Shown here: positions 1 through 64,000 of the stretch, piece after piece | Layout of the letters: the number at the start of each line of letters is the position of its first letter | How positions within the stretch are numbered: position 1 is the first letter of the stretch | Origin: Candidatus Babeliales bacterium | Lineage (GTDB): Bacteria > Babelota > Babeliae > Babelales > RVW-14 | Direction: 5' to 3' | DNA length: 64,000 nucleotides | Assembly: GCA_019746485.1 (NCBI GenBank) | Contig: JAIERW010000022.1 | Span: 3,280-67,279 of the forward strand | Made by a program: the position numbers and the translations under genes | The notes under the pieces: model-generated | Databases searched by the model: none | What the model was told of the DNA's origin: nothing | What the model saw: the letters and a program-made list of their open reading frames with translations, nothing else

Positions 1-734
1 TAGTACAGCGTAGTCCCTGGATCGAAGGTTAAGAGCGATTGCGGTGCAACATAACTTTGCATTACTGATTGATAAATAAAGTCCATGGTGCCGGTAAAGC
101 GTACGTCGTTATAAAAAAACATGCGACCGGTTCTGAACGGAAAGTCGTCGGCCAAATCAAATGTGACGTTGTCCAGTGTTACATGGCCCTTTTGGTCAAA
201 GCAGCGGATGATGGGAATATTTGGACTATTGCGTGTTGTTTGAATATACATATTTTTGAGCGTTACACTTACATTGCTTTCGAGCAGAAGTTGTACGTGT
301 GGTTCAAAAATTAAGGTATTGCCGTGGCCGTCGATAATAGCATTAGAAATAATTTGCCACACGCTGTCTTGTTGCAGTGTTGTTTTGGTACCCAAATGAA
401 TGGTGTTGTTGCGTGCGTTAATACGTCCGCCGCTTGAAAAGGTAATGTTGGTACCAAAATATAAATCGCTCAAGAGCGCCAGCGAACCGGTGGTGCGCAA
501 ATCCATACCGCTCGAAACGGTCATAAACGTGTCCAACGTTGCCGACTGACCGGCCAAAATAGTAAAGCCGTTGTTTAAACGTACAAAGCCGGTGGCGTTG
601 TTGAAATTGCGAAAAACGTAGTGTGCGTTTTGGTAGACCAGCGAAGAGGTGCCCGTTAGGTTTGCAGGAAATAAACGTGTTGAGAGCCAGAGTGCTGCGA
701 GTGGTAAAAAAATAAGTATAAATCTTTTTTTCAT
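1..734 (-). CDS. Partial CDS (C-terminus lies outside the window). Secreted beta-helix-like protein, a fourth paralog of the three genes downstream, with no NNSNA-repeat module within the 244 aa visible in the window
   Basis: Not in the ORF track because it is open at the window edge. My manual translation from the ATG at 732-734 gives MKKRFILIFLPLAALWLS... (signal peptide). It continues ...IIDGHGNTLIFEPHVQLLLESNVSVTLKNMYIQTTRNSPNIPIIRCFDQKGHVTLDNVTF.LADDFPFRTGRMFFYNDVRFTGT...QSLLTFDPGTTLY, nearly identical to the core of ORFs 738-3506, 3517-6237 and 6250-8967. Confidence 0.75.
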   Translation of the reverse strand, partial: MKKRFILIFLPLAALWLSTRLFPANLTGTSSLVYQNAHYVFRNFNNATGFVRLNNGFTILAGQSATLDTFMTVSSGMDLRTTGSLALLSDLYFGTNITFSSGGRINARNNTIHLGTKTTLQQDSVWQIISNAIIDGHGNTLIFEPHVQLLLESNVSVTLKNMYIQTTRNSPNIPIIRCFDQKGHVTLDNVTFDLADDFPFRTGRMFFYNDVRFTGTMDFIYQSVMQSYVAPQSLLTFDPGTTLY

Positions 735-737
735 GAG

Positions 738-3497
738 CTAACTCACATTGTTATAAAAAAGTTTGCCGTCCAGTTGAACCCGTGCCCCAGCCAATAAAAA
801 TACGTCAAGGTCTGAAGTTGAGCCAAGTGCTGAATTACCAAAGTTTATGCCGTTGGTGAGCGCTTGTGCATTTGATTCTGTGGTGTAGTTAACTTGATAA
901 ATAATAACTTGGCCTGGATTGGAAGCTAGTCCTGCAGCAAGGCTTTTGCCATCTGGTGACCAGTGAAGATATGTTACGCTTGTGCCGCCTCCTCCTATGG
1001 TGAGCGTGTAGCGTGAGGTAAGTGATGCTCCATTAAATTCAAAAATCCTAATGTTGTTAACGTTGCCGTTTTCAGCGCCGCCTACGGCAACATAACGACC
1101 ATCTGGCGACCATGCCAATGCATAATAAACAGGAACGCTTGCCGAGGTATTTAATGAGGAGTCCACTAGGTTTTGAGTTGAACCATTAAAAGAATAGGCA
1201 GCAAGTATTGGGTCGCTCGTGTTGTTGGTATTATTTGCGCATACCGCAAAAAAGAGCCCATCAGGGCGCAAGTCGATATTTTTGGTTATTGGCGAGGCAG
1301 ATACAAAAGTAAGGGTACTGCTACTTTGCAAAGTTAGTGAAGTGCCGTTGAAGCGATATATACTTGATTGAGTAATGGTACCAGTTGTGGTATTAAAATA
1401 TACACCAAGATAGTTACTATCAGGTGTCCATCGTATGTGCTTGCCAAAGCTTGGGCTGATTTGTGCAAAACTAGCTGTTGCAACGGTGCTCGTTGATAAT
1501 GCTTTTCCGTTGAAGCTATAAACTTGTATGGTGTTTGGGTTTGCCAAACCAAAAAGAGCAAGATAACAACCACAAGGGCTCCATACTGCTGAAAAAAGTT
1601 GTGAAGTGGAATAAGTTACTTGAGATAGTACGGTTAAACTTGATTCATTAAAACTAAGAACACTTACTCTGTTTGTTGGTGATACTGTGCGTACTTCTGC
1701 CAGCACAATAAATCGACCGCTTGGGTGCCAATTCATTTCACGGTTGGGAAAACCACTAGGGGAGGTTGTGGCATATGAAGCAACCAAGATTAGTCCGGTA
1801 CTGGTGATTTTAAATATTCTTAGGTTTGCATCATTTGGATCAATGACTGCTAAAAATCTACCATCAGGGCTCCATTCACAGGCAGTGGTGCTAGAACCAC
1901 TGACGTTCATTGATGAGGTTTGTGTTAAGCTTGAAAAACGCGTTGTTGGGCCGGTGTTGAGGCTTACTTTATTGTCCAGCCACAAGCGGCCTTTGGTCAA
2001 ACTCATGCCGGTAAACGTTGTTTGCAACGTCGTTGCACTGCCCTTCAAATAAATGCCGGAAGTTTTGTCGGTCAGTTGCAATAAATCTTTGCTCGTGGTG
2101 CTTGGGTAGTAGTACAATGTTGTGCCCGGATCGAAGGTTAGCAACGATTGTGGTGCAACATAACTTTGCATCCACGATTGATAAATAAAGCACGAGGTGC
2201 CGGTAAAGCAAACATCATTAAAACAGAACATGCGCCCGGTTCTAAACGGAAAGTCATCGGCACACGATAGCGTGACGTTATCAAATGTCACGTGGCCCTT
2301 TTGGTCAAAGCAGCGAATAATAGGAATATTTGAGCTATTGCGCGTTGTTTGAATGTTCACATTTTTGAGCGTTAATGAAACGTTTGATTCAAGAACAATT
2401 TGAGCGTGTGGCCCAAAGATAAGCGTGCCGCCGTTGCCATCAATAATCAAGCTGCTCGTGATTTTGAGTGACGTTAATGTTGAGAGTACCAAACTATCGC
2501 TTAAAACCAACGAAAAGTTATTGCCTGCTAAGTCGCCACCGCTGGTGATATAAGCGTTAGAATTCAAATATAAATCGCCTGCCAGCACGAGTTTGCCGGT
2601 TGATTTAAGCGCAATGTTGCCGCTGACGGGAAGCGGTGTCATGAGCGTGAGCGTTTTGCCAGCATCAACTTCAAAGCCTGCTTTGTACAAAATAAGTTTG
2701 TTGATGGTGGTGGTTGCTTGAAAGCGTGAGTGGTTGGTAACGATCTGAATACTGTTGCCAATAAAGTTAATGGCGGTACTGTTTTGAATGAGCAGGCTGC
2801 CAAAATTTTGGGCAAGTGCGTTGATAGCATTACTGTTGTTAATAACGCGTTGGACGCTGGTAACAAATGAAACAAGTGCGTTGCTGTTGGTGCGAACGAG
2901 TGTTGAGAGTGGCGTGTAAATGAGAACGTTACTGTTGGTACGAATGAGTGTGGTAAGAGTTTGTGCCGTAATGGCATTACTGTTATTTTTTATACCAAAG
3001 CGTAGGGCGTTACTGTTATTTTTGCAACCAAACAACAGCGCATTACTGTCATTTCTTATTTTTTGATTGAGCAAAACGTTAGCGTTGCTATTGCCTTTTG
3101 TTATGACAGACATGGCGTTGGCAGTGTTACTGTTATTTTTTATTTTTGGGAAAAGAAAAACAAGTGCATTACTTGTTTGTCTCACAAGAGAACCAGTAGC
3201 GTTAATAACGTTACTGTTGTTGTAAACCATGTTGGTTGGTGCTTTACGTCGGCCCGTCCCCAGTACAACGCCGTTGGTATAACTTTCGGTCCAGCTGGTT
3301 GAGGCATTGTTGCCATACGTATCCACAATTGAGTCTTGTCCCCAGCCGGTAATACTGGCAACTTGGCCCAAACGCACTTTGGTTATTGTGCCGTCGTTCA
3401 TTGCCAAGTGAACGTTGCGGTTGGCAAAGTCGAGCGTGCACTGCGCTGTGCTGGAGTAAAAAAAGTATGTGAGAAAAATAAGAATACTTCTTTTCAT
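738..3497 (-). CDS. Large secreted surface-type protein, paralog 1: signal peptide, NNSNA repeats, beta-helix-like core, 7 WSPDG-type propeller blades, conserved C-terminal tail
   Basis: 922 aa ORF. I prefer the second ATG (MKRSILIFLTYFFYSSTAQC) by analogy with paralog 2 (MKRSIFLVLTYFFYSGTTQC). Blade motifs include CEWSPDGRFLAV, NWHPSGRFIVL, VWSPCGCYLAL, RWTPDSNYLGV, LRPDGLFFAV, AWSPDGRYVAV and HWSPDGKSLAA. Confidence 0.85.
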   Translation of the reverse strand: MKRSILIFLTYFFYSSTAQCTLDFANRNVHLAMNDGTITKVRLGQVASITGWGQDSIVDTYGNNASTSWTESYTNGVVLGTGRRKAPTNMVYNNSNVINATGSLVRQTSNALVFLFPKIKNNSNTANAMSVITKGNSNANVLLNQKIRNDSNALLFGCKNNSNALRFGIKNNSNAITAQTLTTLIRTNSNVLIYTPLSTLVRTNSNALVSFVTSVQRVINNSNAINALAQNFGSLLIQNSTAINFIGNSIQIVTNHSRFQATTTINKLILYKAGFEVDAGKTLTLMTPLPVSGNIALKSTGKLVLAGDLYLNSNAYITSGGDLAGNNFSLVLSDSLVLSTLTSLKITSSLIIDGNGGTLIFGPHAQIVLESNVSLTLKNVNIQTTRNSSNIPIIRCFDQKGHVTFDNVTLSCADDFPFRTGRMFCFNDVCFTGTSCFIYQSWMQSYVAPQSLLTFDPGTTLYYYPSTTSKDLLQLTDKTSGIYLKGSATTLQTTFTGMSLTKGRLWLDNKVSLNTGPTTRFSSLTQTSSMNVSGSSTTACEWSPDGRFLAVIDPNDANLRIFKITSTGLILVASYATTSPSGFPNREMNWHPSGRFIVLAEVRTVSPTNRVSVLSFNESSLTVLSQVTYSTSQLFSAVWSPCGCYLALFGLANPNTIQVYSFNGKALSTSTVATASFAQISPSFGKHIRWTPDSNYLGVYFNTTTGTITQSSIYRFNGTSLTLQSSSTLTFVSASPITKNIDLRPDGLFFAVCANNTNNTSDPILAAYSFNGSTQNLVDSSLNTSASVPVYYALAWSPDGRYVAVGGAENGNVNNIRIFEFNGASLTSRYTLTIGGGGTSVTYLHWSPDGKSLAAGLASNPGQVIIYQVNYTTESNAQALTNGINFGNSALGSTSDLDVFLLAGARVQLDGKLFYNNVS

Positions 3498-3516
3498 AAT
3501 TACCATTTTTCCTGAG

Positions 3517-6237
3517 TTAACTCACATTGTTATAAAATAATTTTCCATCAAGTTGAACGCGCGCGCCGGCCAAGAAAAATACGTCAACGTCTGATGTTGA
3601 GCCCAGCGCTGAGTTGCCAAAAACCAGGCCGTTGGTGAGCGCTTGTGTTGACGTGTCAAAGCGAAAAGTAGTGGAATAAATTTCAAATTCATCATGGCCT
3701 GAATCAGGTACGTTTCCGCCAATTGCCACATATTTGCCATCGTGTGACCAAGCAACGCCAATTGCTGCTGTGCCGTAATTGCTGCTGGTGACCAGTGTTA
3801 ATGCAGAACCGTCAAATTTATAAAATTGAATTTCATCGCCATTGATTGGCTCTCTTCCCACAATAGCTATATAGTTTCCTGAAGGATCCCACGCTATTTC
3901 TCTCACCTCGCCTGTTGCTGATGTTGAATAATCTTTGCTATCAATGAGTGTTAATGAGCCGCCATAAAAACTGTATATTTGAAGCTCAAAGGTACTGGTT
4001 GGAAGTAGTCCACCAACGGCAAGAAAGTTGCCTGCTGGGTTGAACACTACAGCGCCAATAAAACTGCTTGCGCCACCAAAATCTATGCTGGTAGCTAATG
4101 ATAATGTTGATCCGTTAAAAGAATACAGACGTAATTCATTGCCGCCAGACACTGCTCCTGTGGTTCCTATAGCCAGATAGTTGCCGGTGGGGTGCCACGA
4201 TGATCCACTTAGATTTGCTGTTCCTATATCAGCTCCTGTGACAAGTGTTGGTGCTGTTGGGCCATTGAATCGATAAATTTGTACTTCATTACCACTGATT
4301 GGGATATTAGCATTTACGGCAATGTATTTGCCATCTGGGCTCCATATTGCGCGAGGAATAGTACTGGTTGCAATTGTAAGGCTTGAAATTTGCGTTAAAG
4401 TTGTGCCATTAAAGCTGTAGAGATAAAACTCTGTGCTTCCCGTTACTGCCAAAAATCTGCCGTCAGGGCTCCATTTTGCGTTAAAAGATGTAGCACCCGC
4501 TAAAGCAACGTCTGCCGAATCAACAAGGCTTACTGATGTGCCAGTAAAACGGAAAATTTGTAGTTCGTTACCGCTGGGAGGAGAGTTTCCTGAAACGGCG
4601 ATAAAGCGATCGTCAGGAGAAAAATCGACCGATTCAACAAAAGTTCCGTAGTCTTGGGTTATAATTTGTGTAACCACATCAAGTGTGGTTGCTGCTTGTG
4701 TGCTGAGCGTAACTTTGTTGTCCATCCATAAACGGCCCTTGGTCAAGCGCATACCGGTGTGCGTTGTTTGCAACGTGGTGCCGGAGCCTTTGAAATAAAT
4801 GCCCGAGGACTTATCGGTGAGTTGTAGTAATGTTTTGTCGGTTGAGCTTGGGTAGTAGTACAATGTGGTGCCCGGATCAAAGGTCAGTAGCGATTGTGGC
4901 ATGACATAACTTTGCATCCACGATTGGTAAATAAATTTTGAAGTGCCGGTAAAGCGGACATCGTTATAAAAAAACATGCGCCCGGTGCGCCATGCAAAGT
5001 CGTCGGTAAGTGCTATGTTTACGTTGTCAAATGTTACGTGGCCTTTTTGGTCGTAGCAGCGAATAATAGGAATTGCAAGAGCGTTGCGTGTTGTTTGAAT
5101 ATTTACATTTTTGAGTGTTAACGAGACATTTGATTCGAGTAAAATTTGGGCGTGCGGTCCAAAAACTATTGTGCCGCCGTTGCCGTCAATGATTAAGCTG
5201 CTGGTTATTTGAAGTGTAGTAAGTGTTGAGAGCACCAAGCTATCGCTCATAACAAGCGAAAAGTTATTGCCGCCCAAATAGCCGCCGCTGGTGATATAAG
5301 CATTAGAATTCAAATACAAATCGCCTGCGAGCACAAGTTTGCCGGTTGATTTAAGCGCAATGTTGCCGCTAACGGGAAGCGGTGTCATGAGTGTGAGCGT
5401 TTTACCAGCATCAACTTCAAAGCCTGCTTTATAAAGAATAATTTTATTGATGGTGGTGGTTGCTTGAAAGCGCGAGTGGTTGGAAACTATTTGTACGTTG
5501 TTACCAAAGTAGTTTATAGCGTTACTGTTTTGGATATTGGTAGCTATTTGATTGCGGGTAAAAACAATAAGATTACTGTTGCTTCTTACCAGCGTTGTGC
5601 TGGCAAAGTTAAAACCGTTGGCAGTGTTACTGTTGTTGATAATTCTGCGCGACAAAGCAACGGCGGCGTTACTGTTGGCACGTACTCTGAAACCCAAAGA
5701 AATAATGGCATTACTGTTATTTTTTATGCCAAAGCGCAGGGCGTTACTATCAAATCTGACGCATGGAAGGATGGTAGAACTATTTGCTCTAATTCTGGTT
5801 GGCAAGGTAATAATGCCGTTACTGTTGCTCAATTCAAGGCGGGCGATGGCGGCAATTACGTTACTATTGTTGTTTGAAAGCGGGGCTATGCTGGTGATCA
5901 CGTTACTATTATTTTGGGTCAGTCTTCCCCACGCGTTAATCGCGTTACTGTTGTTAACAACCATGTTGGTTGAAGGTTGTCGGCGTCCTGTGCCCAGCTC
6001 AACACCGGCGGTGTACGTTTCTGTCCAGCTGGCAGCACTTTTAACAAAGCTTTTAATAATAGAATCTTGTGTCCAGCCGGTTACTTGCGAAGCATTGGTT
6101 ATTTTGAGGCGTGAAACGGTAACTTGACTCAACTCGTCAATAATCAACGTTGCATCTTGATTGGCAAAGTCGAGCGTGCACTGTGTTGTGCCTGAGTAAA
6201 AAAAGTATGTGAGAACTAAAAAAATACTTCTTTTCAT
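3517..6237 (-). CDS. Large secreted surface-type protein, paralog 2 (same architecture as paralog 1)
   Basis: 906 aa ORF with a signal peptide and about 11 NNSNA-type repeats. The core is near-identical to paralog 1 (KAGFEVDAGKTLTLMTPLPVSGNIALKSTGKLVLAGDLYLNSNAYITSGG). Blade motifs include FSPDDRFIAV, WSPDGRFLAV, WSPDGKYIAV, WHPTGNYLAI, FNPAGNFLAV, WDPSGNYIAI and WSHDGKYVAI. The gap to the next gene is 10 nt. Confidence 0.88.
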   Translation of the reverse strand: MKRSIFLVLTYFFYSGTTQCTLDFANQDATLIIDELSQVTVSRLKITNASQVTGWTQDSIIKSFVKSAASWTETYTAGVELGTGRRQPSTNMVVNNSNAINAWGRLTQNNSNVITSIAPLSNNNSNVIAAIARLELSNSNGIITLPTRIRANSSTILPCVRFDSNALRFGIKNNSNAIISLGFRVRANSNAAVALSRRIINNSNTANGFNFASTTLVRSNSNLIVFTRNQIATNIQNSNAINYFGNNVQIVSNHSRFQATTTINKIILYKAGFEVDAGKTLTLMTPLPVSGNIALKSTGKLVLAGDLYLNSNAYITSGGYLGGNNFSLVMSDSLVLSTLTTLQITSSLIIDGNGGTIVFGPHAQILLESNVSLTLKNVNIQTTRNALAIPIIRCYDQKGHVTFDNVNIALTDDFAWRTGRMFFYNDVRFTGTSKFIYQSWMQSYVMPQSLLTFDPGTTLYYYPSSTDKTLLQLTDKSSGIYFKGSGTTLQTTHTGMRLTKGRLWMDNKVTLSTQAATTLDVVTQIITQDYGTFVESVDFSPDDRFIAVSGNSPPSGNELQIFRFTGTSVSLVDSADVALAGATSFNAKWSPDGRFLAVTGSTEFYLYSFNGTTLTQISSLTIATSTIPRAIWSPDGKYIAVNANIPISGNEVQIYRFNGPTAPTLVTGADIGTANLSGSSWHPTGNYLAIGTTGAVSGGNELRLYSFNGSTLSLATSIDFGGASSFIGAVVFNPAGNFLAVGGLLPTSTFELQIYSFYGGSLTLIDSKDYSTSATGEVREIAWDPSGNYIAIVGREPINGDEIQFYKFDGSALTLVTSSNYGTAAIGVAWSHDGKYVAIGGNVPDSGHDEFEIYSTTFRFDTSTQALTNGLVFGNSALGSTSDVDVFFLAGARVQLDGKLFYNNVS

Positions 6238-6249
6238 AATTACCGTTCG

Positions 6250-8967
6250 TTAACTCACATTGTTATAAAATAACTTGCCATTTAATTCCACACGCGCGCC
6301 AGCCAATAAAAATACGTCAAGATCTGAAGTTGAGCCAAGTGTTGAGTTGCCAAAATTAATGCCGTTGGTGAGTGCTTGTGTTGTTGATTCTGTGGTGTAT
6401 GAAACGGTGTAAATATCAAGTTCTGAAGAGGAAGACCGTATAAAAGCAAGCAAAGAACCATCGCTTGACCAACTGGTAGACATATATTCATTATTACCAA
6501 GAGATATTGTTTGCACCAACGTAAGGCTTGATGAATCAAATTTATAAATCTGAAAGTTTCCAGAATTGACACTACGGCCCACAGCAAGATGAACACCATC
6601 TGGAGACCATGTAGCGGCGTTATACCCAAGAGAAGCGCCGCCAGATACCGTAGTAATGAGCCTTTGGCTTGTGCCATTAAAAGAATACACCGCAACTACC
6701 GGATCGCCAGATGTATTCGTATTTCGTGCTGTTACAGCATAAAATAATCCATTTGGGCTCCATGCTATTTGCGCAGCATCAGGCAAAGCTGCTCCAAATA
6801 CAAGATTGATACTATTTACTACGGTAAGAGAAGTACCATTAAATGAATAAATTTTACTCGTAGTTGTTGATCCACCAGGAGAGTAATAAATTCCTAAATA
6901 TTTGCCGCTTGGGCTCCATGAAAGGGGTTTGTCCGTTCCAATAGCACTTGCTCCTGGTCCAACGCTAGTGATTGTTGAAAGAGAAGAACCATTAAATGAA
7001 TAAATAGTGAGCGCGCCAGTGCTCATGCCTGCAAGGTAGTTGCCACAAGGGCTCCACGCAACGGTAAATTGACTGCCTGAGGTTGTAACAAGGCTGAGCG
7101 TTGTTTCATTAAAGCTTAAGACAGACATGCTTCCACCAAGTGTTCCAAAGGCGAGAAATTTGCCAGATGGATGCCAGTGAACAGAGTAGAGGTTTGATCC
7201 GCCGGCAAAGTAAGAACAAACAAATTGTAGGTTTGTCCTGGTAACTTTAAAAATACGTATGATGCGATTAGTATAATCACCAGTCATTATGTAGCGAGCA
7301 TCGGGGCTAAATTCACACAATTGAAAGCTGGCTCCGCTTGTTATCATGCTGTACGTTAGGGAGGTGCTCAAAAATTTTGTGTTTGCTTTGGTATTGAGCG
7401 TTACTTTATTGTCTAGCCACAAGCGACCTTTGGTAAAGCGCACGCCTGTGGTTGTTGTTTGAAGTGTTACGGCGCTGCCATTGAAGTAAATGCCCGATGA
7501 TTTGTCTTGCAATTGAATTAAATCTTTTTCAGTTGAGCTTGGATAGTAGTAAAGTGTGGTACCAGGATCGAATGTTAACAATGACTGTGGTGTAACATAA
7601 CTTTGCATAACTGATTGGTAAACAAGGCGCGAGGTGCCGGTAAAGCGTACATCATTGCTAAAAAATATGCGGCCGATTCTGAATGGAAAATCGTCGGCAC
7701 AAGAAAGGGTTACATTGTCAAAAGTTACATGTCCTGTTGGGCAAAAACAGCGAATAATGGGAATGTTTGGGCTGTTACGTGTTGTTTGAATGTGCATATT
7801 TTTGAGCGTTAATGACACATTTGTTTCGACTAAAAGTTGCGCGTGTGGCCCAAAAACAAGCGTGCCACCGTTGCCATCAATAATCAAGCTGCTGGTGATG
7901 TCCAGCGTGGTAAGAGTTGAGAGTACCAAGCTGTCGCTCATAACCAACGAAAAGTTATTGCCACCCAAATAGCCTTCGCTGGTCAGATAAGCGTTTGAAC
8001 CCAAATACAAATCGCCTGCCAATACAAGTTTTCCGGTTGATTTGAGAGCAATGTTGCCGTTGACGGGCAGCGGGGTCATGAGCGTGAGTGTTTTGCCAGC
8101 ATCAACTTCAAAGCCGGCTTTATAAAGAATAATTTTGTTGATAGTGGTGGTTGCCTGAAAGCGTGAGTGGTTGGAAACAATTTGTACGTTGTTGCCAAAA
8201 AAATTAACGGCGTTACTGGTTTGTCTATTAAGTGCGGTGAGTGCTGGGGTAATATCTGCGGCAAGTTTGATAATGGCATTACTATTTTGTTTGATTAGTG
8301 CCGCGTTGGCAGTAAGATTAGCGCTAATTTTAATCACAGCGCTACTGTTTTGTTTTGCCAGCCTGCTTATGCTTAAAATAACGTTACTGTTGCCGCGAAC
8401 AAGTGCATAAAGCCTTACAATCGCACTACTATTATTTTTTATGCCAAAAACTAGGGCGTTACTGTTATTTTTTATGCCAAAGTTAAGCGCGTTACTGTTG
8501 GCATTTTCTGAGCGATGCAAAAAGACCAGTAAGTTACTGTCGGCCCGCACCAACGGTGCTAGCTTGTTTAGGGCGTTACTGTCGTTTAAAACCTTGCGGT
8601 TGAGCGCAACGGTGGCGTTACTGTTGTTAACAGCCAGTGGGCGATGCACTTTGACCGCGTTACTGTTGTTATAGATCATATTAGTTGGCTGCCCTTGCCG
8701 CCCTGTGCCAATTTCAACACCGGCGGTATAGCTTTCAGTCCACGAGGTTGGGCTGGTGTTGCCATAAACTTTGATAATTGAATCTTGAGAAAAGCCGGTA
8801 ATTTGTGCAACTTTGCGCAAGCCAACCCGCGCATCTGGTTGTGGGTTGAGTACCAAGTTTGAGTTGCGGCTTACAAATTTGAGTGCGCCAAAAAGGTTGG
8901 GGTGCGGGCATAAAGAAGTTGCAATAAAAGCTGCGCAAAACAAGTAAAACGTTGGGACACGTCTCAT
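6250..8967 (-). CDS. Large secreted surface-type protein, paralog 3 (same architecture)
   Basis: 905 aa ORF with the same module order. The hydrophobic N-terminus is MRRVPTFYLFCAAFIATSLC. The C-terminal tail is TQALTNGINFGNSTLGSTSDLDVFLLAGARVELNGKLFYNNVS. Confidence 0.88.
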   Translation of the reverse strand: MRRVPTFYLFCAAFIATSLCPHPNLFGALKFVSRNSNLVLNPQPDARVGLRKVAQITGFSQDSIIKVYGNTSPTSWTESYTAGVEIGTGRQGQPTNMIYNNSNAVKVHRPLAVNNSNATVALNRKVLNDSNALNKLAPLVRADSNLLVFLHRSENANSNALNFGIKNNSNALVFGIKNNSSAIVRLYALVRGNSNVILSISRLAKQNSSAVIKISANLTANAALIKQNSNAIIKLAADITPALTALNRQTSNAVNFFGNNVQIVSNHSRFQATTTINKIILYKAGFEVDAGKTLTLMTPLPVNGNIALKSTGKLVLAGDLYLGSNAYLTSEGYLGGNNFSLVMSDSLVLSTLTTLDITSSLIIDGNGGTLVFGPHAQLLVETNVSLTLKNMHIQTTRNSPNIPIIRCFCPTGHVTFDNVTLSCADDFPFRIGRIFFSNDVRFTGTSRLVYQSVMQSYVTPQSLLTFDPGTTLYYYPSSTEKDLIQLQDKSSGIYFNGSAVTLQTTTTGVRFTKGRLWLDNKVTLNTKANTKFLSTSLTYSMITSGASFQLCEFSPDARYIMTGDYTNRIIRIFKVTRTNLQFVCSYFAGGSNLYSVHWHPSGKFLAFGTLGGSMSVLSFNETTLSLVTTSGSQFTVAWSPCGNYLAGMSTGALTIYSFNGSSLSTITSVGPGASAIGTDKPLSWSPSGKYLGIYYSPGGSTTTSKIYSFNGTSLTVVNSINLVFGAALPDAAQIAWSPNGLFYAVTARNTNTSGDPVVAVYSFNGTSQRLITTVSGGASLGYNAATWSPDGVHLAVGRSVNSGNFQIYKFDSSSLTLVQTISLGNNEYMSTSWSSDGSLLAFIRSSSSELDIYTVSYTTESTTQALTNGINFGNSTLGSTSDLDVFLLAGARVELNGKLFYNNVS

Positions 8968-9078
8968 CTGTGCTACTCTCTTTTTTTCTCTTTTTTTGAC
9001 TCTCTTCCTTTTTTATACAAACCACCGTAGCAAAAGTCTGAGACTTATGCCAGACAAAAGTTATGATTTTTTTTGAGA

Positions 9079-9134
9079 GAAAAAAGAGCGGCAGGAACTA
9101 TAAGATTTTTGTTTTTCTTAAATTTCTGCCGCTC
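9079..9134 (-). terminator. Candidate intrinsic terminator downstream of the ankyrin gene 9153-10490
   Basis: A GAGCGGCAG / CTGCCGCTC stem (9086-9094 and 9126-9134) is flanked by A/T runs on both sides. The loop is long (about 31 nt), so it is weaker than a canonical terminator. Confidence 0.4.
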
Positions 9135-9152
9135 TTTTTTAATAGTCAGGGG

Positions 9153-10490
9153 TTATTTTGTTGCCAGCGTGGCAAGTTCTTGAGCCAGTGTGACCAGTTT
9201 TGCTTTGAGGGCTTCGAGGGTTTGTTGGAGATTCTTTAATGGTTTTTCTTTGACTTCTTTTATGGCTGTTTCCAGATCATTACCCAAAGGCCCTGCAAAG
9301 TGATTGGTCTTCAATCGAGTAACTTCAGCTTCTAGGCCTGCTGGATTAATTTTTAAGAGGTGTTCAATCATGATGTTGGCAACTAGGGGTGAGTATGTTA
9401 GTGCATTTATTAATGGACTTCGAGGAAGTGTCATATCATTATTTTGAATGAGAGGGTCGGCGCCTTTTTCTAAAAGTTCTTTGAAAAAACTAAGATCGGC
9501 GTCTGGGTTGTGGTGTAAAAAACCTACGTATAAGGTTATAAATTCGTGCAGAGCAGTATTCCCATCATCATTTTGAGCATTCAAGTCTAATGCCGTGAGT
9601 TGAGCTTGCGCATGATTCCAAAGTTTTTCAAAGTATTGTTTTACTATCTCTGGAGAAGTAGAGCCGGCAGTGCTTCTTGCCAGCGTTATCAATGGCGTTT
9701 GGTTGTCTGTAGTTGGCTTGTTAACATCTGGATTTTTGGTAAGAACAGCATCGATAATGGGAAGAACTTCAGTGGTTGGGTTGTTGAGAAGCATATGTAA
9801 AAGAGTTTTGCCTTGCTTGTCCTCAATGTTTGGGTCAGCGCCTTGTTCGAGCAGATAATTGACAATATCGAGTTTTTTGTTTGATGCAGCAATGTGTAGT
9901 GCCGTTCTGCCGCCATCATTTTGTCTGTTGATTTCAAATTTTCTTGATGAAACGAGATCAGTTCCCGATGGTTTACTAATTGTTCTATAATTTTCGTCAA
10001 ACTGTTCAACAATTTTTTTTACCAGCTCAAGTTTATCTTTTGTTGTTGCAATAGTTAAAACGGTTTCAGCTCCAAACTTTCCTCTGAGATCTACGCCGGC
10101 ATTAATTAAGGCACTTGTAGCTGCTTTAATTTTTTTCTCTTGATTAGCCCATGGCTCATTATATTTAAATTTCATAATGGTATTGATAAATGGGACAACA
10201 AGAAATTGCTTTGCAGCAATCTCATCGGCAATTGCGGCATTGATTGCATCGTAGAGTTCTAGCGAGGTGGTTTTGGTGATATTGTCTCCTGTTATAAAAT
10301 TATTAATAATGTTAATGAGATCAACTTTTTTGGCTTGAACGTCTGCTTTCTGAGTTGCAAGCATAGCATTAAATCTTTCACGAGCTGTTTGGGGTATTGC
10401 AGCATTCAGTTCTACCGTTGCCGCTCCCCACACCTGCCCATCAGAACCAACCAGCGCCAATAAAAAACAAAAAATAATCTGTTTGGACAT
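9153..10490 (-). CDS. Secreted ankyrin-repeat protein with a C-terminal coiled-coil
   Basis: Start moved to the internal ATG (MSKQIIFCFLLALVGSDGQVWGAAT), which is preceded by AAAGGAG. Ankyrin motifs include GGRTALHIAASNKKLDIVNYLLEQGADPNIEDKQGKTLLH and DGNTALHEF. Confidence 0.85.
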   Translation of the reverse strand: MSKQIIFCFLLALVGSDGQVWGAATVELNAAIPQTARERFNAMLATQKADVQAKKVDLINIINNFITGDNITKTTSLELYDAINAAIADEIAAKQFLVVPFINTIMKFKYNEPWANQEKKIKAATSALINAGVDLRGKFGAETVLTIATTKDKLELVKKIVEQFDENYRTISKPSGTDLVSSRKFEINRQNDGGRTALHIAASNKKLDIVNYLLEQGADPNIEDKQGKTLLHMLLNNPTTEVLPIIDAVLTKNPDVNKPTTDNQTPLITLARSTAGSTSPEIVKQYFEKLWNHAQAQLTALDLNAQNDDGNTALHEFITLYVGFLHHNPDADLSFFKELLEKGADPLIQNNDMTLPRSPLINALTYSPLVANIMIEHLLKINPAGLEAEVTRLKTNHFAGPLGNDLETAIKEVKEKPLKNLQQTLEALKAKLVTLAQELATLATK

Positions 10491-10592
10491 ACGTACTCCT
10501 TTTTTTATTTGTTTCAAACAAATAAAAAAGGGGCCAGCTGGCCCCTTGGTGGTACTGTATGAAATTGCAATGTTGAATCGCAATAAAAAAAA

Positions 10593-11426
10593 TTATTTTT
10601 GAGTAATCTGTGCTTGATCAGCTACTTTGAGCTGAAAGGTAATGACCGCTTTTTCTTGGTCGATGGTGCTGTTGAAATTTTTGGCATCAACATTGTCTGG
10701 AAGATCAACCGTTACTTGGAGCTTGCCGTCTTTGTACTCAATCTTTTTGGTCCGGTTGTTAACCGTTTGCGAAGAAAAATAGCTTTCTGATTGATAGCGC
10801 CAACCGCCGTTTGCTTGCACGGTGCTGCTGTCGTCTTTTTCTGCGGTTACCACAACGCGGTGGTTATCGTCTTGCACCGCAAGCTTAATATCGTCCCGCC
10901 CAAAGCTAGGCAGGCTGATTTCAAGCTTGTAAGCTCCAGCTTCTTCTTTTTCTGTTGCGCTAAACTTGCCTGGCAAATCAAACATGTGGCGCGTCTTTTC
11001 GGTTTTAGTCAGGCGACCAATCATGCGGTCCAGCCAGCTGCCACTTTTTTTTAATGCTGCAAACACGGCGTTTGCTTCGTTGTGTAAGTGACGCACGTGG
11101 TGCTCGCTGCGCGTGCTGGCGTCTTTAAGTTTGGTTAAAAGTTCAGCACTTTGTTTTTTTAGTTTGTCAGACTGTTCTTCTATTTTTTTTGCTAAATCGT
11201 CCAAATTTGTGTCGATTTTTTTTGTTAGCTCGCCCACGTTGCTTTTAACGCTTTCTTGTACTTTTTTGCGATAACGTGGGAAGTCATTGGCAAACCACGA
11301 GCTCATGTCGTTTTCAAGTTGGCTAAATGACTCATCAAGGTATCTGAAAACGTCGTAGTGGTAGCCATGCGCAGAACCACTCAGTGCAAAAGTGGCAACA
11401 AAAAGAAAACCGTAACGTTTGTTCAT
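10593..11426 (-). CDS. Secreted protein with an N-terminal coiled-coil and a C-terminal Hsp20/alpha-crystallin-like domain
   Basis: Start at MNKRYGFLFVATFALSGSAHG, preceded by the RBS AAGAGGAGG. The C-terminus AYKLEISLPSFGRDDIKLAVQDDNHRVVVTAEK...LQVTVDLPDNVDAKNFNSTIDQEKAVITFQL matches the alpha-crystallin-domain pattern (xLPGxxxxDIxVxxxxxxLxIxAE...LPxxVDxxxIxAxxxxGVLxI). Confidence 0.6.
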   Translation of the reverse strand: MNKRYGFLFVATFALSGSAHGYHYDVFRYLDESFSQLENDMSSWFANDFPRYRKKVQESVKSNVGELTKKIDTNLDDLAKKIEEQSDKLKKQSAELLTKLKDASTRSEHHVRHLHNEANAVFAALKKSGSWLDRMIGRLTKTEKTRHMFDLPGKFSATEKEEAGAYKLEISLPSFGRDDIKLAVQDDNHRVVVTAEKDDSSTVQANGGWRYQSESYFSSQTVNNRTKKIEYKDGKLQVTVDLPDNVDAKNFNSTIDQEKAVITFQLKVADQAQITQK

Positions 11427-11511
11427 AAGAGCCTCCTCTTTTTGGTTAAATAATATTTTTGTTATGTACAAGTTATTGTACCAAAAAGATGCAAATTTGT
11501 GAATAGTTTTT

Positions 11512-12468
11512 TTAATTTTTCAGTCCAAGAGGTGGGGTTATGGTTCTGGTGCCTAGTGGACTTGGTGGTGGTGTGACTTCGCTCCCTCTGCTCGGGCTTG
11601 CAAGTCTTTCCAAAAATTCTCTTTTTGGGCTTGCAGCAAGCACAGAAAAATAATGTAAATCTTGAGTTGCTCCGTTTAATGAGCAGAGCCTTGAAAAGAG
11701 CAGCGCCTCAGTGACTCTTTGTTTATAGCCATCGGCAACTTCATGAGGAAGGCGTTGTCGGCGATCTTCTTCGAGTGGGCTATAGCCAAGTTCTAAGAGG
11801 AATTCGACCAGTTCTACATCACCCAAACTTGCTGCTGAGTGCAGAAAAGGTATGTTGTGTTTGCTGGTGCTTCTTTCAATCAAGCGTGCTATTTTTTCGA
11901 TGAAACGTTCATCGGTTCTAAAGACTACTTCTGGGTAAAACAGCTGAGCGATTGCAAGAGCTTTTTCTGGGCTTTTATTGTTAAAGCCGTAAATGAGAGC
12001 AAGTTCAAAAGCATTATAGCCGCTTGAAGTTTTTGTTTCTTTGTCGGCATTTTTTTGTAATAAATAACGAACCAACAGGTCATAGCCGCGCATGCAGGCA
12101 ATGTGCAAGGGCGTAAGGTTTTTGTGCGCGCGGGCATTAAGATTAAGCTTGCATTCTGCAACAAAGGTAGTGATCCACCTAAATTCGCCTTCCCAGCAGG
12201 CGTAGTGCAATGGTGTCCAAAGATGGTTTGGATCTTCTTGATGAATTAAATCGGGAAATAGGTTTAGAATTGCTTTGGTTTTTGCAATATCTCCACGCGC
12301 TGCTGCTTGGCACAGCTTGCCATAAATTCCCATGGGGTTAATTTTTTCCCAGCAGACTGGTATATTTTTTGGACAACTGTTTTCTTGGTTGCTTGATGAT
12401 GAAGCGCCGTGAATGTGGCTAGCAAAAAGAAGCACCGCTAATGCTACTTTTATTGAATGGTTAAACAT
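11512..12468 (-). CDS. Secreted ankyrin-repeat protein with a Pro-rich C-terminus
   Basis: The signal peptide MFNHSIKVALAVLLFASHIHGA is followed by SSSS. Ankyrin motifs are WTPLHYACWEGEF and LTPLHIACMRGYDLLVRYLLQKNADKE. Confidence 0.85.
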   Translation of the reverse strand: MFNHSIKVALAVLLFASHIHGASSSSNQENSCPKNIPVCWEKINPMGIYGKLCQAAARGDIAKTKAILNLFPDLIHQEDPNHLWTPLHYACWEGEFRWITTFVAECKLNLNARAHKNLTPLHIACMRGYDLLVRYLLQKNADKETKTSSGYNAFELALIYGFNNKSPEKALAIAQLFYPEVVFRTDERFIEKIARLIERSTSKHNIPFLHSAASLGDVELVEFLLELGYSPLEEDRRQRLPHEVADGYKQRVTEALLFSRLCSLNGATQDLHYFSVLAASPKREFLERLASPSRGSEVTPPPSPLGTRTITPPLGLKN

Positions 12469-12599
12469 GAGTATCCCTTTATTTTTTAATAAAAAATTTT
12501 ACAAAATTTAGATACCAAAATAATGTTTATTGAGATTATCTTGGGGCACTAAGAATGCAAAAAGCTTTTATATTTGTAAAGTTAAAAACAACAAAAAGT

Positions 12600-13106
12600 T
12601 TAACTCTTGTCAAAAATATCTTTAAAATTTTTATACAATTCATGAAATGGCGAGCAGATTAATGTTGTTTCGGCAACCGTTGCCATAAAGTTGGTATCAC
12701 CTTTCCAGCGTGGCACAATATGCATGTGCAAATGGCTGGGTATGCCGCCGCCGCCTGTTTCGCCAACATTAATACCAACATTAAAGCCGGCACATTTCAG
12801 TGCTTCTTGCACAACGTTGAGTGAGAGATTGACCAGCTCCATCAACTCTGCGCGAACTTCTGGTGTGAGGTCGTTCAAATTTGCCTTGTGTTCAAGCGGC
12901 AGCACCATGAGGTGGCCGGCGTTGTAGGGATAGTAATTCATAACAACCGCCGTGTGCTGGCCGCGTTTTAAAATTAAATATTTCTCGTCGTTGTTTTGTG
13001 CAAACTGGTCGCAAAAAACGCAATTATTTTTAAGTGGTCCTGTGGGCATGTTGGGATCGGTTTTGGTAACATAGCCGTGCCGCCACGGTGCATATAATTT
13101 TTCCAT
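12600..13106 (-). CDS. HIT-family nucleotide hydrolase/transferase (Ap4A phosphorylase-like branch)
   Basis: Histidine triad HLHMHIVPRW. N-terminal LYAPWRHGYV plus CVFC. I prefer the start at MEKLYAPWR because GGAGA lies 10 nt upstream. Confidence 0.85.
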   Translation of the reverse strand: MEKLYAPWRHGYVTKTDPNMPTGPLKNNCVFCDQFAQNNDEKYLILKRGQHTAVVMNYYPYNAGHLMVLPLEHKANLNDLTPEVRAELMELVNLSLNVVQEALKCAGFNVGINVGETGGGGIPSHLHMHIVPRWKGDTNFMATVAETTLICSPFHELYKNFKDIFDKS

Positions 13107-13174
13107 ATAAAAATTCTCCAAGTGTTGGTGGTACAAAATTTCTTATCAAAGTACCGTAACAAAGTTTATGGTGA

Positions 13175-15334
13175 TCATTCAAGATTGAGTAAAATTTGGA
13201 AAATAGCTCCCGTTTTTGTTGCTAGCAGTTGGATATTGCCGCCCAACTGCGTAACAATGTCGTGCACAATTGCCAAGCCAAGCCCCATATTTTTTTTGCT
13301 GCTCGAAACATAAGGCAAGAAAAGTTTATCGCGCATTCCCGGTTCAATGCCCGGGCCATTGTCGGCAATAATGAGTTCCAGTTTGTTTGTTTGTGGCAAA
13401 ATTTTTGTTTCAATTTTAATCGATTTACTGCCTTCGTTTTTTTCTAGCAGAGCGCGTACGCTGTTGTCGAGCAAGTTAATGAGTACGCGTTTAATTTTTT
13501 TGATATCAGTTTTTATGACTGGTGGGCTTTTGAGCAGGCAGGTAAAATGAATGCTGGGGTAGCTGACGCGGTAAAACCGTAAAATTTCAGTAATAATATC
13601 GTTCAAGTCTGCCGTTTCAATGTGCGGGGCAGGCATTGAGGCAAACTCAGAAAAGTGTGCTGCCAAATCTTTAATAATGTTAACTTGATGCAAAATGGTT
13701 GAGGTGCAGTCCATAAAAATTGGTTCATGCTCAAGCACCGGTTTGTATTTGCGCTGCAGCCGCTGGGTAGCCAGCTGGATTGGCGTGAGCGGGTTTTTAA
13801 TTTCGTGTGCAACTTGTTTGGCTGCCTCTTGCCACGTTTTGATTTTGCTGGCTTTTACAATATCAGTTAAATCTTCAATGACAATCAATAAACCCTTTTC
13901 AACGTTGTTGGGGCCGTTGCTGGTGCTAATGGCCGAAAGATGAATCATTAAAATTCTGTTTTCGCCTTTCACATTAAAGCTGATTTCTTCTGAAAGAAAT
14001 GAGCTTTCAGTCTTTGCCAGCTTGCGGGTGAGTTCAATAAATTTTGCTTTAACTTCGTGGCCAAAAAAGTTGACCCGTCTATTTTTAAAGCGATTAAGAT
14101 TTAAATATTTGGCCACCAGCTCTTTGGCTGCGCGGTTGTTCATGGTGATGCGGGCAAATTTGTTAACAAAAAATACCGAAGCTTTCATATTTTCAAGAAT
14201 TGCTAACATCTCGGTATTTTTACTTTCAAGCTCGGTGTGTGCGCGGTTAACGGCACTAATCATTTCGTTAAAGCCGTGGGCTAGTGTGTGTAAATCGCTC
14301 GATTCATCGCAATTAACATGCACATCCCAATGCCCGCTTTTTATGCGTTCGGTTGCTTCTAAAAGTTCTTGGATTGGTGTGCTAATACCGCGTGCCAAGT
14401 AAAAGGCGCACCAAATTGATAAAAACAAAATGAGCAGTGTGACCAAAATAAACGTAAACAGATAAATATAATAAATGGGGTTGCGCATAGATTGCAGCTG
14501 ATAGTAATCATCGAGCGAATTTTGCATATCAATTAAATGAACGCGCGTGATGGCAGGGTAGCGGTAGGCAACGCACAAGTAATTTTCACCAACTTTTTGG
14601 ATTGAATAAAGCGAGCCAAAGAAATCAAACACGCTATCGCTGCGTGCTTGGTATTTGTGCAGGCGTGCTAAAAAAGCATCGCGCAAATGTTTTACGCTGC
14701 GGTCGTTAAATGTGCGGTACAAGCGCCAGCGTTCAATTTCTTGGTTTAGGCTGGTTACTAAATGTAACGGCTCTTGTGGCCAACAATACACCGAGCACTG
14801 CGCAAGAATGGGGCATTGTTCGTGCAAATCTTGTATCGTTTGCTCAAGTTCTTGTTGTGTTGTTGGGTTGTTTGTTGCTACCAACGCACTGGCCGTTGCC
14901 AACTCTTGGCGCAAATCGAGCGTCTGTGCTTTGTGCAGCTTCATACCGCTTGCAAGGCCGGTGCTAATGCGCGCGTGGAACCAATGGTCAATGCTGGTGG
15001 TAATAATTTTGCCGGCGGTAAAAAATACAAAAAATGAAGGGATTACGGAAAAGAACGTAAACGCAAAGAGTAGATTGCGTTTAAATGCTGAGCCGGGCAG
15101 GCCCTTGTGCCGCTCAATAAAAAGCTTAATGCTTTGCCGAATAATCAGGTACAGCAGTGCTACAATCACAATAACATGAACGTTAATCAATAAAAAAAAG
15201 AATGAGCGGTTAATGCCGGCGCCAATCAAATTGTGCTTGCGCTGCAAAAAAAGCTCGAGCCAGCTGGTGACAAAAAGAGCACCAATGCTGAGCACGATAA
15301 TGAGAAGGCGGCGTTTGTGTAATGGTTCATTCAT
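13175..15334 (-). CDS. Membrane sensor histidine kinase, NtrY-like (TM segments, HAMP, PAS-like region, HisKA, HATPase)
   Basis: H-box QVAHEIKNPLTPIQLATQRL. N/G boxes LINLLDNSVRA, DNGPGI and GLGLAIVHDIV. Several N-terminal TM helices. No response regulator gene is adjacent. Confidence 0.9.
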   Translation of the reverse strand: MNEPLHKRRLLIIVLSIGALFVTSWLELFLQRKHNLIGAGINRSFFFLLINVHVIVIVALLYLIIRQSIKLFIERHKGLPGSAFKRNLLFAFTFFSVIPSFFVFFTAGKIITTSIDHWFHARISTGLASGMKLHKAQTLDLRQELATASALVATNNPTTQQELEQTIQDLHEQCPILAQCSVYCWPQEPLHLVTSLNQEIERWRLYRTFNDRSVKHLRDAFLARLHKYQARSDSVFDFFGSLYSIQKVGENYLCVAYRYPAITRVHLIDMQNSLDDYYQLQSMRNPIYYIYLFTFILVTLLILFLSIWCAFYLARGISTPIQELLEATERIKSGHWDVHVNCDESSDLHTLAHGFNEMISAVNRAHTELESKNTEMLAILENMKASVFFVNKFARITMNNRAAKELVAKYLNLNRFKNRRVNFFGHEVKAKFIELTRKLAKTESSFLSEEISFNVKGENRILMIHLSAISTSNGPNNVEKGLLIVIEDLTDIVKASKIKTWQEAAKQVAHEIKNPLTPIQLATQRLQRKYKPVLEHEPIFMDCTSTILHQVNIIKDLAAHFSEFASMPAPHIETADLNDIITEILRFYRVSYPSIHFTCLLKSPPVIKTDIKKIKRVLINLLDNSVRALLEKNEGSKSIKIETKILPQTNKLELIIADNGPGIEPGMRDKLFLPYVSSSKKNMGLGLAIVHDIVTQLGGNIQLLATKTGAIFQILLNLE

Positions 15335-15370
15335 AAAATTTAGTGGCCGGTGTAAAAAGTGTTGGATGCC

Positions 15371-15500
15371 GCTCGTCCTGACTCTTCGGCAAGTTTACGC
15401 CTACGCCCAGGTGGCTATGGCGCACAGGCAGAGCTAAAGGCTCTTTCCGCCTGCCCTGAGGAAGAACTCTCAGAGTTCTGTCTCGAAGGGTCGAAGGATT
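15371..15500 (+). repeat. Copy of the modular MITE-like repeat (P module and S module)
   Basis: CCTACGCCCAGGTGGCTATGGCGCACAGGCA and CGCCTGCCCTGAGGAA...GTCTCGAAGGGTCGAAGG match the reverse complement of 53045-53162 and the plus strand of 55387-55450. There is an internal perfect hairpin AGAACTC-TCA-GAGTTCT. Confidence 0.7.
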
Positions 15501-15564
15501 TGGGCGGCGCTTTCGTAACCACTAAATTTTACTGGAAAACGTGGGATTGGCTATGTTTTTAATA

Positions 15565-15604
15565 AAAAGAGAGGCTACGCTTTTAAACGTAGCCTCTCTT
15601 TTAG
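15565..15604 (-). terminator. Intrinsic terminator downstream of the ankyrin-RING gene
   Basis: Perfect 12-bp stem AGAGAGGCTACG / CGTAGCCTCTCT with an 8-nt loop, flanked by A and T runs on either side. Confidence 0.75.
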
Positions 15605-15623
15605 TTATTTCTTGAGAAGAAGA

Positions 15624-18299
15624 TTAATCGAGTTCGTCAGCATTAATGTGAATTTCTCCATCAATGAAGTGTGCGCCATGTTGCCCGTAGTATTCCTGCA
15701 TGCTTGTACTTGGAATTTGATATACGCTGGAGGTAGGGATCGATTGCAGTTCGGCCATTTCAGCCAATATTTCCTGATTTACGCGAGGGCGTTTTGCGCT
15801 TCTGCTTGTGGTGTTGTCATCAACCAATGAACGTGAAGTTGCAGGGCTTGATGAGCTTGAACTCGATGAGCTTGATGAACTTGAGCTTGAAGTTGCTGAG
15901 CCTGGAAAAGATGGGCTTGCCCCTCGATATTCTTCGCTACTCGGGATGAGCGTAAAGTTTGGATCGAATGGATTTATAAATTCGTCTTCAGGGGTATTGC
16001 TACCAACGCCTGAGCATCCTCGTTTGGCTGGTTGAGGCCTGCAAACGGTTCGCACAACTTTTAGTTCTCTATTTTCTTGAGTAAATTCAGTTTCTGCGCG
16101 ACATAAAGGGCACGTAGATGGCAGGTCGGCGTTGAGTTGTGTATTTGCTGCTTGAGTTAGGCACGTTGGGCAGAAATCGTGACTGCAGCCAAGACTTGCG
16201 CAATCTGAGCCTTCGTCAAAAGGTTCATAACAAATTGCGCAGTAATCTTCATCGGTTTTTTCAATAGTTGTTGCAGCTTGTGGGCCATGTTCTTGTACCT
16301 CGTTTAAAAGGCGCGCAAGAGCTTGGTGGCCGCGTCTGGTTGCTGTTGCTGCTGGCGTTTCGCCAGGAAAATGGCTGCCTGTGGTTGTTGCAGTAACGTT
16401 TGCACCAGCGGTAACAAGTTCTTGTACGCATGCAACATGGCCACTGTAAGCAGCGTCATGAAGTGGAGTGATGCGATCGTTGTCTGTCGCATTAACCTTT
16501 GCACCAGCGGTAATAAGAGCTTGTACGCATGCAAGATGGCCTCTCAAAGCAGCGAGATGAAGTGGAGTGTTGCTATCGTTGTCTGTCGCATTAACGTTTG
16601 CACCAAGTGCAATGAGTGCTTGTACGCATGCAACATGGCCACTGCAAGAAGCGTCATGAAGTGGAGTGTTGCCATCGTTGTTTGCTGCATCAACGTTTGC
16701 ACCAAGTGCAATAAGATCTTGTAAGCGTGGCAGATTGCCATCTCGGGCAGCAGTAATAAGTTGGTTGGCAAGAAATTGTTGGGTTCTGGCGTCAATGATA
16801 GGGCTAGCTTGCCTGAGTGCCTGTACACATTCTGTGCGGCCATTTTCTGCTGCGACATAAAGTGGGGTAAAGCCATTGCAAGCAAGATTAACATTTGCGT
16901 TAAGTTCAATAAGTCTGTTTACGCATGCGATACGGCCATGTTCTGCTGCGACATAAAGTGCTGTCCAGCCATCGTTGTTTGCTGCATCAACGTTTGCGCC
17001 AAGTGCAATAAGTGCTTGCAAGCGTGGCAGATTGCCATCTCGGGCAGCAGTAATAAGTTGGTTGGTGAGCAATTGTTGGGTTCTGGCATCAATGATAGCG
17101 CCTGCTTGCCTGAGTACTTGGACACATTCTGTGTGGCCATGTTCTAGTGCAATATAAAGTGGGGTAAAGTAATTGCAAGCGCGATTAACATCAGCGTTAG
17201 CAGCGATGAGTGCTTGTAAGTTTTCAAGGCGTCCGTGTGCAGCTGCCATGTACAGTGGAGTAGAGCCGTTGTTTCCGATCATGTTAGGGTCTAAGCCCAT
17301 GTCCAGAAGCGCTTGCAGGTGAGCTACATCGTTATCGTTTTCGAAAGCTGTAGCGTAAAGGAGATTTTGTGTTCTTCTGTCAGCCGTAGCGCCGGCGGCG
17401 ATAAGTGTTCGTGCGGCATCAGTACTGCCGTTTGCGGCTGCGGTATACAGCAAAGTATCGCCGTAACGGCTGCTCATGTTGGGACTTAAGCCCATGGCAA
17501 TGAGTACTTGCAGGCCAGCTACATTGTTGTTGCGAGCTGCATCGAAAAAGTGGCCTACTGTTCTTTCATCAACCGTAGCGCCAGCCAGCATAAGTGTTCG
17601 TGCGGCAGCAACGTTGCCCAGCGAGGCTGCGGCATACAGAGCAGAAGATCCGAATGTTTCAATTTGGGTAAGGGGAGCGCCAAGGCTTATAAGTCTTTCA
17701 ATCTCTGCCGTGCTATTATTTCTTGCAGCTAAAATGAGTTGTCTGGAGAGATCTCTTCGTGTTCTATCACTAACTATTCCTCCAAAATAGACGAGTCTTT
17801 GAGCGCATGCTGTGTGGCCATTTTCACGCGCCAGAGAGAGGGGGGTTTTGCCGAGTTGATTTTCAGGATTGATGAGTACGCCCTGCCTTGAGCAGAGATA
17901 GTTTACGAGTACAAGGTTGCCGAGTTCTGCGGCTTTGTGGAGAGTTGTGCTTCCAATGCCCGATCGAGCATTTATGTCGGCGCCGTATTCCAAAAGGACT
18001 TCTGCACAGCCTATTGAAGCGTTGTAAGCAGTCCAAAAAAGTGCAGGTGCATATTCATAGGTATTGCTTCGTGCGGGGTTTGGAACGATGTTGTTAAGAG
18101 CGTCTTCAGGCTGCAAGCCGATAAGTTGTTTTGCTTTCCACAACGTTAGGTTTCCTAGCGCTTGTCTGAGTTGTGCAGGATTGTCTTGGTTAATAGCGTC
18201 TCTAACGGGATTTCCTGTTGGAAATACGGTGGCAGCGGGCAGTGCGTTGGCAGTTAATGCCAAGGCAACAAAAAGTGAATAAGCAAGTTTTTTAAACAT
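15624..18299 (-). CDS. Secreted ankyrin-repeat protein (roughly 20 repeats by eye) fused to a C-terminal C3HC4 RING finger, followed by a poly-Ser tract and a KRPR motif. Putative E3 ubiquitin-ligase mimic
   Basis: Signal peptide MFKKLAYSLFVALALTANALPA. Many TPLH/GANV repeats. The RING is CAICYEPFDEGSDCASLGCSHDFCPTCLTQAANTQLNADLPSTCPLCR (C-x2-C-x13-C-x-H-x2-C-x2-C-x17-C-x2-C), at about 16095-16245. Confidence 0.9.
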   Translation of the reverse strand: MFKKLAYSLFVALALTANALPAATVFPTGNPVRDAINQDNPAQLRQALGNLTLWKAKQLIGLQPEDALNNIVPNPARSNTYEYAPALFWTAYNASIGCAEVLLEYGADINARSGIGSTTLHKAAELGNLVLVNYLCSRQGVLINPENQLGKTPLSLARENGHTACAQRLVYFGGIVSDRTRRDLSRQLILAARNNSTAEIERLISLGAPLTQIETFGSSALYAAASLGNVAAARTLMLAGATVDERTVGHFFDAARNNNVAGLQVLIAMGLSPNMSSRYGDTLLYTAAANGSTDAARTLIAAGATADRRTQNLLYATAFENDNDVAHLQALLDMGLDPNMIGNNGSTPLYMAAAHGRLENLQALIAANADVNRACNYFTPLYIALEHGHTECVQVLRQAGAIIDARTQQLLTNQLITAARDGNLPRLQALIALGANVDAANNDGWTALYVAAEHGRIACVNRLIELNANVNLACNGFTPLYVAAENGRTECVQALRQASPIIDARTQQFLANQLITAARDGNLPRLQDLIALGANVDAANNDGNTPLHDASCSGHVACVQALIALGANVNATDNDSNTPLHLAALRGHLACVQALITAGAKVNATDNDRITPLHDAAYSGHVACVQELVTAGANVTATTTGSHFPGETPAATATRRGHQALARLLNEVQEHGPQAATTIEKTDEDYCAICYEPFDEGSDCASLGCSHDFCPTCLTQAANTQLNADLPSTCPLCRAETEFTQENRELKVVRTVCRPQPAKRGCSGVGSNTPEDEFINPFDPNFTLIPSSEEYRGASPSFPGSATSSSSSSSSSSSSSSSPATSRSLVDDNTTSRSAKRPRVNQEILAEMAELQSIPTSSVYQIPSTSMQEYYGQHGAHFIDGEIHINADELD

Positions 18300-18540
18300 G
18301 ATATAACCTCTTTGGAATATAACCTCTTCGGACAGATTTTTAACTATTTACTCTCTTATTTTATAGAAATATTGCCAGTTTGGCAAATGGGTCAAAGGTG
18401 CCGTTTTTTGAGTTTTGTCCGCTTTATTTAGGCTTATTTTGCCGTTTTATTGGTTTCTGGGTCAATAAATGGCCAGGAGTTAAATTTTTGTCAAATAATC
18501 TCTAATTTTCAAAAAAGGCCCAGTTCTAAAGGCCTTCCGT

Positions 18541-18568
18541 TTGTTTATTGCTAAATTTGTGCTAGAAT
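18541..18568 (+). promoter_or_regulatory. Sigma-70-type promoter candidate for the 18656-22579 gene pair
   Basis: TTGTTT, then a 16-nt spacer, then TGcTAGAAT (extended -10). It lies about 90 nt upstream of the ATG at 18656. Confidence 0.5.
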
Positions 18569-18655
18569 CATACAGTTTTAAAAAACACGATTGTTGTGTA
18601 CGTACGAAAACTAAACAACCAAATCCCGGTTACGGGGACTCATTGGGGGGTCAAA

Positions 18656-20932
18656 ATGGTAAACAAAGTTCGTATCGCCATTGCTATGGCATACTGCATT
18701 ATTTCTGCTCAATCCGTTACGTTTGCTGCTTTTAATTTGGCTGATCTTGACCAAGAAAACGTTGGCCAAAATCATGGCAAAGAAAAGCAGGGCAGCCTTT
18801 CGCTTTCGCTTCATGAATTTATGGACAATGTTAAAGAACTTGATTATTACACCGCCAAAAACCTGGTGCTGGTAATTCCGGGCACTGGGCGTGAAATTGC
18901 AATTGATTGGGGTTTTGGTGGTTCGGGCAGCATGTTCGATCCGTTTCCAACTATTGAACCGCAAGAGCGCCTCATTAAAACCGATGCTCAGCACGAGTCA
19001 TTGGCTGGTCTTGGTTCTGTTTTGCTCAAAAATGAGCTCTACAAACGCAGCAAGAGCATTCCACTCATTAAGTGGCTTGTGGAAAAGAAAGTAACGCCCA
19101 TCAAGCTCTTTACCCTTAAATTGGTGTTGCTCTTTAAAAATGCCTACACAACTGACACCAGCAAAGTAAAAACAGAAGTTATGCGCTTGCTGGTCAGACT
19201 TATGCTTTCTGAAGAGCTTTATAGTTTTGACGAAGAGAAAGCGTTCTCAAGCTATTTGCCAGAAGGTAGCGTAGAAATGCTGCATGGCGTGCTGCCAGGC
19301 TCGGTAGAATTTGTTGATGAATTGTGGCATGAACTTATTACCTCAACGCCGCGCGATGTGGCTGATGATGAGTTGTTAAACGTTTATGCAGTGGTGCTGC
19401 ATAATCAAGATGCAGCAAAGCAGTGTTTGAAAGCATTTAAGCATTATGAAGGTGTTGCATTTGAACAAGATGTTACCAGCTTTCTTCAAGGGCAGGGCGT
19501 AGAGGTTGTTGATTATGTTGATTTATCAAAACTTGGTAACATCAGGCCAATGATTAATGGTCGCGTAATGTTTAGTCCTATCACGCATTTGGCTGCGGTT
19601 ACCTCGTTTGAAAATGTTCACGAAAATAAGAACTTTAAAAAAGAAGTGGGCATAGCGGCTGATGCGTTGCGTACCGGCACGCTGGTGCTGCACGAAAATA
19701 ACGGTGTTTACTGGCTCTTAAGTGCTTCTAACAAACTTGAGCTGGCAGCTACCGCAAAACAAATTACGATCACGCTGGTAAAAGCATTGCGTGCGTATGT
19801 TGCTGCAAAGAAACAATTGTTGAGTGGCACGGGCAAGAAAGCGCGTGCGTATCGCGAAAAGTGTGAAAAATATGAAGCGCAATGTGCGCAGATCAACGAA
19901 TTTTTGGCGCTGAGCGAAGGTCAAGCATCACAACTTCGTTTAAATGCTGTTTTGCAAGCAATTCAAGATGATGCTAAAAATGCGCATCAGTTGGCTTTGA
20001 ACCAGCTTGACCAAGAGATTGCAAAAGTTGAAAAAGAAATAGCTCAAAAAAATGCGCTGATTCAGAAGTTTCAAGTACAAGTTAAACCTGTTGCAATGTC
20101 AGTCTACGGACGTATTTGCCAAGATGTTAAAGCTTTAAATACCGAGCTAGAGCGCTTACAAAGCATGCGTCAAAGCTACGTTCAAGAAGATCCAGCACAA
20201 CTTCTTGAACAAAAAAAGCAAGACTTACAAGATTTGTTGGCGTTGGCGGTTAAAAATGAACAGTCAATGAGCAATGAGCTTGCCGAGTGCATTAGCGATC
20301 TTAAAAAAGAGATTGCGGCTTTTGACCAAGCACAAAAGCATCAATGCACCCTTGAACAAAAGATTGCGTTGCGTGAGCGTGTTGCGTCTGCCTATCAGCA
20401 AGAAGCACACGTGTTGACCGACGGTCTTGAACTTAAAAAGCAAGAAATGGCATGGCTTGCCGGCATTAAGCGTCGGGTTGAAGAACTTAAGTTTGCAAGC
20501 ACGCGTTTGTTAATTGAAAGTTATAGCGCCAACTTGCTCGAGCGCGCACAAAGCATCCGCATTGACAACAAAAAAGCGCGCAAGCTGAGCGAATATCGTG
20601 AAGCGTTGCATGAAGTTGATGCAAAAGATATTCCCGCCAAAGAGTTTGAAAAACTTGAACAGCTTGAACAACGCGTTGGTTATATGTTCGACCGTTCCGG
20701 TTCACGTTTCTTAACGCGTGCTCTTGAGCATCAGTCTGAATGGCAAACCTTCTTACAAGACTTTGATGGTTCGGTTCAGCCTTTTGCAAAAATCAAAAAC
20801 GATGTTTGTGCCAAGCTTGCAACTATCATTAAGCGCTCAGCTCACGTTCAAGAAAACATGCCGGTTTATCGCCAAATGGTTTACCAGTTTCTTCCTGAAT
20901 TTGGCGCCTGGTTTGATCAGATTGTTTATTAA
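18656..20932 (+). CDS. Secreted hypothetical protein with a long Q/E/K/A-rich coiled-coil C-terminal half
   Basis: Start at the ATG preceded by GGGGGG (MVNKVRIAIAMAYCIISAQSVTFAAF, a signal peptide). I recognise no catalytic motif. Confidence 0.75.
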   Translation: MVNKVRIAIAMAYCIISAQSVTFAAFNLADLDQENVGQNHGKEKQGSLSLSLHEFMDNVKELDYYTAKNLVLVIPGTGREIAIDWGFGGSGSMFDPFPTIEPQERLIKTDAQHESLAGLGSVLLKNELYKRSKSIPLIKWLVEKKVTPIKLFTLKLVLLFKNAYTTDTSKVKTEVMRLLVRLMLSEELYSFDEEKAFSSYLPEGSVEMLHGVLPGSVEFVDELWHELITSTPRDVADDELLNVYAVVLHNQDAAKQCLKAFKHYEGVAFEQDVTSFLQGQGVEVVDYVDLSKLGNIRPMINGRVMFSPITHLAAVTSFENVHENKNFKKEVGIAADALRTGTLVLHENNGVYWLLSASNKLELAATAKQITITLVKALRAYVAAKKQLLSGTGKKARAYREKCEKYEAQCAQINEFLALSEGQASQLRLNAVLQAIQDDAKNAHQLALNQLDQEIAKVEKEIAQKNALIQKFQVQVKPVAMSVYGRICQDVKALNTELERLQSMRQSYVQEDPAQLLEQKKQDLQDLLALAVKNEQSMSNELAECISDLKKEIAAFDQAQKHQCTLEQKIALRERVASAYQQEAHVLTDGLELKKQEMAWLAGIKRRVEELKFASTRLLIESYSANLLERAQSIRIDNKKARKLSEYREALHEVDAKDIPAKEFEKLEQLEQRVGYMFDRSGSRFLTRALEHQSEWQTFLQDFDGSVQPFAKIKNDVCAKLATIIKRSAHVQENMPVYRQMVYQFLPEFGAWFDQIVY

Positions 20933-20950
20933 AAAACGAGGTTATTTGTT

Positions 20951-22579
20951 ATGAAGAAGTTAGTTAAAATTGTTTTACTGTGCTGCGTACTAACCGGTGG
21001 TTTGTGGGCAGACATGGACACAGACCTGGAAGCGGCTTACACACAGCTTGAAAATCTTAAACAAGCGCAAGCACCGGCCGACGAAATTGAGCGTGCGCAA
21101 AAAGCGTTTGATGATCTGACCAGCCAGGCGGGCAGTGAGGCGTTGCAGGAACAAGCCTGTCCTCTGGTTCAAGAAATGAGCACCGACGAATTAAAAACCC
21201 GCTTTCTTAAGCTTACTGAATTTGTAAGTTACGATTCCTTGTCGTACGATGACCAACGCGTAATGACGGCGCTTACCAGCCGTATGCGTCAGATTTTTGA
21301 GTTGTTTGGCCGTTCTGAATATCAAAAATTTGCAGTTACCTGGTATGTTGATGCCATGCTGAATGCTCAAGAGCAGGCTTTGTTTATGCTTGAATTTTTG
21401 CGTGTTGGCACATCTGTTTGCCAGGCAGCGGTGGTAGTGATACCGCTTGATGTGCACGAGTATGCTCATGTTGCTCTGGAGGTCTTTAATCAGCTTGTTG
21501 AAGAGGCGTTTGAGAACATTAAGCGTTGTAACGACGATCATGAAACAAAAATAATGCGCCATCCTAACGTTTTAGCATTAGTTTATGCCAGTTTGCCTCA
21601 CCGCTTTAAGTCGACCTGGTGGTTGTTTGATAGATCGGTAGGTGATTTATTGAAAGATGCAGCTTTGTTCTGGTACTTAAGGCCTGAATGTATTCCTGCT
21701 TTGCAGTTTCATGAATGCTATCGAAATTTTTTACTGCAGCCAAAAAAAACCGAAGAAATGTTGCATAAGCTTGAAACAGAAACGTACCGTGCGTACAACA
21801 AAAATCAGTTGCTGAGCAAACGGCTTTTTGAAATCTTGGTGTGTCGACTTAACACTCTAAAAAAAGAGCAGGCTTTGACAGCAAATTTTGCCAGCTCAGA
21901 CCAAAAGGTAGGTTTGCTTATCAAGCACAAGGCACTACTTGAAGACGATGTTTATGCAACGCTTTTTTACGACGCAAAGTTTGGCAAGGTAGTGGGGCAG
22001 TATTACAAAGTGGTTGAAGGTGTTGTGTACGACAATCTGGGCACGGTACAACTGACGTACGAAATTTATGCACTGACCAAAAAATTAACGCGCTTGCAGA
22101 GCCAGCAGAGCTTTGTTTCCAAATATTTTAGCTGCGGTTCCAAAGCAAGCTTTGAAGCTGACTTGATTAACGATATGTTGGCAGTGGTGCAAGATGCTGC
22201 GCTTTTGGTACAAAAAGATGCTAAAAATACCGTCTTGTCTGGCCAGTTGTTTGAACAGGCCAACGGTTTGCTCGACCATCCCATGATCAAGAAAACGCTT
22301 GATCGTTACGTTGGTATGCCGGTTGAAAATATTAAAAAGACCGCGCTCAATGTCGTGGGCGCAGTCAGCCCGCTGGTGGCTCTTGGTATTTTAAAATTGG
22401 TCGCACCGCAGGCCGAACAAGAAATTAAAAAAGAAGCGGCAACGGTTACCGTTGAAGGACCGCATATCGCTTTGTATCTTGAAAAGCACCCAGAGGTTTT
22501 TGAAAAGTTACTTGCGCAGCACTCTGATTTGGTTGAGCGCCTGGCTGATCAGGTAGCGGGAAAATTATCCAGAGCCTAG
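20951..22579 (+). CDS. Secreted or membrane hypothetical protein
   Basis: Signal peptide MKKLVKIVLLCCVLTGGLWA. A C-terminal hydrophobic segment ALNVVGAVSPLVALGILKLVAP. It lies 18 nt downstream of the previous gene with a GAGG RBS. Confidence 0.75.
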   Translation: MKKLVKIVLLCCVLTGGLWADMDTDLEAAYTQLENLKQAQAPADEIERAQKAFDDLTSQAGSEALQEQACPLVQEMSTDELKTRFLKLTEFVSYDSLSYDDQRVMTALTSRMRQIFELFGRSEYQKFAVTWYVDAMLNAQEQALFMLEFLRVGTSVCQAAVVVIPLDVHEYAHVALEVFNQLVEEAFENIKRCNDDHETKIMRHPNVLALVYASLPHRFKSTWWLFDRSVGDLLKDAALFWYLRPECIPALQFHECYRNFLLQPKKTEEMLHKLETETYRAYNKNQLLSKRLFEILVCRLNTLKKEQALTANFASSDQKVGLLIKHKALLEDDVYATLFYDAKFGKVVGQYYKVVEGVVYDNLGTVQLTYEIYALTKKLTRLQSQQSFVSKYFSCGSKASFEADLINDMLAVVQDAALLVQKDAKNTVLSGQLFEQANGLLDHPMIKKTLDRYVGMPVENIKKTALNVVGAVSPLVALGILKLVAPQAEQEIKKEAATVTVEGPHIALYLEKHPEVFEKLLAQHSDLVERLADQVAGKLSRA

Positions 22580-22588
22580 AAAAAATAT

Positions 22589-22644
22589 AAAAACGGTGTA
22601 AGGTAAGCGATAATTAAAGGTTTGCCAGTTAAACCATTTGTTGC
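22589..22644 (+). repeat. Direct repeat copy 1 flanking the Rpn-like nuclease gene
   Basis: AAAACGGTGTAAGGTAAGC..AATTAAAGGT...CCAGTTAAACC.TTTGTTGC recurs at 23627-23683. Confidence 0.8.
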
Positions 22645-22662
22645 TTGCCCAAGGAAAATACC

Positions 22663-23586
22663 ATGAAGTTTCTTGATCCCAAAATCGACCTGGCATTTAA
22701 AAAACTGTTTGGCTCTGAAGATCACAAGCGCGTAACTATTTCATTTCTCAACACCATGCTTGAGTATACTGATGACCAGTGCATCGAAACTATTCAATTC
22801 TTGAATAATGAACAACTGCCGGTGAGTGTCGACAAAAAAGAAAATATCTTGGATATTTTTTGCACTGACCGCAGCGGGCGTAAGTTTATCATCGAAATGC
22901 AAAATGCTTGGATGAGGGCCTTTGGTAGTCGTATTGTTTATTATGGCGCAAAAACGTACACTAACCAGCTGGGCAAAGGAATGCCTTACGATGATTTGAG
23001 CCCCGTAACTGTAGTGGCGATTACTCAGCAATTTGAGGTATTTCCCAATAAACTCAATCATAAATCCATTCATTATCTGGTTGACAGCAAGACGTATGAG
23101 CATGATTTGGATGATTTGACGTTTGTTTTTATTGAGTTGCCTAAATTTACTAAAAAAGAACATGAGCTGGTAACTAACGAGGATAAGTGGTTGTTTTTGC
23201 TCAAAGAAATTGGTTTTTATAATCATATTCCAGGGCCGCTTAATCAGGCTGAATTTGGCGAGGCGTGTCAGCTGCTCAATCAGATTACACTGTCTGATTC
23301 TGAGCAAGCAGCGTACGAAAGAAAACTGATCGATACGCGAGCGCGCGAAGTAAACGATTACCTAGCCATGAATGCTGCTGAATACGCGGAAAGAGCTCGT
23401 CTGGAAGGGCTTGAAAAAGGGATTGAAAAAGGACGAATGGAAGCACAACGGGAAGCAGCAAAAAAAATGCTTGCCCGGGGCTTGGATCTTGAGACAATTG
23501 CAGCCGTAACCTTGTTGGCGGTAGATGAAATTAGTGAATTAAAGAAACTGATTTTTTTGCCGGGTCATTCGACTACTCTGGATTAG
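22663..23586 (+). CDS. Rpn/YhgA-like PD-(D/E)XK recombination-promoting nuclease (putative transposase-like)
   Basis: The N-terminus MKFLDPKIDLAFKKLFGSEDHKRVTISFLNTML...DIFCTD..GRKFIIEMQ is the characteristic signature of this family. The ATG is preceded by AAGGAA. Confidence 0.8.
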   Translation: MKFLDPKIDLAFKKLFGSEDHKRVTISFLNTMLEYTDDQCIETIQFLNNEQLPVSVDKKENILDIFCTDRSGRKFIIEMQNAWMRAFGSRIVYYGAKTYTNQLGKGMPYDDLSPVTVVAITQQFEVFPNKLNHKSIHYLVDSKTYEHDLDDLTFVFIELPKFTKKEHELVTNEDKWLFLLKEIGFYNHIPGPLNQAEFGEACQLLNQITLSDSEQAAYERKLIDTRAREVNDYLAMNAAEYAERARLEGLEKGIEKGRMEAQREAAKKMLARGLDLETIAAVTLLAVDEISELKKLIFLPGHSTTLD

Positions 23587-23626
23587 TTTGCCAAAAACAA
23601 TGGCAAAATAAGCTTAGCAAAACAAA

Positions 23627-23683
23627 AAAAACGGTGTAAGGTAAGCAGCAATTAAAGGTCCGACCAGTTAAACCCTTTGTTGC
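23627..23683 (+). repeat. Direct repeat copy 2, immediately upstream of mraY
   Basis: Same approximately 56-nt sequence as 22589-22644, with a 19-nt identical core and roughly 85% identity overall by eye. Confidence 0.8.
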
Positions 23684-23695
23684 GTACCAAAAGTC

Positions 23696-24760
23696 ATGAT
23701 TTACCACTTGGCCCAAAAATTACAAGCGACGTACACGTTTCTTAATCTCTTTCACTACGTCAGCGTTCGCGCCATTGGCGCTTTTCTTTCTGCCGCACTA
23801 CTTTCATTAGTTTTTGGTGATTGGTTTATAAAAGCCTGTCGCCAGCACTTTGGTGCCAAAGCGCGTGAGTTTACGCCTGAGAGCCATCAAAAGAAAAATA
23901 ATACCCCAACCATGGGCGGACTTTTTATTTTGTTAGTGTTTGTTTTTAACACTTTGCTCTGGAACAAATTAACTAAACCAAACTTGTGGGTTTTTTTGTT
24001 GGGTATAATTGGTTTTGGCTGTATTGGCTTTCTTGATGATTGGCAAAAAATTAAAGCCCACAAGGGTTTGTCGGCCAAAGTTAAATTTTTACTTCAACTG
24101 AGCATGGCCGTGCTGACCATGACCGTGTGGTACGTGTGGGCGCAGCCCAATACCGCCGTGTGCATACCGTTTGTAAAAAATATCGACTTCACGCTTGGCT
24201 GGTTAATTATTCCCTGGGGTGCATTCATAATCATTGCCACCAGCAACGCGGTCAACCTGACCGACGGTCTGGACGGCTTGGCCACCGGCCCACTCATTTT
24301 TAACTTTGCAGCTTTTGCATTAATTGTGTACCTGGCAGGGCACATGGCTTTTTCAGATTATTTATATATTCCGTTTGCCGGCAGCGCAGAAGTAAGTATT
24401 ATTGCTGCCAGTTTGGTGGGCGTGCTGCTGGGCTTTTTGTGGTACAATACGTATCCGGCACAAATATTTATGGGAGACGTGGGTTCTCTGGCGTTAGGCG
24501 CCGGTTTGGCGCTCATGGCACTCATGGCTCGCCAAGAGCTTTTGCTCTTGATTAGCGGCGGAATTTTTGTTTTAGAGACCGTCTCGGTTATTATTCAAGT
24601 GTTGTCATTCAAATTTTTGGGGCGACGGATGTTTCGCATGGCGCCAATCCATCACCACTTTGAGTTGAAGGGTTGGCAAGAAGCAAAAATTACCGTACGA
24701 TTTTGGATTATATCTATTATCTTGTGCGTATTAGCACTGTTGACATTGAAAATTCGATGA
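23696..24760 (+). CDS. mraY: Phospho-N-acetylmuramoyl-pentapeptide transferase
   Basis: Motifs NAVNLTDGLDGLA, MGDVGSLALG and APIHHHFELKGW. About 10 TM segments. Confidence 0.97.
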   Translation: MIYHLAQKLQATYTFLNLFHYVSVRAIGAFLSAALLSLVFGDWFIKACRQHFGAKAREFTPESHQKKNNTPTMGGLFILLVFVFNTLLWNKLTKPNLWVFLLGIIGFGCIGFLDDWQKIKAHKGLSAKVKFLLQLSMAVLTMTVWYVWAQPNTAVCIPFVKNIDFTLGWLIIPWGAFIIIATSNAVNLTDGLDGLATGPLIFNFAAFALIVYLAGHMAFSDYLYIPFAGSAEVSIIAASLVGVLLGFLWYNTYPAQIFMGDVGSLALGAGLALMALMARQELLLLISGGIFVLETVSVIIQVLSFKFLGRRMFRMAPIHHHFELKGWQEAKITVRFWIISIILCVLALLTLKIR

Positions 24761-24854
24761 GCCTGGAAAGTGCTGGCAAAACGCCTAAAACCTGCTAGGC
24801 TTATCCTGATTTAGTAGTTCTATGTTTTTTTGTAAATGAGGTAATTAAAAAAAT

Positions 24855-25889
24855 ATGCCTGAATTAGCCAATAAACTGAGTTTGATAAAACGTGAGTTTA
24901 CCGATGCTCTTGCAACAGTGCAGACCGATAAGCAGATAGAAGATATTCGACTCGATTTTTTGGGTAAAAAAGGCAAGATAACAGCCCTCATGCACGAGCT
25001 CAAAGAATTGTCGGTTGACCAAAAGCGTGAGTTTGGGCCTTTGCTCAACGCACTCAAGCAAGAAGTTGAAGCGGCAATAACCAATGCTAAAGAAGCGCTG
25101 GCCAACCAACAAGCTCAAGTAGCCATACAAAAACAACAATATTTCGACGTGACTGCCGCCAAGCCCAACGTACCACAAGGTTCGCTGCACGTGTATTCAC
25201 GCATTGTTGCTGAAATTGAAGATATTTTTTTGTCGATGGGTTATGAAGTGCTTGATGGCCCAGAGCTTGAAACTGACGAAAACAACTTTACTCATCTAAA
25301 TATTCCCCACGATCATCCTGCGCGTGACATGTACGATACCTTTTGGGTAGATGTACCTGGTCTTTTAATGCGCACGCACACCTCGCCGGTTCAAGTACGT
25401 GCTATGCTTTCGCAAGAGTTGCCATTGGCAGCATTTGTGCCCGGTCGCGTTTATCGGCATGAAGCGGTAGACGCCTCTCATGATTTTATGTTTATGCAGT
25501 GCGAAGGTATTTTGATTGATAAAAATGTTAATCTTTCAAATCTTTTTGCTACTGCACAAGCGTTTTTAAAAGCATTATTTAAAAAAGAAGAATTAGATAT
25601 TCGCATTCGTCCGGGTTTTTTTCCCTTTGTTGAGCCAGGCATAGAAATTGATATGCGCTGCCCTTTTTGCTCGAAAGGGTGCTCTGTGTGTAAAAAATCA
25701 ACCTGGATGGAAGTTTTTCCCGGTGGCATGATACATCCCAATGTCTTACGTTCGTGTGGCATAGACCCTGAAGTTTATTCAGGCTTTGCCTTTGGTTTTG
25801 GGCTGTCGCGTTTGGCAATGTTAAAATATGGCATTGATGACATTCGCTTATTCCACAGCGGAAAGGTTAAATTTTTAGAGCAATTTTAG
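24855..25889 (+). CDS. pheS: Phenylalanine--tRNA ligase alpha subunit
   Basis: Motifs HPARDMYDTFW, RTHTSPVQVR, FPFVEPG and GFAFGFGLSRLAMLKYGI. Confidence 0.96.
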   Translation: MPELANKLSLIKREFTDALATVQTDKQIEDIRLDFLGKKGKITALMHELKELSVDQKREFGPLLNALKQEVEAAITNAKEALANQQAQVAIQKQQYFDVTAAKPNVPQGSLHVYSRIVAEIEDIFLSMGYEVLDGPELETDENNFTHLNIPHDHPARDMYDTFWVDVPGLLMRTHTSPVQVRAMLSQELPLAAFVPGRVYRHEAVDASHDFMFMQCEGILIDKNVNLSNLFATAQAFLKALFKKEELDIRIRPGFFPFVEPGIEIDMRCPFCSKGCSVCKKSTWMEVFPGGMIHPNVLRSCGIDPEVYSGFAFGFGLSRLAMLKYGIDDIRLFHSGKVKFLEQF

Positions 25890-25931
25890 TGACGAGAAAC
25901 TAAAAAAGTGAGTGTGTAAAAGGAGAAGACA

Positions 25932-26861
25932 ATGGGAGTAACAAAAGCCATAATTCCAGCAGGAGGATTGGGCACTAGATTTTTGCCGGCAACAAAAACA
26001 TCTCCCAAGGAAATGTTGCCAATTCTGGACAAGCCGGCTATTCAGTATATTGCCGAAGAGGGCATTCGTTCGGGCATTAAAAATTTTGTTGTGGTAACTG
26101 GCAAAAATAAGAATGTCATTGAAGATCATTTTGATACCAATCCCGAGCTAGAAAATTTCTTATCTGCGCGTGATAAAGGCCACTTGCTTGATGAAATAAA
26201 CAAAGTTGTTAACGCCGCAGATTTTATTTATGTTCGCCAAAAAGAACCACTTGGGTTGGGGCATGCGGTGTGGACTGCTCGTCACGTAATTGGCGACGAG
26301 CCTATGGCCATCTTTTTGCCTGACGACATTATTGCCGGGAATACACCTGCCATGAGCCAGCTTATTCAGGTTGCCATGCAAGAAAAATGTAATGTGGTGG
26401 CGGTACAAGAAGTGCCTATGGACCAAGTTGGTCGTTATGGTATTGTTGCCATTCGTAAGCAGTTTTCTCCCAATCTTTTTCAAGTTAAAGAACTGGTCGA
26501 AAAGCCTTCTATTGCCCAAGCTCCTTCAAACTTGGCCATTGTTGGTCGCTACGTACTTTCGCCAAACATTTTTAAAGCCCTTGAAGAGCAGCGTGTTGGA
26601 GCTGGCGGTGAAATTCAACTAACCGACGCTATTCAAAGTTTGCTCTTTGCTGGTGAAAAAGTGTTTGCTTACAAAGTACAAGGCACTCGGTACGACATTG
26701 GCACGCCGTTGGGTTTACTCAAGGCAAATTTAGATTTTGCTCTTAAACATCCAAAATATTCTGAACAGATTCTTGAGTACTTGCGTAAGTTGGACAAAGA
26801 TTTTGTGGTGATGCAGGGCAAGGCGCAGGCGTTGAGCAAAGGCGCGCAGGCAGCGTTATAA
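25932..26861 (+). CDS. galU: UTP--glucose-1-phosphate uridylyltransferase
   Basis: KAIIPAGGLGTRFLPATKTSPKEMLPILDKPAIQYIAEE, LVEKP and RYDIGTPLG. Confidence 0.95.
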   Translation: MGVTKAIIPAGGLGTRFLPATKTSPKEMLPILDKPAIQYIAEEGIRSGIKNFVVVTGKNKNVIEDHFDTNPELENFLSARDKGHLLDEINKVVNAADFIYVRQKEPLGLGHAVWTARHVIGDEPMAIFLPDDIIAGNTPAMSQLIQVAMQEKCNVVAVQEVPMDQVGRYGIVAIRKQFSPNLFQVKELVEKPSIAQAPSNLAIVGRYVLSPNIFKALEEQRVGAGGEIQLTDAIQSLLFAGEKVFAYKVQGTRYDIGTPLGLLKANLDFALKHPKYSEQILEYLRKLDKDFVVMQGKAQALSKGAQAAL

Positions 26862-26895
26862 TTATTCTTGACCTGTTTCTTGTTAGATTTCTACA

Positions 26896-26935
26896 ATCCG
26901 TTAAAGAATCACTCTTTAACGGATTTTTAATTTTT
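26896..26935 (+). terminator. Intrinsic terminator after galU
   Basis: 11-bp perfect stem ATCCGTTAAAG / CTTTAACGGAT with a 7-nt loop, followed by TTTTAATTTTT. Confidence 0.8.
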
Positions 26936-26946
26936 AGGAGGTTGAT

Positions 26947-27546
26947 TTGAAGAAGTTAGTGTTGGCGTTCAGTTTGTTTTGTTTCTTGTTGAGTTTTCCT
27001 ACACTGTTTTGTGCTGCAGATGATTCGTTTGACGAGTTGTTTTTACCAGAAGTTATTGAGGTTACTTTTGAAGAAAAGCCGGGGCTTATTCCGCCAGACA
27101 GTATTGATCGTGTGCAATTGTGGCCGAGTGCTGAGCGAGAGTTGAGTGATTTTGAAGTCTTAAAAAACTCGCCTCTTCAGGCAGTAAAAAATAACGATAT
27201 CCTCGAGTTGAAAAGAATTTTGCAAGAACCCAGCATGGTTGACCTTGAGGACCGTGAAGAAGTGTTTGGCAAAACAGCGTTGCACATTGCCAGCCAGTTT
27301 TGCTTAACAGAAATAGTTGAGCTTTTGCTCAATGCCGGGGCTTTAGTTAACGTTCAAGACAAGAGTGGTAATACACCGCTTCACTATGCGGCGGGCTGGG
27401 GTTTTGTTGAAATTGTGGCGCTTTTGGTTGAAAAAGGTCAAGCGTGCCAAGACATTACAAATCTCAAAAGAGAAACGCCCGTTATGCTTGCTGTGCGTAA
27501 CGGGCGTTTCTCAGAATTGTGTAACTATCTAAAAATTTATTATTAG
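26947..27546 (+). CDS. Small secreted ankyrin-repeat protein (TTG start)
   Basis: AGGAGG lies 5 nt upstream of the TTG. Signal peptide (M)KKLVLAFSLFCFLLSFPTLFCA. Ankyrin motifs GKTALHIASQFCLTEIVELLLNAGALVNVQDKSGNTPLHYAAGWG. Confidence 0.85.
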   Translation: MKKLVLAFSLFCFLLSFPTLFCAADDSFDELFLPEVIEVTFEEKPGLIPPDSIDRVQLWPSAERELSDFEVLKNSPLQAVKNNDILELKRILQEPSMVDLEDREEVFGKTALHIASQFCLTEIVELLLNAGALVNVQDKSGNTPLHYAAGWGFVEIVALLVEKGQACQDITNLKRETPVMLAVRNGRFSELCNYLKIYY

Positions 27547-27553
27547 CGTTTTT

Positions 27554-29275
27554 TTAGCGTGGTTGTGCTGTCGTTGGTTGTGCTGGTTGAGCAGTTCTTG
27601 TTAGGTCTCTGAGTGCACCTTGAACGCGTTGTTGTGCTGCTTCAAGTTCTGCTTTTGAAGAATCTGCTTTTATGCTAAGGGCGGCTGAGCTTCCTGGTGA
27701 TGGGGTTTTTTCTGGTTGTACCAATGTTGCCCCCGGTTGTTGCGTTGCTAAAACCCCAGTATGTTGTTGCGGTGCAGGGGTAACGGTAAATGATTGTGGT
27801 TGTGTTGATTGTGCTGAAGTTCTAAGCAGAGCTTGTCCTGGTAGTGGAGCTGAAGCAGATGGACTTACCAAAACTCCTTGTTGTGGTTCTGATACAACGG
27901 CTGTGTGCGCAGGTGGTAGTGGTGCCGTTGTAGTACGCGTTAATACTTGTCCTTGTGGTGCTATTGGTGTCTCTTTAGCTTCCAAATGGTAGCCAAGTAT
28001 TTCGCCGCGCGTTTTATTGGTTGTAAAGATTTTTTGTTCAAGTTTTTCTTGTGAAGTACTGAGCTCTTGAACTTGTTTTTTAGCAGAATCTACATTTTTA
28101 ACGGCGTTGTCGTAAGCCTTTTGTGCATTTTTGTCTTGTGGGTTAGCTTGAAGAGCACTGCGTGCAGCATCAACATCTGTTTCATATTTTTTTTGAAGTT
28201 GTTGTTGTTGAGTCAATTTGCTGCCTAGTTTTTGCCCATCAACTAATTGCTGAGCAAGCTTGTCATTGAGTGCTTGAAAACTTTTCTTTTGGTCTTTTGG
28301 TAAAAGGTTATAAAGTTTTACTTCTGCGTCAAAACGTGCTTTTTTTGCAGCTTCTAGTTGTTGTGGCGTTGTTGCATTTGCAAAATCAGTTTTTGTTTTA
28401 TTGATGATTGCATGCTGCTCGAGTTGTGCTTTTTGGAGAGGCGTTGCGGCTGCTGGGTCAACTACTATTTTTTCCCTAACGCTTGGGGCATAAGTTCCAG
28501 TTTTAAGAGTGCTTGCGCTTTGTTGTAGTTGTACCGCTTCTTTTTCTTTACCCTGCATTTGGAGTAAAAATGCCTGCGTTTTTAAAACTTCTTTCTCTTT
28601 TGCTGCTTGAACAATTTTAGGAGCGTTTTGACTTTTTGCCTGCGCAAGACTTGCTTGGGCTGCGGCGTGTTCTTTTTGAGCAATGGAGATAGCCCCTTTG
28701 GTATCGCCAAGCGCTTTTAACTTGTCCGCTTCCAAGAGTCTATTTCTTGAAGCCTCTGAGGCGGCGGTTTCTCTGACCTCTTCTTTTGTGAGTATCCGTT
28801 TACTTGGAGCTACGTACACCCCTGTTGCGGTTAGTTTTGCTTTATCTCGATCAAGCTTGGCTTGAACAAGGCTGCCTTGTTCGCTGAGAGGTTGTGCAGT
28901 TTTTGTTGGTCTAAAGTACGAAACAATACGAGCAAAGAAGCTTGGTTTTCCTATATCTTTGAGCGGTGGAGTACTTGGTGTGAAGGGCGTGCTAAGCCCT
29001 GTAGGGCGTGGTGTCGGTTGCGATGTTGGCACTGTTGGCCTAAAGCTTGAAGGCGATATTCCTGGAGCTTCAGTTGGGGTTGTGGCACCTCGGCGTGTAG
29101 GCAATGCTCTGCCTGCAGGGCCTGCTGGCTTACTTGTCCACATACTTGCATCAAGAGGTCTTGCTTCGCTCATTGGTGGGCGTCCTTGGCTTGCACCATG
29201 AACATACAGCGATATTCCAAACAAAACGACGGTCAAGCTGACCCAAAGTCGAACTTCTTTTTTTAACGGATTCAT
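27554..29275 (-). CDS. Membrane-anchored or secreted protein with P/T-rich and Q/P-rich disordered ends and a long A/Q/K-rich coiled-coil centre
   Basis: Start at MNPLKK, preceded by GGGGGA. TM or signal segment LWVSLTVVLFGISLYVHGA. I recognise no enzymatic motif. Confidence 0.7.
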   Translation of the reverse strand: MNPLKKEVRLWVSLTVVLFGISLYVHGASQGRPPMSEARPLDASMWTSKPAGPAGRALPTRRGATTPTEAPGISPSSFRPTVPTSQPTPRPTGLSTPFTPSTPPLKDIGKPSFFARIVSYFRPTKTAQPLSEQGSLVQAKLDRDKAKLTATGVYVAPSKRILTKEEVRETAASEASRNRLLEADKLKALGDTKGAISIAQKEHAAAQASLAQAKSQNAPKIVQAAKEKEVLKTQAFLLQMQGKEKEAVQLQQSASTLKTGTYAPSVREKIVVDPAAATPLQKAQLEQHAIINKTKTDFANATTPQQLEAAKKARFDAEVKLYNLLPKDQKKSFQALNDKLAQQLVDGQKLGSKLTQQQQLQKKYETDVDAARSALQANPQDKNAQKAYDNAVKNVDSAKKQVQELSTSQEKLEQKIFTTNKTRGEILGYHLEAKETPIAPQGQVLTRTTTAPLPPAHTAVVSEPQQGVLVSPSASAPLPGQALLRTSAQSTQPQSFTVTPAPQQHTGVLATQQPGATLVQPEKTPSPGSSAALSIKADSSKAELEAAQQRVQGALRDLTRTAQPAQPTTAQPR

Positions 29276-29393
29276 ACTATCCCCCAACCCATTTAAAAAT
29301 TTTAGAATGCTTTACAGACTACCTTCATGATAATAATTTTTGCATGTGCAAAGCAATAGTTTGGCAAAGGGTGGTGAGTAGTAAGTAGCTACA

Positions 29394-29432
29394 TAAAAAA
29401 ACGGCGACGCATAATGACTATGTGCCGCCGTT
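29394..29432 (-). terminator. Intrinsic terminator downstream of the folC-like gene
   Basis: On the minus strand the hairpin AACGGCGGCACATAGTCATTATGCGTCGCCGTT is followed by TTTTTTT. Confidence 0.7.
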
Positions 29433-29461
29433 ACTTTTAGGGGAAAAGTTAAAGTACTAGG

Positions 29462-30871
29462 TTAGAATTTCTTAATGCCGCGATAATTCCAATATTCGCT
29501 AATCAATTCTGGCGAACCTGAAATACAGATCATGCCATCGCGTTCATCAACCGCAGACTTTGTTTGCTCAAAAGCTTCTTTAAAGTTTGCGCATGCTTTT
29601 GCTTTAACGTTCAACTCTTTTGCCATGAGGGCAAGGTCTTGAGCGTCGTGGCAGGCAACTGAGCCAGGGATTGGTACAAAGAAAATTTGGCCGCTGACTT
29701 TTTTAAGCAAATAACGAATAAGCTTGATAGCTTCCATGGCATTAATGGCTTTATGCAAACCAATAACAATGCCAAGGCCTTTGAGCGGCTTTTGGTAATG
29801 AACCAAACGAATACCCAAGAACAAGTTAGTTAATGCATCCAAGTTGCTAGCATTGTCTAACAAAATGGTTGGTTTTTCTTTATCTAATAATTCAAAGCGA
29901 CCACGAAGCAGATCGAACTGTTCTGTCCAAAAACCTTTGAGGGTTTTAATTGGGTGCAGTTCTGCGTGACGTTTAGCTTCAAGGGTTGGGCGACCGCGTT
30001 GGCCTTTTTGGGTTGCCAAGAGGTTGCCGCGTAAAAATGGTGAAAATTTACCTTTAACATCTTCAACATAAATTTGAGCAATACGTTCCCCAAGGGAAGC
30101 TATACGGCCATAAAGTTGTTCAAAAATGTAAGGGAGATTGGCAAGTTTTCTGATTGGCATAGCCCAGAGTGCGCCGTGGGTGTCTATCCAGTTTTTCATT
30201 TTTTGAAGGCGAATTTTGCTTTGTTCTGCTGAAATGAACCAGGTGCCTTCTTTTGCTATTTCCAACATTTCAAATGCTGCTTGGTCAAGGTCTGGGCTTA
30301 AAAGGCCAACTTGATCTTCAGCGATGCGGGTAATTGCTGCAATTTTTGGTTTTAAAATGTTAGCTGCGTCTAGTTTTCCGCCGTAGCTAATTTCAAAAAT
30401 TGCCACATCAACTTTTTCTTCTGTCAGGTTGAGTAATGAAGCCATAAGAATAACTTCATAAGCCGTTGCCTTAATATTGTGCAACTCGGTAGCATTAATA
30501 ACTTCGTTAACGGTATCGGTAAACGGTTTGTTGCCGATAGGTTGAAAGTCTACAATCATGCGTTCGTTGTAGTTCAAGAAATGGGAAGAGTAGGTTGCTG
30601 CAACTTTAAAGCCTTCTTCTTTTAAAAGCTTGGCGGCAAAGTGTATGGTTGAACTCTTACCATTTGTTCCACAAACTAAGATTGACTCGGTTTTTGTTGA
30701 TGGATGGCCAAAGGCTTTATCCAGTTCTTTCATACGATCAAGGGCATCTTGACCATATTCATAGCGAACAAGGCTGTCCAGGTGTTCAACCACTTCGCTA
30801 TAACTGCGGATCTTACCTAAGGTCGTTGTGCCTTTTTTCTTGGCTCTATCAACGCTTGTTATCATTGTCAT
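29462..30871 (-). CDS. folC: Mur-ligase-family protein, FolC-like (folylpolyglutamate/dihydrofolate synthase)
   Basis: P-loop VCGTNGKSST. SSHFLNYNERM corresponds to TSPHLxxxxERI. FEISYGGKLDAAN corresponds to EVGLGGRLDATN. Confidence 0.65.
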   Translation of the reverse strand: MTMITSVDRAKKKGTTTLGKIRSYSEVVEHLDSLVRYEYGQDALDRMKELDKAFGHPSTKTESILVCGTNGKSSTIHFAAKLLKEEGFKVAATYSSHFLNYNERMIVDFQPIGNKPFTDTVNEVINATELHNIKATAYEVILMASLLNLTEEKVDVAIFEISYGGKLDAANILKPKIAAITRIAEDQVGLLSPDLDQAAFEMLEIAKEGTWFISAEQSKIRLQKMKNWIDTHGALWAMPIRKLANLPYIFEQLYGRIASLGERIAQIYVEDVKGKFSPFLRGNLLATQKGQRGRPTLEAKRHAELHPIKTLKGFWTEQFDLLRGRFELLDKEKPTILLDNASNLDALTNLFLGIRLVHYQKPLKGLGIVIGLHKAINAMEAIKLIRYLLKKVSGQIFFVPIPGSVACHDAQDLALMAKELNVKAKACANFKEAFEQTKSAVDERDGMICISGSPELISEYWNYRGIKKF

Positions 30872-31174
30872 GGCTTTAGCCTTTCTTTAATTTCTTAACT
30901 ATTCTCTTTTTTAAGTTCATTACTATTACTTCTATCTCTAGTGTTTCTAAATTTTTAGTACAAAAATAACCGTTTGGTTGTTTTTTTCTGAACTAAGATA
31001 CATAATTCTTTAAAGCTAGATCAATTTTGTTAATCCAGCTAGTATTTAATTTATATTTCAAATCTATGGTATATGTTCAATTTAAAATTTATAGCGTTAT
31101 TTCAATGATAGGTTATAATTGGCGGATTGTCAAACGCATAATAATCACCTATTCGAACGATTGGTAATTGACAA

Positions 31175-31846
31175 ATGGATACAAATAGTAACAATAAATA
31201 CTCAAGAAAAATAATATCCTGGCAGGATGAAGCAACAATTTCCCGTTTGAAAGAATCTCTTGACCATGACAGTTTGTCAATAGTAGATTCTGATACGGTT
31301 TTGGGTCTTCTTGCCAATCTGAAACAATCAAGTTTTCAGGCATTAAACATCACAAAAGGGGACCGGGGCGATAAGCCGTACTTAATTTTGATTGGCGGTC
31401 TTGACAGGCTGTCACATTTTGTTGATCCGTCAACAATAAACCTGCCATTGCAGCGGATGCTTTTACATTGTTGGCCGGGGCCCGTTACCGTCATTTTTAA
31501 GGCAAAAAGCGGCCTGCCGGTTCATGTGGTGGCCCAAGACGGCACTATTGCGTTACGTTGCCCACTTTTTGACCCACTTTTGCGCCTTTTGGCTCATTTT
31601 GAGGGGTTATTTTCCACCAGTGCTAATAAAAGCGGGTGTCCCGTGCCTGGCAGTTTGAATGAGGTTGACAATGCGTTAATGCAGGCTGTTTCGTGGGCAG
31701 TTATTGACAACCAAAGAGCCTCAGGGCAAACTGGGCAGCCATCAACAATTATTGATTGTTCTGGCAATAAAATTCGTGTGGTTAGAGAGGGTGCATATCC
31801 TGTTGAGGAGCTTGAGCGATACTATGAATCAGCATTTGAAAAATGA
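31175..31846 (+). CDS. tsaC: L-threonylcarbamoyladenylate synthase (TsaC/YrdC/Sua5 family)
   Basis: DSDTVLGLLANL, KGDRGDKPYLILI, WPGPVTVIF, FSTSANKSG and PSTIIDCSGNKIRVVREG. Confidence 0.88.
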   Translation: MDTNSNNKYSRKIISWQDEATISRLKESLDHDSLSIVDSDTVLGLLANLKQSSFQALNITKGDRGDKPYLILIGGLDRLSHFVDPSTINLPLQRMLLHCWPGPVTVIFKAKSGLPVHVVAQDGTIALRCPLFDPLLRLLAHFEGLFSTSANKSGCPVPGSLNEVDNALMQAVSWAVIDNQRASGQTGQPSTIIDCSGNKIRVVREGAYPVEELERYYESAFEK

Positions 31847-32789
31847 TCTATTTTCACCGCAATTAGTGACCGATGCCTGGCATTTAATTGAAAGTGTTAA
31901 CGCTATTACCTTGCTCACTCACCAAAAGCCGGATGCTGATGGCATGTCGGCATGTGCGGCAATGTCTGCGCTGCTTGAAAAAATGGGTAAGTCGGTTGAG
32001 GTGGTGTACCCATCTGAGCCTGAAATACCACTCAAGCGCCAGGGTGCAAACGTGTTGGTAAACAAACATAAGCAAGAGCCTGATTTGTTAATTATGTTTG
32101 ATACGGCAAATTATGAACGGTTGTATTATCCGTCCGCGTTTCACGAAATCCCCAGCATTAATATTGATCATCACATAAGCAACAGTATTAAAGCGACCAT
32201 CAACTTGATTACTGACCAAGTTTCAAGTACCTGCGAGCAGCTTTATTTGTTGTTGTACTGGTGGGGCCAGCAAGTTGATACGTACATTGCCGAATGTTTA
32301 TTGTTTGGTATGCTCTACGACTGCCAAGTTTTTCATACACAATCTACCCGCCCGCGCACATTGCGCGTTGCTGCCGACCTAGTTGACGCAGGCGCCAATT
32401 TGTTTGAGTTGATGGGCGAGTTGTTGTTTAACAAAAAACCAGAAATTATTACCTTGTGGGGCCGGCTGTTAAGCTCGGTTACTTTTGCGCCCAACCGCAA
32501 AGCTGCCTGGTCGGTTATTCGACAAAAAGATTTGCAAAGCCTTGGTTTGACGCTGAGTTCTACTGTTGGCTTTAGCAACTTTTTAGCTCAGCTTGCCGAC
32601 ATTGATATTACGATTTTGTTTTATGAAGAACAGAACGGCAAAACAAAAGTTTCGCTGCGTTCCAAACAGGCCGATGTTAACAAGTTAGCGGCTCATTTTG
32701 GTGGTGGTGGGCACAAAAATGCATCTGGCATTTCAATTGACAAGCCAATTGATGAAGTAGTGAGGGATGTTACGAGTTTGTTGCAATAA
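31824..32789 (+). CDS. nrnA: DHH/DHHA1 phosphoesterase (NrnA-like oligoribonuclease/pAp phosphatase)
   Basis: THQKPDADGMSA, NIDHHISN and GGGGHKNASG. I use the start MNQHLKND at 31824, which overlaps the tsaC end by 23 nt. The upstream part of the track ORF (from 31704) is the tsaC alternate frame. Confidence 0.85.
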   Translation: MNQHLKNDLFSPQLVTDAWHLIESVNAITLLTHQKPDADGMSACAAMSALLEKMGKSVEVVYPSEPEIPLKRQGANVLVNKHKQEPDLLIMFDTANYERLYYPSAFHEIPSINIDHHISNSIKATINLITDQVSSTCEQLYLLLYWWGQQVDTYIAECLLFGMLYDCQVFHTQSTRPRTLRVAADLVDAGANLFELMGELLFNKKPEIITLWGRLLSSVTFAPNRKAAWSVIRQKDLQSLGLTLSSTVGFSNFLAQLADIDITILFYEEQNGKTKVSLRSKQADVNKLAAHFGGGGHKNASGISIDKPIDEVVRDVTSLLQ

Positions 32790-32817
32790 AAAAAGCTTAA
32801 CAACATCGGGAATAAAC

Positions 32818-33705
32818 ATGATTAAAAAAATTTCAACAGTACTTTCATGTACGCTATTGCTTGCAAATTCAGCGTGGGCAGCAACATTTTCTTTGTCTCC
32901 TGAAGAGCGTGAAAAAATCATAGAGCGCGAACTTGATCGGTGTGAGGGACCGCGCCGTTGGCGCCCGTGGTCAAACGAGGAATATTGTAAGAACATGGCG
33001 CAACCATGGACAGGCAAAACCCCCTTGCATATAGCGATAGAAAAAGGTTACTTAGCAGAGATTCGCACCTTTGCTGCGCAAGGTTACGACCTCAATACTG
33101 CTAATCGGTGGGGTGAAACCTTTTTGCACGATGCAGCGGAGTTGCGCAAATCAGAGGTCTTTGATTTGTTGATTGAGCTTGGTGCTAATCGCTATGTCGG
33201 CGACAAAAAAGGTCGGCTTGCCTGGCCAGAGCGCCAAATGGTGTTGGCGGCACAAGTAGGCGACCTTGAGGTAATGCAGCAGTTGTACGCACCTGGTGCG
33301 AGCCTTGAGGCTTACATGTGGAATTTTCACAATAAAGTTGGGTTGTCCGTGCTACACTTGCTCGTGCTGAGTCGCAACTACGAAGCGTTGCGGTGGGCAT
33401 GCACTGAATTGCGCAGAAAATTCAAATCTCTTAATCCTACGTGTGGGGTTGGCTATGAAAAATGGACGCCGCTTTACTATGCCGAGTATCTGCACGATGA
33501 GCAAGCACAGGAAATTTTGCGTGATTTTAAAGCCCATGTTCGGTATGGGCAGCAGGAAGTGCGTGAAAATGAGCTAGAAGATGATCATGCTCAGCTACCA
33601 CCACATGAAAAATTTGCACTTGGTAGTAGCGTTAAGGCTCTTGAGTCGGTTCCTGGAGGGATTTCTTATAATAGTTCGAGTAACGATGGTTGTTGTATTC
33701 AATAG
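32818..33705 (+). CDS. Secreted ankyrin-repeat protein, type A, ending in the CaaX box CCIQ
   Basis: Signal peptide MIKKISTVLSCTLLLANSAWA. TPLHIAIEKGY. Family motif GRLAWPERQMVLAAQVGDLEVM. The C-terminus is ...SSSNDGCCIQ* (33691-33702). Confidence 0.88.
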   Translation: MIKKISTVLSCTLLLANSAWAATFSLSPEEREKIIERELDRCEGPRRWRPWSNEEYCKNMAQPWTGKTPLHIAIEKGYLAEIRTFAAQGYDLNTANRWGETFLHDAAELRKSEVFDLLIELGANRYVGDKKGRLAWPERQMVLAAQVGDLEVMQQLYAPGASLEAYMWNFHNKVGLSVLHLLVLSRNYEALRWACTELRRKFKSLNPTCGVGYEKWTPLYYAEYLHDEQAQEILRDFKAHVRYGQQEVRENELEDDHAQLPPHEKFALGSSVKALESVPGGISYNSSSNDGCCIQ

Positions 33706-33723
33706 AAAAATATAGGAGTAACT

Positions 33724-34653
33724 ATGATTTCAAAAGTTTCAAAAGTAGTAGCACTTTCTTTATTGCTCGGTAGCCCCGTGTGGGCAGCGTCGAGCAGTTC
33801 ACGAGTGGGTGGGGGCTTGAGCAGCGTGTGCACGTCTGGCGAGAAATGCTTTCTTGCCGTTGAGCGTGGCAATACCACAGCGCTTGCCAAACATTTGCTT
33901 TCGTTACAAATGTCTGCCGATGATGTGCGCAAGCCTCATGGTTCGACATTGCTGCACTGGGCAGTGCTGCATGAACAGCTTGGCGTGATCAAGTGGTTGG
34001 GTGAAAACGGCGATTCTGACTTGGTTAATGCACAAGACAACAAAGGCCGTACCCCCCTGCATCTTGCGGCAAAAAAAAGACAAGTGAGTATCGTCAAGGC
34101 TTTATGGGAGTATTTTGAGGGTGTTGATCTTAACATCCAAGATGAAACTGGTGCAACTCCGGTGCATGGTGCGGTGATGGCAGGGCTCAAAGATACGGTG
34201 CTTTATTTGTGTGAACGTTTTGGGCTTGATGTTGATGTGCGTGATTTTACCGGCTTTACGCCATTGCGCTATGCGACCATAGATCGCTTTGCAAGTATTG
34301 CCGAGCAATTGGCAGTTGTTGATGCACTGATCAAGTGTGGTGCTAACAAAAATGCCTTCAATGCTGCTCCCTATGCTCGTCTGTGCTTTGCAGCGGCTCA
34401 AGGCAATGTGCTAGGCATGAGTGCTGCACTGACAATGGGTGCCGATCTTAACGCACCAGATGCCAAGGGTTGTTCGCCGTTGCATTATGCGGTAATGAGC
34501 AAAAATCTTAATGCAATTGCATTTTTATTAGAACGGCGTGTTCTTATTGACGTAAAAAATAATGCCGGTGAAACGCCATACAACATTGCAGAACAATTGC
34601 AAGATGAGGGTGCAAAGCAGCTTTTGCGGTTTTATTCTGAGCAGTCACGTTAA
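33724..34653 (+). CDS. Secreted ankyrin-repeat protein, type B (no CaaX box)
   Basis: Signal peptide MISKVSKVVALSLLLGSPVWA followed by ASSSS. At least 6 ankyrin repeats (GRTPLHLAAKK, GATPVHGAV, GFTPLRYAT, GCSPLHYAV, GETPYNIA). Confidence 0.88.
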   Translation: MISKVSKVVALSLLLGSPVWAASSSSRVGGGLSSVCTSGEKCFLAVERGNTTALAKHLLSLQMSADDVRKPHGSTLLHWAVLHEQLGVIKWLGENGDSDLVNAQDNKGRTPLHLAAKKRQVSIVKALWEYFEGVDLNIQDETGATPVHGAVMAGLKDTVLYLCERFGLDVDVRDFTGFTPLRYATIDRFASIAEQLAVVDALIKCGANKNAFNAAPYARLCFAAAQGNVLGMSAALTMGADLNAPDAKGCSPLHYAVMSKNLNAIAFLLERRVLIDVKNNAGETPYNIAEQLQDEGAKQLLRFYSEQSR

Positions 34654-34682
34654 CCAAAACTAACTAACAAGGAAAAATATTT

Positions 34683-35561
34683 ATGATAAAAATTACAAAA
34701 GCGTTATTGTGTGTATTGTTGTTGAATGCTGGCCTCTGGGCGGCAAGTTCGTCAAGTTCATTGAGTTTGTCAGATATTTGGGAGGCAAGTTCGTCGAATT
34801 CATTGAGTTTGTCAGAGAGTGAAACAGAAAAGCTTACGGGCGCGATGAAAGAGTTGTCAATCTATGACCGTTACTCTGAAGCGGATAAGTATAGGATTTG
34901 GCAGCAAACGCCTCTTCATACTGCTGCACGCAAGGGTGATATACCTGCCATCATAACCTTAGTTGTTGAGCAAGGAGCATCAATACAGGCAGTTGATTTT
35001 CTGGGTCATACCCCGCTGCATTGTGCTGCTATATATCAGCACAAGCGGCCAGAAGTTTTTGATTTGTTACTTGAGCTGGGTGCCGACCGGTACGCTGTCG
35101 ACAAAGATGGTAAACTTGCTTGGCCAGAAAGGCAAATGTTATTGGCTGCAAAAGCTGGCGACCTTGCGGTGATGGTAAGGCTTTATGAGTACGATGCAAG
35201 CCTTATTGAAGCTCGCGATTTCAGTGTGGTACCAGGAGGCCCGAGTTCAGATGTTTTGCACTATCTTGTATTGAGCCGCAACTACGCGGCTTTGCTTTGG
35301 GCGTGCCAAGAGCTTAAGAAGCGGGGTAAATATTTTTCTTCTTGTGGGAGTCACTGGACCCCGTTGCAATTGGCTGCTGTTTACCAAGATCGGAAAGCAT
35401 GGGATATAGTGCGCCAGTTTGATAATGATTCAAGAACGTCTTGGAATATGGCACATATGGAGCCGTGGTGTGGTAAATATATAACTACGTACTATGCCGA
35501 TGGAGGCGCTGTGACGCGGCCGCGGTATCCGTCCAAGAGCGGTGGATGTTCAATTCAGTAA
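34683..35561 (+). CDS. Secreted ankyrin-repeat protein, type A, ending in the CaaX box CSIQ
   Basis: Signal peptide MIKITKALLCVLLLNAGLWA followed by ASSSSS. GKLAWPERQMLLAAKAGDLAVM. The C-terminus is ...SKSGGCSIQ* (35547-35558). Confidence 0.88.
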   Translation: MIKITKALLCVLLLNAGLWAASSSSSLSLSDIWEASSSNSLSLSESETEKLTGAMKELSIYDRYSEADKYRIWQQTPLHTAARKGDIPAIITLVVEQGASIQAVDFLGHTPLHCAAIYQHKRPEVFDLLLELGADRYAVDKDGKLAWPERQMLLAAKAGDLAVMVRLYEYDASLIEARDFSVVPGGPSSDVLHYLVLSRNYAALLWACQELKKRGKYFSSCGSHWTPLQLAAVYQDRKAWDIVRQFDNDSRTSWNMAHMEPWCGKYITTYYADGGAVTRPRYPSKSGGCSIQ

Positions 35562-35589
35562 AAAAAGCTTATCACGTTCAGGATTAACT

Positions 35590-36657
35590 ATGATTTTAAA
35601 AGTTTCAAAAATATTAGTAGGTGTTTTGTTGCTGGGCAACTCAGTGTGGGCGGCTTCAGGCTCATGGACAAGCAACCTTGATGAGTTTGAGCGTGCACGG
35701 GTAACTGACGAAAAAATGTTTATTGCCGTTGAGTTGGGCAACACAACAAAGCTCGCAGAGTTGCTGCTTTCGTCACAAGCTTCTGCCGGTGACGTGCGCA
35801 ATTACGATGGTGCAACGCTGCTGCACTGGGCGGTACGCCATGGCAAGCTTGATGTTATCGAGTGGTTGCGAAATACCTGTGCGCCAGGTTTTGTAAACGT
35901 GCAAGACAACAAAGGTCGTACAGCATTGCACTATGCAGCAGAAAAAGGGAATGTTGGTGTGGTTAAAGCCTTATGCGAAAACTTTGAGCGCATCAACGTT
36001 AACGCTCAAGATGAGACTGGTGCCACACCCTTGCACGATGCGGCTTTTTTTCGTTCGTCAGCGGCTTTTTGTTGGCTGGTTCAAAACAGAAAAGATATCG
36101 CTTTCAATGCGCAGGACCAAGCAGGTGCCACGCCTTTGCATTATGCGGTGCAAGCGGGACTCAAAGATGCCGTACTTTGTTTGTGTGAACACGGCGATCG
36201 TTTCGGGCTTGATGTTAATGCGCGTGATCTTACCGGTTCCACGCCATTGCACTATGCAACAATAGATCGCTTTAAAGATATTGCTGAGCAATGTGCCGTT
36301 GCTGGTGCACTGATCAAGCGTGGTGCTAACAAAAATGCGCTCAATGTGAAGCGTGAAATGGCACTTGCTCCCCATGCTCGCCTGTGCCTTGCGGCATTTC
36401 TGGGCAATGTTGAAGCAATGAGTGCTGCGCATGCGTTGGGGGCCAATCTTCAGGTACAAGATGCCAAGGGTTGCACGCCGTTGCATTATGCGGTAATGAG
36501 CAAAAATATCTACGCGATGGAATTTTTGTTAGGTCATCGTGTTCAGATTGTGGTAAAAAATAATGCCGGTGCAACGCCAATGAGTATTGCGCAACAGTTG
36601 CAAGATGAAGGTGCCGTGAAGATGCTGAATCTTTTTATCAGGGCGAGCGCGCGTTAA
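35590..36657 (+). CDS. Secreted ankyrin-repeat protein, type B (no CaaX box)
   Basis: Start at MILKVSKILVGVLLLGNSVWA. Collinear with 33724-34653, including FIAVELGNTTKLAELLLSSQASAGDVRNYDGATLLHWAV versus FLAVERGNTTALAKHLLSLQMSADDVRKPHGSTLLHWAV. Confidence 0.85.
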   Translation: MILKVSKILVGVLLLGNSVWAASGSWTSNLDEFERARVTDEKMFIAVELGNTTKLAELLLSSQASAGDVRNYDGATLLHWAVRHGKLDVIEWLRNTCAPGFVNVQDNKGRTALHYAAEKGNVGVVKALCENFERINVNAQDETGATPLHDAAFFRSSAAFCWLVQNRKDIAFNAQDQAGATPLHYAVQAGLKDAVLCLCEHGDRFGLDVNARDLTGSTPLHYATIDRFKDIAEQCAVAGALIKRGANKNALNVKREMALAPHARLCLAAFLGNVEAMSAAHALGANLQVQDAKGCTPLHYAVMSKNIYAMEFLLGHRVQIVVKNNAGATPMSIAQQLQDEGAVKMLNLFIRASAR

Positions 36658-36686
36658 ACAACATTAACTAACGAGGAAAAATAGTT

Positions 36687-37574
36687 ATGATAAAAATTAC
36701 AAAAGTCTTGTTGTGTGCTTTGTTGTTGAATGCTGGTCTTTGGGCTGTTGCGCCGAGCAGTTCGTCAAGAGAAGAAACAGAAGAGCTTGCTGCAGCAGTG
36801 GCTGGGTTGTCCCTTGATGATGCTTCTTGTAACTCTTTGAAGCAAACACTGCTTCATCGTGCGGCCGAACAGGGTAATATACAAGCTATTTACCAGTTGG
36901 TTGTTGAGCAAGGAGCTCCAATGAACGTGGGTGATTGGATGGGTCAGACCCCGCTGCATTATGCGGCTATACGTCAGTATAAGCGGCCAGAGGTGTTTGA
37001 CTTATTGATTGAGTTGGGTGCTGACCGGTACGCGTGCAACAATTGCGGTAAGCTTGCTTGGCCAGAAAGACAAATGCTTTCTGCTGCCGCGTCTGGCAAT
37101 CTTGAAGTTATACAAAGGTTGGTTGACGCAGGTGCTGAATTGGATGTGGATGATGTATTTCAAAATAGGAATCATGTTTTGCACTTTCTTGCGGCGAGTC
37201 GCAATCATGAAGCTTTGCGCTGGGCGTGCCAAGTTATGCGTGACAGCAAGAAAAAATCGGTTGATGTCGAGAATTATGACTGGGTTACGCCGCTGCACGT
37301 AGCTGCATATTATAAAGATAAAGTGGCAATGGAAATATTGATATCGTTTGGTGCCGACAAGTCCAAGTGTGCTCGTGGTGCCTCGTGGGAGAATTATTGG
37401 CACTATCTTGGCGATGAAGTTACGTTTGCCGATGGAGCCAAAGTTAAGGGGCTGCTGCCGCCGCCAACGGTTATTCTCAAGGGTGGTAAATTAAGTAATA
37501 TGACGGCTGATTACCACAATGGCCAAGTTGTACAGTATGGAAATGGTGGTGGTGGTGATTGCGCGCTGTTGTAA
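36687..37574 (+). CDS. Secreted ankyrin-repeat protein, type A, ending in the CaaX box CALL
   Basis: Signal peptide MIKITKVLLCALLLNAGLWA. The leader DNA is nearly identical to that of 34683. GKLAWPERQMLSAAASGNLEVI. The C-terminus is ...GGGGDCALL* (37560-37571). Confidence 0.88.
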   Translation: MIKITKVLLCALLLNAGLWAVAPSSSSREETEELAAAVAGLSLDDASCNSLKQTLLHRAAEQGNIQAIYQLVVEQGAPMNVGDWMGQTPLHYAAIRQYKRPEVFDLLIELGADRYACNNCGKLAWPERQMLSAAASGNLEVIQRLVDAGAELDVDDVFQNRNHVLHFLAASRNHEALRWACQVMRDSKKKSVDVENYDWVTPLHVAAYYKDKVAMEILISFGADKSKCARGASWENYWHYLGDEVTFADGAKVKGLLPPPTVILKGGKLSNMTADYHNGQVVQYGNGGGGDCALL

Positions 37575-37592
37575 ATTAAGATTGGAATAACT

Positions 37593-46900: not shown

Positions 46901-47993
46901 CTACATTGGTTGGTGCGTACGAGCTGGACGATGAACTTGAGCTGGATGAGCTAGATGACGAGCTGGATGATGATGTGACGGCCGTTACCGGTAAACATTC
47001 GTTACAGGCTCTTACCAAGAGCTGAGCAAAGGTTTCAAGTTTTTGAAAGATGGTGTCTTTAAATTTTTGTGCCAACTCGTTGCGGCGCGCGTACTGGCCC
47101 AGCTCGGTGATGAGCAGAGGAACGTTAACTTCTTGTTGTTGGCGTTGTCGTTTTTCACTGCGTGAAGATGGTGCTGACGAGGTGTCGGGAGTCATTTCGT
47201 TACGACCACGTTTAGGCCGAGCGTCATCTGACACTGCTAAAGCAGCAGCTGACGATGAGCTGGAACTTGAACTCGAGCTAGCGCTTGTGGCAGAAGCAGC
47301 GCCAGAGCTTGTGGCAGACGTGGTGCTTGTTGCTGTGGTGGCGCTAGAGCTTGTAGTAGATGCGGCGCCAGTGCTTATGCCAGAAATTGGTTGGTTTTGG
47401 TGTTTGCGGAGAGCATCGATAATGTCATCAATTTTAGCGTCTTTTTTAAATGATTGCTTGGTAACATTTTGTGCTCGTGTTTTGAGGGTACCAAGTTTTT
47501 GTTGTGTGCAGGTTGTGCTCAATTCTTTTAGTTCCACATATTCTTGGTAATCAGTTGTCAGGTTGGCAAAGTGTGGCGATGCTTGTTGAAAGTCAGCATC
47601 ATTCACGAGTGCTCGTACGATGGCGTTAGCACGCGTTCGCTCATCAGCATTTTTGTTCAACTCAAGTGCGTTGAGCATGCTGCCCACGGTGCCGATTGAA
47701 AAAAAGCGACACGGAATATCTTTTTGTGCTGGCGCAAAGCCACCCGGCGTTGCATTAAAAAGCTTTCTGATCAGTTGAACCGTTGCATCGTCAGGGTTAC
47801 CAAAGTGGTACAACTTTTCGATGTAGCGCATTTCAATGCCAAGCGCACCGCAGGCGGGCGACAAGGTAGCTCGATGCTCGGGCTTAAAAATATTCCACGT
47901 GCCTTTAATATCTTTGACATTGCCAGGTTGGGCAATAGTTGCCAAGCCAAGAGCAAATGTGACAACGGTTGAAAGTAAACGTAAAAACTTCAT
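43914..47993 (-). CDS. Giant secreted effector-like protein, paralog 2 of 3. It has two poly-Ser tracts, KRGR/KRQR motifs, a Cys/His domain and an extended HEAT-like repeat region
   Basis: 1359 aa. Signal peptide MKFLRLLSTVVTFALGLATIAQPG. Motifs ADCVETTIRNLCN and RHAYAER. Repeated units of the type D..VR..A..LF..L....Y.PAF.AATQAA. Confidence 0.88.
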   Translation of the reverse strand: MKFLRLLSTVVTFALGLATIAQPGNVKDIKGTWNIFKPEHRATLSPACGALGIEMRYIEKLYHFGNPDDATVQLIRKLFNATPGGFAPAQKDIPCRFFSIGTVGSMLNALELNKNADERTRANAIVRALVNDADFQQASPHFANLTTDYQEYVELKELSTTCTQQKLGTLKTRAQNVTKQSFKKDAKIDDIIDALRKHQNQPISGISTGAASTTSSSATTATSTTSATSSGAASATSASSSSSSSSSSAAALAVSDDARPKRGRNEMTPDTSSAPSSRSEKRQRQQQEVNVPLLITELGQYARRNELAQKFKDTIFQKLETFAQLLVRACNECLPVTAVTSSSSSSSSSSSSSSSSSSYAPTNVDDFVYRPYTAQHALLAFAYKKANAKNDFVPFFKKLDQQFFIDDITFDQTWQNDVYAEDAHVKIHADFITNFAGKSGQEIFATCAGNAFTDVVLTEVRRQLYSQTIPVLPENREAYFETFRVADCVETTIRNLCNVVTYNKETATFGNHVEGLALAPELAAFYSTERNRLESKTDALEVRQDWGNIVQNLPHITYGRAKLPTNNDFYFAAPNDTCGFIKLAGIRASEAHTTDITLSPLDHNGNAIAGGTPHTFEQITVNGSSYVLVGDDYHLFEVMPSIKNIVIMMNQFFNLDLFGAAPGQPSSSSAPAASLEADFFKPDFNSQSFEKLCAKLNWGVEHNVLAQLDNEHIPELRLTLTQGRVAPFTLCIMPGRHAYAERPLNSIPLVAHQKALQQYLCSQIKTKAGACETLLFDLYKSNEVAWGFSGLYRYFTRNLFSGETKSAVINSIIENTRTSLALTSLASQLIKTMPVAADFQAQRSIATHLHMNLDFVKANKNNKQLKEAIAHLAQQTSEQTNYLLQIGVFEKLMTTLIELNMKQELEVCMQLATNNVSNVDRWTREPACKILKALIKGNYQPAFDAATQAAATNATHTDPRVREQAHELFTALFEQGHQKAADAATTCVANNIDHDDEVMRNSMINLVAALLSPPTAREVIEHSAKHYMNHPKGYFRFLALDGFAHLVNKKHQSAFKNALEAAKDNIIYQDCQRDEKTQSFHSPSFAIGNATTKVFSALFAQNFEPAFEAAHKAIKENLCNEKRVIRAWALKLLKKLIQTDYSSKNESVNIYAYELASELAKSRHSVYVNHALVLFQALVKTNYEKAYQDATITATANIQNIDREIQFSVQELFTSLFEKNHQPAFEAATQAATDNISHENTVIQGSGLSLFKNLIKHNYKAAFAPATQAVQTIMQAPPKYSENTLLDLCVELVEKDYEPAIASATTVAEQSDRSFFLSRALKKHKQQTCDDLSQKNSTTSSLSSSSSATSSSTPVTDDE

Positions 47994-48005
47994 GATAACC
48001 TCTTT

Positions 48006-51000
48006 TTAAATCTTGTTAATGCGTATTTTATCAATAATATCCTGTACCAATTCTTTAATTATGGGGTTTGCGTGGTGTGCAAATTTGTTGGCAGCTTCGC
48101 GTGCTGCGGTGAAAGCTACTCTTTCTGCAACGAGTAAGTTGAATATCATAAGTCCATGGCGAATGGTGTTTGGGTTAGTACTGCAAGTAGCTTTTTTTGC
48201 TGCCTGTTCTGCCTGCTCAAACCCAAGGTCTTTCATAATAAATAATGCAAAAATTTCATAAGCAAAGTTTTGAATTTCTGGGTTGGCATGGTGTAAGGTA
48301 TTGTTGGCAGCAAAAAGGATAGTGTTGATGTTTGATAATTGTTTGATAAGCCGTTCTTCTAGCAGTTGATAAACGAGGGACCTAATTTCTGAGTATTCAT
48401 AATTCATATTAAGTATGATAAATTGGTCTGCCAATTTGTAGGCTGGTTCATAATCGTTTTGCATAAGCGCTGAGATAAGGAAAAATTTTTTTCTTATCAT
48501 ACTTCTGGTTGATTGACTCATATTATTTTTTACCAGCTCATGTGCTACATAATACGTTTCTTGATTCTCGCATTTTTTGACAAGTATAAGGGCCGCTTGC
48601 AGAGCAGTATCTATTTTTTCAGGACCGGCTTCTTGTACAAATTTGTAGGCTAAATCAAAACCTTCTGTTTTTTGACAGAGACATTCTAAAAGAATGGTAG
48701 CTTGCATTTGAGTTTGACAGTCGCTATGAGTTAGACTTTCTAGAGCTGCGTGCAAGGCTGGCTCATGTGCTTTGCCTTGTTTAACAAGGCTTTTAAACAG
48801 GTTGAGTGCTTCTAATCTGAGGTCTTCATCATCGCTTGTGCTATAGTGAGAGGCGAGTTGAATAATTCTTTGTAGCTCTTCTTGCATGTTCAGAATTATT
48901 ACTATTTTTGAGAAGCTTTGAAGAAGAATCAATTGATCTTCTGGATCATTTATTTCGTCTAAAGCTTCAAGCGCTGATTTTTGCAGTGCCTTTTTGAGCA
49001 CATTATTATCTTGGTGACTGACGACAAAATTGATGTTTTGGGAGAGGTAGCTAGTAATGCCGTTGTCGTTTTCATCAGTTTGAGTGATGCGCAATGATGT
49101 CATTAATTGACTCGCAAACGAAATAAAATTCGGGTTTATTTCACGAGGTTTGCTTGTCCTAATGATACGGCGTAAAATTGCGAATTTTGTATCATCATCA
49201 AAAAGATTGTGCATAAAAAAGTTGTTGTGTGTATAAAAACTATGTTCTTTGGGGTAAATTCCAAATTTAATGTTGTAATTTTTATACAAATCCAAGAAAA
49301 GCAGTAAGCGTGGGCTTAATGCATCTTCACGTGATGTTAGGCTTGAACAGAGCTTTTGTTGGTAGGAGGTTGGTTTGTATTCAGTATTTAAGCGTTCGGC
49401 ACACGCGTGTATTCCTGGTCTGATATAAATTTCAAAAAACGCTTTGCCTTCTTTGCCTTCATCTTCTTGGCTGAGAGTTTTTTCTAGTTCTAGTGTTTGT
49501 TCTTTGTCTTCTTCGTCTAGCTCATAATCATCATTCAGAACCCATCCGCATGCGGTGCATAGGTCTTTAAAGCGTGGTGAAGTAAATGTTGAGCTAAAAA
49601 AATCATTTGCTATGGAACTTGGTGAAGGTATGCCAAGAAGGTGGTTAGTAATAATTGTAATATTCTTGAGTGATGCTTTAATTTCAAAAAGCTCGTAGTG
49701 GTCGTCTTGGATAAGAATGTATGAATGGTTGTTGATCGTAAGAGTGTTAAACGTATGTGCCGCTTGCTTAGTTACTCTCTGTGTTGCTGAATCGTGTGGA
49801 ATAATTTTGGCAGTCCCGTGTTGAGCATCGCTAGGGACTGTGATATTGTTAAGCTTGATAAAGCCATCTAAGGTATCTGGGCATTCAAAATAAATTGTTG
49901 TGTTGTTAGCAGGTGTTGCTAATTGATAGGTTATATTAGGCAAGTTTTGAATGAGATCGCTCCATTCCTGATGAACTTGTTGCATTCCTGATGTATCTTC
50001 TTTTCTGTTAAGTAGATTGTTTTGAAAAAATGTGTTGAGTTCTGGTGTAAGAGTAAGGCCGTTGGCGTTGCCAGCGGTTCGTGTAGTTTTGTTGTTGGTG
50101 GCAATTCTGCACAGGTTGTTTATGGTATTTTCTACGCAGTTACTAAATTTTATTCCCTTGAAGCAAATTTTTTGATGGCGTGTTAAGCACGGAATAGTTT
50201 TACCGTACAATTGACGTCTTATTTCAGTAAAAACAATATCGGTAAAGTCTGCTGTTGCAAGACTTGCAAAAGCTTCCTCTTCTGATTTTCCGGCTAGGCA
50301 AAGCTCAAGGCTTGCATGAATGTTGGTGTGCTCATCGTCAGCGTACAAATCGCTGTACCAAGCTTGTTCAGGTCGCGAGCCTGAAACAAAGAAGCTTTCA
50401 TTGAGTTGATTAAAGTAATCAGCAAAATTTTCTTTAGAATCTGTTTTTTGATAAATCCAGGCAAGAAGGGCGTGCTGGGCCGTGTAAGGCCGGTACACTA
50501 AGCTATCGTGTAACCTGTAACTTGGTTCTGGTAGTAGTGAAGAAGAAGATAGAGCTGAAAGCCTAATTATATTCGCCGTGTATTGATAGTGGCACTCAGC
50601 ACAAGCGTCAATAAGTAACTGTGTAAAGTCTAGAATGTGTTTATAGATAGGCATTTGTTTGGTGTTAAATTTTTTTGCCAATTGTTCCAACTCTGCGTGC
50701 GGTTTTAAACCTTCAATAATTTGAGGGACTGTGTACGTTTCTTTTTGGCGCTGTCTTTTTGGTACTTTTTCTTTGTGAGGACTTCTTGGTCGTTGTCTTT
50801 TTCTGGAGTAGTCAGTTTCATCATTTTCAGTATCTGAGAAAAAGCTTTGAGAAGACGATGACGAAGATCCGCTGCTTGAAGAAGCACTTGTGTGTTGTGT
50901 GCTGATGTGACTATTTTCTTTTTCAAGAGTTTCTATAATTTTTGCCAACGGAGCTTTTCTTAAGGTTGGGTTATTCAAAAATTCAAGGGCTTTTTGCTTA

Positions 51001-51509
51001 AAGAGACTAAATTTATCATTTGATCGATCCAGCTCTTTCTTGAGCCTGAGGAACCTAACAAAGTCTTTGGCATTTTGAGTAAAAGCTGGATTGTTGAGGT
51101 TTTTTTGAAAGTCTTGATCATTTACCAGAACGTTTATAAGTGGATAAAAAGCCAAGGATAGAGAATTTTTATACGTTTCTAGAACATTCAAAAGCTTGCC
51201 AACAGTTGCTCGAGAAAAATACCGAGCAGGAGAGCTAACTTGCGTTGGTGCAAAGCTGCCAGGCACCACGTGAAACAGTTGCTTAAGTAATTTTATCGTT
51301 GCATGCTCTGGGTTACCAAAGTGATAGAGTTTTTCCAGGTACTTCATTTCAATACCAAGAGCGCCACAGGCTAGCGAGAGCGTGAGGCGGTGTTCAGGCT
51401 TTAAAACGTTGTCGGTACCTTTGAGGTACTGAACATCGTTGGGCTGGGCTGTTGTGCTCAAGCCCAGGGCAAACATAAGAATAGTTGAAAGTAAACGTAA
51501 AAACTTCAT
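48006..51509 (-). CDS. Giant secreted effector-like protein, paralog 1 of 3 (first gene of the operon)
   Basis: 1167 aa. Signal peptide MKFLRLLSTILMFALGLSTTAQP. SSSSGSSSSSS...SRKRQRPRSPHKEKVPKRQRQK. Motifs SNCVENTINNLCR and IHACAER. GGAGG RBS. Confidence 0.88.
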   Translation of the reverse strand: MKFLRLLSTILMFALGLSTTAQPNDVQYLKGTDNVLKPEHRLTLSLACGALGIEMKYLEKLYHFGNPEHATIKLLKQLFHVVPGSFAPTQVSSPARYFSRATVGKLLNVLETYKNSLSLAFYPLINVLVNDQDFQKNLNNPAFTQNAKDFVRFLRLKKELDRSNDKFSLFKQKALEFLNNPTLRKAPLAKIIETLEKENSHISTQHTSASSSSGSSSSSSQSFFSDTENDETDYSRKRQRPRSPHKEKVPKRQRQKETYTVPQIIEGLKPHAELEQLAKKFNTKQMPIYKHILDFTQLLIDACAECHYQYTANIIRLSALSSSSLLPEPSYRLHDSLVYRPYTAQHALLAWIYQKTDSKENFADYFNQLNESFFVSGSRPEQAWYSDLYADDEHTNIHASLELCLAGKSEEEAFASLATADFTDIVFTEIRRQLYGKTIPCLTRHQKICFKGIKFSNCVENTINNLCRIATNNKTTRTAGNANGLTLTPELNTFFQNNLLNRKEDTSGMQQVHQEWSDLIQNLPNITYQLATPANNTTIYFECPDTLDGFIKLNNITVPSDAQHGTAKIIPHDSATQRVTKQAAHTFNTLTINNHSYILIQDDHYELFEIKASLKNITIITNHLLGIPSPSSIANDFFSSTFTSPRFKDLCTACGWVLNDDYELDEEDKEQTLELEKTLSQEDEGKEGKAFFEIYIRPGIHACAERLNTEYKPTSYQQKLCSSLTSREDALSPRLLLFLDLYKNYNIKFGIYPKEHSFYTHNNFFMHNLFDDDTKFAILRRIIRTSKPREINPNFISFASQLMTSLRITQTDENDNGITSYLSQNINFVVSHQDNNVLKKALQKSALEALDEINDPEDQLILLQSFSKIVIILNMQEELQRIIQLASHYSTSDDEDLRLEALNLFKSLVKQGKAHEPALHAALESLTHSDCQTQMQATILLECLCQKTEGFDLAYKFVQEAGPEKIDTALQAALILVKKCENQETYYVAHELVKNNMSQSTRSMIRKKFFLISALMQNDYEPAYKLADQFIILNMNYEYSEIRSLVYQLLEERLIKQLSNINTILFAANNTLHHANPEIQNFAYEIFALFIMKDLGFEQAEQAAKKATCSTNPNTIRHGLMIFNLLVAERVAFTAAREAANKFAHHANPIIKELVQDIIDKIRINKI

Positions 51510-51514
51510 ATAAC

Positions 51515-51590
51515 CTCCATCCGTCTTCGCTCTATGGCTATGACGTGACTGTGCCGCCCTCGCTTTTTGAGCGTAGACGGGCTTTTTTAA
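51515..51590. repeat. Degenerate fragment of the modular repeat family, in the 5' leader of the giant-protein operon
   Basis: GTCTTCGCTCTATGGCTATGACG...GAGCGTAGACGGGC resembles the P and T modules (GGTGGCTATGGCGC and CTACGCTC). The match is partial. Confidence 0.35.
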
Positions 51591-51622
51591 CCATTTTTTC
51601 TATCTTTTAATAGATTTAATAT

Positions 51623-51651
51623 ATTCTAACAGAAATTTAAATTTATGTAAA
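51623..51651 (-). promoter_or_regulatory. Strong sigma-70-type promoter candidate for the giant-protein operon
   Basis: On the minus strand: TTTACA, then a 17-nt spacer, then TGtTAGAAT (extended -10). It lies about 110 nt upstream of the ATG at 51509. Confidence 0.6.
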
Positions 51652-51723
51652 ATGCGGCCAGATAGTGGCAAAAAGAAGCAAATTTTGATGTTTTGGGGGC
51701 TTGGATGGGGTGGCCCGGACGGT

Positions 51724-52656
51724 TTAGTCTTTTTGAGAAAAAATGGTCTGATCCAAGAAGCGCAGCACCTTCTTTTGGTACATTGGCGCATGGTACGTAT
51801 GCAGCCAGCCGTGGCGGCAGCGGGGGCCTATCCACAACCGAGTGTCTTTGTTTTGGGCAACGGCATACAGCTGCAGGCTGTTTTCGGGGTTTATAAACTT
51901 GTCGTTGCAGGAATGAATGAATAAAATGGGCAGTTTAATCTTTTTTACGCTTTCAACGGGGGACATGTTGTGGATATCGCAATTATTAACATAGTGAAAC
52001 ATGGCGCGTGCGATAGGGAAAAATGGGTAGTAGGGCAAGCCAACTTTCAAGTTAAAGCCGCGCAAAAACATTGTCTTAAGTTCTGAAAACGTGGAGTCGA
52101 TAATTAATGCATCGCATAAATCTTGTTTTACTTCTGCTGCTTTAAGTGCGGAAGCGCCGCCCATGGAAATACCCAACACAACCAAGCGCAATTTATTGTC
52201 GTAATGTTTCATAAAGTCTGCCGCAGCAATAACATCTTTGTACTCATGGCAACCAATCGAGGTGGTACTGCCAGGGCTTTGGCCGTGCGCGCGAAAATCA
52301 AAGATCAAAATGTTGTATGTTGGAAACATGTCTATCAGGCCGTACATAAACTCTTTGCAGCCCTGGTAGCCATGACACAACACTAAATTTGCTTGTGCGT
52401 GTGGTCGCGCAAAAAGCAGGCCTTGTAATTCAAAGCCATCGCTTGTTTCAAACATGACATGTTTGACATCGTTGCGTTTGAGCAACTCATTGCGAATATC
52501 AATGGTTAATGTAGAAAGTTTGGTGCCATAAATAATACGGTCGCCTGCGCTGACAAAGCGGTAGACGGTGTAGTACGAAATGCCCAGCACGGTCATGAGT
52601 GTGATAAAAAAGCAGCCGAGCGCAATAAAAAATGAACTGCGCGAAAAGTGTATCAT
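51724..52656 (-). CDS. Membrane-anchored alpha/beta-fold hydrolase
   Basis: N-terminal TM segment. Nucleophile elbow GISMGGASA. LCHGYQG oxyanion region. C-terminal His in RCRHGW. Its start overlaps the stop of the upstream HIT gene (ATGA). Confidence 0.8.
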   Translation of the reverse strand: MIHFSRSSFFIALGCFFITLMTVLGISYYTVYRFVSAGDRIIYGTKLSTLTIDIRNELLKRNDVKHVMFETSDGFELQGLLFARPHAQANLVLCHGYQGCKEFMYGLIDMFPTYNILIFDFRAHGQSPGSTTSIGCHEYKDVIAAADFMKHYDNKLRLVVLGISMGGASALKAAEVKQDLCDALIIDSTFSELKTMFLRGFNLKVGLPYYPFFPIARAMFHYVNNCDIHNMSPVESVKKIKLPILFIHSCNDKFINPENSLQLYAVAQNKDTRLWIGPRCRHGWLHTYHAPMYQKKVLRFLDQTIFSQKD

Positions 52657-53024
52657 TACAGTTTCAATCCCTGTTCATAAACATTTCTTCCTGCCAAAAA
52701 ATGCCAGTGAAGATGGAAAACACTTTGCCCAGATGCGCGGCCATTGTTGCTGACAATATTAAATGACGGTGGTGTTGCAAGCGTTGTGCTCAGTTCTGTG
52801 ACCATGTTCACCATGGCAAGAGCAAAGTCGTTGTCTGTTGGCGTTAATGCACTCATATCAGCAATGTGTTTTTTTGGAATAATTAAATAATGAATTGGTG
52901 CTTTGGGCGTGATATCTTGGACAACGACTACACATTCATTTTCAGTGATTTTTTTTGCGGGAAGAGTTCCCTGAATGATTTTACAAAAAATACATGAAGC
53001 GCTTAAATTTTCTAACACTTCCAT
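52656..53024 (-). CDS. HIT-family protein (Hint-like histidine triad nucleotide-binding protein)
   Basis: CIFCKIIQG...[14 protein letters not shown]...HLHWHFLAG. Confidence 0.9.
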
Positions 53025-53044
53025 CCTTTTTCCTTAGAGCTCTG

Positions 53045-53212
53045 GGGCGCGTCCTTCGAGACGTCTTGCTTCGCCAAGGCTTCGCCAGACTCCTCAGGAT
53101 GAGCGGGCCTATATATCTCATTTAAGAGAGGTGCCTGTCCTCCAAAGCCACCTGGGCGTAGGAGGAGCCTGCCAGCTGAAGCTACAAGCGCTTTAGCGCG
53201 CAGAGCGTAAGC
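53045..53212 (-). repeat. Full composite copy of the modular repeat (T, P and S modules) directly 3' of tRNA-Leu
   Basis: The minus strand reads GCTTACGCTCTGCGCGCTAAAGCGCTTGTAGCTTCAGCTGGCAGGC (T module), CCTACGCCCAGGTGGCTTTGGAGGACAGGCA (P module) and CCGCTCATCCTGAGGA...GTCTCGAAGG (S module). Confidence 0.75.
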
Positions 53213-53299
53213 TGGTGCCGAAGGTCGGACTCGAACCGACACGGTGTCGCCACCGCGGGATTTTGAGTCCCGTGCGTCTACCAATTTCGCCACTTCGGC
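53213..53299 (-). tRNA. tRNA-Leu (anticodon CAA), CCA encoded
   Basis: GCCGAAGTGGCGAAATTGGTAGACGCACGGGACTCAAAATCCCG + long variable arm + GGTTCGAGTCCGACCTTCGGCACCA. I folded the cloverleaf by hand. Confidence 0.92.
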
Positions 53300-53375
53300 A
53301 TGCCCATGTAATTACGCACTATGCTACCAGAATGCTGCATAACGTCAAGAGTTTTGCATGCTTTTTTAAGGTTTT

Positions 53376-54584
53376 TTAAAGTGTGCTGGCCAAATTGAAG
53401 ATTGGTAAATAAATGCTTAGCATCAAAATAGTAATGATTATGCCTACCAGGATAAGCAAAAGTGGGTTTGCAACGACTGTTAAAATATGCAGCGAGCGTG
53501 CTAGTTGTGTTTGCAAGGCAATCAGCATTTTGTCGAGCATGAGTGCCAGCTTGCCTGTTTGTTCGCCGGTTGAAACAAACGCAATAACATCATCAGGAAA
53601 GTAGCGCGTGCCACTTTGTTTAAGCGCTTTTTCAAACGATTTGCCTTGCGTGATAGCGGTGCTTATCAACTCCAGCTGATGCTTAAATTCTCCGTGCTGT
53701 GCGGCTTGTTGAGCAACGGTTAGTGCCTGGCTGAGTGTGGTGCCGCTTTTGAGCAGCATAGAAATCATTTGAAACGAGTAGATCAAGTTTGAGTAGAGCC
53801 ATATTTTACGCACAAACGGTGTGCGTGCTACCAACCAGTCGGTTGCTGTTTTAACGCGTTCAAGTTTGAGCAGTAGGCGCGTGAGCGCTATAAAGCCGGG
53901 AATGCTTAGCCACACCAGCAAGCCTGCCGGTGCGCGCAAAAACGAGCTCAGCGCAATAATGTGCCGTGTGAGTGGTGGCAGCTCTTTGCCGGTGGACGTA
54001 AACAGTTCTTGAAACTGCGGGATAATAAAAATCATGATACAGCCAACAATGAGCAGGGCAAACGTGAGCGTGATGCCGGGCAGCAGGGCTGCTTGCTTGA
54101 GCTTTTTGGTTAGCTGGATGCGCTGCTGCAGGTAGGCAACAATGGTATAAAACGAGTCGGAAAGTTTACCCGCGGCTTGGCCTGCCTTGACGGCGTTGAT
54201 AATAAACGGCGAAAATGCCCCTGTTTGCTCGAGAGCGTGCGAGAAGCTATTGCCGCAGGTTATTTCTTTTATCAGGTGCTGGGCGTGACCCTTGAGCGTT
54301 TGGTTGCTGGTTTGTTTGGCGACCAGTTCAAGCGCGTGTGCAAGATCTATGCCGCTTTCAAGCAGGAGTGCCAATGTTGCAAAAAAGCGTTCTAGTTCTT
54401 GTGGGGCGAGTTTTGTGCGGCTCAAATGCAAAAACGAGAAGAGTGGTTTCTTTTTGGCATACGACAAAAGGGCTATCTGTCGGTCGAGTAGTTCTTTTTT
54501 GAGCGCTTCGGGTGTAACCGCCTCGTGGTAGCCGTGTTGGTTGTTGCCGTGTGCGTCAATGCCTTTCCAAAAAAACGTTGGCAT
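53376..54584 (-). CDS. Type II secretion / type IV pilus inner-membrane platform protein (GspF/PilC family)
   Basis: 402 aa with two repeated T2SS-F-like halves and 3 TM segments. The N-terminus FFWKGIDAHGNNQHGYHEAVTPEALKKELLDRQIALL is typical of PilC/GspF. Confidence 0.85.
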   Translation of the reverse strand: MPTFFWKGIDAHGNNQHGYHEAVTPEALKKELLDRQIALLSYAKKKPLFSFLHLSRTKLAPQELERFFATLALLLESGIDLAHALELVAKQTSNQTLKGHAQHLIKEITCGNSFSHALEQTGAFSPFIINAVKAGQAAGKLSDSFYTIVAYLQQRIQLTKKLKQAALLPGITLTFALLIVGCIMIFIIPQFQELFTSTGKELPPLTRHIIALSSFLRAPAGLLVWLSIPGFIALTRLLLKLERVKTATDWLVARTPFVRKIWLYSNLIYSFQMISMLLKSGTTLSQALTVAQQAAQHGEFKHQLELISTAITQGKSFEKALKQSGTRYFPDDVIAFVSTGEQTGKLALMLDKMLIALQTQLARSLHILTVVANPLLLILVGIIITILMLSIYLPIFNLASTL

Positions 54585-54594
54585 AGCACCCTCG

Positions 54595-54879
54595 CTAAAT
54601 AGTCATTTGCACTTCAAGCCCCAGTTCGAGCAAGATCTCTTCTTTTGAACGTTTGGTATCAATTTTTATTAATTTTGACCGAGAAGTTGCGCCGCGCACA
54701 ATTTCTACGTTGTTTTGTGCTACGTTGAGTTTTTTGCTCAAAAATTTTATCAACTCAGCATTGGCCTTTCCGCTCTCGGGCGCGCTTTTTAAGTAGCATT
54801 TGATTGTGTTGTTTTTGTCATAGTTTAATGCTTGTTTGCCCGCATTTGGGGTTACTTTTATTTCAAGGAGAATGCTCAT
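54595..54879 (-). CDS. yggU: DUF167/YggU-family protein
   Basis: LEIKVTPNAGKQ...LKSAPESGKANAELIKFLSKKL...VEIVRGATSRSKLIKI. Confidence 0.88.
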   Translation of the reverse strand: MSILLEIKVTPNAGKQALNYDKNNTIKCYLKSAPESGKANAELIKFLSKKLNVAQNNVEIVRGATSRSKLIKIDTKRSKEEILLELGLEVQMTI

Positions 54880-55021
54880 AACGTCCCTCTCACTAGCGTT
54901 TTTCGTAAAAAAACAAAAAAAATGATAGACAATTGCGACATTTTTATTATTATTTCATATACTAACTCAAGGTAAGAAGATACAGAAATAGATTGAAATA
55001 CCCAAGATTATAAAATAATAT

Positions 55022-55098
55022 GCGCCCATAGCTCAATTGGATAGAGTATCAGACTACGAATCTGACGGTTAGAGGTTCGAGTCCTCTTGGGCGCACCA
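55022..55098 (+). tRNA. tRNA-Arg (anticodon ACG), CCA encoded
   Basis: GCGCCCA-TA-GCTC-AATTGGATA-GAGT-A-TCAGA-CTACGAA-TCTGA-CGGTT-AGAGG-TTCGAGT-CCTCT-TGGGCGC-A-CCA. Confidence 0.93.
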
Positions 55099-55156
55099 TC
55101 CTACGCTCGGCGTGCTTAGGCACTTGTAGCTTTGGACGGCAGGCTTTTTGTTTTTT
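55099..55156 (+). repeat. tRNA-trailer element (T module) followed by a T-run
   Basis: TCCTACGCTCGGCGTGCTTAGGCACTTGTAGCTTTGGACGGCAGGC, then TTTTTGTTTTTT. Confidence 0.75.
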
Positions 55157-55161
55157 GAGGA

Positions 55162-55253
55162 GGAGAGATGGCTGAGTGGTCGAAAGCGCTTGCCTGCTAA
55201 GCAAGTATCTCGGGAAACCGGGATCGAGGGTTCGAATCCCTCTCTCTCCGCCA
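55162..55253 (+). tRNA. tRNA-Ser (anticodon GCT), CCA encoded
   Basis: GGAGAGATGGCTGAGTGGTCGAAAGCG, anticodon arm CTTGC-CTGCTAA-GCAAG, long variable arm, GAGGGTTCGAATCCCTC, TCTCTCC-G-CCA. Confidence 0.93.
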
Positions 55254-55286
55254 GTCTGCGCCCTACGTGGCTTCGACTGGCAGGCC
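55254..55286 (+). repeat. Shortened tRNA-trailer element (T module lacking the inner hairpin)
   Basis: GTCTGCGCCCTACGTGGCTTCGACTGGCAGGCC. Confidence 0.6.
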
Positions 55287-55342
55287 ATCTTCTTAAATGA
55301 AATACAACAGGTTTTAACTGCAAATAGAAGAAGAGTTAATTC

Positions 55343-55463
55343 CCGTTCGCCCTGATCTCTCGACTTGGCTCGAGACTAAAGGCCCTCCCGCCTGTCCTGA
55401 GGAATCCGGCGTAGCTTTAGCGAAGCGGGATGTCTCGAAGGGTCGAAGGGTCTAAACGAACGG
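55343..55463 (+). repeat. S-module repeat copy bounded by 7-nt inverted repeats (MITE-like)
   Basis: CCGTTCG (55343) ... CGAACGG (55457-55463). Inside are the hairpin TCTCGA-cttggc-TCGAGA and the conserved CCGCCTGTCCTGAGGAA...GTCTCGAAGGGTCGAAGG. Confidence 0.55.
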
Positions 55464-55519
55464 TTCCTGAAATCGAAAATACTTTGAAAACAAATTCTAA
55501 AAAATCACGTTCTTAACGT

Positions 55520-55611
55520 GGAGAGATGGCTGAGTGGTTGAAAGCAACGGTCTTGAAAACCGTCATACCGGGAAACCGGTATCGGGAGTTCGAATCTCCC
55601 TCTCTCCACCA
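55520..55611 (+). tRNA. tRNA-Ser (anticodon TGA), CCA encoded
   Basis: GGAGAGATGGCTGAGTGGTTGAAAGCA, anticodon arm ACGGT-CTTGAAA-ACCGT, long variable arm, GGGAGTTCGAATCTCCC, TCTCTCC-A-CCA. Confidence 0.93.
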
Positions 55612-55665
55612 TCCTACGCTCTGCGTGCTTTGCATTTGTAGCTTCGGATGGCAGGCCATTTTTTA
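55612..55665 (+). repeat. tRNA-trailer element (T module) followed by a T-run
   Basis: TCCTACGCTCTGCGTGCTTTGCATTTGTAGCTTCGGATGGCAGGCC, then ATTTTTT. Confidence 0.75.
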
Positions 55666-55679
55666 GAGGAGGTAAAGTA

Positions 55680-56450
55680 ATGAGCAAAAGCACGTTAGGC
55701 CTTCCGCTTGAGTACAGCACACTTCATAAATTCTACGATGCGCTTTGCGCAGGTGATATCGATTCAAAAAATAATCTTATAGAAACAATACTCAAAAAAT
55801 ATCATGTTCAGACCGTGTTAGATCTTACGTGTGGCACCGGCTCTCAAGTCTTCTGGCTTGCAAAATGCGGATACAAAGTTACCGGCTCAGATATCAGCCC
55901 CGCTCTTTTGGCTCAAGCCCGAGAAAAAGCGTTGCAAGAAAAAATCGATGTAACGCTGATTGATGGTGATATGCGCACGGTAAAAGTTGGCCGCTTTGAT
56001 GCTGCTATAACGATTTTTAACGCTGTAGGGCACCTGACAAAAACTGACTTTGAAAAGGCTATGCAAAACATACACAGCAACTTAAAAAAGGGCGGGTTGT
56101 ATGTTTTTGACATACTTAACTTGAGTGCTATGACCGATGAAGCAGTAGAAAATCTAGCGATGGATGTAAGTAAAACGGTTGATGGTATCACTATTCGTAA
56201 CGTTCAATATTCCACAATTGATAGAGAAACTGGCCGTCTGACTTCGTATGATTCTTTTACGCTTCAAGAAGGTTCTAGCGAACCGCAAATTTTGACAGGC
56301 GAATTTACGCTGCAAATTTATACCGCACAAGAGCTTACAGAAATGCTTGCCAGAAGTGGCTTTAAAGTGCTTGAGCAGTGTGGCCTTGATGGGGCAAAAT
56401 TTTCAGATCATACAACTACTAATATTCTGACGGTGGCACAGAAGTTGTGA
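55680..56450 (+). CDS. Class I SAM-dependent methyltransferase
   Basis: Motif I VLDLTCGTGSQVFWLAKCGYKVTGSDIS. Post-I DGDM. LKKGGLYVFD. Confidence 0.88.
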   Translation: MSKSTLGLPLEYSTLHKFYDALCAGDIDSKNNLIETILKKYHVQTVLDLTCGTGSQVFWLAKCGYKVTGSDISPALLAQAREKALQEKIDVTLIDGDMRTVKVGRFDAAITIFNAVGHLTKTDFEKAMQNIHSNLKKGGLYVFDILNLSAMTDEAVENLAMDVSKTVDGITIRNVQYSTIDRETGRLTSYDSFTLQEGSSEPQILTGEFTLQIYTAQELTEMLARSGFKVLEQCGLDGAKFSDHTTTNILTVAQKL

Positions 56451-56454
56451 AAAT

Positions 56455-57549
56455 TTATTCACCATAAACAAGCATGCTGAACGCCGGTGCAAGTTGATAC
56501 TTACGTCCTTTGCGCGAAGGATCGCTGATGACCAAGAAGCCTTTTTCTACCCAGGTGCGGCACAGAGCGCTTACCGTGCGTGGCTTAAAGCCAAAAAGCG
56601 CGCAGATTTCTTGTGAGGTAATTTCCTCAGATTTTTTGAACAGTTCAAGTACTTTGCGTTGCTTTGGGTTGAGCTTGCGCAATAACCTTGATTGATCTGG
56701 CTCTTGCTGCTGTGCAGCTTTAGCTGCCTGTTGTTTTACCTTTTCGCACGCTTGCGCCATGCCATCACAGAAATATTTCAGCCAATCAGTTATGTCTGCT
56801 TCCTCGCGACCTTCGTAGTAATTGTGCGAGGGCCCAGTGCTTATGGCATCGTAGTAAGCGGATAAATTTTTAGCATAATACTCTTCTAGGCAGTACACGC
56901 CTTTTAAATCGTAACCCCCAAGATGCAAAATAAATGTTGTAAGTAAGCGTGCTGTACGGCCGTTTCCGTCGTAGTAAGGATGGATTGTTGCAAATTGATA
57001 GTGTGCAATGCCGGCAACCAACGGGCATGGTAGATCGTTATTTTCTTGAATCCACAAAACCAAAGCTTTCATGAGTTCTGGCACATCAGATGCTTGTGGT
57101 GGTAAGTAAACAATGCGTCCGGTGCTGCCATCTTTAATTACATTTTGGCCGGTGCGGTAGGGTGTTGCTTGAAGTGTGGTGAGCCCATTACCCATAACCA
57201 GTGCGTGGAGCTTTTTTATTCGTTGTTCGGTTATTGGCTTTTCTTGTGCAACGTACTGTTCGAGCGCTTGTAGTGCCTGGTAATAGCCTTTTACCTCGCC
57301 CTCATCACGAGGTCGAAGTGTTGCCTTTTTTCTCAAAATAACGTCGGCAACCTCGTCTTGAGTTAGCCGGTTTCCTTCAATTTGTGTTGAATAGTGAACG
57401 CTGGAAAGGCGTGCGCTTTCTCGTAACTTTGCCAACACGGTTATGGTTATTGGCAGATCGTTAATTGCTTGCTTTGCCGCTTCAATGCGCATGAGCGTCT
57501 TGGCCATTGAGGGCGTTAGGGAAAAGAAGGGGGCAAATTTTTTAATCAT
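56455..57549 (-). CDS. Fic-family protein (AMPylase type) with an intramolecular inhibitory motif and a C-terminal winged-helix domain
   Basis: The Fic motif HPYYDGNGRTARLL fits HxFx(D/E)GNGRxxR. The N-terminal STQIEG fits the (S/T)xxxE(G/N) inhibitory helix. The C-terminus is QRKVLELF...ITSQEICALFGFKPRTVSALCRTWVEKGFL. Confidence 0.9.
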   Translation of the reverse strand: MIKKFAPFFSLTPSMAKTLMRIEAAKQAINDLPITITVLAKLRESARLSSVHYSTQIEGNRLTQDEVADVILRKKATLRPRDEGEVKGYYQALQALEQYVAQEKPITEQRIKKLHALVMGNGLTTLQATPYRTGQNVIKDGSTGRIVYLPPQASDVPELMKALVLWIQENNDLPCPLVAGIAHYQFATIHPYYDGNGRTARLLTTFILHLGGYDLKGVYCLEEYYAKNLSAYYDAISTGPSHNYYEGREEADITDWLKYFCDGMAQACEKVKQQAAKAAQQQEPDQSRLLRKLNPKQRKVLELFKKSEEITSQEICALFGFKPRTVSALCRTWVEKGFLVISDPSRKGRKYQLAPAFSMLVYGE

Positions 57550-57553
57550 AATT

Positions 57554-57620
57554 TTATCGGCATGTTATCGGTATGTTATCGGCTATCTTTTTATTTATTA
57601 TGCCGATAAATTGCCGATAA
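57554..57620. promoter_or_regulatory. Five copies of a TTATCGGCA motif (3 direct at an 11-nt period, 2 inverted) immediately upstream of fic
   Basis: TTATCGGCATG TTATCGGTATG TTATCGGCTAT ... TGCCGATAA AT TGCCGATAA. Confidence 0.5.
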
Positions 57621-57677
57621 GTCAACAAAAGAGATAAAAATAGCCAATTTTTAATAGTTCATTTTTGTTCATTATTT

Positions 57678-57739
57678 CTTATTTCAGTTTAAGGTCGAAT
57701 ACTGAAATAAGATTTGATTTTGGGAATTCTTATTTCAGT
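57678..57739. promoter_or_regulatory. Perfect 11-bp inverted repeat plus a third direct copy. Candidate MarR operator upstream of the SRPBCC-marR operon
   Basis: CTTATTTCAGT-n12-ACTGAAATAAG (57678-57711) and a third CTTATTTCAGT at 57729-57739. AAGGTCG is also repeated. Confidence 0.5.
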
Positions 57740-57755
57740 CTAGCCCCAAGGTCGC

Positions 57756-57783
57756 TTGACTCAATTTGGTAAACTTGTATACT
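57756..57783 (+). promoter_or_regulatory. Sigma-70-type promoter candidate for the SRPBCC-marR operon
   Basis: TTGACT, then a 16-nt spacer, then TATACT. It lies 45 nt upstream of the ATG at 57829. Confidence 0.6.
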
Positions 57784-57828
57784 ATATCTATAGTTACTAA
57801 ATTATTATTTTAAAAAAGGAGTCAAACA

Positions 57829-58254
57829 ATGTGGAAGCAATCATGCAGCAAGCTTTATCAGAATGTTAAAAAAGAAGAGGTTTGGTGTTTGTGGACCGAT
57901 GTGAATAACTGGTCATCATGGCACGATGATCTAGATTATTGCAAAATGACCGGACCTTTTGTGGTGGGCAATTATTTTATGTTAAAGCCAAAGGGTGCTT
58001 CGGCAGTAAAAATTGAACTGACTGAAGTTAATGAAGGTACGTCGTTTACCGATTGCACAACATTTTTTGGTGCAAAGATGTACGATACTCACACGCTTGA
58101 AGAAACGCCGGATGGTTTATTGCTGACTAATACCGTTGTGGTTACTGGCCCGTTGCGTTGGTTGTGGGTTAAACTCGTGGCGCAAAAAGTTGCCAACGGT
58201 GGTGAGGCGCACATGGACATGTTGGCGCACCTTGCAAGCACCAACAATGACTAA
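57829..58254 (+). CDS. SRPBCC (START/polyketide-cyclase-like) ligand-binding protein
   Basis: 141 aa. VWCLWTDVNNWSSWHDDL is typical of SRPBCC N-termini. Its end overlaps the marR start by 8 nt. Confidence 0.65.
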   Translation: MWKQSCSKLYQNVKKEEVWCLWTDVNNWSSWHDDLDYCKMTGPFVVGNYFMLKPKGASAVKIELTEVNEGTSFTDCTTFFGAKMYDTHTLEETPDGLLLTNTVVVTGPLRWLWVKLVAQKVANGGEAHMDMLAHLASTNND

Positions 58255-58705
58255 GTCGCCATTTGGTTTTAAGCGGCCGGAAGACAGTCCCGGTTTTTTA
58301 TTGTGGCAAACAACCATAACGTGGCAGCGACGGATAAACAAAGCACTTGACGAATATGGTGTTTCGCATGCACAGTTTGTGATCATGGCGCTTTTGTTGT
58401 GGTTTCAAGAAAACAATTATGAGAGTAACCAAGCTTTAATTGCTGACAAATCTAAGCTTGATAAAATGACTGTTTCAAAAGCTCTTAAAAAATTGGTAGA
58501 ACTCGGATTTGTTCAGCGAACTGAAGACACGCGTGATACGCGGGCCAAAGTTGTTCAATTGACCGAAAAAGGTAAGGCAATGGTCAAAATGCTGGTGCCA
58601 ATTGTTGAAGGAATAGATAAAGCGTTTTTTGGTAATGTTTCGATGAGTGATCAGCAGGAGTTAATTAAAATTTTAGGTGCGTTGCTTGCAAAGATTGGTG
58701 AGTGA
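58247..58705 (+). CDS. MarR-family transcriptional regulator
   Basis: Start at MTKSPFGFKRPEDSPGFLLWQ. Winged HTH: LIADKSKLDKMTVSKALKKLVELGFVQRTEDTRDTRAKVVQLTEKG. Confidence 0.88.
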   Translation: MTKSPFGFKRPEDSPGFLLWQTTITWQRRINKALDEYGVSHAQFVIMALLLWFQENNYESNQALIADKSKLDKMTVSKALKKLVELGFVQRTEDTRDTRAKVVQLTEKGKAMVKMLVPIVEGIDKAFFGNVSMSDQQELIKILGALLAKIGE

Positions 58706-58706
58706 A

Positions 58707-59042
58707 TTAATGCAACTTCTTGCCGTTTGGCGCTTTTGGCTCTGTAGTTGCCAAACAAATAGCGCCAGCGTCATCAGAAAAGCCAACCAATAAAAATTGC
58801 GATACAAAGCCGGCAATATTTTTTTCACCCAAATTTACGCAACCAATAATGCTGCGCCCAACCAGCGCTTCTGGCGTGTAATGCACTGTCACTTGTGCCG
58901 ATGTTTGCAGCACGCCAAGCTCTGGTCCAAAGTCTGCCCATATTTTGTAGGCAGGCTTTTTTGCTTTGGGAAAGGTTTCTGCTTTCACAATGGTGCCTGA
59001 GCGCAGGTCAACGCGTTCAAAATCTTGGTAAGTTATTGTCAT
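58707..59042 (-). CDS. csaA: tRNA-binding-domain protein (CsaA-like)
   Basis: MTITYQDFERVDLRSGTIVKAETFPKAKKPAYKIWADFG...GCVNLGEKNIAGFVSQFLLVG. The ATG is preceded by AGGAAA. Confidence 0.8.
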   Translation of the reverse strand: MTITYQDFERVDLRSGTIVKAETFPKAKKPAYKIWADFGPELGVLQTSAQVTVHYTPEALVGRSIIGCVNLGEKNIAGFVSQFLLVGFSDDAGAICLATTEPKAPNGKKLH

Positions 59043-59050
59043 GGTATTTC

Positions 59051-59617
59051 CTAATCCCAAAAACGTCCAACTCTAATGTTGGCATTGAAATCGAATAAAG
59101 GTGGTTTATTTCTTCTGGCCAAAGTATCTACGAGTTTATCAAAGTTTTTTTCTAGGTGGCTCGTAGATGGTTTTCCAAACGTGCCTGTCCGCTGATCATA
59201 GCAAGCGAGTGCGAAAAGAGAAGAGATACCAATAATAGTGGTAGTGATGCCAAGCACTTGGATCGCGGTCAGCCAGAAGGGCGTTTGTTCAAGTTCGTTA
59301 AGCTGGTTGATTGCTTCAATTAAGCGTAATTGCGTGATGGTATTTTCTTTTTCTTGGAGCAATACCCGGTACGCTTGGTTGTCTGGTTGTTCAATGCTGC
59401 GAGTACCTTCTAAACTTTTGTTGATTTTTTCAAGTTGTTCCAGAACTTTTGCTAACGTAATGTTTTGCTCTGAGCTCTGTTGAAGTGAGGGTGTGGCAGC
59501 AAGATCAGACACTTTTTTGCATGATTCACGTAACGTTTCTTCCAGAGAATTGTTATGCGCTTTCGGCATGTGCAAGAAGGCCAGGCTTAAGACCAGCGCA
59601 ACAAAAAATTTTGTCAT
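59051..59617 (-). CDS. Secreted or membrane hypothetical protein (signal peptide, coiled-coil, C-proximal TM). Paralog of 59619-60143
   Basis: MTKFFVALVLSLAFLHMPKA. Shared motifs L..LEQLEKIN, YRVLL..KE....QLR.IE and LACYD. Confidence 0.7.
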   Translation of the reverse strand: MTKFFVALVLSLAFLHMPKAHNNSLEETLRESCKKVSDLAATPSLQQSSEQNITLAKVLEQLEKINKSLEGTRSIEQPDNQAYRVLLQEKENTITQLRLIEAINQLNELEQTPFWLTAIQVLGITTTIIGISSLFALACYDQRTGTFGKPSTSHLEKNFDKLVDTLARRNKPPLFDFNANIRVGRFWD

Positions 59618-59618
59618 G

Positions 59619-60143
59619 TTATGACTTTTTTGCCATATTTTTCAGCGTTTCAAAGTTCTCTTGCAAGCGTTCAAGCGTTGGCTTTTGCATACTACGGCTT
59701 TGTGGATCATAGCAAGCAAGTACTGTTAAAGCAGGTACGCCAAGGATTACCGTTGTGCCGCCAAGTAGTTTAAGAGCTTGGCTCCAGATAGATGTTTCTT
59801 CAAGGTAGTGGGTGCGAGTAACTGATTCAATTGAACGTAATTGAGCAACGATATATTCTTTTTTCTTGAGCAATACTCTATAAATTTCATCAACATCATG
59901 GCGTTCAAGATCACGAATGTTTTCAATATCATCGTTGATTTTTTCCAGTTGTTCTAAAAGTTCGGCTAGCGTCATTTGTTGATTTAAGCTCTGTTCAAAT
60001 GCCCGTGTTGCAATGAGATTGTTCATTTTTTTGCAAGGAACAAGCCCGGTATTTTGCCCGGTATTTTCTAAGGTTTTGCTGAGTGCGCTAGGAATTGGCA
60101 AGAGAGTAAGGCTGAATGCGAGAGCAAGAAAATATCTTTTCAT
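59619..60143 (-). CDS. Secreted or membrane hypothetical protein, paralog of 59051-59617
   Basis: MKRYFLALAFSLTLLPIPSA, with the same motif order. The gap to the downstream paralog is 1 nt. Confidence 0.7.
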   Translation of the reverse strand: MKRYFLALAFSLTLLPIPSALSKTLENTGQNTGLVPCKKMNNLIATRAFEQSLNQQMTLAELLEQLEKINDDIENIRDLERHDVDEIYRVLLKKKEYIVAQLRSIESVTRTHYLEETSIWSQALKLLGGTTVILGVPALTVLACYDPQSRSMQKPTLERLQENFETLKNMAKKS

Positions 60144-60377
60144 AGCTAATCCCTTGTGGGTTAATTTTTTACTTTAATAATATGTTCAAAATAAGATCAA
60201 AACTGAAATACTATTGCAATAAATTTGCATTCTTGCAAGGTCTAAATTTTTATTTTTTTTCAAATTGTAAAAGATTGTTATGGTGGTGCATCTTAAGTGT
60301 GATTTTTTGTATGCTACGTATCATAAGTCGCTCCATTGTTTTATGACAAGTTTTTTGTTTTTTGTGAAGGGGAAAAG

Positions 60378-61004
60378 ATGAAGATGCGTATGTTTAAGCA
60401 CATCGTGCTGGTGCCAGGACTTTTCGTTGTGGTCTTTTTTTGTGTGAATATGGGTGAGGGTGGGCAGCAAAAGAAATATAGCTCTGGAACTGGAGAGCCT
60501 GCTTTTGCAGCGCTTGAAGAAGGTGCTGGTAATTATTCAGGCAGCATTTTTGATGAGACAACGGAAACAAAGTTAAGCGAGGTATCGTTTTTTGGGAGCA
60601 CCAATGTTGGTGGGCTGCGTCAGGAAGACAATGATTCAACGAGCAGTTTTGACATGGCAAGAATTCATACGATAGAAGTTGTAGAGCCTAATTTTCAGAG
60701 CAAGCGCTTTAATCAAACTTTTGTGCGTGTAAAAGTGACGCTTAGGTCGAAAAAAAATCCAGATAAATTAAAAACAGTTGAGGTGTTGGTACCACATCGC
60801 GTGACCGTGTGTGGCGTGGAAGATGAAACAGGAATGCATAAGGCATGGTTTTTAGAAAAAATTAATAAAATTGTAGTTCATGAGCGTGTTGGCCAAGCTG
60901 CTGCTCCACAAACAGAACAACCTGGTCGCAGGCGTAAACGTGTAGTAATGGCCAGTGAGCGTGGCAAAGAAGAGCAATCAGCTCAAGTAAAAAAAAAACG
61001 GTAA
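60378..61004 (+). CDS. Hypothetical membrane or secreted protein with a basic C-terminus (RRRKR...KKKR)
   Basis: Start at MKMRMFKHIVLVPGLFVVVFFCV, preceded by GGGGAAAAG. The ORF ends just after an A10 tract (60989-60998). Confidence 0.6.
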   Translation: MKMRMFKHIVLVPGLFVVVFFCVNMGEGGQQKKYSSGTGEPAFAALEEGAGNYSGSIFDETTETKLSEVSFFGSTNVGGLRQEDNDSTSSFDMARIHTIEVVEPNFQSKRFNQTFVRVKVTLRSKKNPDKLKTVEVLVPHRVTVCGVEDETGMHKAWFLEKINKIVVHERVGQAAAPQTEQPGRRRKRVVMASERGKEEQSAQVKKKR

Positions 61005-61188
61005 ACATTGTCGATGAAAGCCCGTTGGGCGAACCGGAAAAAGAACGAACATTGTGGCAAGCGTTTATGATGGTTGTTGATGCTATTATCGATATTATTA
61101 AATTGATTTTTAAGCCATTGGTTAGTTTCTTGCCATGGTGATCTAAAACGTTGTTGCAGCATACTGTCCTTGGGGGGCGGGGGGAATT

Positions 61189-61926
61189 ATGAAAAAGTGT
61201 TTAAAAAAACAAGCGGTAGGTGTTTTGGGGGCCTTGCTGCTTGTTTTTTTTGTCGGTTGTGGGAATAATGACAGTCGTACTGAGATTATTGTTGTTAGGC
61301 ACGGCCAGACTGATTGGAACGTGATTAAGCGCACGCAAGGGCATACCAACGTTCCACTCAATGCGGTTGGCGTTAAGCAGTCTGGGGTAGTTGCTGATTA
61401 TTTGGCTAAAAATTATATGAACCCCAACATTGTTGCTATTTACAGCAGCACGCTTTCGCGTGCATACACAACTGCTCATATTATTGCCGAAAAAATTGGT
61501 GTGCCGGTTTATCAAGATGCTCGTTTGTGTGGCTACCGCAAAGGTATTTTTCAGGGTTTAACGCGTACAGAAATCAAAGAACAATATCCTGAGCTTGCGC
61601 ATCAAAAGGTTTATGATGATTCTGGCCAAATTCCCGGTGCTGAGCGCAGGGTTGAGATGGAAAAAAGAGTGAGTGAGGCGTTGCGTGAAATCGCCGAAAA
61701 GCACCACGGTAAACGTGTAGTTGTTGTTTCGCATGGCGGTCCTTTGCGTGCCATGTATCATTGGATTAAGGGCGAAAAAAATGATAGAACGCTTCCCTAT
61801 AAAAAGATGAAAAACGCTGCCATTGGCATAATTTCAGTTGTTAATGACGAATGGAAAGTTGACGAGTGGGCCAAAGATGAGCATTTAAACGTTTCTGAAC
61901 CAAAAATGCCTGATGTGGTGCCTTGA
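61189..61926 (+). CDS. Histidine phosphatase (phosphoglycerate-mutase-like) family protein, probable lipoprotein
   Basis: Lipobox-like LLLVFFVGC. Catalytic RHGQTDWN. Second His in VVSHGGPLRA. Confidence 0.88.
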   Translation: MKKCLKKQAVGVLGALLLVFFVGCGNNDSRTEIIVVRHGQTDWNVIKRTQGHTNVPLNAVGVKQSGVVADYLAKNYMNPNIVAIYSSTLSRAYTTAHIIAEKIGVPVYQDARLCGYRKGIFQGLTRTEIKEQYPELAHQKVYDDSGQIPGAERRVEMEKRVSEALREIAEKHHGKRVVVVSHGGPLRAMYHWIKGEKNDRTLPYKKMKNAAIGIISVVNDEWKVDEWAKDEHLNVSEPKMPDVVP

Positions 61927-61976
61927 GAGAAATGCCTGGTTGCGGCAGCTCACGCAACGGAGCTGCCGCACGTGAA

Positions 61977-62816
61977 TTACAATCCTTGTAGTTTTTTAAG
62001 TTCTCTGAGTAGTTCTTCTTCGCTGACTTGGGTGAAGGAAAATGGACATTGACCGATAGGGACTATTTGACCATTAGGACTTATAGAGAACAATAATTCA
62101 AGGCCTGGTGGTAGTTCTTGGCCTGGAACGATGTGAACAAGACTGTATTCGTCTGGTTCTTCTTCTATCGCGTTATCAAATCTTTCGCGTAATCCTTGGC
62201 CAATAAAGCTCTTAAAATCTTCTTCAGTCATGTGGGCATAACGATAGGCAAAGCCAGCAAAACTTGCCAGAATAACGCTGCCAAAAACCAAGTATTGTTC
62301 ATCAGTTAGAACTATTCCGTTGTTGTTGAGTATGTTTTGAGTTGGCCATGGAGCTATGAAGAATTTTTCGGGAAATTCGTCTTTTGTTGCATAACCAAGT
62401 GTTGCTTCGAGCCAAAAATATTCTCTGGCCCAGGCTTTTAGCCGAGCTTGCTGATCAGAATTTTCTTCATTTAATTCTGCTGTATTTTTTCGGCATTGTT
62501 TTATTTTTTCCAAACCATCTTGTGTAAATGCATTTTGAAGAGCATTTGCCTTTGCTGCCATCTCTGGGTGGTTGATAATGAACTGTTTAAGGCTACTTTG
62601 CGAGATTTCTGTATAGAGCTTGTAGGCAGAGCCGCTGAGTTTAATGCCCTTTTGATGTGCTTGTTTGCGCGCACATTGCAGTCCTTCTTGAATAAATTTA
62701 GTGCCAAATGCAATGATCTCATCAGGCAATTCGTTAACGCTGTTAAGCAGTTCACCAGCGGCTGCTGAAAGCTGACTACTTGCAAAAAGCAGTGAGATCA
62801 TCAAAAGTTTTTTCAT
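61977..62816 (-). CDS. Secreted hypothetical protein, paralog of 62842-63528
   Basis: Start at MKKLLMISLLFASSQLSAAA. Shared motifs LLNS(V/I)N.(L/V)P..(I/V)I, LNEENS.Q..RL.AW.RE.F and ILNNNG/LLNNGKFL. Confidence 0.72.
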   Translation of the reverse strand: MKKLLMISLLFASSQLSAAAGELLNSVNELPDEIIAFGTKFIQEGLQCARKQAHQKGIKLSGSAYKLYTEISQSSLKQFIINHPEMAAKANALQNAFTQDGLEKIKQCRKNTAELNEENSDQQARLKAWAREYFWLEATLGYATKDEFPEKFFIAPWPTQNILNNNGIVLTDEQYLVFGSVILASFAGFAYRYAHMTEEDFKSFIGQGLRERFDNAIEEEPDEYSLVHIVPGQELPPGLELLFSISPNGQIVPIGQCPFSFTQVSEEELLRELKKLQGL

Positions 62817-62841
62817 TAAAGCTCCTGAAAATAAGATTAAA

Positions 62842-63528
62842 CTATGATTGTTGTACCATGAGATCGGCAAGTATTTTTCGGAATTGTGCCTTGAATTCTT
62901 CGCTTACAAAGTAATCAAAATCAGCTTCAAGCATGAAGGTGTAACGATTTGTAAAACCGCCAAGAATTACCAGCGTGGCTGCCCTGAGAATGAATATTTG
63001 GTCAGCACTGAGGAACTTGCCATTGTTGAGCAAAATGCGTTCTTTTGGGGAGGCGCTCATGACAAAATCTGCGGGGAAGTTGCCCTCTTCTTTTGCCAGA
63101 TCAATAAGTTCTTTGCTGAAGTGAAAAAATTCTCTTGACCATGCGCTTAGTCGCGTTTCTTGGGATGAATTTTCTTCGTTCAATTCTTCTGCGACACAGA
63201 ACCAGGCTTCAGATTCTTTAACAACTTTGTGCAACATCTCATCTGCTTTTGCTACCGCGTCTTGATGATCGGCGATAAATTTCCTGAGGCCTTTTTGTTC
63301 AAATTCTAGATACAGGTCATACACTGAGCTGTTGAGTAGCATGCCTCTTTTTTCTGCTTCATTACGCACAAACTTAAGTGTTTCATCGATCATTTCTTTG
63401 CCAGCGAGTTGAATGACTTTTTCGGGCACGTTGTTGATACTGTTCAGCAATGCTTTTTCTTCTGTATTAGCTGCGGCTGCAAGATGGCTGGTTGCAAAAA
63501 GCAGCGAGATTACCAAAAGTTTCTTCAT
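62842..63528 (-). CDS. Secreted hypothetical protein, paralog of 61977-62816
   Basis: MKKLLVISLLFATSHLAAAA, collinear with the downstream paralog. Confidence 0.72.
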   Translation of the reverse strand: MKKLLVISLLFATSHLAAAANTEEKALLNSINNVPEKVIQLAGKEMIDETLKFVRNEAEKRGMLLNSSVYDLYLEFEQKGLRKFIADHQDAVAKADEMLHKVVKESEAWFCVAEELNEENSSQETRLSAWSREFFHFSKELIDLAKEEGNFPADFVMSASPKERILLNNGKFLSADQIFILRAATLVILGGFTNRYTFMLEADFDYFVSEEFKAQFRKILADLMVQQS

Positions 63529-63619
63529 ACAAACTCCTTAAAAATATGAGGATTATTTTATTTGGACAGAGTTTAGGATGCTACAATGTTTTTTGCAAGC
63601 AATGATGTTTTGTTAAAAA

Positions 63620-64000
63620 TTACTCTTTGCTACACTCGTAAAAAATGATTGGGGTGTTGGGGTCGCTTGCCGGTTCTTTCCGGTAATTGCAATATTTTTT
63701 GATGTGAGAAAATCCTGCTTGGGCAAGCAAGGTGTCCATCTCGTCAAATCGATAAAGATACATATAAAAATCTTCTTCTTCTGTTGCCAGAACTTTGTTG
63801 TTAACAATAGATTCATAGCGACAGAGTGACTTGAATAGTTGCTTTTCTGGTTCGTACGATATCAGTATTTTGAGTGCGATCTGTGAACCATCGGCTCGTG
63901 TGTTGGTAATCTGCCGCCATACGCCGCTGGGCTGTGGCAGCGATGCAACCGTTTCAATTTCCAACACAAACTTTCCGCCCGGTGCCAAGTGGCGGTACAT
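63620..64000 (-). CDS. C-terminal part of a probable SAM-dependent methyltransferase (N-terminus outside the window)
   Basis: The YRHLAPGGKFVLEIE-type strand is typical after MTase motif IV-V. The ORF runs to the window edge, so the ATG there is probably internal. Confidence 0.5.
   Translation of the reverse strand: MYRHLAPGGKFVLEIETVASLPQPSGVWRQITNTRADGSQIALKILISYEPEKQLFKSLCRYESIVNNKVLATEEEDFYMYLYRFDEMDTLLAQAGFSHIKKYCNYRKEPASDPNTPIIFYECSKE

What the first reader, a model, noticed from the sequence alone, without database searches (positions are those of the whole stretch)
1..8967. Four back-to-back paralogs of a large surface-type protein with a homogenised core and divergent flanks (concerted evolution, mosaic antigen-like family)
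**Seen.**
- Four minus-strand genes have 3-, 10- and 12-nt gaps.
- The central beta-helix-like block of about 250 aa is almost identical at the nucleotide level between copies. It runs from ...NHSRFQATTTINK.ILYKAGFEVDAGKTLTLMTPLPV.GNIALKSTGKLVLAGDLYL... to ...KGRLW(L/M)DNKV, at about 1960-2740, 4715-5485 and 7400-8165, with part of it at 1-330.
- The N-terminal NNSNA repeat region and the C-terminal propeller blades are strongly diverged.
- The promoter-distal copy (1-734) replaces the whole NNSNA module with a short unrelated N-terminus.

**Inference.** Gene conversion keeps the core uniform while the exposed modules diversify. That is the pattern seen in variable surface-protein families such as chlamydial Pmps or rickettsial Sca-type families. 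This domain combination (Asn-rich repeats, then beta-helix, then a 7-bladed WSPDG propeller, with no obvious beta-barrel) is not one I recognise.
Basis: partly seen in the sequence, partly recalled or inferred. Interest (0 to 1): 0.7.

Follow-up and report, generated by a model that had tools for sequence, protein, structure and literature searches.

The report
Mosaic exported beta-helix/propeller gene array
Four head-to-tail genes of an uncultured protist-dependent bacterium (Babeliales) encode exported modular proteins of an undescribed family, whose shared beta-helix core has evolved in concert between copies while the repeat and propeller modules diverge or are swapped.

Summary
The four tandem minus-strand genes are real (A 6250-8967, B 3517-6237, C 738-3506, D 1-734, cut by the window edge), and so is the core/flank contrast. 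The 256-codon core is 78-82% identical in nucleotides, not almost identical. The longest exact shared tract is 18-35 nt.

Each long protein has a signal peptide, an N-terminal domain, about ten Asn-rich 14/11-residue repeats, a beta-helix, and a 7-bladed WD40/PD40-type propeller. The propeller is inserted before the last ~42 residues, which are the conserved end of the beta-helix.

The organism is a Candidatus Babeliales (Dependentiae/TM6) MAG. The same array sits at a syntenic locus in two other genomes.

Module trees disagree. N-modules form three ancient ortholog groups (73-100% bootstrap). Cores cluster by lineage (99-100%). Propellers do not follow gene position, and in a distant genome they are near-identical between paralogs. 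So segmental gene conversion or cassette exchange is supported, but it is old in this window and also moves propellers.

No Pfam or NCBIfam family and no solved structure covers the core or the N-module. The core family has at least 1,381 sequence clusters.

The function, exported host-binding proteins, is inferred and not shown.

The parts
6250..8967 (-). Gene A (905 aa), first gene of the array. N-module type 'A'. Identical to P0007, annotated 'WD40 repeat domain-containing protein [Candidatus Babeliales bacterium]'.
3517..6237 (-). Gene B (906 aa), N-module type 'B'. Identical to P0001.
738..3506 (-). Gene C (922-aa longest ORF). The probable true start is the ATG at 3497, giving 919 aa (= P0004). 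N-module type 'C'.
1..734 (-). Gene D, first 244 codons of a short-type member: signal peptide, then the beta-helix directly, with no NNSNA module. The rest lies outside the window. The full product P0082 is 495 aa and ends in the middle of the propeller.
8170..8967 (-). A: signal peptide, conserved ~90-aa N-terminal domain, and Asn-rich NNSNA repeats (14- and 11-residue periods).
   Evidence: AF2 pLDDT is below 50 for the equivalent part of B.
5479..6237 (-). B: signal peptide, N-terminal domain and about 11 NNSNA repeat units.
2733..3497 (-). C: signal peptide, N-terminal domain and NNSNA repeats. Includes a 33-nt tandem duplication at 2974-3054.
7402..8169 (-). A: beta-helix core (256 codons). 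The first 112 codons (7834-8169) are the most homogenised part.
4711..5478 (-). B: beta-helix core. The first 112 codons are 5143-5478. The AF2 model of residues 240-515 has pLDDT 93.3.
1965..2732 (-). C: beta-helix core. The first 112 codons are 2397-2732.
6379..7401 (-). A: 7-bladed WD40/PD40-type propeller, inserted into the beta-helix. No close counterpart among the related proteins compared here (best 45%, P0028).
3646..4710 (-). B: 7-bladed propeller. Best matches are L002 propellers at 47-48%, not its positional ortholog g2 (39%).
867..1964 (-). C: 7-bladed propeller. It is 72% identical to the propeller of gene 1 (P0006) in the sister genome, which carries an A-type N-module.
6250..6378 (-). 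A: conserved C-terminal tail (42 aa plus stop), the final part of the beta-helix domain after the propeller insertion.
3517..3645 (-). B: conserved C-terminal tail.
738..866 (-). C: conserved C-terminal tail.
8968..9152 (-). 185-nt A-rich intergenic region upstream of A. It follows a hairpin plus T-run after the upstream ankyrin gene, and is the probable start of the array's transcription unit (inferred).

Best explanation
**What it is.** The region is the promoter-proximal part of a tandem array of a Dependentiae-specific, Sec-exported modular protein family.

**Anatomy of a long member.**
- signal peptide
- conserved ~90-residue N-terminal domain
- about ten Asn-rich 14/11-residue 'NNSNA' repeats
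- a right-handed beta-helix-type solenoid
- a 7-bladed WD40/PD40-type propeller, inserted in a loop before the last ~40 residues of the solenoid

Short members such as D lack the N-domain and the repeats.

**Shown: the modules have separate histories.**
- N-modules are inherited vertically as three ancient types fixed to array positions.
- The beta-helix core has been homogenised among neighbouring paralogs within each lineage (concerted evolution through segmental gene conversion or unequal recombination).
- Propellers are replaced or copied between paralogs. The conserved core and the conserved tail supply flanking homology on either side of the propeller.

**Inferred: what it does.**
- The proteins cross the inner membrane through Sec. 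They are then displayed on the cell or released, possibly via the type II secretion system that TM6 genomes encode.
- The beta-helix acts as a rigid scaffold.
- The fast-evolving repeat stalk and the propeller are ligand-binding modules for contact with the protist host.
- Module exchange generates binding diversity.
For: **Anatomy**
- ORFs and alignment.
- Pfam finds only propeller families. WD40, ANAPC4_WD40, eIF2A and PD40 score above their cut-offs.
- AF2 of full-length B gives pLDDT above 90 for the core and propeller. The core-only model has pLDDT 93.3 and pTM 0.91 and is all-beta.
- Foldseek matches the propeller to 7-bladed WD40 structures at E about 1e-13.
- Every top Foldseek hit for the core is a right-handed beta-helix protein (RbmB, TibA, Ag43, FHA, pectate lyases).
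- Propeller-less homologues, including h4 and h6 in the syntenic L002 array, join 'DNKVTLST' directly to the tail.

**Organism and synteny**
- Best hits are Candidatus Babeliales.
- The flank order HK-HIT-(Ank)-HSP20-(Ank)-array is the same in L001 and L002.

**Recombination**
- Module identity tables.
- Bipartition bootstraps: N-module ortholog groups 100/100/73%. Core lineage clades 100% and 99%, with 0% for the ortholog splits. Propeller {C, g1} 99% and {h2, h3, h7} 98%.
- dS: first core half 0.54-0.70 between the window's paralogs, against housekeeping W-L1 0.52-0.70, paralog N-modules 2.3 and paralog propellers 1.9.
- In L002, h3-h7 propeller dS is 0.44 while their core dS is 1.55.
- In L001, g2-g3 first core half has dS 0.29, and two conversion tracts are significant (global p 0.001 and 0.016).

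**Export and host context**
- All four genes start with a basic then hydrophobic signal-peptide-like N-terminus.
- TM6 genomes carry a type II secretion system with two gspD copies (PMC4776705).
- In Chromulinavorax, 44% of coding sequences carry signal peptides and are viewed as host-directed (PMC6561590).

**Family expansion**
- 1,381 representative clusters at E<=1e-3, with up to 9 matched stretches of the core per protein.
- Same-strand arrays with 3-8 core copies per locus occur in other MAGs.

**Evolutionary rate**
- Orthologous N-modules and propellers have dN 0.13-0.19, against 0.013-0.02 for flanking housekeeping genes. dN/dS is still only 0.1-0.2.
Against: - No experiment or localisation predictor was available, so surface display or secretion is inferred only from the signal peptide and the organism's lifestyle.
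- No anchor (beta-barrel, lipobox or sortase signal) was found.
- Within the window itself no individual conversion tract is statistically significant, and no exact tract exceeds 35 nt. Exchange is therefore ancient or rare here.
- The second core half is about equally diverged at synonymous sites within and between lineages, so selection accounts for much of its conservation.
- dN/dS of 0.1-0.2 gives no sign of positive selection at the whole-module level.
- The core's structural matches are not significant (best E 0.02, TM 0.41 or lower). 'Beta-helix' is therefore a fold-class assignment only.
- The N-module could not be modelled (pLDDT below 50).
- In L001 the array abuts tolQ/tolR and a TolB-like gene, which would also fit a periplasmic role.
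Confidence: 0.6

Rival explanations
1. There is no gene conversion. The array consists of old duplicates, and the core and tail look uniform only because they are under much stronger purifying selection than the N-module and the propeller.
For: - The second core half is 70-84% identical in nearly all family members, long or short, in several genomes.
- Its dS between the window's paralogs (1.1-1.35) is no lower than against L002 (1.2-2.0).
- No significant tract exists between the window's copies.
- dN/dS is low everywhere.
Against: - Selection cannot make cores cluster by lineage (100% and 99%) while the N-modules of the same genes cluster by ortholog group across lineages.
- First-core-half dS of 0.54-0.70 between paralogs equals the species-level dS, against more than 1.9 in the flanks.
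- Propeller placement contradicts positional orthology.
- Significant tracts and a dS of 0.29 are found in the sister genome.
Confidence: 0.1
2. The proteins are periplasmic or envelope components, or secreted glycan-degrading enzymes, rather than binding proteins. Possibilities are Tol-Pal-associated TolB-like propellers or a polysaccharide lyase/hydrolase-type beta-helix.
For: - The top Foldseek hit of the core is the polysaccharide lyase RbmB, and PL6, PL1 and PL3 lyases are also listed.
- The propellers give weak TolB matches (TIGR02800, E 2.5e-10).
- The L001 array is immediately followed by MotA/ExbB-, ExbD- and PD40-type genes.
- Only a Sec signal is present, with no outer-membrane anchor.
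Against: - The structural hits are non-significant (E 0.02 or higher, TM 0.41 or lower) and include adhesins just as often.
- TolB scores are 31-40 bits against a cut-off of 343.
- Near-invariant core residues are mostly Gly, hydrophobic, aromatic, Asn, Asp, Ser or Thr. By my own reading of the alignment (an inference, not a test) these look structural, and no conserved basic or acidic catalytic set is evident.
- Multi-copy arrays with swapped modules, and at least 26 core copies in one MAG, are unusual for a housekeeping envelope protein.
Confidence: 0.15
3. It is a classical programmed antigenic-variation system of the vls, msp2 or pilS type: one expressed gene that is rewritten by unidirectional conversion from silent donor cassettes.
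For: - Tandem paralogs have conserved segments flanking variable segments.
- There is evidence of segmental exchange.
Against: - All copies in the window are complete ORFs with a start codon and a signal peptide. The 3-19-nt spacing suggests co-transcription.
- There are no truncated promoterless cassettes and no long identical flanks. Exact tracts are 35 nt or shorter.
- There are no homopolymer switches in the genes.
- Divergence between copies corresponds to species-level time scales.
Confidence: 0.03
4. The proteins are soluble effectors delivered into the host cell. There the WD40-type propeller mimics eukaryotic scaffold proteins, in the way the neighbouring ankyrin and RING proteins are thought to act.
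For: - The best Pfam matches of the propellers are eukaryotic WD40 families (EML, THOC3, WDHD1, ANAPC4).
- The array is embedded among ankyrin-repeat genes and lies near an Ank-RING protein.
- WD40 has been listed among eukaryote-like interaction domains of TM6 (PMC4776705).
- Signal-peptide-bearing effectors are thought to be common in Dependentiae (PMC6561590).
Against: - The blade motif W-S-P-D-G is of the bacterial PD40/TolB type, and PD40 also scores above its cut-off.
- By general knowledge (not tested here), a large beta-helix plus an Asn-rich repeat stalk is typical of extracellular or surface proteins rather than cytosolic mimics.
- No translocation system for folded effectors into the host is known for this group.
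Confidence: 0.12

Closest known systems
Chlamydial polymorphic membrane proteins (Pmp) and rickettsial Sca autotransporters
   Same: - Multi-copy, partly tandem families in obligate intracellular bacteria.
- A beta-helix-type passenger with variable parts.
- Exported through Sec.
   Different: - No C-terminal autotransporter barrel and no Pfam Chlam_PMP or autotransporter hit.
- Zero GGA[ILV] motifs.
- The C-terminus is part of the solenoid.
- An inserted propeller and an NNSNA repeat stalk are present.
Beta-helix adhesins and lyases (Ag43, TibA, FHA TPS domain, PfbA, RbmB, pectate lyases)
   Same: - Same fold class according to the AF2 model and the Foldseek hit list.
   Different: - No significant structural match (E 0.02 or higher, TM 0.41 or lower).
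- No meaningful sequence match to any PDB chain (one chance hit, E 2.3).
- None of these carries a propeller inserted into the solenoid.
Trimeric autotransporter adhesin heads and stalks (YadA-type 14-residue 'NSVAIG' repeats)
   Same: - A 14-residue repeat built around an N-S-x-A-I motif, with occasional 11-residue units. This resemblance is recalled from memory only.
   Different: - No Pfam YadA_head, Hep_Hag or YadA_anchor hit at E<=1.
- No PDB sequence hit for a 27-repeat homologue at E<=10.
- AF2 could not model the region as a monomer.
- Oligomeric state is unknown.
TolB / PD40 and WD40 seven-bladed propellers
   Same: - Seven blades and SPDG-type blade motifs.
- Pfam WD40, PD40, eIF2A and ANAPC4_WD40 score above their cut-offs.
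- Foldseek TM up to 0.84 normalised to the target.
   Different: - Far below the TolB equivalog cut-off (40 bits against 343).
- Here the propeller is an internal insertion in another domain and is highly variable between paralogs.
Multigene families that evolve by segmental gene conversion (Anaplasma msp2/p44, Borrelia vls, Mycoplasma MgPar, Treponema tpr)
   Same: - Conserved segments flank variable ones.
- Different segments give incongruent phylogenies.
- Copies exchange sequence.
   Different: - All copies are intact and probably co-expressed.
- Exchange occurs on evolutionary rather than within-infection time scales.
- Whole domains are exchanged rather than short hypervariable loops.

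Membership tests
Chlamydial Pmp family | Multiple GGA[ILV] and FxxN tetrapeptide repeats (Pfam Chlam_PMP) | tested here: not met
   There are 0 GGA[ILV] and 3-5 FxxN motifs per protein. No Chlam_PMP hit at E<=1.
Chlamydial Pmp / Sca / classical autotransporters | C-terminal beta-barrel translocator domain | tested here: not met
   No autotransporter Pfam hit. The last 42 residues align with the solenoid end of propeller-less homologues.
Trimeric autotransporter adhesins | YadA-type membrane anchor and Hep_Hag/YadA head repeats | tested here: not met
   No Pfam hit. No PDB sequence hit for the repeat-rich homologue P0037.
Trimeric autotransporter adhesins | Obligate trimer | not testable with these tools
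   No multimer prediction was available. The monomer model of the N-module has pLDDT below 50.
WD40/PD40 beta-propeller superfamily | Seven four-stranded blades with the repeat signature | tested here: met
   Pfam WD40 at 34.7-45.6 bits (cut-off 27) in B and C (24.3, below cut-off, in A), and PD40 at 27-31 bits (cut-off 20.9) in A and B (14.2 in C). AF2 pLDDT above 90. Foldseek E about 1e-13 to 7-bladed WD40 structures. Seven blade motifs in A and B.
TolB (Tol-Pal system) | Score above the equivalog cut-off, plus the N-terminal TolA-binding domain | tested here: not met
   TIGR02800 scores 31-40 bits against a cut-off of 343.
Right-handed parallel beta-helix (pectin-lyase-like) fold | Stacked three-strand rungs forming a right-handed solenoid | tested here: inconclusive
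   The confident all-beta AF2 model (pLDDT 93.3) has top Foldseek hits that are all beta-helix proteins. However E is 0.02 or higher and TM 0.41 or lower. Coordinates could not be inspected.
Polysaccharide lyase / glycoside hydrolase beta-helix enzymes | Conserved catalytic residues (Ca-binding Asp plus a basic catalytic residue, or an Asp triad) | tested here: inconclusive
   Near-invariant residues are listed. I could not identify a catalytic-type set in them, but I made no structural superposition.
Programmed antigenic-variation cassette systems (vls, msp2, pilS) | One expression site plus silent, truncated donor cassettes | tested here: not met
   All four copies have a start codon and a signal peptide, and the three that lie wholly within the window are complete ORFs. 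Shared exact tracts are 35 nt or shorter.
Concerted evolution by gene conversion (process, not a family) | Paralogous segment clusters by genome or lineage while flanking segments cluster by ortholog | tested here: met
   Bootstrap support is 100% and 99% for core lineage clades, against 100/100/73% for N-module ortholog groups. The dS contrast agrees.

The most novel reading that the evidence does not exclude
The conserved split beta-helix (core plus tail) may be a purpose-built scaffold that flanks an exchangeable propeller 'cassette'. Together with position-fixed repeat stalks, this would give Dependentiae a combinatorial repertoire of host-binding proteins that sets or shifts protist host range.

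A variant seen in the sister genome (g3/g4), and apparently at gene D, splits the protein after blade 4. The second half carries its own signal peptide. This hints that a propeller and a solenoid could be reassembled from two exported polypeptides.
Probability: 0.25. Interest if true: 0.7.

Novelty: new variant of a known kind. Interest (0 to 1): 0.5.

Why it matters
- **Poorly known biology.** Dependentiae (TM6, Babelota) are widespread obligate parasites of protists, and almost nothing is known about how they recognise or enter hosts.
- **A candidate family.** This large family (at least 1,381 clusters at 50% identity) appears lineage-restricted and exported. It is currently annotated only as 'WD40 repeat protein'. 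Its core and N-module are not in Pfam or NCBIfam, and its architecture is unusual, with a propeller inserted into a beta-helix.
- **An evolutionary test case.** The arrays give a clean natural example of domain-level mosaic evolution: vertical N-modules, concerted cores and swapped propellers.
- **What it would enable.** If the proteins prove to be host-binding, they would be the first candidate specificity determinants for this phylum. The core would then merit a new domain family definition.

Tried and rejected
- **Contig look-ups.** The look-up of encoding contigs found no record for C, P0004, P0001 or P0082. For P0007 it returned only a 3.8-kb Logan contig. The array beyond window position 1 could therefore not be read.
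- **GTDB scans.** The first attempt was rejected because the alignment was too diverse. The second used patterns that were too narrow and confirmed nothing. The third worked.
- **PDB sequence searches.** Full-length B gave only weak WD40 hits. A repeat-rich homologue gave no hit. The core profile gave only one chance hit, E 2.3.
- **Family libraries.** Pfam and NCBIfam have nothing for the N-module or core, even for the 'KID repeat protein' homologue P0050.
- **Structure searches.** Foldseek of the core against PDB and BFVD gave fold-class hits only.
- **Conversion and switching signals.** The GENECONV-style test found no significant tract between the window's own copies. There are no homopolymer switches, and only two small 33-nt tandem duplications in the N-modules.
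- **Taxonomy check.** I tried to check the MAGs labelled 'Pseudomonadota' through genes shared with the window. No shared genes were found, so the check was uninformative.
- **Bootstrap labels.** The labels printed were unreliable after re-rooting. I recomputed them as explicit bipartition frequencies.
- **Literature.** Nothing describes this family.

Full report
**1. What is in the sequence**

The window starts inside a run of four minus-strand genes: A 6250-8967 (905 aa), B 3517-6237 (906 aa), C 738-3506 (922 aa as the longest ORF) and D 1-734 (first 244 codons, cut by the window edge). Gaps between the longest ORFs are 12, 10 and 3 nt.

B and C share 90% identity over 87 nt spanning their signal-peptide codons and the 10 nt upstream. 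C therefore most likely starts at the ATG at 3497, as in the 919-aa NCBI model P0004.

A 185-nt A-rich spacer lies upstream of A. It follows a hairpin plus T-run behind the preceding ankyrin gene. The four genes probably form one transcription unit; this is an inference.

A tblastn of B against the whole window finds no further family member.

**2. Check of the observation**

A codon-aligned identity profile confirms a core/flank contrast.

| Region | nt identity between copies |
|---|---|
| N-terminal ~260 residues | 0.33-0.68 (0.87 between B and C over the signal-peptide codons) |
| 256-residue core | 0.69-0.94 per 30-codon window |
| propeller | 0.38-0.66 |
| last ~55 codons | 0.62-0.85 |

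- Over the whole core the copies are 78-82% identical in nucleotides and 83-87% in amino acids.
- The longest exact tracts shared by any two copies are 18-35 nt.
- 'Almost identical at the nucleotide level' is therefore an overstatement.
- D has only a signal peptide before a divergent version of the first core half (17-43% aa). Its second core half is 76-83% identical to A, B and C.

**3. Anatomy**

*Propeller.* Pfam recognises only the propeller. WD40, ANAPC4_WD40, eIF2A and PD40 score above their cut-offs in at least two of the three full-length proteins, though not every family in every protein, and many eukaryotic WD40 families score below theirs. NCBIfam adds only sub-threshold TolB similarity.

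*Full-length model.* AlphaFold2 on B, with a 53-sequence family alignment, gave these confidence values:
- pLDDT above 90 for residues ~250-510 (all-beta)
- pLDDT above 90 for residues ~510-860 (propeller)
- pLDDT falling from about 80 to 54 along the tail
- pLDDT below 50 for residues 1-246

*Structure searches.*
- Foldseek places the propeller with 7-bladed WD40 structures (E about 1e-13).
- A core-only model (B residues 240-515) reaches pLDDT 93.3 and pTM 0.91.
- Its best PDB and BFVD hits are all right-handed beta-helix proteins: RbmB lyase, TibA, Ag43, FHA, pectate lyases, ice-binding proteins and tailspikes.
- None of these hits is significant (E 0.02 or higher, TM 0.41 or lower).
- Sequence searches of PDB with the core profile or a repeat-rich homologue find nothing beyond one chance-level hit (E 2.3).

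*N-module.* It holds a conserved ~90-residue domain followed by about ten 'NNSNA(I/L)' units, spaced mostly 14 and sometimes 11 residues apart. At DNA level the units are diverged, apart from 33-nt duplications in A and C.

*Propeller as an insertion.* Propeller-less homologues include two genes in the syntenic array of another genome. They join 'DNKVTLST' to the tail motif 'TNG-x-FGNS...D-x-D-V...AGA-x-V-x-L-x-G-x-L-x-Y' within 3-9 residues. The ~350-residue propeller is therefore an insertion inside the beta-helix domain, and the conserved tail is the end of that domain.

**4. Organism, synteny and family size**

- *Organism.* Identical proteins are deposited as 'WD40 repeat domain-containing protein [Candidatus Babeliales bacterium]' on a 74.8-kb contig.
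- *Taxon labels of homologues.* Named homologues are labelled Babeliales, TM6, Dependentiae or 'bacterium'. A few MAGs are labelled Pseudomonadota, Bacteroidota or Lokiarchaeota. I could not verify those labels and suspect coarse labelling or mis-binning.
- *Synteny.* Two genomes carry the same locus. L001 (GCA_019749895.1) has HK-HIT-Ank-HSP20-Ank followed by six family ORFs, then MotA/ExbB-, ExbD- and PD40-type genes. L002 (CP064957.1, 1.45 Mb) has the same left flank followed by at least eight family genes.
- *Flank identity.* The window's flanks align with L001 at 80-91% nt.
- *Family size.* A phmmer search with the core against 1.84 billion representatives finds 1,381 clusters at E<=1e-3, of which 229 are at E<=1e-30. 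Proteins range from 297 to 3,366 aa and have up to nine matched stretches of the core.
- *Arrays elsewhere.* Same-strand arrays of 3-8 cores are common in other MAGs. One MAG has at least 26 copies.
- *Literature.* I found no paper describing the family.

**5. Evolutionary mechanism**

*N-modules are positional orthologs.* A matches g1 at 74%, B matches g2 at 75%, C matches g3 at 69% and D matches g5 at 84%, whereas paralogs are 41-46% identical.

*Cores show no orthology.* All six long-type cores of the window and L001 are 79-89% identical in every pairing. They are 65-68% identical to L002 cores.

*Bootstrap support for explicit bipartitions* (300 replicates):

| Module | Split | Support |
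|---|---|---|
| N-module | {A, g1, h1, h6} | 100% |
| N-module | {B, g2, h3, h8} | 100% |
| N-module | {C, g3, h2, h7} | 73% |
| N-module | window plus L001 lineage clade | 0% |
| core | window plus L001 lineage clade | 100% |
| core | {h1, h2, h3} | 99% |
| core | every ortholog split | 0% |

This is the signature of concerted evolution.

*Synonymous divergence (dS)*:

| Comparison | dS |
|---|---|
| housekeeping genes, window vs L001 | 0.52-0.70 |
| orthologous N-modules | 0.63-0.92 |
| first 112 core codons, window paralogs | 0.54-0.70 |
| remaining core codons, window paralogs | 1.1-1.35 |
| paralogous N-modules | about 2.3 |
| paralogous propellers | about 1.9 |

- Homogenisation of the first core half therefore dates to about the split of the two genomes.
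- The second core half, at dS 1.1-1.35, is no more similar within the lineage than it is to L002. It is also 70-84% conserved family-wide. It is held mainly by selection, although it still clusters by lineage at protein level (85% and 94%).
- A GENECONV-type permutation test finds no globally significant tract between the window's copies. It finds two in L001 (p 0.001 and 0.016). L001 g2-g3 has dS 0.29 in the first core half. Exchange has therefore continued in the sister lineage.

*Propellers do not follow position.*
- C's propeller is 72% identical to that of g1, which carries an A-type N-module (99% bootstrap).
- A's propeller is only about 40% identical to g1's.
- B's propeller is closer to L002 propellers (47-48%) than to g2's (39%).
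- D's partial propeller matches g3's best (41%), not g5's.
- In L002 the propellers of h2, h3 and h7 form a tight clade (98%). Those of h3 and h7 are 88% identical with dS 0.44, although their cores are 66% and their N-modules 41% identical.

Propellers are therefore copied or replaced between paralogs. The conserved core and tail lie on either side and could supply the homology for this; that step is an inference.

*Selection.* dN/dS is 0.1-0.2 for all modules. However, dN of orthologous N-modules and propellers is about ten times that of the flanking genes.

**6. Function (inferred)**

- All four genes begin with a basic then hydrophobic N-terminus of signal-peptide type, without a lipobox.
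- No barrel or anchor domain is present.
- TM6 genomes encode a type II secretion system with two gspD copies (PMC4776705).
- In Chromulinavorax, 44% of coding sequences carry signal peptides and are thought to be host-directed (PMC6561590).
- The genes sit among ankyrin-repeat genes and near an Ank-RING protein.

My best reading is that these are exported host-interaction proteins, either surface-associated or released. The solenoid would act as a scaffold, and the repeat stalk and propeller as variable binding modules.

The rivals are:
- selection without conversion, which the tree incongruence contradicts
- a periplasmic, Tol-associated or glycan-degrading role, supported only by weak fold-class hits and by adjacency to tolQR in one genome
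- a classical silent-cassette antigenic-variation system, which the intact and diverged copies contradict
- cytosolic effector mimicry through the WD40-type propeller

**7. Comparison with known systems and verdict**

- The Pmp/Sca analogy fails every membership feature tested (no barrel, no GGA[ILV] motifs, no Pfam match).
- The resemblance of the 14-residue N-S-x-A-I repeats to YadA-type heads is recalled from memory, and no search supports it.
- The family is best described as a new, Dependentiae-restricted variant of the general class of modular beta-helix exported proteins that evolve by segmental recombination.
- Interest is moderate. The architecture and the clean module-level mosaicism are new, the family is large and unnamed, and the function is untested.

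Noticed in passing
window 40224-51509 (minus strand): A second tandem paralog array. Three back-to-back genes encode signal-peptide-bearing proteins of 1225, 1359 and 1167 aa. They are 28-37% identical overall and 48-51% over the first ~140 residues. No significant Pfam domain was found.
   Followed up: partly
window 15624-18299 (minus strand): An 891-aa protein combines many ankyrin repeats with a RING-type zinc finger (zf-RING_2, 33 bits against a cut-off of 27.3). This is a eukaryote-like E3-ligase architecture in a bacterial genome.
   Followed up: no
L001 12753-15573 (genes g3 and g4); window gene D (= P0082, 495 aa): In the sister genome the C-type gene is split after propeller blade 4. 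The second ORF (231 aa) starts with its own signal-peptide-like segment and carries three blades plus the tail. The window's D product, P0082, ends at exactly the same alignment position ('...SAGG' against '...DAGG'). This suggests a conserved two-ORF version rather than a random pseudogene or a contig end.
   Followed up: partly
L002 7279-12700 and 17647-20364 (genes h2, h3, h7): The three propellers form a tight clade (98% bootstrap). Those of h3 and h7 are 88% aa identical with dS 0.44, although their cores are 66% and their N-modules 41% identical. This is a recent propeller-only conversion in a different genome.
   Followed up: yes
window 3421-3507 vs 6161-6247: The 5' ends of C and B are 90% identical over 87 nt, including the 10 nt upstream of B's start codon. 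This implies that C's real start is the ATG at 3497, not the one at 3506. It is also another small homogenised patch.
   Followed up: partly
window 2974-3054 and 8427-8499: There are 33-nt (11-residue 'FGIKNNSNAL'-type) tandem duplications of 2.2-2.5 copies at 77-85% identity inside the N-modules of C and A. They are the only repeat units still recognisable at DNA level.
   Followed up: no
window 10593-11471 (minus strand): An HSP20/alpha-crystallin-domain protein has an N-terminal hydrophobic, signal-like segment and an apolipoprotein-like helical region. Its position is conserved next to the array in all three genomes.
   Followed up: no
L001 19841-22733: In the sister genome the array is followed directly by MotA/ExbB-, ExbD- and PD40/Tricorn-type genes, a TolQ-TolR-...-TolB-like set. 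The equivalent region of this genome lies outside the window.
   Followed up: no
P0035; loci L003-L018: Family members occur in MAGs labelled Lokiarchaeota, Pseudomonadota and Bacteroidota. GC content (32-43%) and array structure resemble those of the Babeliales loci. These labels are probably coarse taxonomy or mis-binning. This was not verified.
   Followed up: partly
window 5464-6127 (plus strand): Long antisense ORFs (137 and 191 aa) lie opposite B's N-module. They have low-complexity Leu/Val/Thr-rich translations. They are most likely by-products of the Asn-rich repeat codons, not genes.
   Followed up: no
window 53213-55611: A cluster of four tRNA genes: Leu-CAA on the minus strand, and Arg-ACG, Ser-GCT and Ser-TGA on the plus strand.
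   Followed up: no

What the first reader, a model, noticed from the sequence alone, without database searches (positions are those of the whole stretch)
15624..18299. Secreted ankyrin-repeat / RING-finger fusion: a eukaryote-type E3 ubiquitin-ligase mimic
**Seen.**
- An N-terminal signal peptide and a very long ankyrin solenoid.
- A complete C3HC4 RING (C-x2-C-x13-C-x-H-x2-C-x2-C-x17-C-x2-C, about 16095-16245).
- The poly-Ser/KRPR cassette.

**Established.** Canonical RING fingers are eukaryotic E2-binding modules. Bacteria lack a ubiquitin system, so bacterial RING or U-box proteins such as NleG and LubX act on host ubiquitination.

Fusing an ankyrin substrate-recognition solenoid to a canonical zinc RING in one Sec-signal protein is uncommon.
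Basis: partly seen in the sequence, partly recalled or inferred. Interest (0 to 1): 0.75.

Follow-up and report, generated by a model that had tools for sequence, protein, structure and literature searches.

The report
Exported ankyrin–RING ligase mimic, Babeliales
An amoeba-parasite-type bacterium (order Babeliales) encodes an exported protein that joins about 17 ankyrin repeats to a complete eukaryote-style RING finger, most likely to redirect the host's ubiquitin machinery; this is a well-supported but expected kind of effector for this lineage.

Summary
ORF 15624..18299 (-) encodes 891 aa with these parts:
- a signal-peptide-like N-terminus;
- about 17 ankyrin repeats;
- a complete C3HC4 RING (aa 687-733, window 16101..16241; true spacing x14/x16, not x13/x17);
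- a Ser-rich tail carrying S15 and KRPR.

**RING evidence.** It passes Pfam zf-RING_2 (33.0 bits against a cut-off of 27.3). It matches solved TRIM, Arkadia and RNF4 RINGs by sequence. Its model (pLDDT 84-91) hits only RING E3 structures. It keeps the E2-contact Ile, Pro and Arg. It is the most constrained domain (dN/dS 0.14, against 0.51 for the ankyrin array).

**Origin.** The gene is bacterial. It has a syntenic orthologue in a 'Candidatus Babeliales bacterium' MAG, where housekeeping neighbours are 94-98% identical, and its GC3 is native.

**Family.** It belongs to a small Babeliales-type family with the layout signal peptide, ankyrin, linker, RING, poly-Ser.

**Best reading.** A Sec-exported, host-directed RING E3 whose ankyrin array selects substrates. 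Ligase activity, delivery into the host and nuclear targeting are all inferred.

**Novelty.** Modest. Signal-peptide ankyrin proteins are the norm in Dependentiae. Babela has a signal-peptide RING protein, and a chlamydial RING E3 has been characterised. The ankyrin-RING fusion with the poly-Ser/KRxR cassette is a new variant.

The parts
15624..18299 (-). Complete CDS, 891 aa plus stop: signal peptide, ankyrin array, linker, RING, Ser-rich tail
   Evidence: ORF list. The N-terminus is identical to that of orthologue P0001, which supports the start codon.
18234..18299 (-). Signal-peptide-like N-terminus, aa 1-22 (MFKKLAYSLFVALALTANALPA). The cleavage site is uncertain, somewhere between aa 18 and 24.
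   Evidence: Hydropathy peak at aa 4-18 and no other hydrophobic segment. The same type of N-terminus occurs in all family members. No dedicated predictor was run.
16335..18047 (-). Ankyrin-repeat solenoid, aa ~85-655, about 17 repeats. It includes recent internal duplications: 297-bp units at 16671..17281 and 99-bp units at 16386..16723.
   Evidence: Pfam Ank_2 E = 9.6e-81 with 12 Ank stretches. Repeat spacing of 32-33 aa. TRF arrays. dN/dS 0.51 against the orthologue.
16245..16334 (-). Family-specific linker, aa 656-685 (…GHQALARLLNEVQEHGPQAATTIEKTDEDY)
   Evidence: Conserved in P0001, P0013, P0143 and P0216, and partly in P0151 and P0152. Found only in these proteins among 1.84 billion representatives.
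16101..16241 (-). C3HC4 RING finger, aa 687-733 (C687, C690, C705, H707, C710, C713, C730, C733). E2-contact candidates are I689, P731 and R734.
   Evidence: Regex. PF13639 at 33.0 bits against a cut-off of 27.3. PDB sequence hits to TRIM30/5/25/21, Arkadia and RNF4. AF2 pLDDT 84-91. Foldseek hits are all RING E3s. dN/dS 0.14.
15954..16097 (-). Conserved post-RING segment, aa 735-782 (AETEFTQENRELKVVRTVCRP…DPNFT)
   Evidence: The motif TEFT(Q/R)xN…(V/I)RTV is shared with P0001, P0013 and P0241. The model is of low confidence here.
15846..15890 (-). Poly-serine run S15, aa 804-818
   Evidence: Poly-Ser tails occur in all family members.
15783..15794 (-). KRPR basic motif, aa 836-839, matching the classical monopartite NLS pattern K-(K/R)-x-(K/R)
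   Evidence: All six KRxR motifs in the window's large ORFs follow a poly-Ser run. The motif is not conserved in the orthologue, which has KHSR.
15627..15647 (-). Extreme C-terminus INADELD, conserved as INLDELD in the orthologue
   Evidence: Pairwise alignment. Function unknown.
15565..15602 (-). Intrinsic terminator: 15-pair scanner stem (11-bp perfect G+C-rich core GAGAGGCTACG), followed by TTTTTATT on the minus strand
18307..18386 (-). Promoter-like site (TTGCCA-17-TAAAAT, 18386..18358) and Shine-Dalgarno AAGAGG (18312..18307)
   Evidence: These are consensus matches only.

Best explanation
This is a host-directed RING-type E3 ubiquitin-ligase mimic from an intracellular Babeliales (Dependentiae/TM6) bacterium. 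The proposed steps are listed with their status.

1. The protein is made as a single-gene transcript. (Sequence features are shown; their function is inferred.)
2. It is exported across the inner membrane by Sec through its N-terminal signal peptide. (Inferred from sequence and from the lineage-wide pattern.)
3. It reaches the host cell by a route that is unresolved in this phylum. Candidates are a type II secretion or pilus-type machine (a GspF/PilC-like gene lies in the window), outer-membrane vesicles, or bacterial lysis. (Speculative.)
4. In the reducing host cytosol the C3HC4 RING folds around two zinc ions. It binds a host E2~ubiquitin through I689, P731 and R734. (Inferred from homology to solved RING-E2 complexes.)
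5. The ankyrin solenoid of about 17 repeats holds a host protein, which is then ubiquitinated. The fast-evolving, internally duplicating ankyrin array sets target specificity. (Inferred.)
6. The disordered Ser-rich tail carries short linear motifs. Poly-Ser with acidic residues followed by KRPR resembles a casein-kinase-regulated classical nuclear localisation signal, so part of the protein may act in the host nucleus. (Weakest step, about 0.25-0.3.)
For: **RING identity**
- PF13639 scores above its curated cut-off.
- All eight ligands align to TRIM30/5/25/21, Arkadia, RNF165 and RNF4.
- The model has pLDDT 84-91 over the core.
- Every top PDB and viral structural hit is a RING E3, many solved in complex with an E2.
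- The pattern occurred in 0 of 20,000 shuffles.

**Functional constraint**
- RING dN/dS is 0.14, against 0.51 for the ankyrin array and 0.40 for the whole gene. Background dS in flanking housekeeping genes is 0.43-0.52.
- Within the family, ligand 5 switches between Cys and His, both valid zinc ligands. C-x-I-C and C-P-L-C-(R/K) are kept.

**Bacterial and native**
- The orthologue P0001 sits in the same gene order in GCA_019749895.1. There the kinase, HIT protein, MraY and PheS are 94-98% identical.
- GC3 is 0.37, against 0.39-0.50 in neighbours.

**Export**
- The signal-peptide-like N-terminus is shared by all seven family clusters and by most neighbouring ORFs.
- Published Phobius and signal-peptide counts for Dependentiae ankyrin proteins agree (PMC6561590, PMC4378268).
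- A T2SS-F gene lies at 53376..54584.

**Precedents**
- SneRING of Simkania is an active bacterial RING E3 (PMC12591485).
- Babela has a signal-peptide RING protein whose RING is 36% identical to this one.
Against: - No activity, secretion or host-localisation data exist for this protein or any family member.
- How a Sec substrate would cross the outer membrane and any vacuolar membrane is unknown.
- A cysteine-rich zinc domain must pass through the periplasm without misoxidation.
- The helix position that is often Trp or another large hydrophobic residue in RING-H2 ligases is Ala here (LTQA).
- TRIM-like RINGs often need flanking helices to dimerise. The flanks here were modelled with low confidence.
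- Two family members (P0143, P0216) have degenerate RINGs.
- KRPR is replaced by KHSR in the closest orthologue, which weakens the nuclear-targeting step.
Confidence: 0.62

Rival explanations
1. It is an E2 trap or pseudo-ligase. The RING binds host E2 enzymes and the ankyrin array binds host proteins, but it acts by sequestration or scaffolding and does not catalyse ubiquitin transfer.
For: The central-helix E2-contact position is Ala instead of a large hydrophobic residue (sequence). Some paralogues have degenerate RINGs yet are retained. No dimerisation helices were confidently modelled.
Against: The linchpin-type Arg after the last Cys, together with Ile and Pro, is kept in the window protein and in P0001, P0013 and P0241. 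That Arg matters for activating E2~Ub, not just for binding it. RING dN/dS is 0.14.
Confidence: 0.12
2. It is a surface- or envelope-retained protein. After Sec export it stays in the periplasm or on the bacterial surface, where the ankyrin array and RING act at the interface between bacterium and host (for example by modifying or shielding the surface from host ubiquitin and autophagy) and it is not a soluble effector.
For: Only a Sec signal is recognisable, and no dedicated effector-translocation signal is known in this phylum. Forty-four percent of Chromulinavorax CDS carry signal peptides, many of which must be envelope proteins (PMC6561590).
Against: There is no lipobox, no C-terminal anchor, no beta-barrel and no second hydrophobic segment. 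A zinc RING in an oxidising periplasm would have no partner. The tail carries eukaryote-type linear motifs.
Confidence: 0.12
3. The zinc finger serves another ubiquitin-like modifier (SUMO, NEDD8, ISG15-like) or is a non-ligase treble-clef module (PHD- or FYVE-like) that binds host chromatin or lipids.
For: Weak sub-threshold hits to a PHD-like family (PF13771, E = 0.13). An NLS-like motif is present in the tail.
Against: All significant profile, sequence and structure matches are to ubiquitin RING E3s. The C3HC4 order, the C-P-x-C-R ending and the spacing are those of a RING, not a PHD (C4HC3) or an SP-RING.
Confidence: 0.06
4. It is eukaryotic DNA mis-binned into a bacterial assembly, or a very recent eukaryote-to-bacterium transfer.
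For: The domain types are eukaryote-like. Total GC of the gene (0.48) is above the window mean of about 0.43.
Against: The gene is flanked on both sides by bacterial genes on one contig. The same gene order appears in an independent assembly. It has a bacterial Shine-Dalgarno sequence and an intrinsic terminator. GC3 is native, so the GC excess comes from Ala/Gly-rich ankyrin codons. The best non-family RING matches are only 30-45% identical.
Confidence: 0.02

Closest known systems
Babela massiliensis signal-peptide RING finger protein (COG5574; Pagnier et al. 2015, PMC4378268)
   Same: It comes from the same phylum. It has an N-terminal signal peptide and a C-terminal C3HC4 RING ending C-P-I-C-R. 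The RINGs are 36% identical over 50 aa. It was predicted to be an E3 acting on the amoebal host.
   Different: The Babela protein is 245 aa long and has no ankyrin repeats, no GPQAATxIEKT linker and no poly-Ser/KRxR tail. It is not an orthologue.
SneRING (SNE_A12920) of Simkania negevensis, an experimentally active bacterial RING E3 (PMC12591485)
   Same: It is a bacterial zinc RING that works with host UbcH5-type E2s, from an obligate intracellular bacterium that infects amoebae. It shows that such proteins can be real ligases.
   Different: SneRING has atypical ligands (His at ligand 3, NxxC in place of CxH), an N-terminal RING and an unrelated C-terminal alpha/beta domain. The paper does not mention ankyrin repeats at all.
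Legionella AnkB, Orientia Ank proteins and poxvirus Ank-PRANC proteins (ankyrin plus F-box effectors)
   Same: The logic is the same: an ankyrin array for target capture fused to a module that plugs into host ubiquitination (PMC7830128, PMC4148323; reference 29 in PMC6561590).
   Different: Those proteins recruit a host SCF complex through an F-box and are not ligases themselves. They are delivered by type IV or type I secretion, or are made in the host. Here the catalytic-adaptor RING is in the same chain and the only visible export signal is for Sec.
Eukaryotic and giant-virus ankyrin-RING E3s (plant XB3/XBAT, Mind bomb; Feldmannia virus 'ubiquitin ligase/ankyrin repeat protein')
   Same: The domain order is the same, with ankyrin repeats N-terminal to a C-terminal RING. 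A structural hit to the viral protein appears.
   Different: The XB3/XBAT-specific RING profile scores 19.2 bits against a cut-off of 50, so this protein is not a member. No close eukaryotic or viral homologue of the linker plus RING exists. The eukaryotic proteins lack a signal peptide.
NleG (EHEC) and LubX/GobX/RavN (Legionella) U-box-type effectors
   Same: They are bacterial mimics of the RING/U-box fold that bind host E2s.
   Different: They are zinc-free U-box or U-box-like folds and are type III or type IV secretion substrates. This protein has all eight zinc ligands and no U-box profile hit.

Membership tests
RING-HC (C3HC4) zinc finger, Pfam RING clan (PF13639 / PF00097) | Eight zinc ligands in the order C-C-C-H-C-C-C-C with permitted spacing | tested here: met
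   C-x2-C-x14-C-x-H-x2-C-x2-C-x16-C-x2-C at aa 687-733. The pattern occurs once in six frames and in 0 of 20,000 shuffles.
RING-HC (C3HC4) zinc finger, Pfam RING clan (PF13639 / PF00097) | Profile score at or above the curated gathering cut-off | tested here: met
   PF13639 zf-RING_2 scores 33.0 bits against 27.3. PF00097 zf-C3HC4 scores 20.5 against 21.0, just below. Other RING-clan models are sub-threshold.
RING-HC (C3HC4) zinc finger, Pfam RING clan (PF13639 / PF00097) | Cross-brace RING fold | tested here: met
   AF2 model of aa 668-760 has pLDDT 84-91 over the core. Foldseek hits include TRIM21 6fga at 2.4 A over 69 columns and RNF165 5ulk at 1.8 A over 54; the other listed PDB hits are RING or RING-like domains, or RING-containing complexes. 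Caveats: the model was built from a RING alignment, contains no zinc, and its coordinates could not be inspected for ligand geometry.
Active RING E3 ubiquitin ligases | E2-contact residues: a hydrophobic residue in C-x-Φ-C, Pro in C-P-x-C, and a basic linchpin after the last Cys | tested here: met
   I689, P731 and R734 are present and align with the TRIM and Arkadia equivalents. The helix position that is often Trp is Ala. The roles of these positions are taken from established RING-E2 structures (own knowledge and PMC12591485).
Active RING E3 ubiquitin ligases | E2-dependent ubiquitin transfer | not testable with these tools
   Needs an in vitro assay.
Sec-exported proteins | Cleavable N-terminal signal peptide with n-, h- and c-regions | tested here: inconclusive
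   There is a basic MFKK, a 13-residue hydrophobic core and ANA/PAA small residues, with no lipobox. This is conserved in the family. No SignalP or Phobius run was possible, and the cleavage site is ambiguous.
Translocated host-cell effectors | Demonstrated delivery into the host cell | not testable with these tools
   Only lineage-level inference is available (PMC4378268, PMC6561590).
Ankyrin-repeat proteins (PF12796 / PF00023) | Tandem 33-residue ankyrin repeats above the profile cut-off | tested here: met
   Ank_2 scores 266.9 bits and Ank 226.8 bits with 12 stretches. Repeat spacing is 32-33 aa.
Plant XB3/XBAT ankyrin-RING E3 family (PF24921) | Family-specific RING profile above its cut-off | tested here: not met
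   19.2 bits against a cut-off of 50.
U-box effectors (NleG, LubX type) | Zinc-free U-box fold or profile | tested here: not met
   No PF04564 hit, and all eight zinc ligands are present.
Legionella Dot/Icm ankyrin effectors (NCBIfam T4SS_Ank*) | Equivalog score above the cut-off | tested here: not met
   The best is AnkY at 139 bits against a cut-off of 600. The matches come from ankyrin repeats only.
Classical monopartite nuclear localisation signal | K-(K/R)-x-(K/R) in an exposed or disordered region, with importin-dependent import | tested here: inconclusive
   KRPR lies in a Ser-rich tail with net charge -7, and its association with poly-Ser is non-random. The orthologue has KHSR instead. 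Import is not testable here.
Anti-phage defence proteins (PADLOC) | A specific defence-family match outside the ankyrin repeats | tested here: not met
   Hits to PDC-M72A, Ankyrin and MzaA cover only ankyrin repeats.

The most novel reading that the evidence does not exclude
The poly-Ser / acidic / KRxR cassette may be a portable host-addressing module: a phospho-regulated nuclear-import signal mimic. Babeliales would have grafted it onto unrelated Sec-exported proteins, namely this ankyrin-RING ligase and three 1,167-1,359-aa paralogues with no known domains. On this reading the protein is a secreted nuclear E3 ligase ('nucleomodulin'). It would be the first described for Dependentiae, and delivered without a type III or type IV secretion system.
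Probability: 0.2. Interest if true: 0.65.

Novelty: new variant of a known kind. Interest (0 to 1): 0.42.

Why it matters
Dependentiae are widespread, barely cultured parasites of protists. How they control their hosts is essentially unknown.

This family offers a concrete, testable effector:
- a catalytic module with well-understood mutants (Cys ligands, I689, R734);
- a rapidly diversifying ankyrin array that should point to the host target;
- a small set of natural variants, including C3HC4, RING-H2 and degenerate forms.

If active, it would extend true zinc-RING ligase mimicry from Chlamydiae (SneRING) to a second, deeply separate intracellular phylum that lacks the classical injection systems. 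That would sharpen the open question of how Sec-exported effectors reach the host cytosol or nucleus. It would not overturn any current concept.

Tried and rejected
1. **Word-indexed homologue searches.** Searches with the RING segment alone and with the eight-sequence family alignment failed to retrieve even the 73%-identical orthologue. These results say nothing about distribution. The exhaustive representative search was used instead.
2. **First structure model.** The model of aa 601-800 with a three-sequence alignment gave pLDDT of about 30 for the RING and was discarded. The 61-sequence RING alignment gave a usable model.
3. **Locus scans.** Scans with family patterns found nothing in GTDB species representatives or JGI metagenome contigs. 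One alignment was too divergent to search with. The exact protein and P0013 are not on record for contig look-up.
4. **Legionella ankyrin effectors and PADLOC defence families.** All hits are driven by ankyrin repeats and lie far below the cut-offs. Rejected.
5. **Recent HGT or contamination.** Rejected on synteny, bacterial expression signals and GC3.
6. **C-terminal …DELD as a KDEL-type ER-retrieval signal.** Rejected, because an extra residue follows DEL. The conservation itself remains unexplained.
7. **KR dibasic sites as Kex2/furin-type cleavage sites.** Considered. Only one of the six motifs (RPKR|G) fits R-x-K/R-R, and the NLS reading fits all six. Cleavage is not excluded.
8. **RING phylogeny.** Not attempted formally. 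Fifty alignable residues at 30-45% identity cannot resolve a donor.
Full report
**1. What is in the sequence**

The coordinates given are exactly one ORF on the minus strand, 15624..18299, with an ATG start and 891 codons.
- A GAGG Shine-Dalgarno sequence lies 7 nt before the ATG.
- A promoter-like TTGCCA-17-TAAAAT lies about 60 nt upstream.
- A 15-pair hairpin (11-bp G+C-rich core) followed by TTTTTATT begins 21 nt after the stop. The gene therefore looks like its own transcription unit.

The protein has these parts:
- **N-terminus.** MFKK-LAYSLFVALALTA-NALPAA has the basic, hydrophobic and small-residue layout of a Sec signal peptide. It is the only hydrophobic segment in the protein and has no lipobox.
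- **Ankyrin array.** About 17 repeats over aa ~85-655. Pfam Ank_2 gives E = 9.6e-81 with 12 clear Ank matches, and the repeat period is 32-33 aa. Recent internal duplications are visible as 99-bp and 297-bp DNA repeats.
- **Linker.** A 30-residue segment.
- **RING.** Aa 687-733, window 16101..16241.
- **Post-RING segment.** About 50 conserved residues.
- **Tail.** A 109-residue tail that is 27% serine, carrying S15 (aa 804-818) and KRPR (aa 836-839).

Everything else was correct. The RING pattern occurs once in all six frames of the window, and it appeared in none of 20,000 shuffles of the protein.

**2. Is it a real RING?**

- zf-RING_2 (PF13639) scores 33.0 bits against a curated cut-off of 27.3. 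zf-C3HC4 misses its cut-off by 0.5 bit.
- A sequence search of the PDB aligns all eight ligands to the RINGs of TRIM30, TRIM5, TRIM25, TRIM21, Arkadia, RNF165 and RNF4, with E from 1e-6 to 1e-3.
- A first AlphaFold model with only three sequences failed for this region.
- A second model, using 61 RING segments taken from the exhaustive search, gave pLDDT 84-91 over the RING core.
- Foldseek against the PDB returned RING or RING-like domains throughout, many solved with their E2. Examples are TRIM21-UBE2E1 (6fga) at 2.4 A over 69 columns and RNF165-UbcH5b~Ub at 1.8 A over 54.
- Foldseek against viral models returned mainly RING proteins of giant viruses and herpesvirus ICP0.

The positions that contact the E2 in canonical RINGs are present: Ile in C-A-I-C, Pro in C-P-L-C, and the basic residue straight after the last Cys. 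One helix position that is often a large hydrophobic residue is Ala here. I could not read model coordinates, so zinc-site geometry was not measured directly.

**3. Whose gene is it?**

The best full-length homologue, P0001, is 761 aa and annotated only as 'ankyrin repeat domain-containing protein', from a Candidatus Babeliales bacterium (GCA_019749895.1). It lies in the same gene order as the window gene:
- sensor kinase, HIT protein, two ankyrin genes, an Hsp20-like gene and WD40 genes on one side;
- two unknown secreted proteins, MraY and PheS on the other.

Housekeeping neighbours are 94-98% identical in protein, with dS of 0.43-0.52 and dN/dS of about 0.03. The ankyrin-RING orthologues are only about 59% identical.

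GC3 of the gene (0.37) is like that of its neighbours. The higher total GC comes from Ala/Gly-rich ankyrin codons.

The gene is therefore native, bacterial and fast-evolving. It is neither contamination nor a recent import.

The window as a whole fits a Dependentiae genome:
- at least nine ankyrin genes, including six in tandem;
- WD40 proteins;
- a Fic protein;
- a T2SS-F/PilC-like gene;
- signal-peptide-like N-termini on most ORFs near the gene.

**4. The family**

An exhaustive HMMER search of 1.84 billion representative proteins used aa 655-790 as the query.
- It found 231 proteins with E up to 0.001.
- Only P0001 and P0013 matched across linker, RING and post-RING segment.
- Five weaker clusters share the architecture: P0241, P0151, P0143, P0216 and P0152.

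All seven clusters have the same layout: signal-peptide-like N-terminus, ankyrin repeats, a GPxAATxIEKT-type linker, and the RING. A Ser-rich or poly-Ser stretch after the RING is seen in P0001, P0013 and P0151 and is weaker or unobservable in the others. The clusters that carry names come from Babeliales or unnamed bacterial MAGs.

P0241 is the gene two positions upstream of P0001 in the relative, so that genome carries tandem paralogues where the window has one gene.

Within the family:
- ligand 5 is Cys in some members and His in others, both valid zinc ligands;
- two members have lost distal ligands.

Between the two orthologues, dN/dS varies by region:

| Region | dN/dS |
|---|---|
| RING (50 codons) | 0.14 |
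| Signal-peptide region | 0.22 |
| Linker | 0.47 |
| Ankyrin array | 0.51 |

The RING sample is small, but the trend is clear. The catalytic-type module is conserved while the putative recognition module diversifies.

The remaining ~220 hits match the RING only, at 30-45% identity. They are fungal, plant and animal proteins plus unnamed metagenomic ones. No eukaryotic donor can be named.

One of these hits, P0128, lies on a clearly bacterial contig next to two further RING genes. Canonical RINGs are therefore not unique to this family among uncultured bacteria.

**5. The tail cassette**

In the 36 ORFs of at least 200 aa in the window (17,935 aa), KRxR occurs six times. All six lie 16-45 aa downstream of a run of six or more serines. 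They fall in four proteins with signal-peptide-like N-termini: this protein and three tandem 1,167-1,359-aa paralogues with no Pfam domain.

The three paralogues share ancestry, so there are effectively two independent occurrences. The association is still striking.

All six motifs fit the classical monopartite NLS pattern K-(K/R)-x-(K/R). The upstream Ser and acidic stretch recalls kinase-regulated NLSs. Both of these comparisons rest on my own knowledge.

Against a conserved function, the closest orthologue has KHSR, and the tail elements are rearranged between the two. The orthologues do share the extreme C-terminus IN(A/L)DELD. I cannot explain this; it is not a KDEL-type signal, because a residue follows DEL.

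**6. Mechanism and rivals**

The best-supported reading is a Sec-exported, host-directed RING E3. The RING recruits a host E2~ubiquitin and the ankyrin solenoid presents the substrate.
- *Shown here:* domain identities, the fold model, conservation pattern, bacterial origin and family architecture.
- *Inferred:* zinc binding, E2 binding, catalysis, export, the route into the host and the identity of targets.
- *Weakest inference:* nuclear targeting through KRPR.

Rivals considered:
- an E2-sequestering pseudo-ligase;
- an envelope- or surface-retained protein;
- a role with another ubiquitin-like modifier, or a PHD-like binding role;
- contamination or recent HGT, which is effectively refuted.

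**7. Comparison with what is known**

- *Signal-peptide ankyrin proteins in Dependentiae.* They are the rule: 79 of 126 in Babela massiliensis and 78% of 98 in Chromulinavorax destructans. Both papers propose Sec export, and the second also proposes outer-membrane vesicles (PMC4378268, PMC6561590).
- *Babela RING protein.* Babela was already reported to encode 'a RING finger domain protein'. Its supplement shows a 245-aa protein with a signal peptide and a C-terminal C3HC4 RING but no ankyrin repeats. Its RING is 36% identical to this one.
- *SneRING.* A true bacterial zinc-RING ligase from Simkania was characterised in 2025. It has atypical ligands and a different architecture (PMC12591485).
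- *Ankyrin plus ubiquitin-module effectors.* Those known from Legionella, Orientia and poxviruses use an F-box, not a RING.
- *Eukaryotic and viral ankyrin-RING E3s.* The architecture exists there, but this protein fails the XB3/XBAT-specific profile (19.2 bits against 50).
- *Literature.* Searches found no description of an ankyrin-RING family in Dependentiae.

**8. Verdict**

The claim of rarity needs tempering. This is a new architectural variant (signal peptide, ankyrin, RING, poly-Ser/KRxR) of a known kind of effector, in a lineage where such proteins are expected. Interest is moderate. The protein is a clean, mutable entry point into Dependentiae-host biology, and its shared tail cassette is worth a localisation experiment.

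Noticed in passing
window 40224..43901, 43914..47993, 48006..51509 (all -): Three tandem paralogous genes (1,225, 1,359 and 1,167 aa) have signal-peptide-like N-termini and no Pfam domain. Each carries the same poly-Ser then KRxR cassette at aa ~215-290. Together with the ankyrin-RING tail they hold all six KRxR motifs found in the window's large ORFs.
   Followed up: partly
window 32767..38417 (+): Six consecutive ankyrin-repeat genes of 274-371 aa form a tandem array. Further ankyrin genes lie at 9153..10583 and 11512..12468.
   Followed up: partly
window 738..8967 (-): Three tandem genes of about 905-922 aa have signal-peptide-like N-termini; 6250..8967 has WD40/beta-propeller matches. The same arrangement occurs in the relative L001. 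Protein identity for 6250..8967 is only 63%, although housekeeping genes are 94-98% identical.
   Followed up: partly
window 53376..54584 (-) and 56455..57549 (-): A T2SS protein F / PilC-like gene is a possible outer-membrane export route for Sec substrates. A Fic/DOC-family gene is a possible AMPylating effector or toxin.
   Followed up: no
window 22645..23586 (+) compared with L001 2284..2574: A PD-(D/E)XK transposase-family gene sits between the 542-aa gene and mraY. The close relative has a small GIY-YIG gene at that position. This is a local mobile-element difference inside otherwise conserved synteny.
   Followed up: no
L001 7041..9841 compared with window 18300..18595: The relative carries two extra genes upstream of the orthologue: a 540-aa ankyrin plus RING-H2 paralogue (P0241) and a 381-aa ankyrin protein. 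The window has only a 296-bp intergenic region there, so gene content at this locus turns over between very close genomes.
   Followed up: partly
L003 3825..6779 (JGI metagenome 3300017971): A bacterial contig (PBP transpeptidase, ribosomal protein S20, FtsH, tyrosine recombinase) carries three tandem canonical RING genes of 473, 216 and 294 aa. The first has a signal peptide, three RING-type cysteine/histidine patterns (the middle one degenerate) and a C-terminal hydrophobic segment.
   Followed up: partly
window 15627..15647 (-), aa 885-891: The extreme C-terminus INADELD is conserved as INLDELD in the orthologue, although the rest of the tail is rearranged. It is not a KDEL-type signal, and its meaning is unknown.
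   Followed up: no
window 18301..18332: A 16-bp tandem duplication just upstream of the ATG duplicates the Shine-Dalgarno-containing sequence (…AAGAGGTTATAT… twice).
   Followed up: no

What the first reader, a model, noticed from the sequence alone, without database searches (positions are those of the whole stretch)
55099..55665. All four tRNA genes are immediately followed by a conserved ~45-nt trailer element showing stem covariation
**Seen.** The sequence begins directly after the encoded CCA of each tRNA:
- After tRNA-Arg (55099): CCTACGCTCGGC GTGC-ttag-GCAC TTGTAGCTTTGGACGGCAGGC.
- After tRNA-Ser-TGA (55612): CCTACGCTCTGC GTGC-ttt-GCAT TTGTAGCTTCGGATGGCAGGCC.
- After tRNA-Leu (53165-53212, minus strand): CTTACGCTCTGC GCGC-taaa-GCGC TTGTAGCTTCAGCTGGCAGGC.
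- After tRNA-Ser-GCT (55254): a shortened version lacking the inner hairpin.

The inner 4-bp stem changes by compensatory substitutions (GTGC/GCAC, GTGC/GCAT with a G-U pair, GCGC/GCGC). An outer CTAC/GTAG pairing is kept. Two copies are followed by T-runs.

**Inference.** This is a structured RNA element linked to tRNA 3' ends. It could be a processing or termination signal, a tRNA-targeting mobile repeat, or a recombination site. I do not recognise it as a described element.
Basis: seen in the sequence. Interest (0 to 1): 0.65.

Follow-up and report, generated by a model that had tools for sequence, protein, structure and literature searches.

The report
Structured repeat hairpin fused to tRNA 3′ ends
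Every tRNA gene in this Babeliales (Dependentiae) window is followed by a small folded repeat whose basal helix uses the tRNA's own CCA end; it belongs to an undescribed family of dispersed, apparently mobile hairpin repeats also found away from tRNAs and in other phyla.

Summary
All four tRNA genes are followed, with no gap, by a 36-50 nt GC-rich element. The tRNA's CCA plus three variable bases pairs with NNNTGG just before an unpaired CAGGC(C) tail (helix P1). Inside lie an invariant 3-bp helix (P2) and, in the long form, a 4-bp hairpin (P3).

P1 and P3 covary strongly: 99% of cells are paired and 6 of 13 pairs show compensatory changes.

The same architecture follows tRNAs in other Babeliales genomes. 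Between close relatives, copies are present or absent with exact boundaries. They also swap between forms. Copies occur away from tRNAs too: two in this window, one overwriting the end of a miaB gene, and intergenic copies in both orientations in MAGs labelled as other phyla.

No Rfam family, plasmid or phage matches, and no paper on it was found.

Best reading: a REP/MITE-like structured repeat that occupies the tRNA 3′ end and is transcribed as trailer or spacer. It is not a canonical terminator. A dedicated pre-tRNA processing signal remains a live rival.

The parts
55022..55098 (+). tRNA-Arg-ACG. Its encoded CCA (55096-55098) is the first half of the 5' strand of helix P1.
55096..55144 (+). 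Long-form element after tRNA-Arg. P1 is 55096-55101 with 55134-55139 (one A-C mismatch). P2 is 55105-55107 with 55128-55130. P3 is 55112-55115 with 55120-55123. The tail CAGGC is 55140-55144, followed by a T-run.
   Evidence: It is absent, together with the CCA, from the orthologous site in L036.
55162..55253 (+). tRNA-Ser-GCT. It starts 17 nt after the Arg element, with no promoter-like site in between.
55251..55286 (+). Short-form element after tRNA-Ser-GCT. P1 is CCAGTC (55251-55256) with GACTGG (55275-55280). The inner part is TGC-GCC-CTACGT-GGC-TTC. The tail is CAGGCC (55281-55286).
   Evidence: z = -2.3; 39 bits against the long-form model
55520..55611 (+). tRNA-Ser-TGA
55609..55657 (+). 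Long-form element after tRNA-Ser-TGA. P1 is CCATCC (55609-55614) with GGATGG (55646-55651). The tail is CAGGCC (55652-55657), followed by ATTTTTT.
   Evidence: It has 1 change in about 50 nt relative to L049, and that change keeps the pair.
53213..53299 (-). tRNA-Leu-CAA
53167..53215 (-). Long-form element after tRNA-Leu. P1 is CCAGCT with AGCTGG, P3 is GCGC with GCGC, and the tail is CAGGC.
53133..53166 (-). Second, tandem short-form copy directly after the Leu element. Its P1 is TCCTCC with GGAGGA and contains no CCA. The tail is CAGGC.
   Evidence: (I5)
15398..15429 (+). Short-form copy not linked to any tRNA. P1 is CGCC with GGCG and the tail is CACAGGC. It is intergenic and antisense to both flanking genes.
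   Evidence: (I5)
51520..51590 (-). More distant relative: a long hairpin CCGTC-TACGCTC...GAGCGAA-GACGG with no CAGGC tail. It is intergenic.
   Evidence: z = -3.05. Membership is only suggested by the shared TACGCTC motif.

Best explanation
The trailers are copies of a small (about 35-50 nt) GC-rich, structured, dispersed repeat.

Anatomy. Each copy is a stacked hairpin:
- a basal helix P1 (6 bp, consensus CCNNCC/GGNNGG);
- a 3x3 internal loop;
- P2 (GCY/RGC);
- an optional apical hairpin P3;
- an unpaired tail, CAGGC(C).

In Babeliales one subfamily sits exactly at the tRNA 3' end. The tRNA's CCA plus 3 variable nucleotides forms the 5' strand of P1.

How it most likely works (inferred). The unit [CCA NNN ... 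NNN TGG CAGG(C)] is copied or inserted as DNA at the junction between the discriminator base and the CCA of tRNA genes. In that position it is co-transcribed as trailer or inter-tRNA spacer and removed during normal 3' maturation, so it is tolerated. It can bring its own encoded CCA to a gene that lacked one. Hairpin integrity is kept in every copy. The reason is either that the folded single strand is what the unknown propagation machinery recognises, or that an unfolded GC-rich trailer would interfere with pre-tRNA folding.

Shown: the anatomy, the covariation, the tRNA anchoring, the turnover between relatives, and the non-tRNA and cross-phylum copies.

Inferred: the mobility mechanism, transcription of the element, and its removal.
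For: - Structure. On 10 long-form copies from several genomes, 99.2% of cells are paired and 6 of 13 pairs show double changes. Only 0-1 of 500 shuffles reach these values, and slid controls give about 0. Across 18 tRNA-linked copies, the three variable P1 positions give 50 Watson-Crick, 1 G-U and 3 mismatches. Among distinct P1 combinations, 30 of 33 cells pair against 21.9 when shuffled (6 of 20000 shuffles).
- Exact indel. In L036 (80% PilC identity) the site reads gggcgca|CTTTTTT. In the window it reads gggcgca[CCATCC...GGACGGCAGG]CTTTTT. The unit therefore includes the CCA.
- A second filled/empty pair. tRNA-Ser-GGA is filled in L024 and L044 but empty in L043 and L045.
- Form swapping at the same tRNA between close relatives. 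Ser-GCT, Ser-TGA and Leu-CAA each differ among the window, L049 and L036.
- Intragenomic copying. The window's Arg and Ser-TGA copies share the P3 sequence GTGC. The adjacent Lys and Leu-TAG copies in L008 are nearly identical.
- Copies away from tRNA 3' ends. Two lie in the window. One overwrites the last codons of miaB in L013 (new C-terminus ...FAT-ILRS*), while the ortholog in L052 has an empty site. One lies antisense near tRNA-Arg-CCT in L022.
- Cross-phylum copies. A covariance model finds full-length intergenic copies in MAGs labelled Ignavibacteria (at contig ends), WWE3, Doudnabacteria and Chitinophagaceae. They occur in both orientations relative to genes.
- Not a terminator. See, the 17-nt Arg-to-Ser-GCT spacing, and the 18-nt spacing from the Lys element to tRNA-Leu-TAG in L008.
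Against: - No transposase was found. This is a weak negative.
- No consistent target-site duplication. Only tRNA-linked copies show CCA...CCA, and non-tRNA copies show none.
- The pattern of invariant unpaired nucleotides with freely covarying stems is the signature of a selected structure, not of decaying transposon copies.
- tRNA-Ser genes carry some CCA-pairing hairpin in every Babeliales genome sampled, down to 36% PilC identity. This could mean function rather than mobility.
- The Ser-TGA element is more conserved between the window and L049 than its flank. It has 1 change in about 50 nt, against 4 differences (one an indel) in the next 22 nt.
- Copy number per genome could not be measured.
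Confidence: 0.55

Rival explanations
1. A dedicated, selected pre-tRNA 3'-trailer signal of Babeliales. The hairpin that sequesters CCA, together with the CAGGCC tail, directs or times 3'-end maturation. It could position an endonuclease cut after CCA or after N73, or stall 3' exonucleases. The non-tRNA copies would be by-products or would serve mRNAs.
For: - All 20 tRNA-abutting hairpins tabulated are in sense orientation and in exact register with the CCA.
- P1 covaries.
- The loop and tail nucleotides are invariant.
- tRNA-Ser genes keep a CCA-pairing hairpin across the order even when the inner module differs.
- The L036 tRNA-Leu trailer has an unrelated inner hairpin but the same CCAG...CTGG-CAAGCC frame.
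- The element is conserved above its flank.
- G-U pairs outnumber A-C mismatches (3 to 1), as expected for a strand-specific fold.
Against: - The same tRNA has it in one genome and lacks it in a close relative: Arg-ACG, Ser-GGA and Leu-CAA.
- In L039 the 'CCA' of P1 is C71-C72-A73 of a tRNA-Val with no encoded CCA, so P1 would compete with the acceptor stem.
- Copies occur in antisense orientation and in phyla where no tRNA is nearby.
- Published TM6 genomes reportedly lack RNase III (PMC4378268), which removes the obvious double-strand nuclease.
Confidence: 0.27
2. An intrinsic terminator, or an attenuator-like switch. The 3' strand of P1 (for example GGATGG) can instead pair with a downstream CCAT(C)(C) to form a small hairpin followed by a T-run. 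P1 would then act as an anti-terminator.
For: - Some copies have GGATGG-CAGG-CCATC-TTTTT (L042 and L049 Ser-TGA) or GGATGG-CGGG-CCATCC-TTCGTTTTTT (L042 Ser-GCT). L036 tRNA-Leu has CTGG-CAAG-CCAG-TTCTTTT.
- T-rich runs follow many copies.
Against: - The alternative pairing is absent in most CCAG-type copies (L008, L022, window Leu and Arg).
- It does not covary, since the tail stays CCTT or CTCC whatever P1 is.
- The scan calls no canonical terminator on the full hairpin.
- Internal copies sit between co-oriented tRNAs 15-20 nt apart.
Confidence: 0.08
3. Remnants of attachment sites of integrative elements that target tRNA 3' ends, or chance or assembly artefacts.
For: tRNA 3' ends are classical integration sites. 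L022 shows a duplicated 17-nt tRNA 3' end next to a run of N.
Against: - The element does not repeat tRNA sequence beyond CCA.
- The same element follows different tRNAs.
- No integrase or island lies next to the tRNAs in the window.
- The pattern recurs in independent assemblies.
- Its occurrence is far above chance.
Confidence: 0.02

Closest known systems
REP / BIME repetitive extragenic palindromes (GTAG- and CGTC-tagged families; RAYT-associated)
   Same: Both are short, GC-rich, intergenic hairpin repeats with multiple sequence types. Stems vary with compensation, and there is an unpaired conserved tag next to the stem. Occasional copies overwrite gene ends. Some REP families even end in an unpaired CCA tail (PMC3733652).
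   Different: - The tag here is CAGGC(C) at the 3' side. GTAG lies inside an internal loop, not as a head.
- The hairpin is composite, with conserved internal loops.
- The core sequence is shared across MAGs labelled as different phyla.
- No RAYT was found.
- I know of no REP family reported as anchored to tRNA 3' ends; one search gave only excerpts of PMC3733652.
MITE-like elements of intracellular bacteria (Rickettsia palindromic elements, Coxiella MITEs, Neisseria Correia elements)
   Same: Both are small structured repeats in reduced, host-associated genomes. Both insert into intergenic DNA, RNA genes and the ends of coding sequences (compare the miaB case in L013). This comparison rests on my background knowledge; only the abstract of PMC5896051 was seen.
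   Different: Those elements are 100-150 bp or more, with defined terminal inverted repeats and target duplications. None is reported to build its stem from the tRNA CCA.
tRNA-gene-targeting mobile elements of eukaryotes (Ty3, Dictyostelium TRE elements). This is a functional analogy only.
   Same: Both use tRNA genes as a 'safe haven' niche with a precise position relative to the tRNA. This comparison is from background knowledge.
   Different: Those are autonomous retrotransposons guided by Pol III factors. This is a 45-nt bacterial hairpin with no coding capacity.
Ordinary bacterial tRNA 3' trailers and intrinsic terminators
   Same: Both are located directly downstream of the tRNA, often GC-rich hairpins, and sometimes followed by T-runs.
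   Different: Here there are conserved primary-sequence loops and a tail. The CCA is sequestered in the helix. There is a spacer before any T-run, and copies occur between closely spaced co-oriented tRNAs.

Membership tests
REP (repetitive extragenic palindrome) | Short (20-40 nt) imperfect palindrome forming a stem-loop, located in intergenic DNA | tested here: met
   The elements are 36-50 nt stacked hairpins, intergenic or at gene ends. They are more complex than a simple palindrome.
REP (repetitive extragenic palindrome) | Unpaired GTAG or CGTC tetranucleotide head immediately flanking the stem | tested here: not met
   The flanking unpaired tag is CAGGC(C) at the 3' side. GTAG occurs only inside the long form's internal loop and is GTGG in short forms. 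The criterion is taken from PMC3733652.
REP (repetitive extragenic palindrome) | Tens to thousands of copies per genome | not testable with these tools
   Only 64 kb of this genome is held, with 6-7 copies. The complete relative CP064957.1 could be read only in 20-kb pieces.
REP (repetitive extragenic palindrome) | Cognate RAYT (Y1 HUH transposase) gene, typically flanked by REPs | tested here: inconclusive
No whole genome was searched.
MITE | Terminal inverted repeats of conserved sequence, a target-site duplication, and a related autonomous IS | tested here: not met
   The terminal helix P1 varies in sequence between copies. No duplication flanks the non-tRNA copies, and only tRNA-linked copies show CCA...CCA. 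No parent IS was seen.
Intrinsic (Rho-independent) terminator | GC-rich hairpin followed within 0-2 nt by a U-tract | tested here: not met
   A 5-7 nt CAGGC(C) spacer follows the helix and many copies have no T-run. The scan calls no terminator on the full hairpin. The Arg copy lies 17 nt before tRNA-Ser-GCT.
Any Rfam 15 family (including self-cleaving ribozymes and tRNA-like elements) | Covariance-model match | tested here: not met
   No hit on any trailer at E<=1 in the window. No hit on the cross-phylum copies at E<=0.5.
tRNA-targeting integrative element att site | Direct repeat of the tRNA 3' segment bounding an island that carries an integrase | tested here: not met
   No tRNA-derived repeat beyond CCA is present. 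Pfam scans of flanking ORFs show PilC, DUF167, a methyltransferase, a Fic protein, a HIT protein and a hydrolase.

The most novel reading that the evidence does not exclude
This is an unnamed family of CAGGC-tailed structured hairpins shared by MAGs labelled as several phyla. Its Babeliales branch homes to the exact 3' end of tRNA genes, builds its basal helix from the CCA, and can donate an encoded CCA to a CCA-less tRNA gene. That would make it one of two things: a new kind of tRNA-3'-end-targeting mobile DNA, or a lineage-specific RNA signal that governs pre-tRNA 3' maturation in a phylum with a reduced RNase set.
Probability: 0.3. Interest if true: 0.8.

Novelty: new variant of a known kind. 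Interest (0 to 1): 0.62.

Why it matters
If the element is mobile, it would be the first bacterial example I am aware of in which a miniature element uses the universal CCA end of tRNA genes as part of its own structure and as its niche. That offers a handle on how non-autonomous hairpin repeats choose targets. It would also explain why encoded CCA is gained and lost among Babeliales tRNA genes.

If it is a processing signal, it points to an unstudied tRNA 3'-maturation route in Dependentiae, whose published genomes reportedly lack RNase III.

There are also practical consequences:
- The repeats break MAG assemblies; they sit at contig ends in one MAG.
- They create spurious or altered C-termini, as in miaB.
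- They coincide with both ends of a 99.2%-identity block between closely related genomes.
- A covariance model for them would improve annotation of Dependentiae genomes and of the other lineages where copies were found.

Tried and rejected
- Rfam at permissive thresholds gave no match on the window trailers or the cross-phylum copies. This makes known ribozymes, tRNA-like elements and published repeat motifs unlikely.
- The genome-contig scan returned 35 loci. Most are isolated matches, close to the number I expected by chance. The source genome is absent from that collection.
- The metagenome scan with a strict long-form pattern gave one locus only, L039.
- BLAST of the element against plasmid and phage collections gave nothing.
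- Full-text searches for tRNA-trailer or palindrome literature in Dependentiae, and for the literal sequence strings, gave nothing relevant. Searches failed on syntax.
- A loose 'stem + CAGGC' descriptor was far too permissive: 74 hits against 23 in shuffles. I abandoned it in favour of a covariance model.
- The idea that CAGGCC extends pairing into the acceptor stem works only partly, for tRNAs with G73, and not for Arg. Rejected.
- RNase III substrate: unlikely, because TM6 genomes are reported to lack RNase III.
- RNase P minihelix mimic: the tail is CAGG-CCA, not N-CCA, and the helix length does not fit. Rejected by inspection.
- A 3-bp CCA target duplication as a general rule: it is not seen at non-tRNA copies or at the window Arg site.
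- An attempt to extend beyond the window through a terminal ORF returned only short contigs of 1.3-1.7 kb.

Full report
**What is in the window.** The window is bacterial, with 39-46% G+C in 4-kb windows. It encodes PilC/T2SSF, ankyrin-RING proteins and arrays of paralogs. Its PilC is 100% identical to a protein of GCA_019749895.1. That same assembly holds the contig of locus L044, whose DnaX a source names 'Candidatus Babeliales bacterium'. The best DnaX and MiaB homologues of related loci are also named Babeliales, Dependentiae or TM6. The organism is therefore a member of Dependentiae (Babeliales).

ARAGORN finds four tRNAs: Leu-CAA (-), Arg-ACG, Ser-GCT and Ser-TGA. The 3' core motif occurs four times, only at these sites, against 0.09 expected by chance.

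**Anatomy.** The tRNA's CCA plus the next three nucleotides pair with the six nucleotides just before an unpaired CAGGC(C) tail. This helix (P1) reads:
- CCATCC/GGATGG for Ser-TGA;
- CCAGCT/AGCTGG for Leu;
- CCAGTC/GACTGG for Ser-GCT;
- CCATCC/GGACGG, with one A-C mismatch, for Arg.

Inside P1 comes a 3x3 internal loop and then P2. P2 is GCU/AGC in long forms and GCC/GGC in short forms, so it covaries between forms. Long forms then have a 4x4 loop and a 4-bp hairpin, P3. The short form after Ser-GCT has the same frame without P3. It is not needed and is not the predicted fold.

**Relatives and covariation.** One scan of species-representative genomes found the same element right after four tRNAs of a MAG (CAYHBO01): Lys-CTT, Leu-TAG, Arg-TCG and Ser-GGA. 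That MAG is labelled Pseudomonadota, but its DnaX groups with Babeliales. A metagenome scan added a tRNA-Val copy.

On ten long-form copies, 99.2% of cells pair and 6 of 13 pairs show double (compensatory) changes. Between 0 and 1 of 500 shuffles reach the observed values. All slid controls collapse.

I then tabulated 18 tRNA-abutting copies of both forms. The three variable P1 positions give 50 Watson-Crick, 1 G-U and 3 mismatched pairs. Among distinct combinations, 30 of 33 cells pair against 21.9 when shuffled, reached by 6 of 20000 shuffles. The unpaired stretches (UACGCUCUGCG, CUUGUAGCUUC, CAGGCC) are nearly invariant. The fold is therefore real and under constraint, on RNA or on one DNA strand.

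**Turnover.** Synteny (tRNA-Ser-TGA, tRNA-Ser-GCT, tRNA-Arg, DUF167, pilC and, in some genomes, tRNA-Leu) allowed orthologous comparisons.

| tRNA | window | L049 (78-99% nt identity) | L036 (80% PilC identity) |
|---|---|---|---|
| Arg-ACG | long form | identical long form | no element and no encoded CCA |
| Ser-GCT | short, P1 CCAGTC | short variant, P1 CCATAC, tail CACGGCC | same as L049 |
| Ser-TGA | long form | long form | short variant, as its own Ser-GCT |
| Leu-CAA | long form plus a tandem short copy | short, P1 CCAACC | unrelated inner hairpin in the same CCAG...CTGG-CAAGCC frame |

The Arg site gives an exact indel. L036 reads gggcgca|CTTTTTT and the window reads gggcgca[CCATCC...GGACGGCAGG]CTTTTT. 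The unit therefore includes the CCA.

More distant genomes (36-38% PilC identity) keep a CCA-pairing hairpin after both tRNA-Ser genes where these are present. They have none after Arg, and L040 has none after Leu. tRNA-Ser-GGA carries the element in L024 and L044 but not in L043 or L045.

Within genomes, neighbouring or nearby copies are each other's closest relatives. The window's Arg and Ser-TGA copies share the P3 sequence GTGC. The Lys and Leu-TAG copies of L008 are nearly identical. This indicates local copying.

In L039 the 'CCA' of P1 is C71-C72-A73 of a tRNA-Val that has no encoded CCA.

In 11 of the 18 tRNA-linked copies a second CCA follows CAGG. It is missing at the window's Arg site, where the empty site lacks CCA. 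This fits insertion between the discriminator base and the original CCA, but it is not proven.

**Copies away from tRNAs.**
- The window has two short-form copies whose P1 contains no CCA: 15398-15429, antisense to both neighbouring genes, and 53133-53166, in tandem after the Leu copy.
- In L013 a long-form copy overwrites the last codons of miaB. The new C-terminus is ...FAT-ILRS*, whereas the ortholog P0154 ends ...FATVERD*. The orthologous locus L052 has an empty site.
- In L053 the same gene end carries a possible antisense-like, degenerate copy. This was judged by eye only.
- A covariance model built from the long form recovers the short forms. It also finds full-length copies in MAGs labelled Ignavibacteria (at three contig ends), WWE3, Doudnabacteria, Chitinophagaceae and others.
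- These cross-phylum copies share the frame CCNNCC-TTCGC...(T)GTAGCTTC-GGNNGG-CAGGC. They are intergenic, lie in either orientation relative to neighbouring genes, and have no tRNA within 8 kb.

**What it is not.**
- It matches no Rfam family and nothing in the plasmid or phage collections.
- It is not a canonical terminator. The helix is separated from any T-run by the CAGGC(C) tail, and many copies have no T-run.
- The Arg copy lies 17 nt before tRNA-Ser-GCT with no promoter-like site between them. The L008 Lys copy lies 18 nt before tRNA-Leu-TAG.
- It is not an att-site remnant, because no tRNA sequence beyond CCA is repeated.
- It fails the defining 'GTAG/CGTC head' of REP families as described in PMC3733652. 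That paper does note that several REP families end in an unpaired CCA.
- No Y1 transposase was detected in the 482 kb held.

**Interpretation.** The exact filled and empty sites argue for a duplicative, REP/MITE-like structured repeat, as do the module swapping, the local copying, the insertion into a coding end, the antisense copies and the cross-phylum spread. The tRNA 3' end would be a preferred and tolerated niche (confidence 0.55). The element would be transcribed as trailer or spacer and removed during maturation, and it can supply an encoded CCA.

Against a purely selfish view:
- Pairing is essentially perfect in every copy.
- The loop and tail nucleotides are invariant.
- tRNA-Ser genes are occupied throughout the order.
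- The Ser-TGA copy is more conserved than its flank, and its one change keeps the pair (1 change in about 50 nt against 4 differences in the next 22 nt).

A selected role in pre-tRNA 3' maturation therefore remains plausible (0.27). An attenuator-like alternative pairing of the P1 3' strand with a downstream CCAT exists in some copies but does not covary (0.08).

**Novelty.** I found no description of this element, nor of any bacterial repeat that builds its stem from the tRNA CCA. I file it as a new variant of a known kind (small structured dispersed repeats). There is a 0.3 chance that it is something categorically new: a tRNA-3'-end-homing element, or a lineage-specific processing signal.

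**Limits.**
- No complete genome could be censused.
- The tRNA sample outside the window is biased by how the loci were found.
- Transcription of the element is inferred, not observed.

Noticed in passing
window 15440-15500 (+), 53053-53107 (-), 55387-55441 (+): A second GC-rich repeat family (...GCCTGyCCTGAGGA...GTCTCGAAGGGTCGAAGG) lies next to the CAGGC-tailed elements, forming composite repeat blocks downstream of tRNA-Leu and tRNA-Ser-GCT and in the 15335-15623 intergenic region. L036 carries another related family (GCGAAGTrTGCCCTTCGwAGCTCTGTAAGAGCGTAG) after both tRNA-Ser trailers.
   Followed up: partly
window 53199-55300 compared with L049 9288-11386: A 2.1-kb block (tRNA-Leu, pilC, DUF167, tRNA-Arg, tRNA-Ser-GCT) is 99.2% identical to GCA_019749895.1, while flanking DNA is 78-89% identical. 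Both block ends fall in or beside trailer elements. This suggests recent recombination with the repeats at or near the breakpoints.
   Followed up: partly
L036 8990-9064, L042 9467-9541, L022 6618-6691, L039 1157-1231 and 1351-1424: Encoded CCA is variable in Babeliales tRNA genes. Arg-ACG has it in the window, L040, L041 and L049. It lacks it in L036 and L042. Arg-CCT, Asn and Val also lack it.
   Followed up: partly
L005 1-28, L023 1-28, L016 7800-7849: In a MAG labelled Ignavibacteria, the GC-rich version of the repeat sits at three contig ends with identical flanking sequence. It is evidently a multi-copy repeat that breaks the assembly.
   Followed up: partly
L022 6690-6800: A 17-nt copy of the tRNA-Arg-CCT 3' end recurs after an antisense element, immediately before a run of N. 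This is probably a scaffolding artefact, but it mimics a target duplication.
   Followed up: no
L008, L022, L024 (CAYHBO01): This MAG is titled 'uncultured Pseudomonadota', but its DnaX is closest to proteins named Babeliales, Dependentiae or TM6. It is probably mislabelled.
   Followed up: partly
window 1-8967, 31704-38417, 40224-51509: Three tandem arrays of diverged paralogs are present: three ORFs of about 900 aa plus a truncated fourth, seven ORFs of about 300 aa of which four share similar N-termini, and three ORFs of about 1200 aa. An 891-aa ankyrin-repeat protein with a RING finger lies at 15624-18299.
   Followed up: no
window 30872-31703: An 832-nt stretch has no ORF of at least 90 aa in my simple ORF call, although its composition looks like coding sequence. 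It may be a pseudogene.
   Followed up: no
window 55520-55665: In the predicted fold of tRNA-Ser-TGA plus trailer, the tail GGCCAUUUUUU pairs with the tRNA's 5' GAGAGAUGGCU (AUGGC with GCCAU). This competes with the acceptor stem. It is probably an energy-model artefact specific to tRNA-Ser.
   Followed up: no
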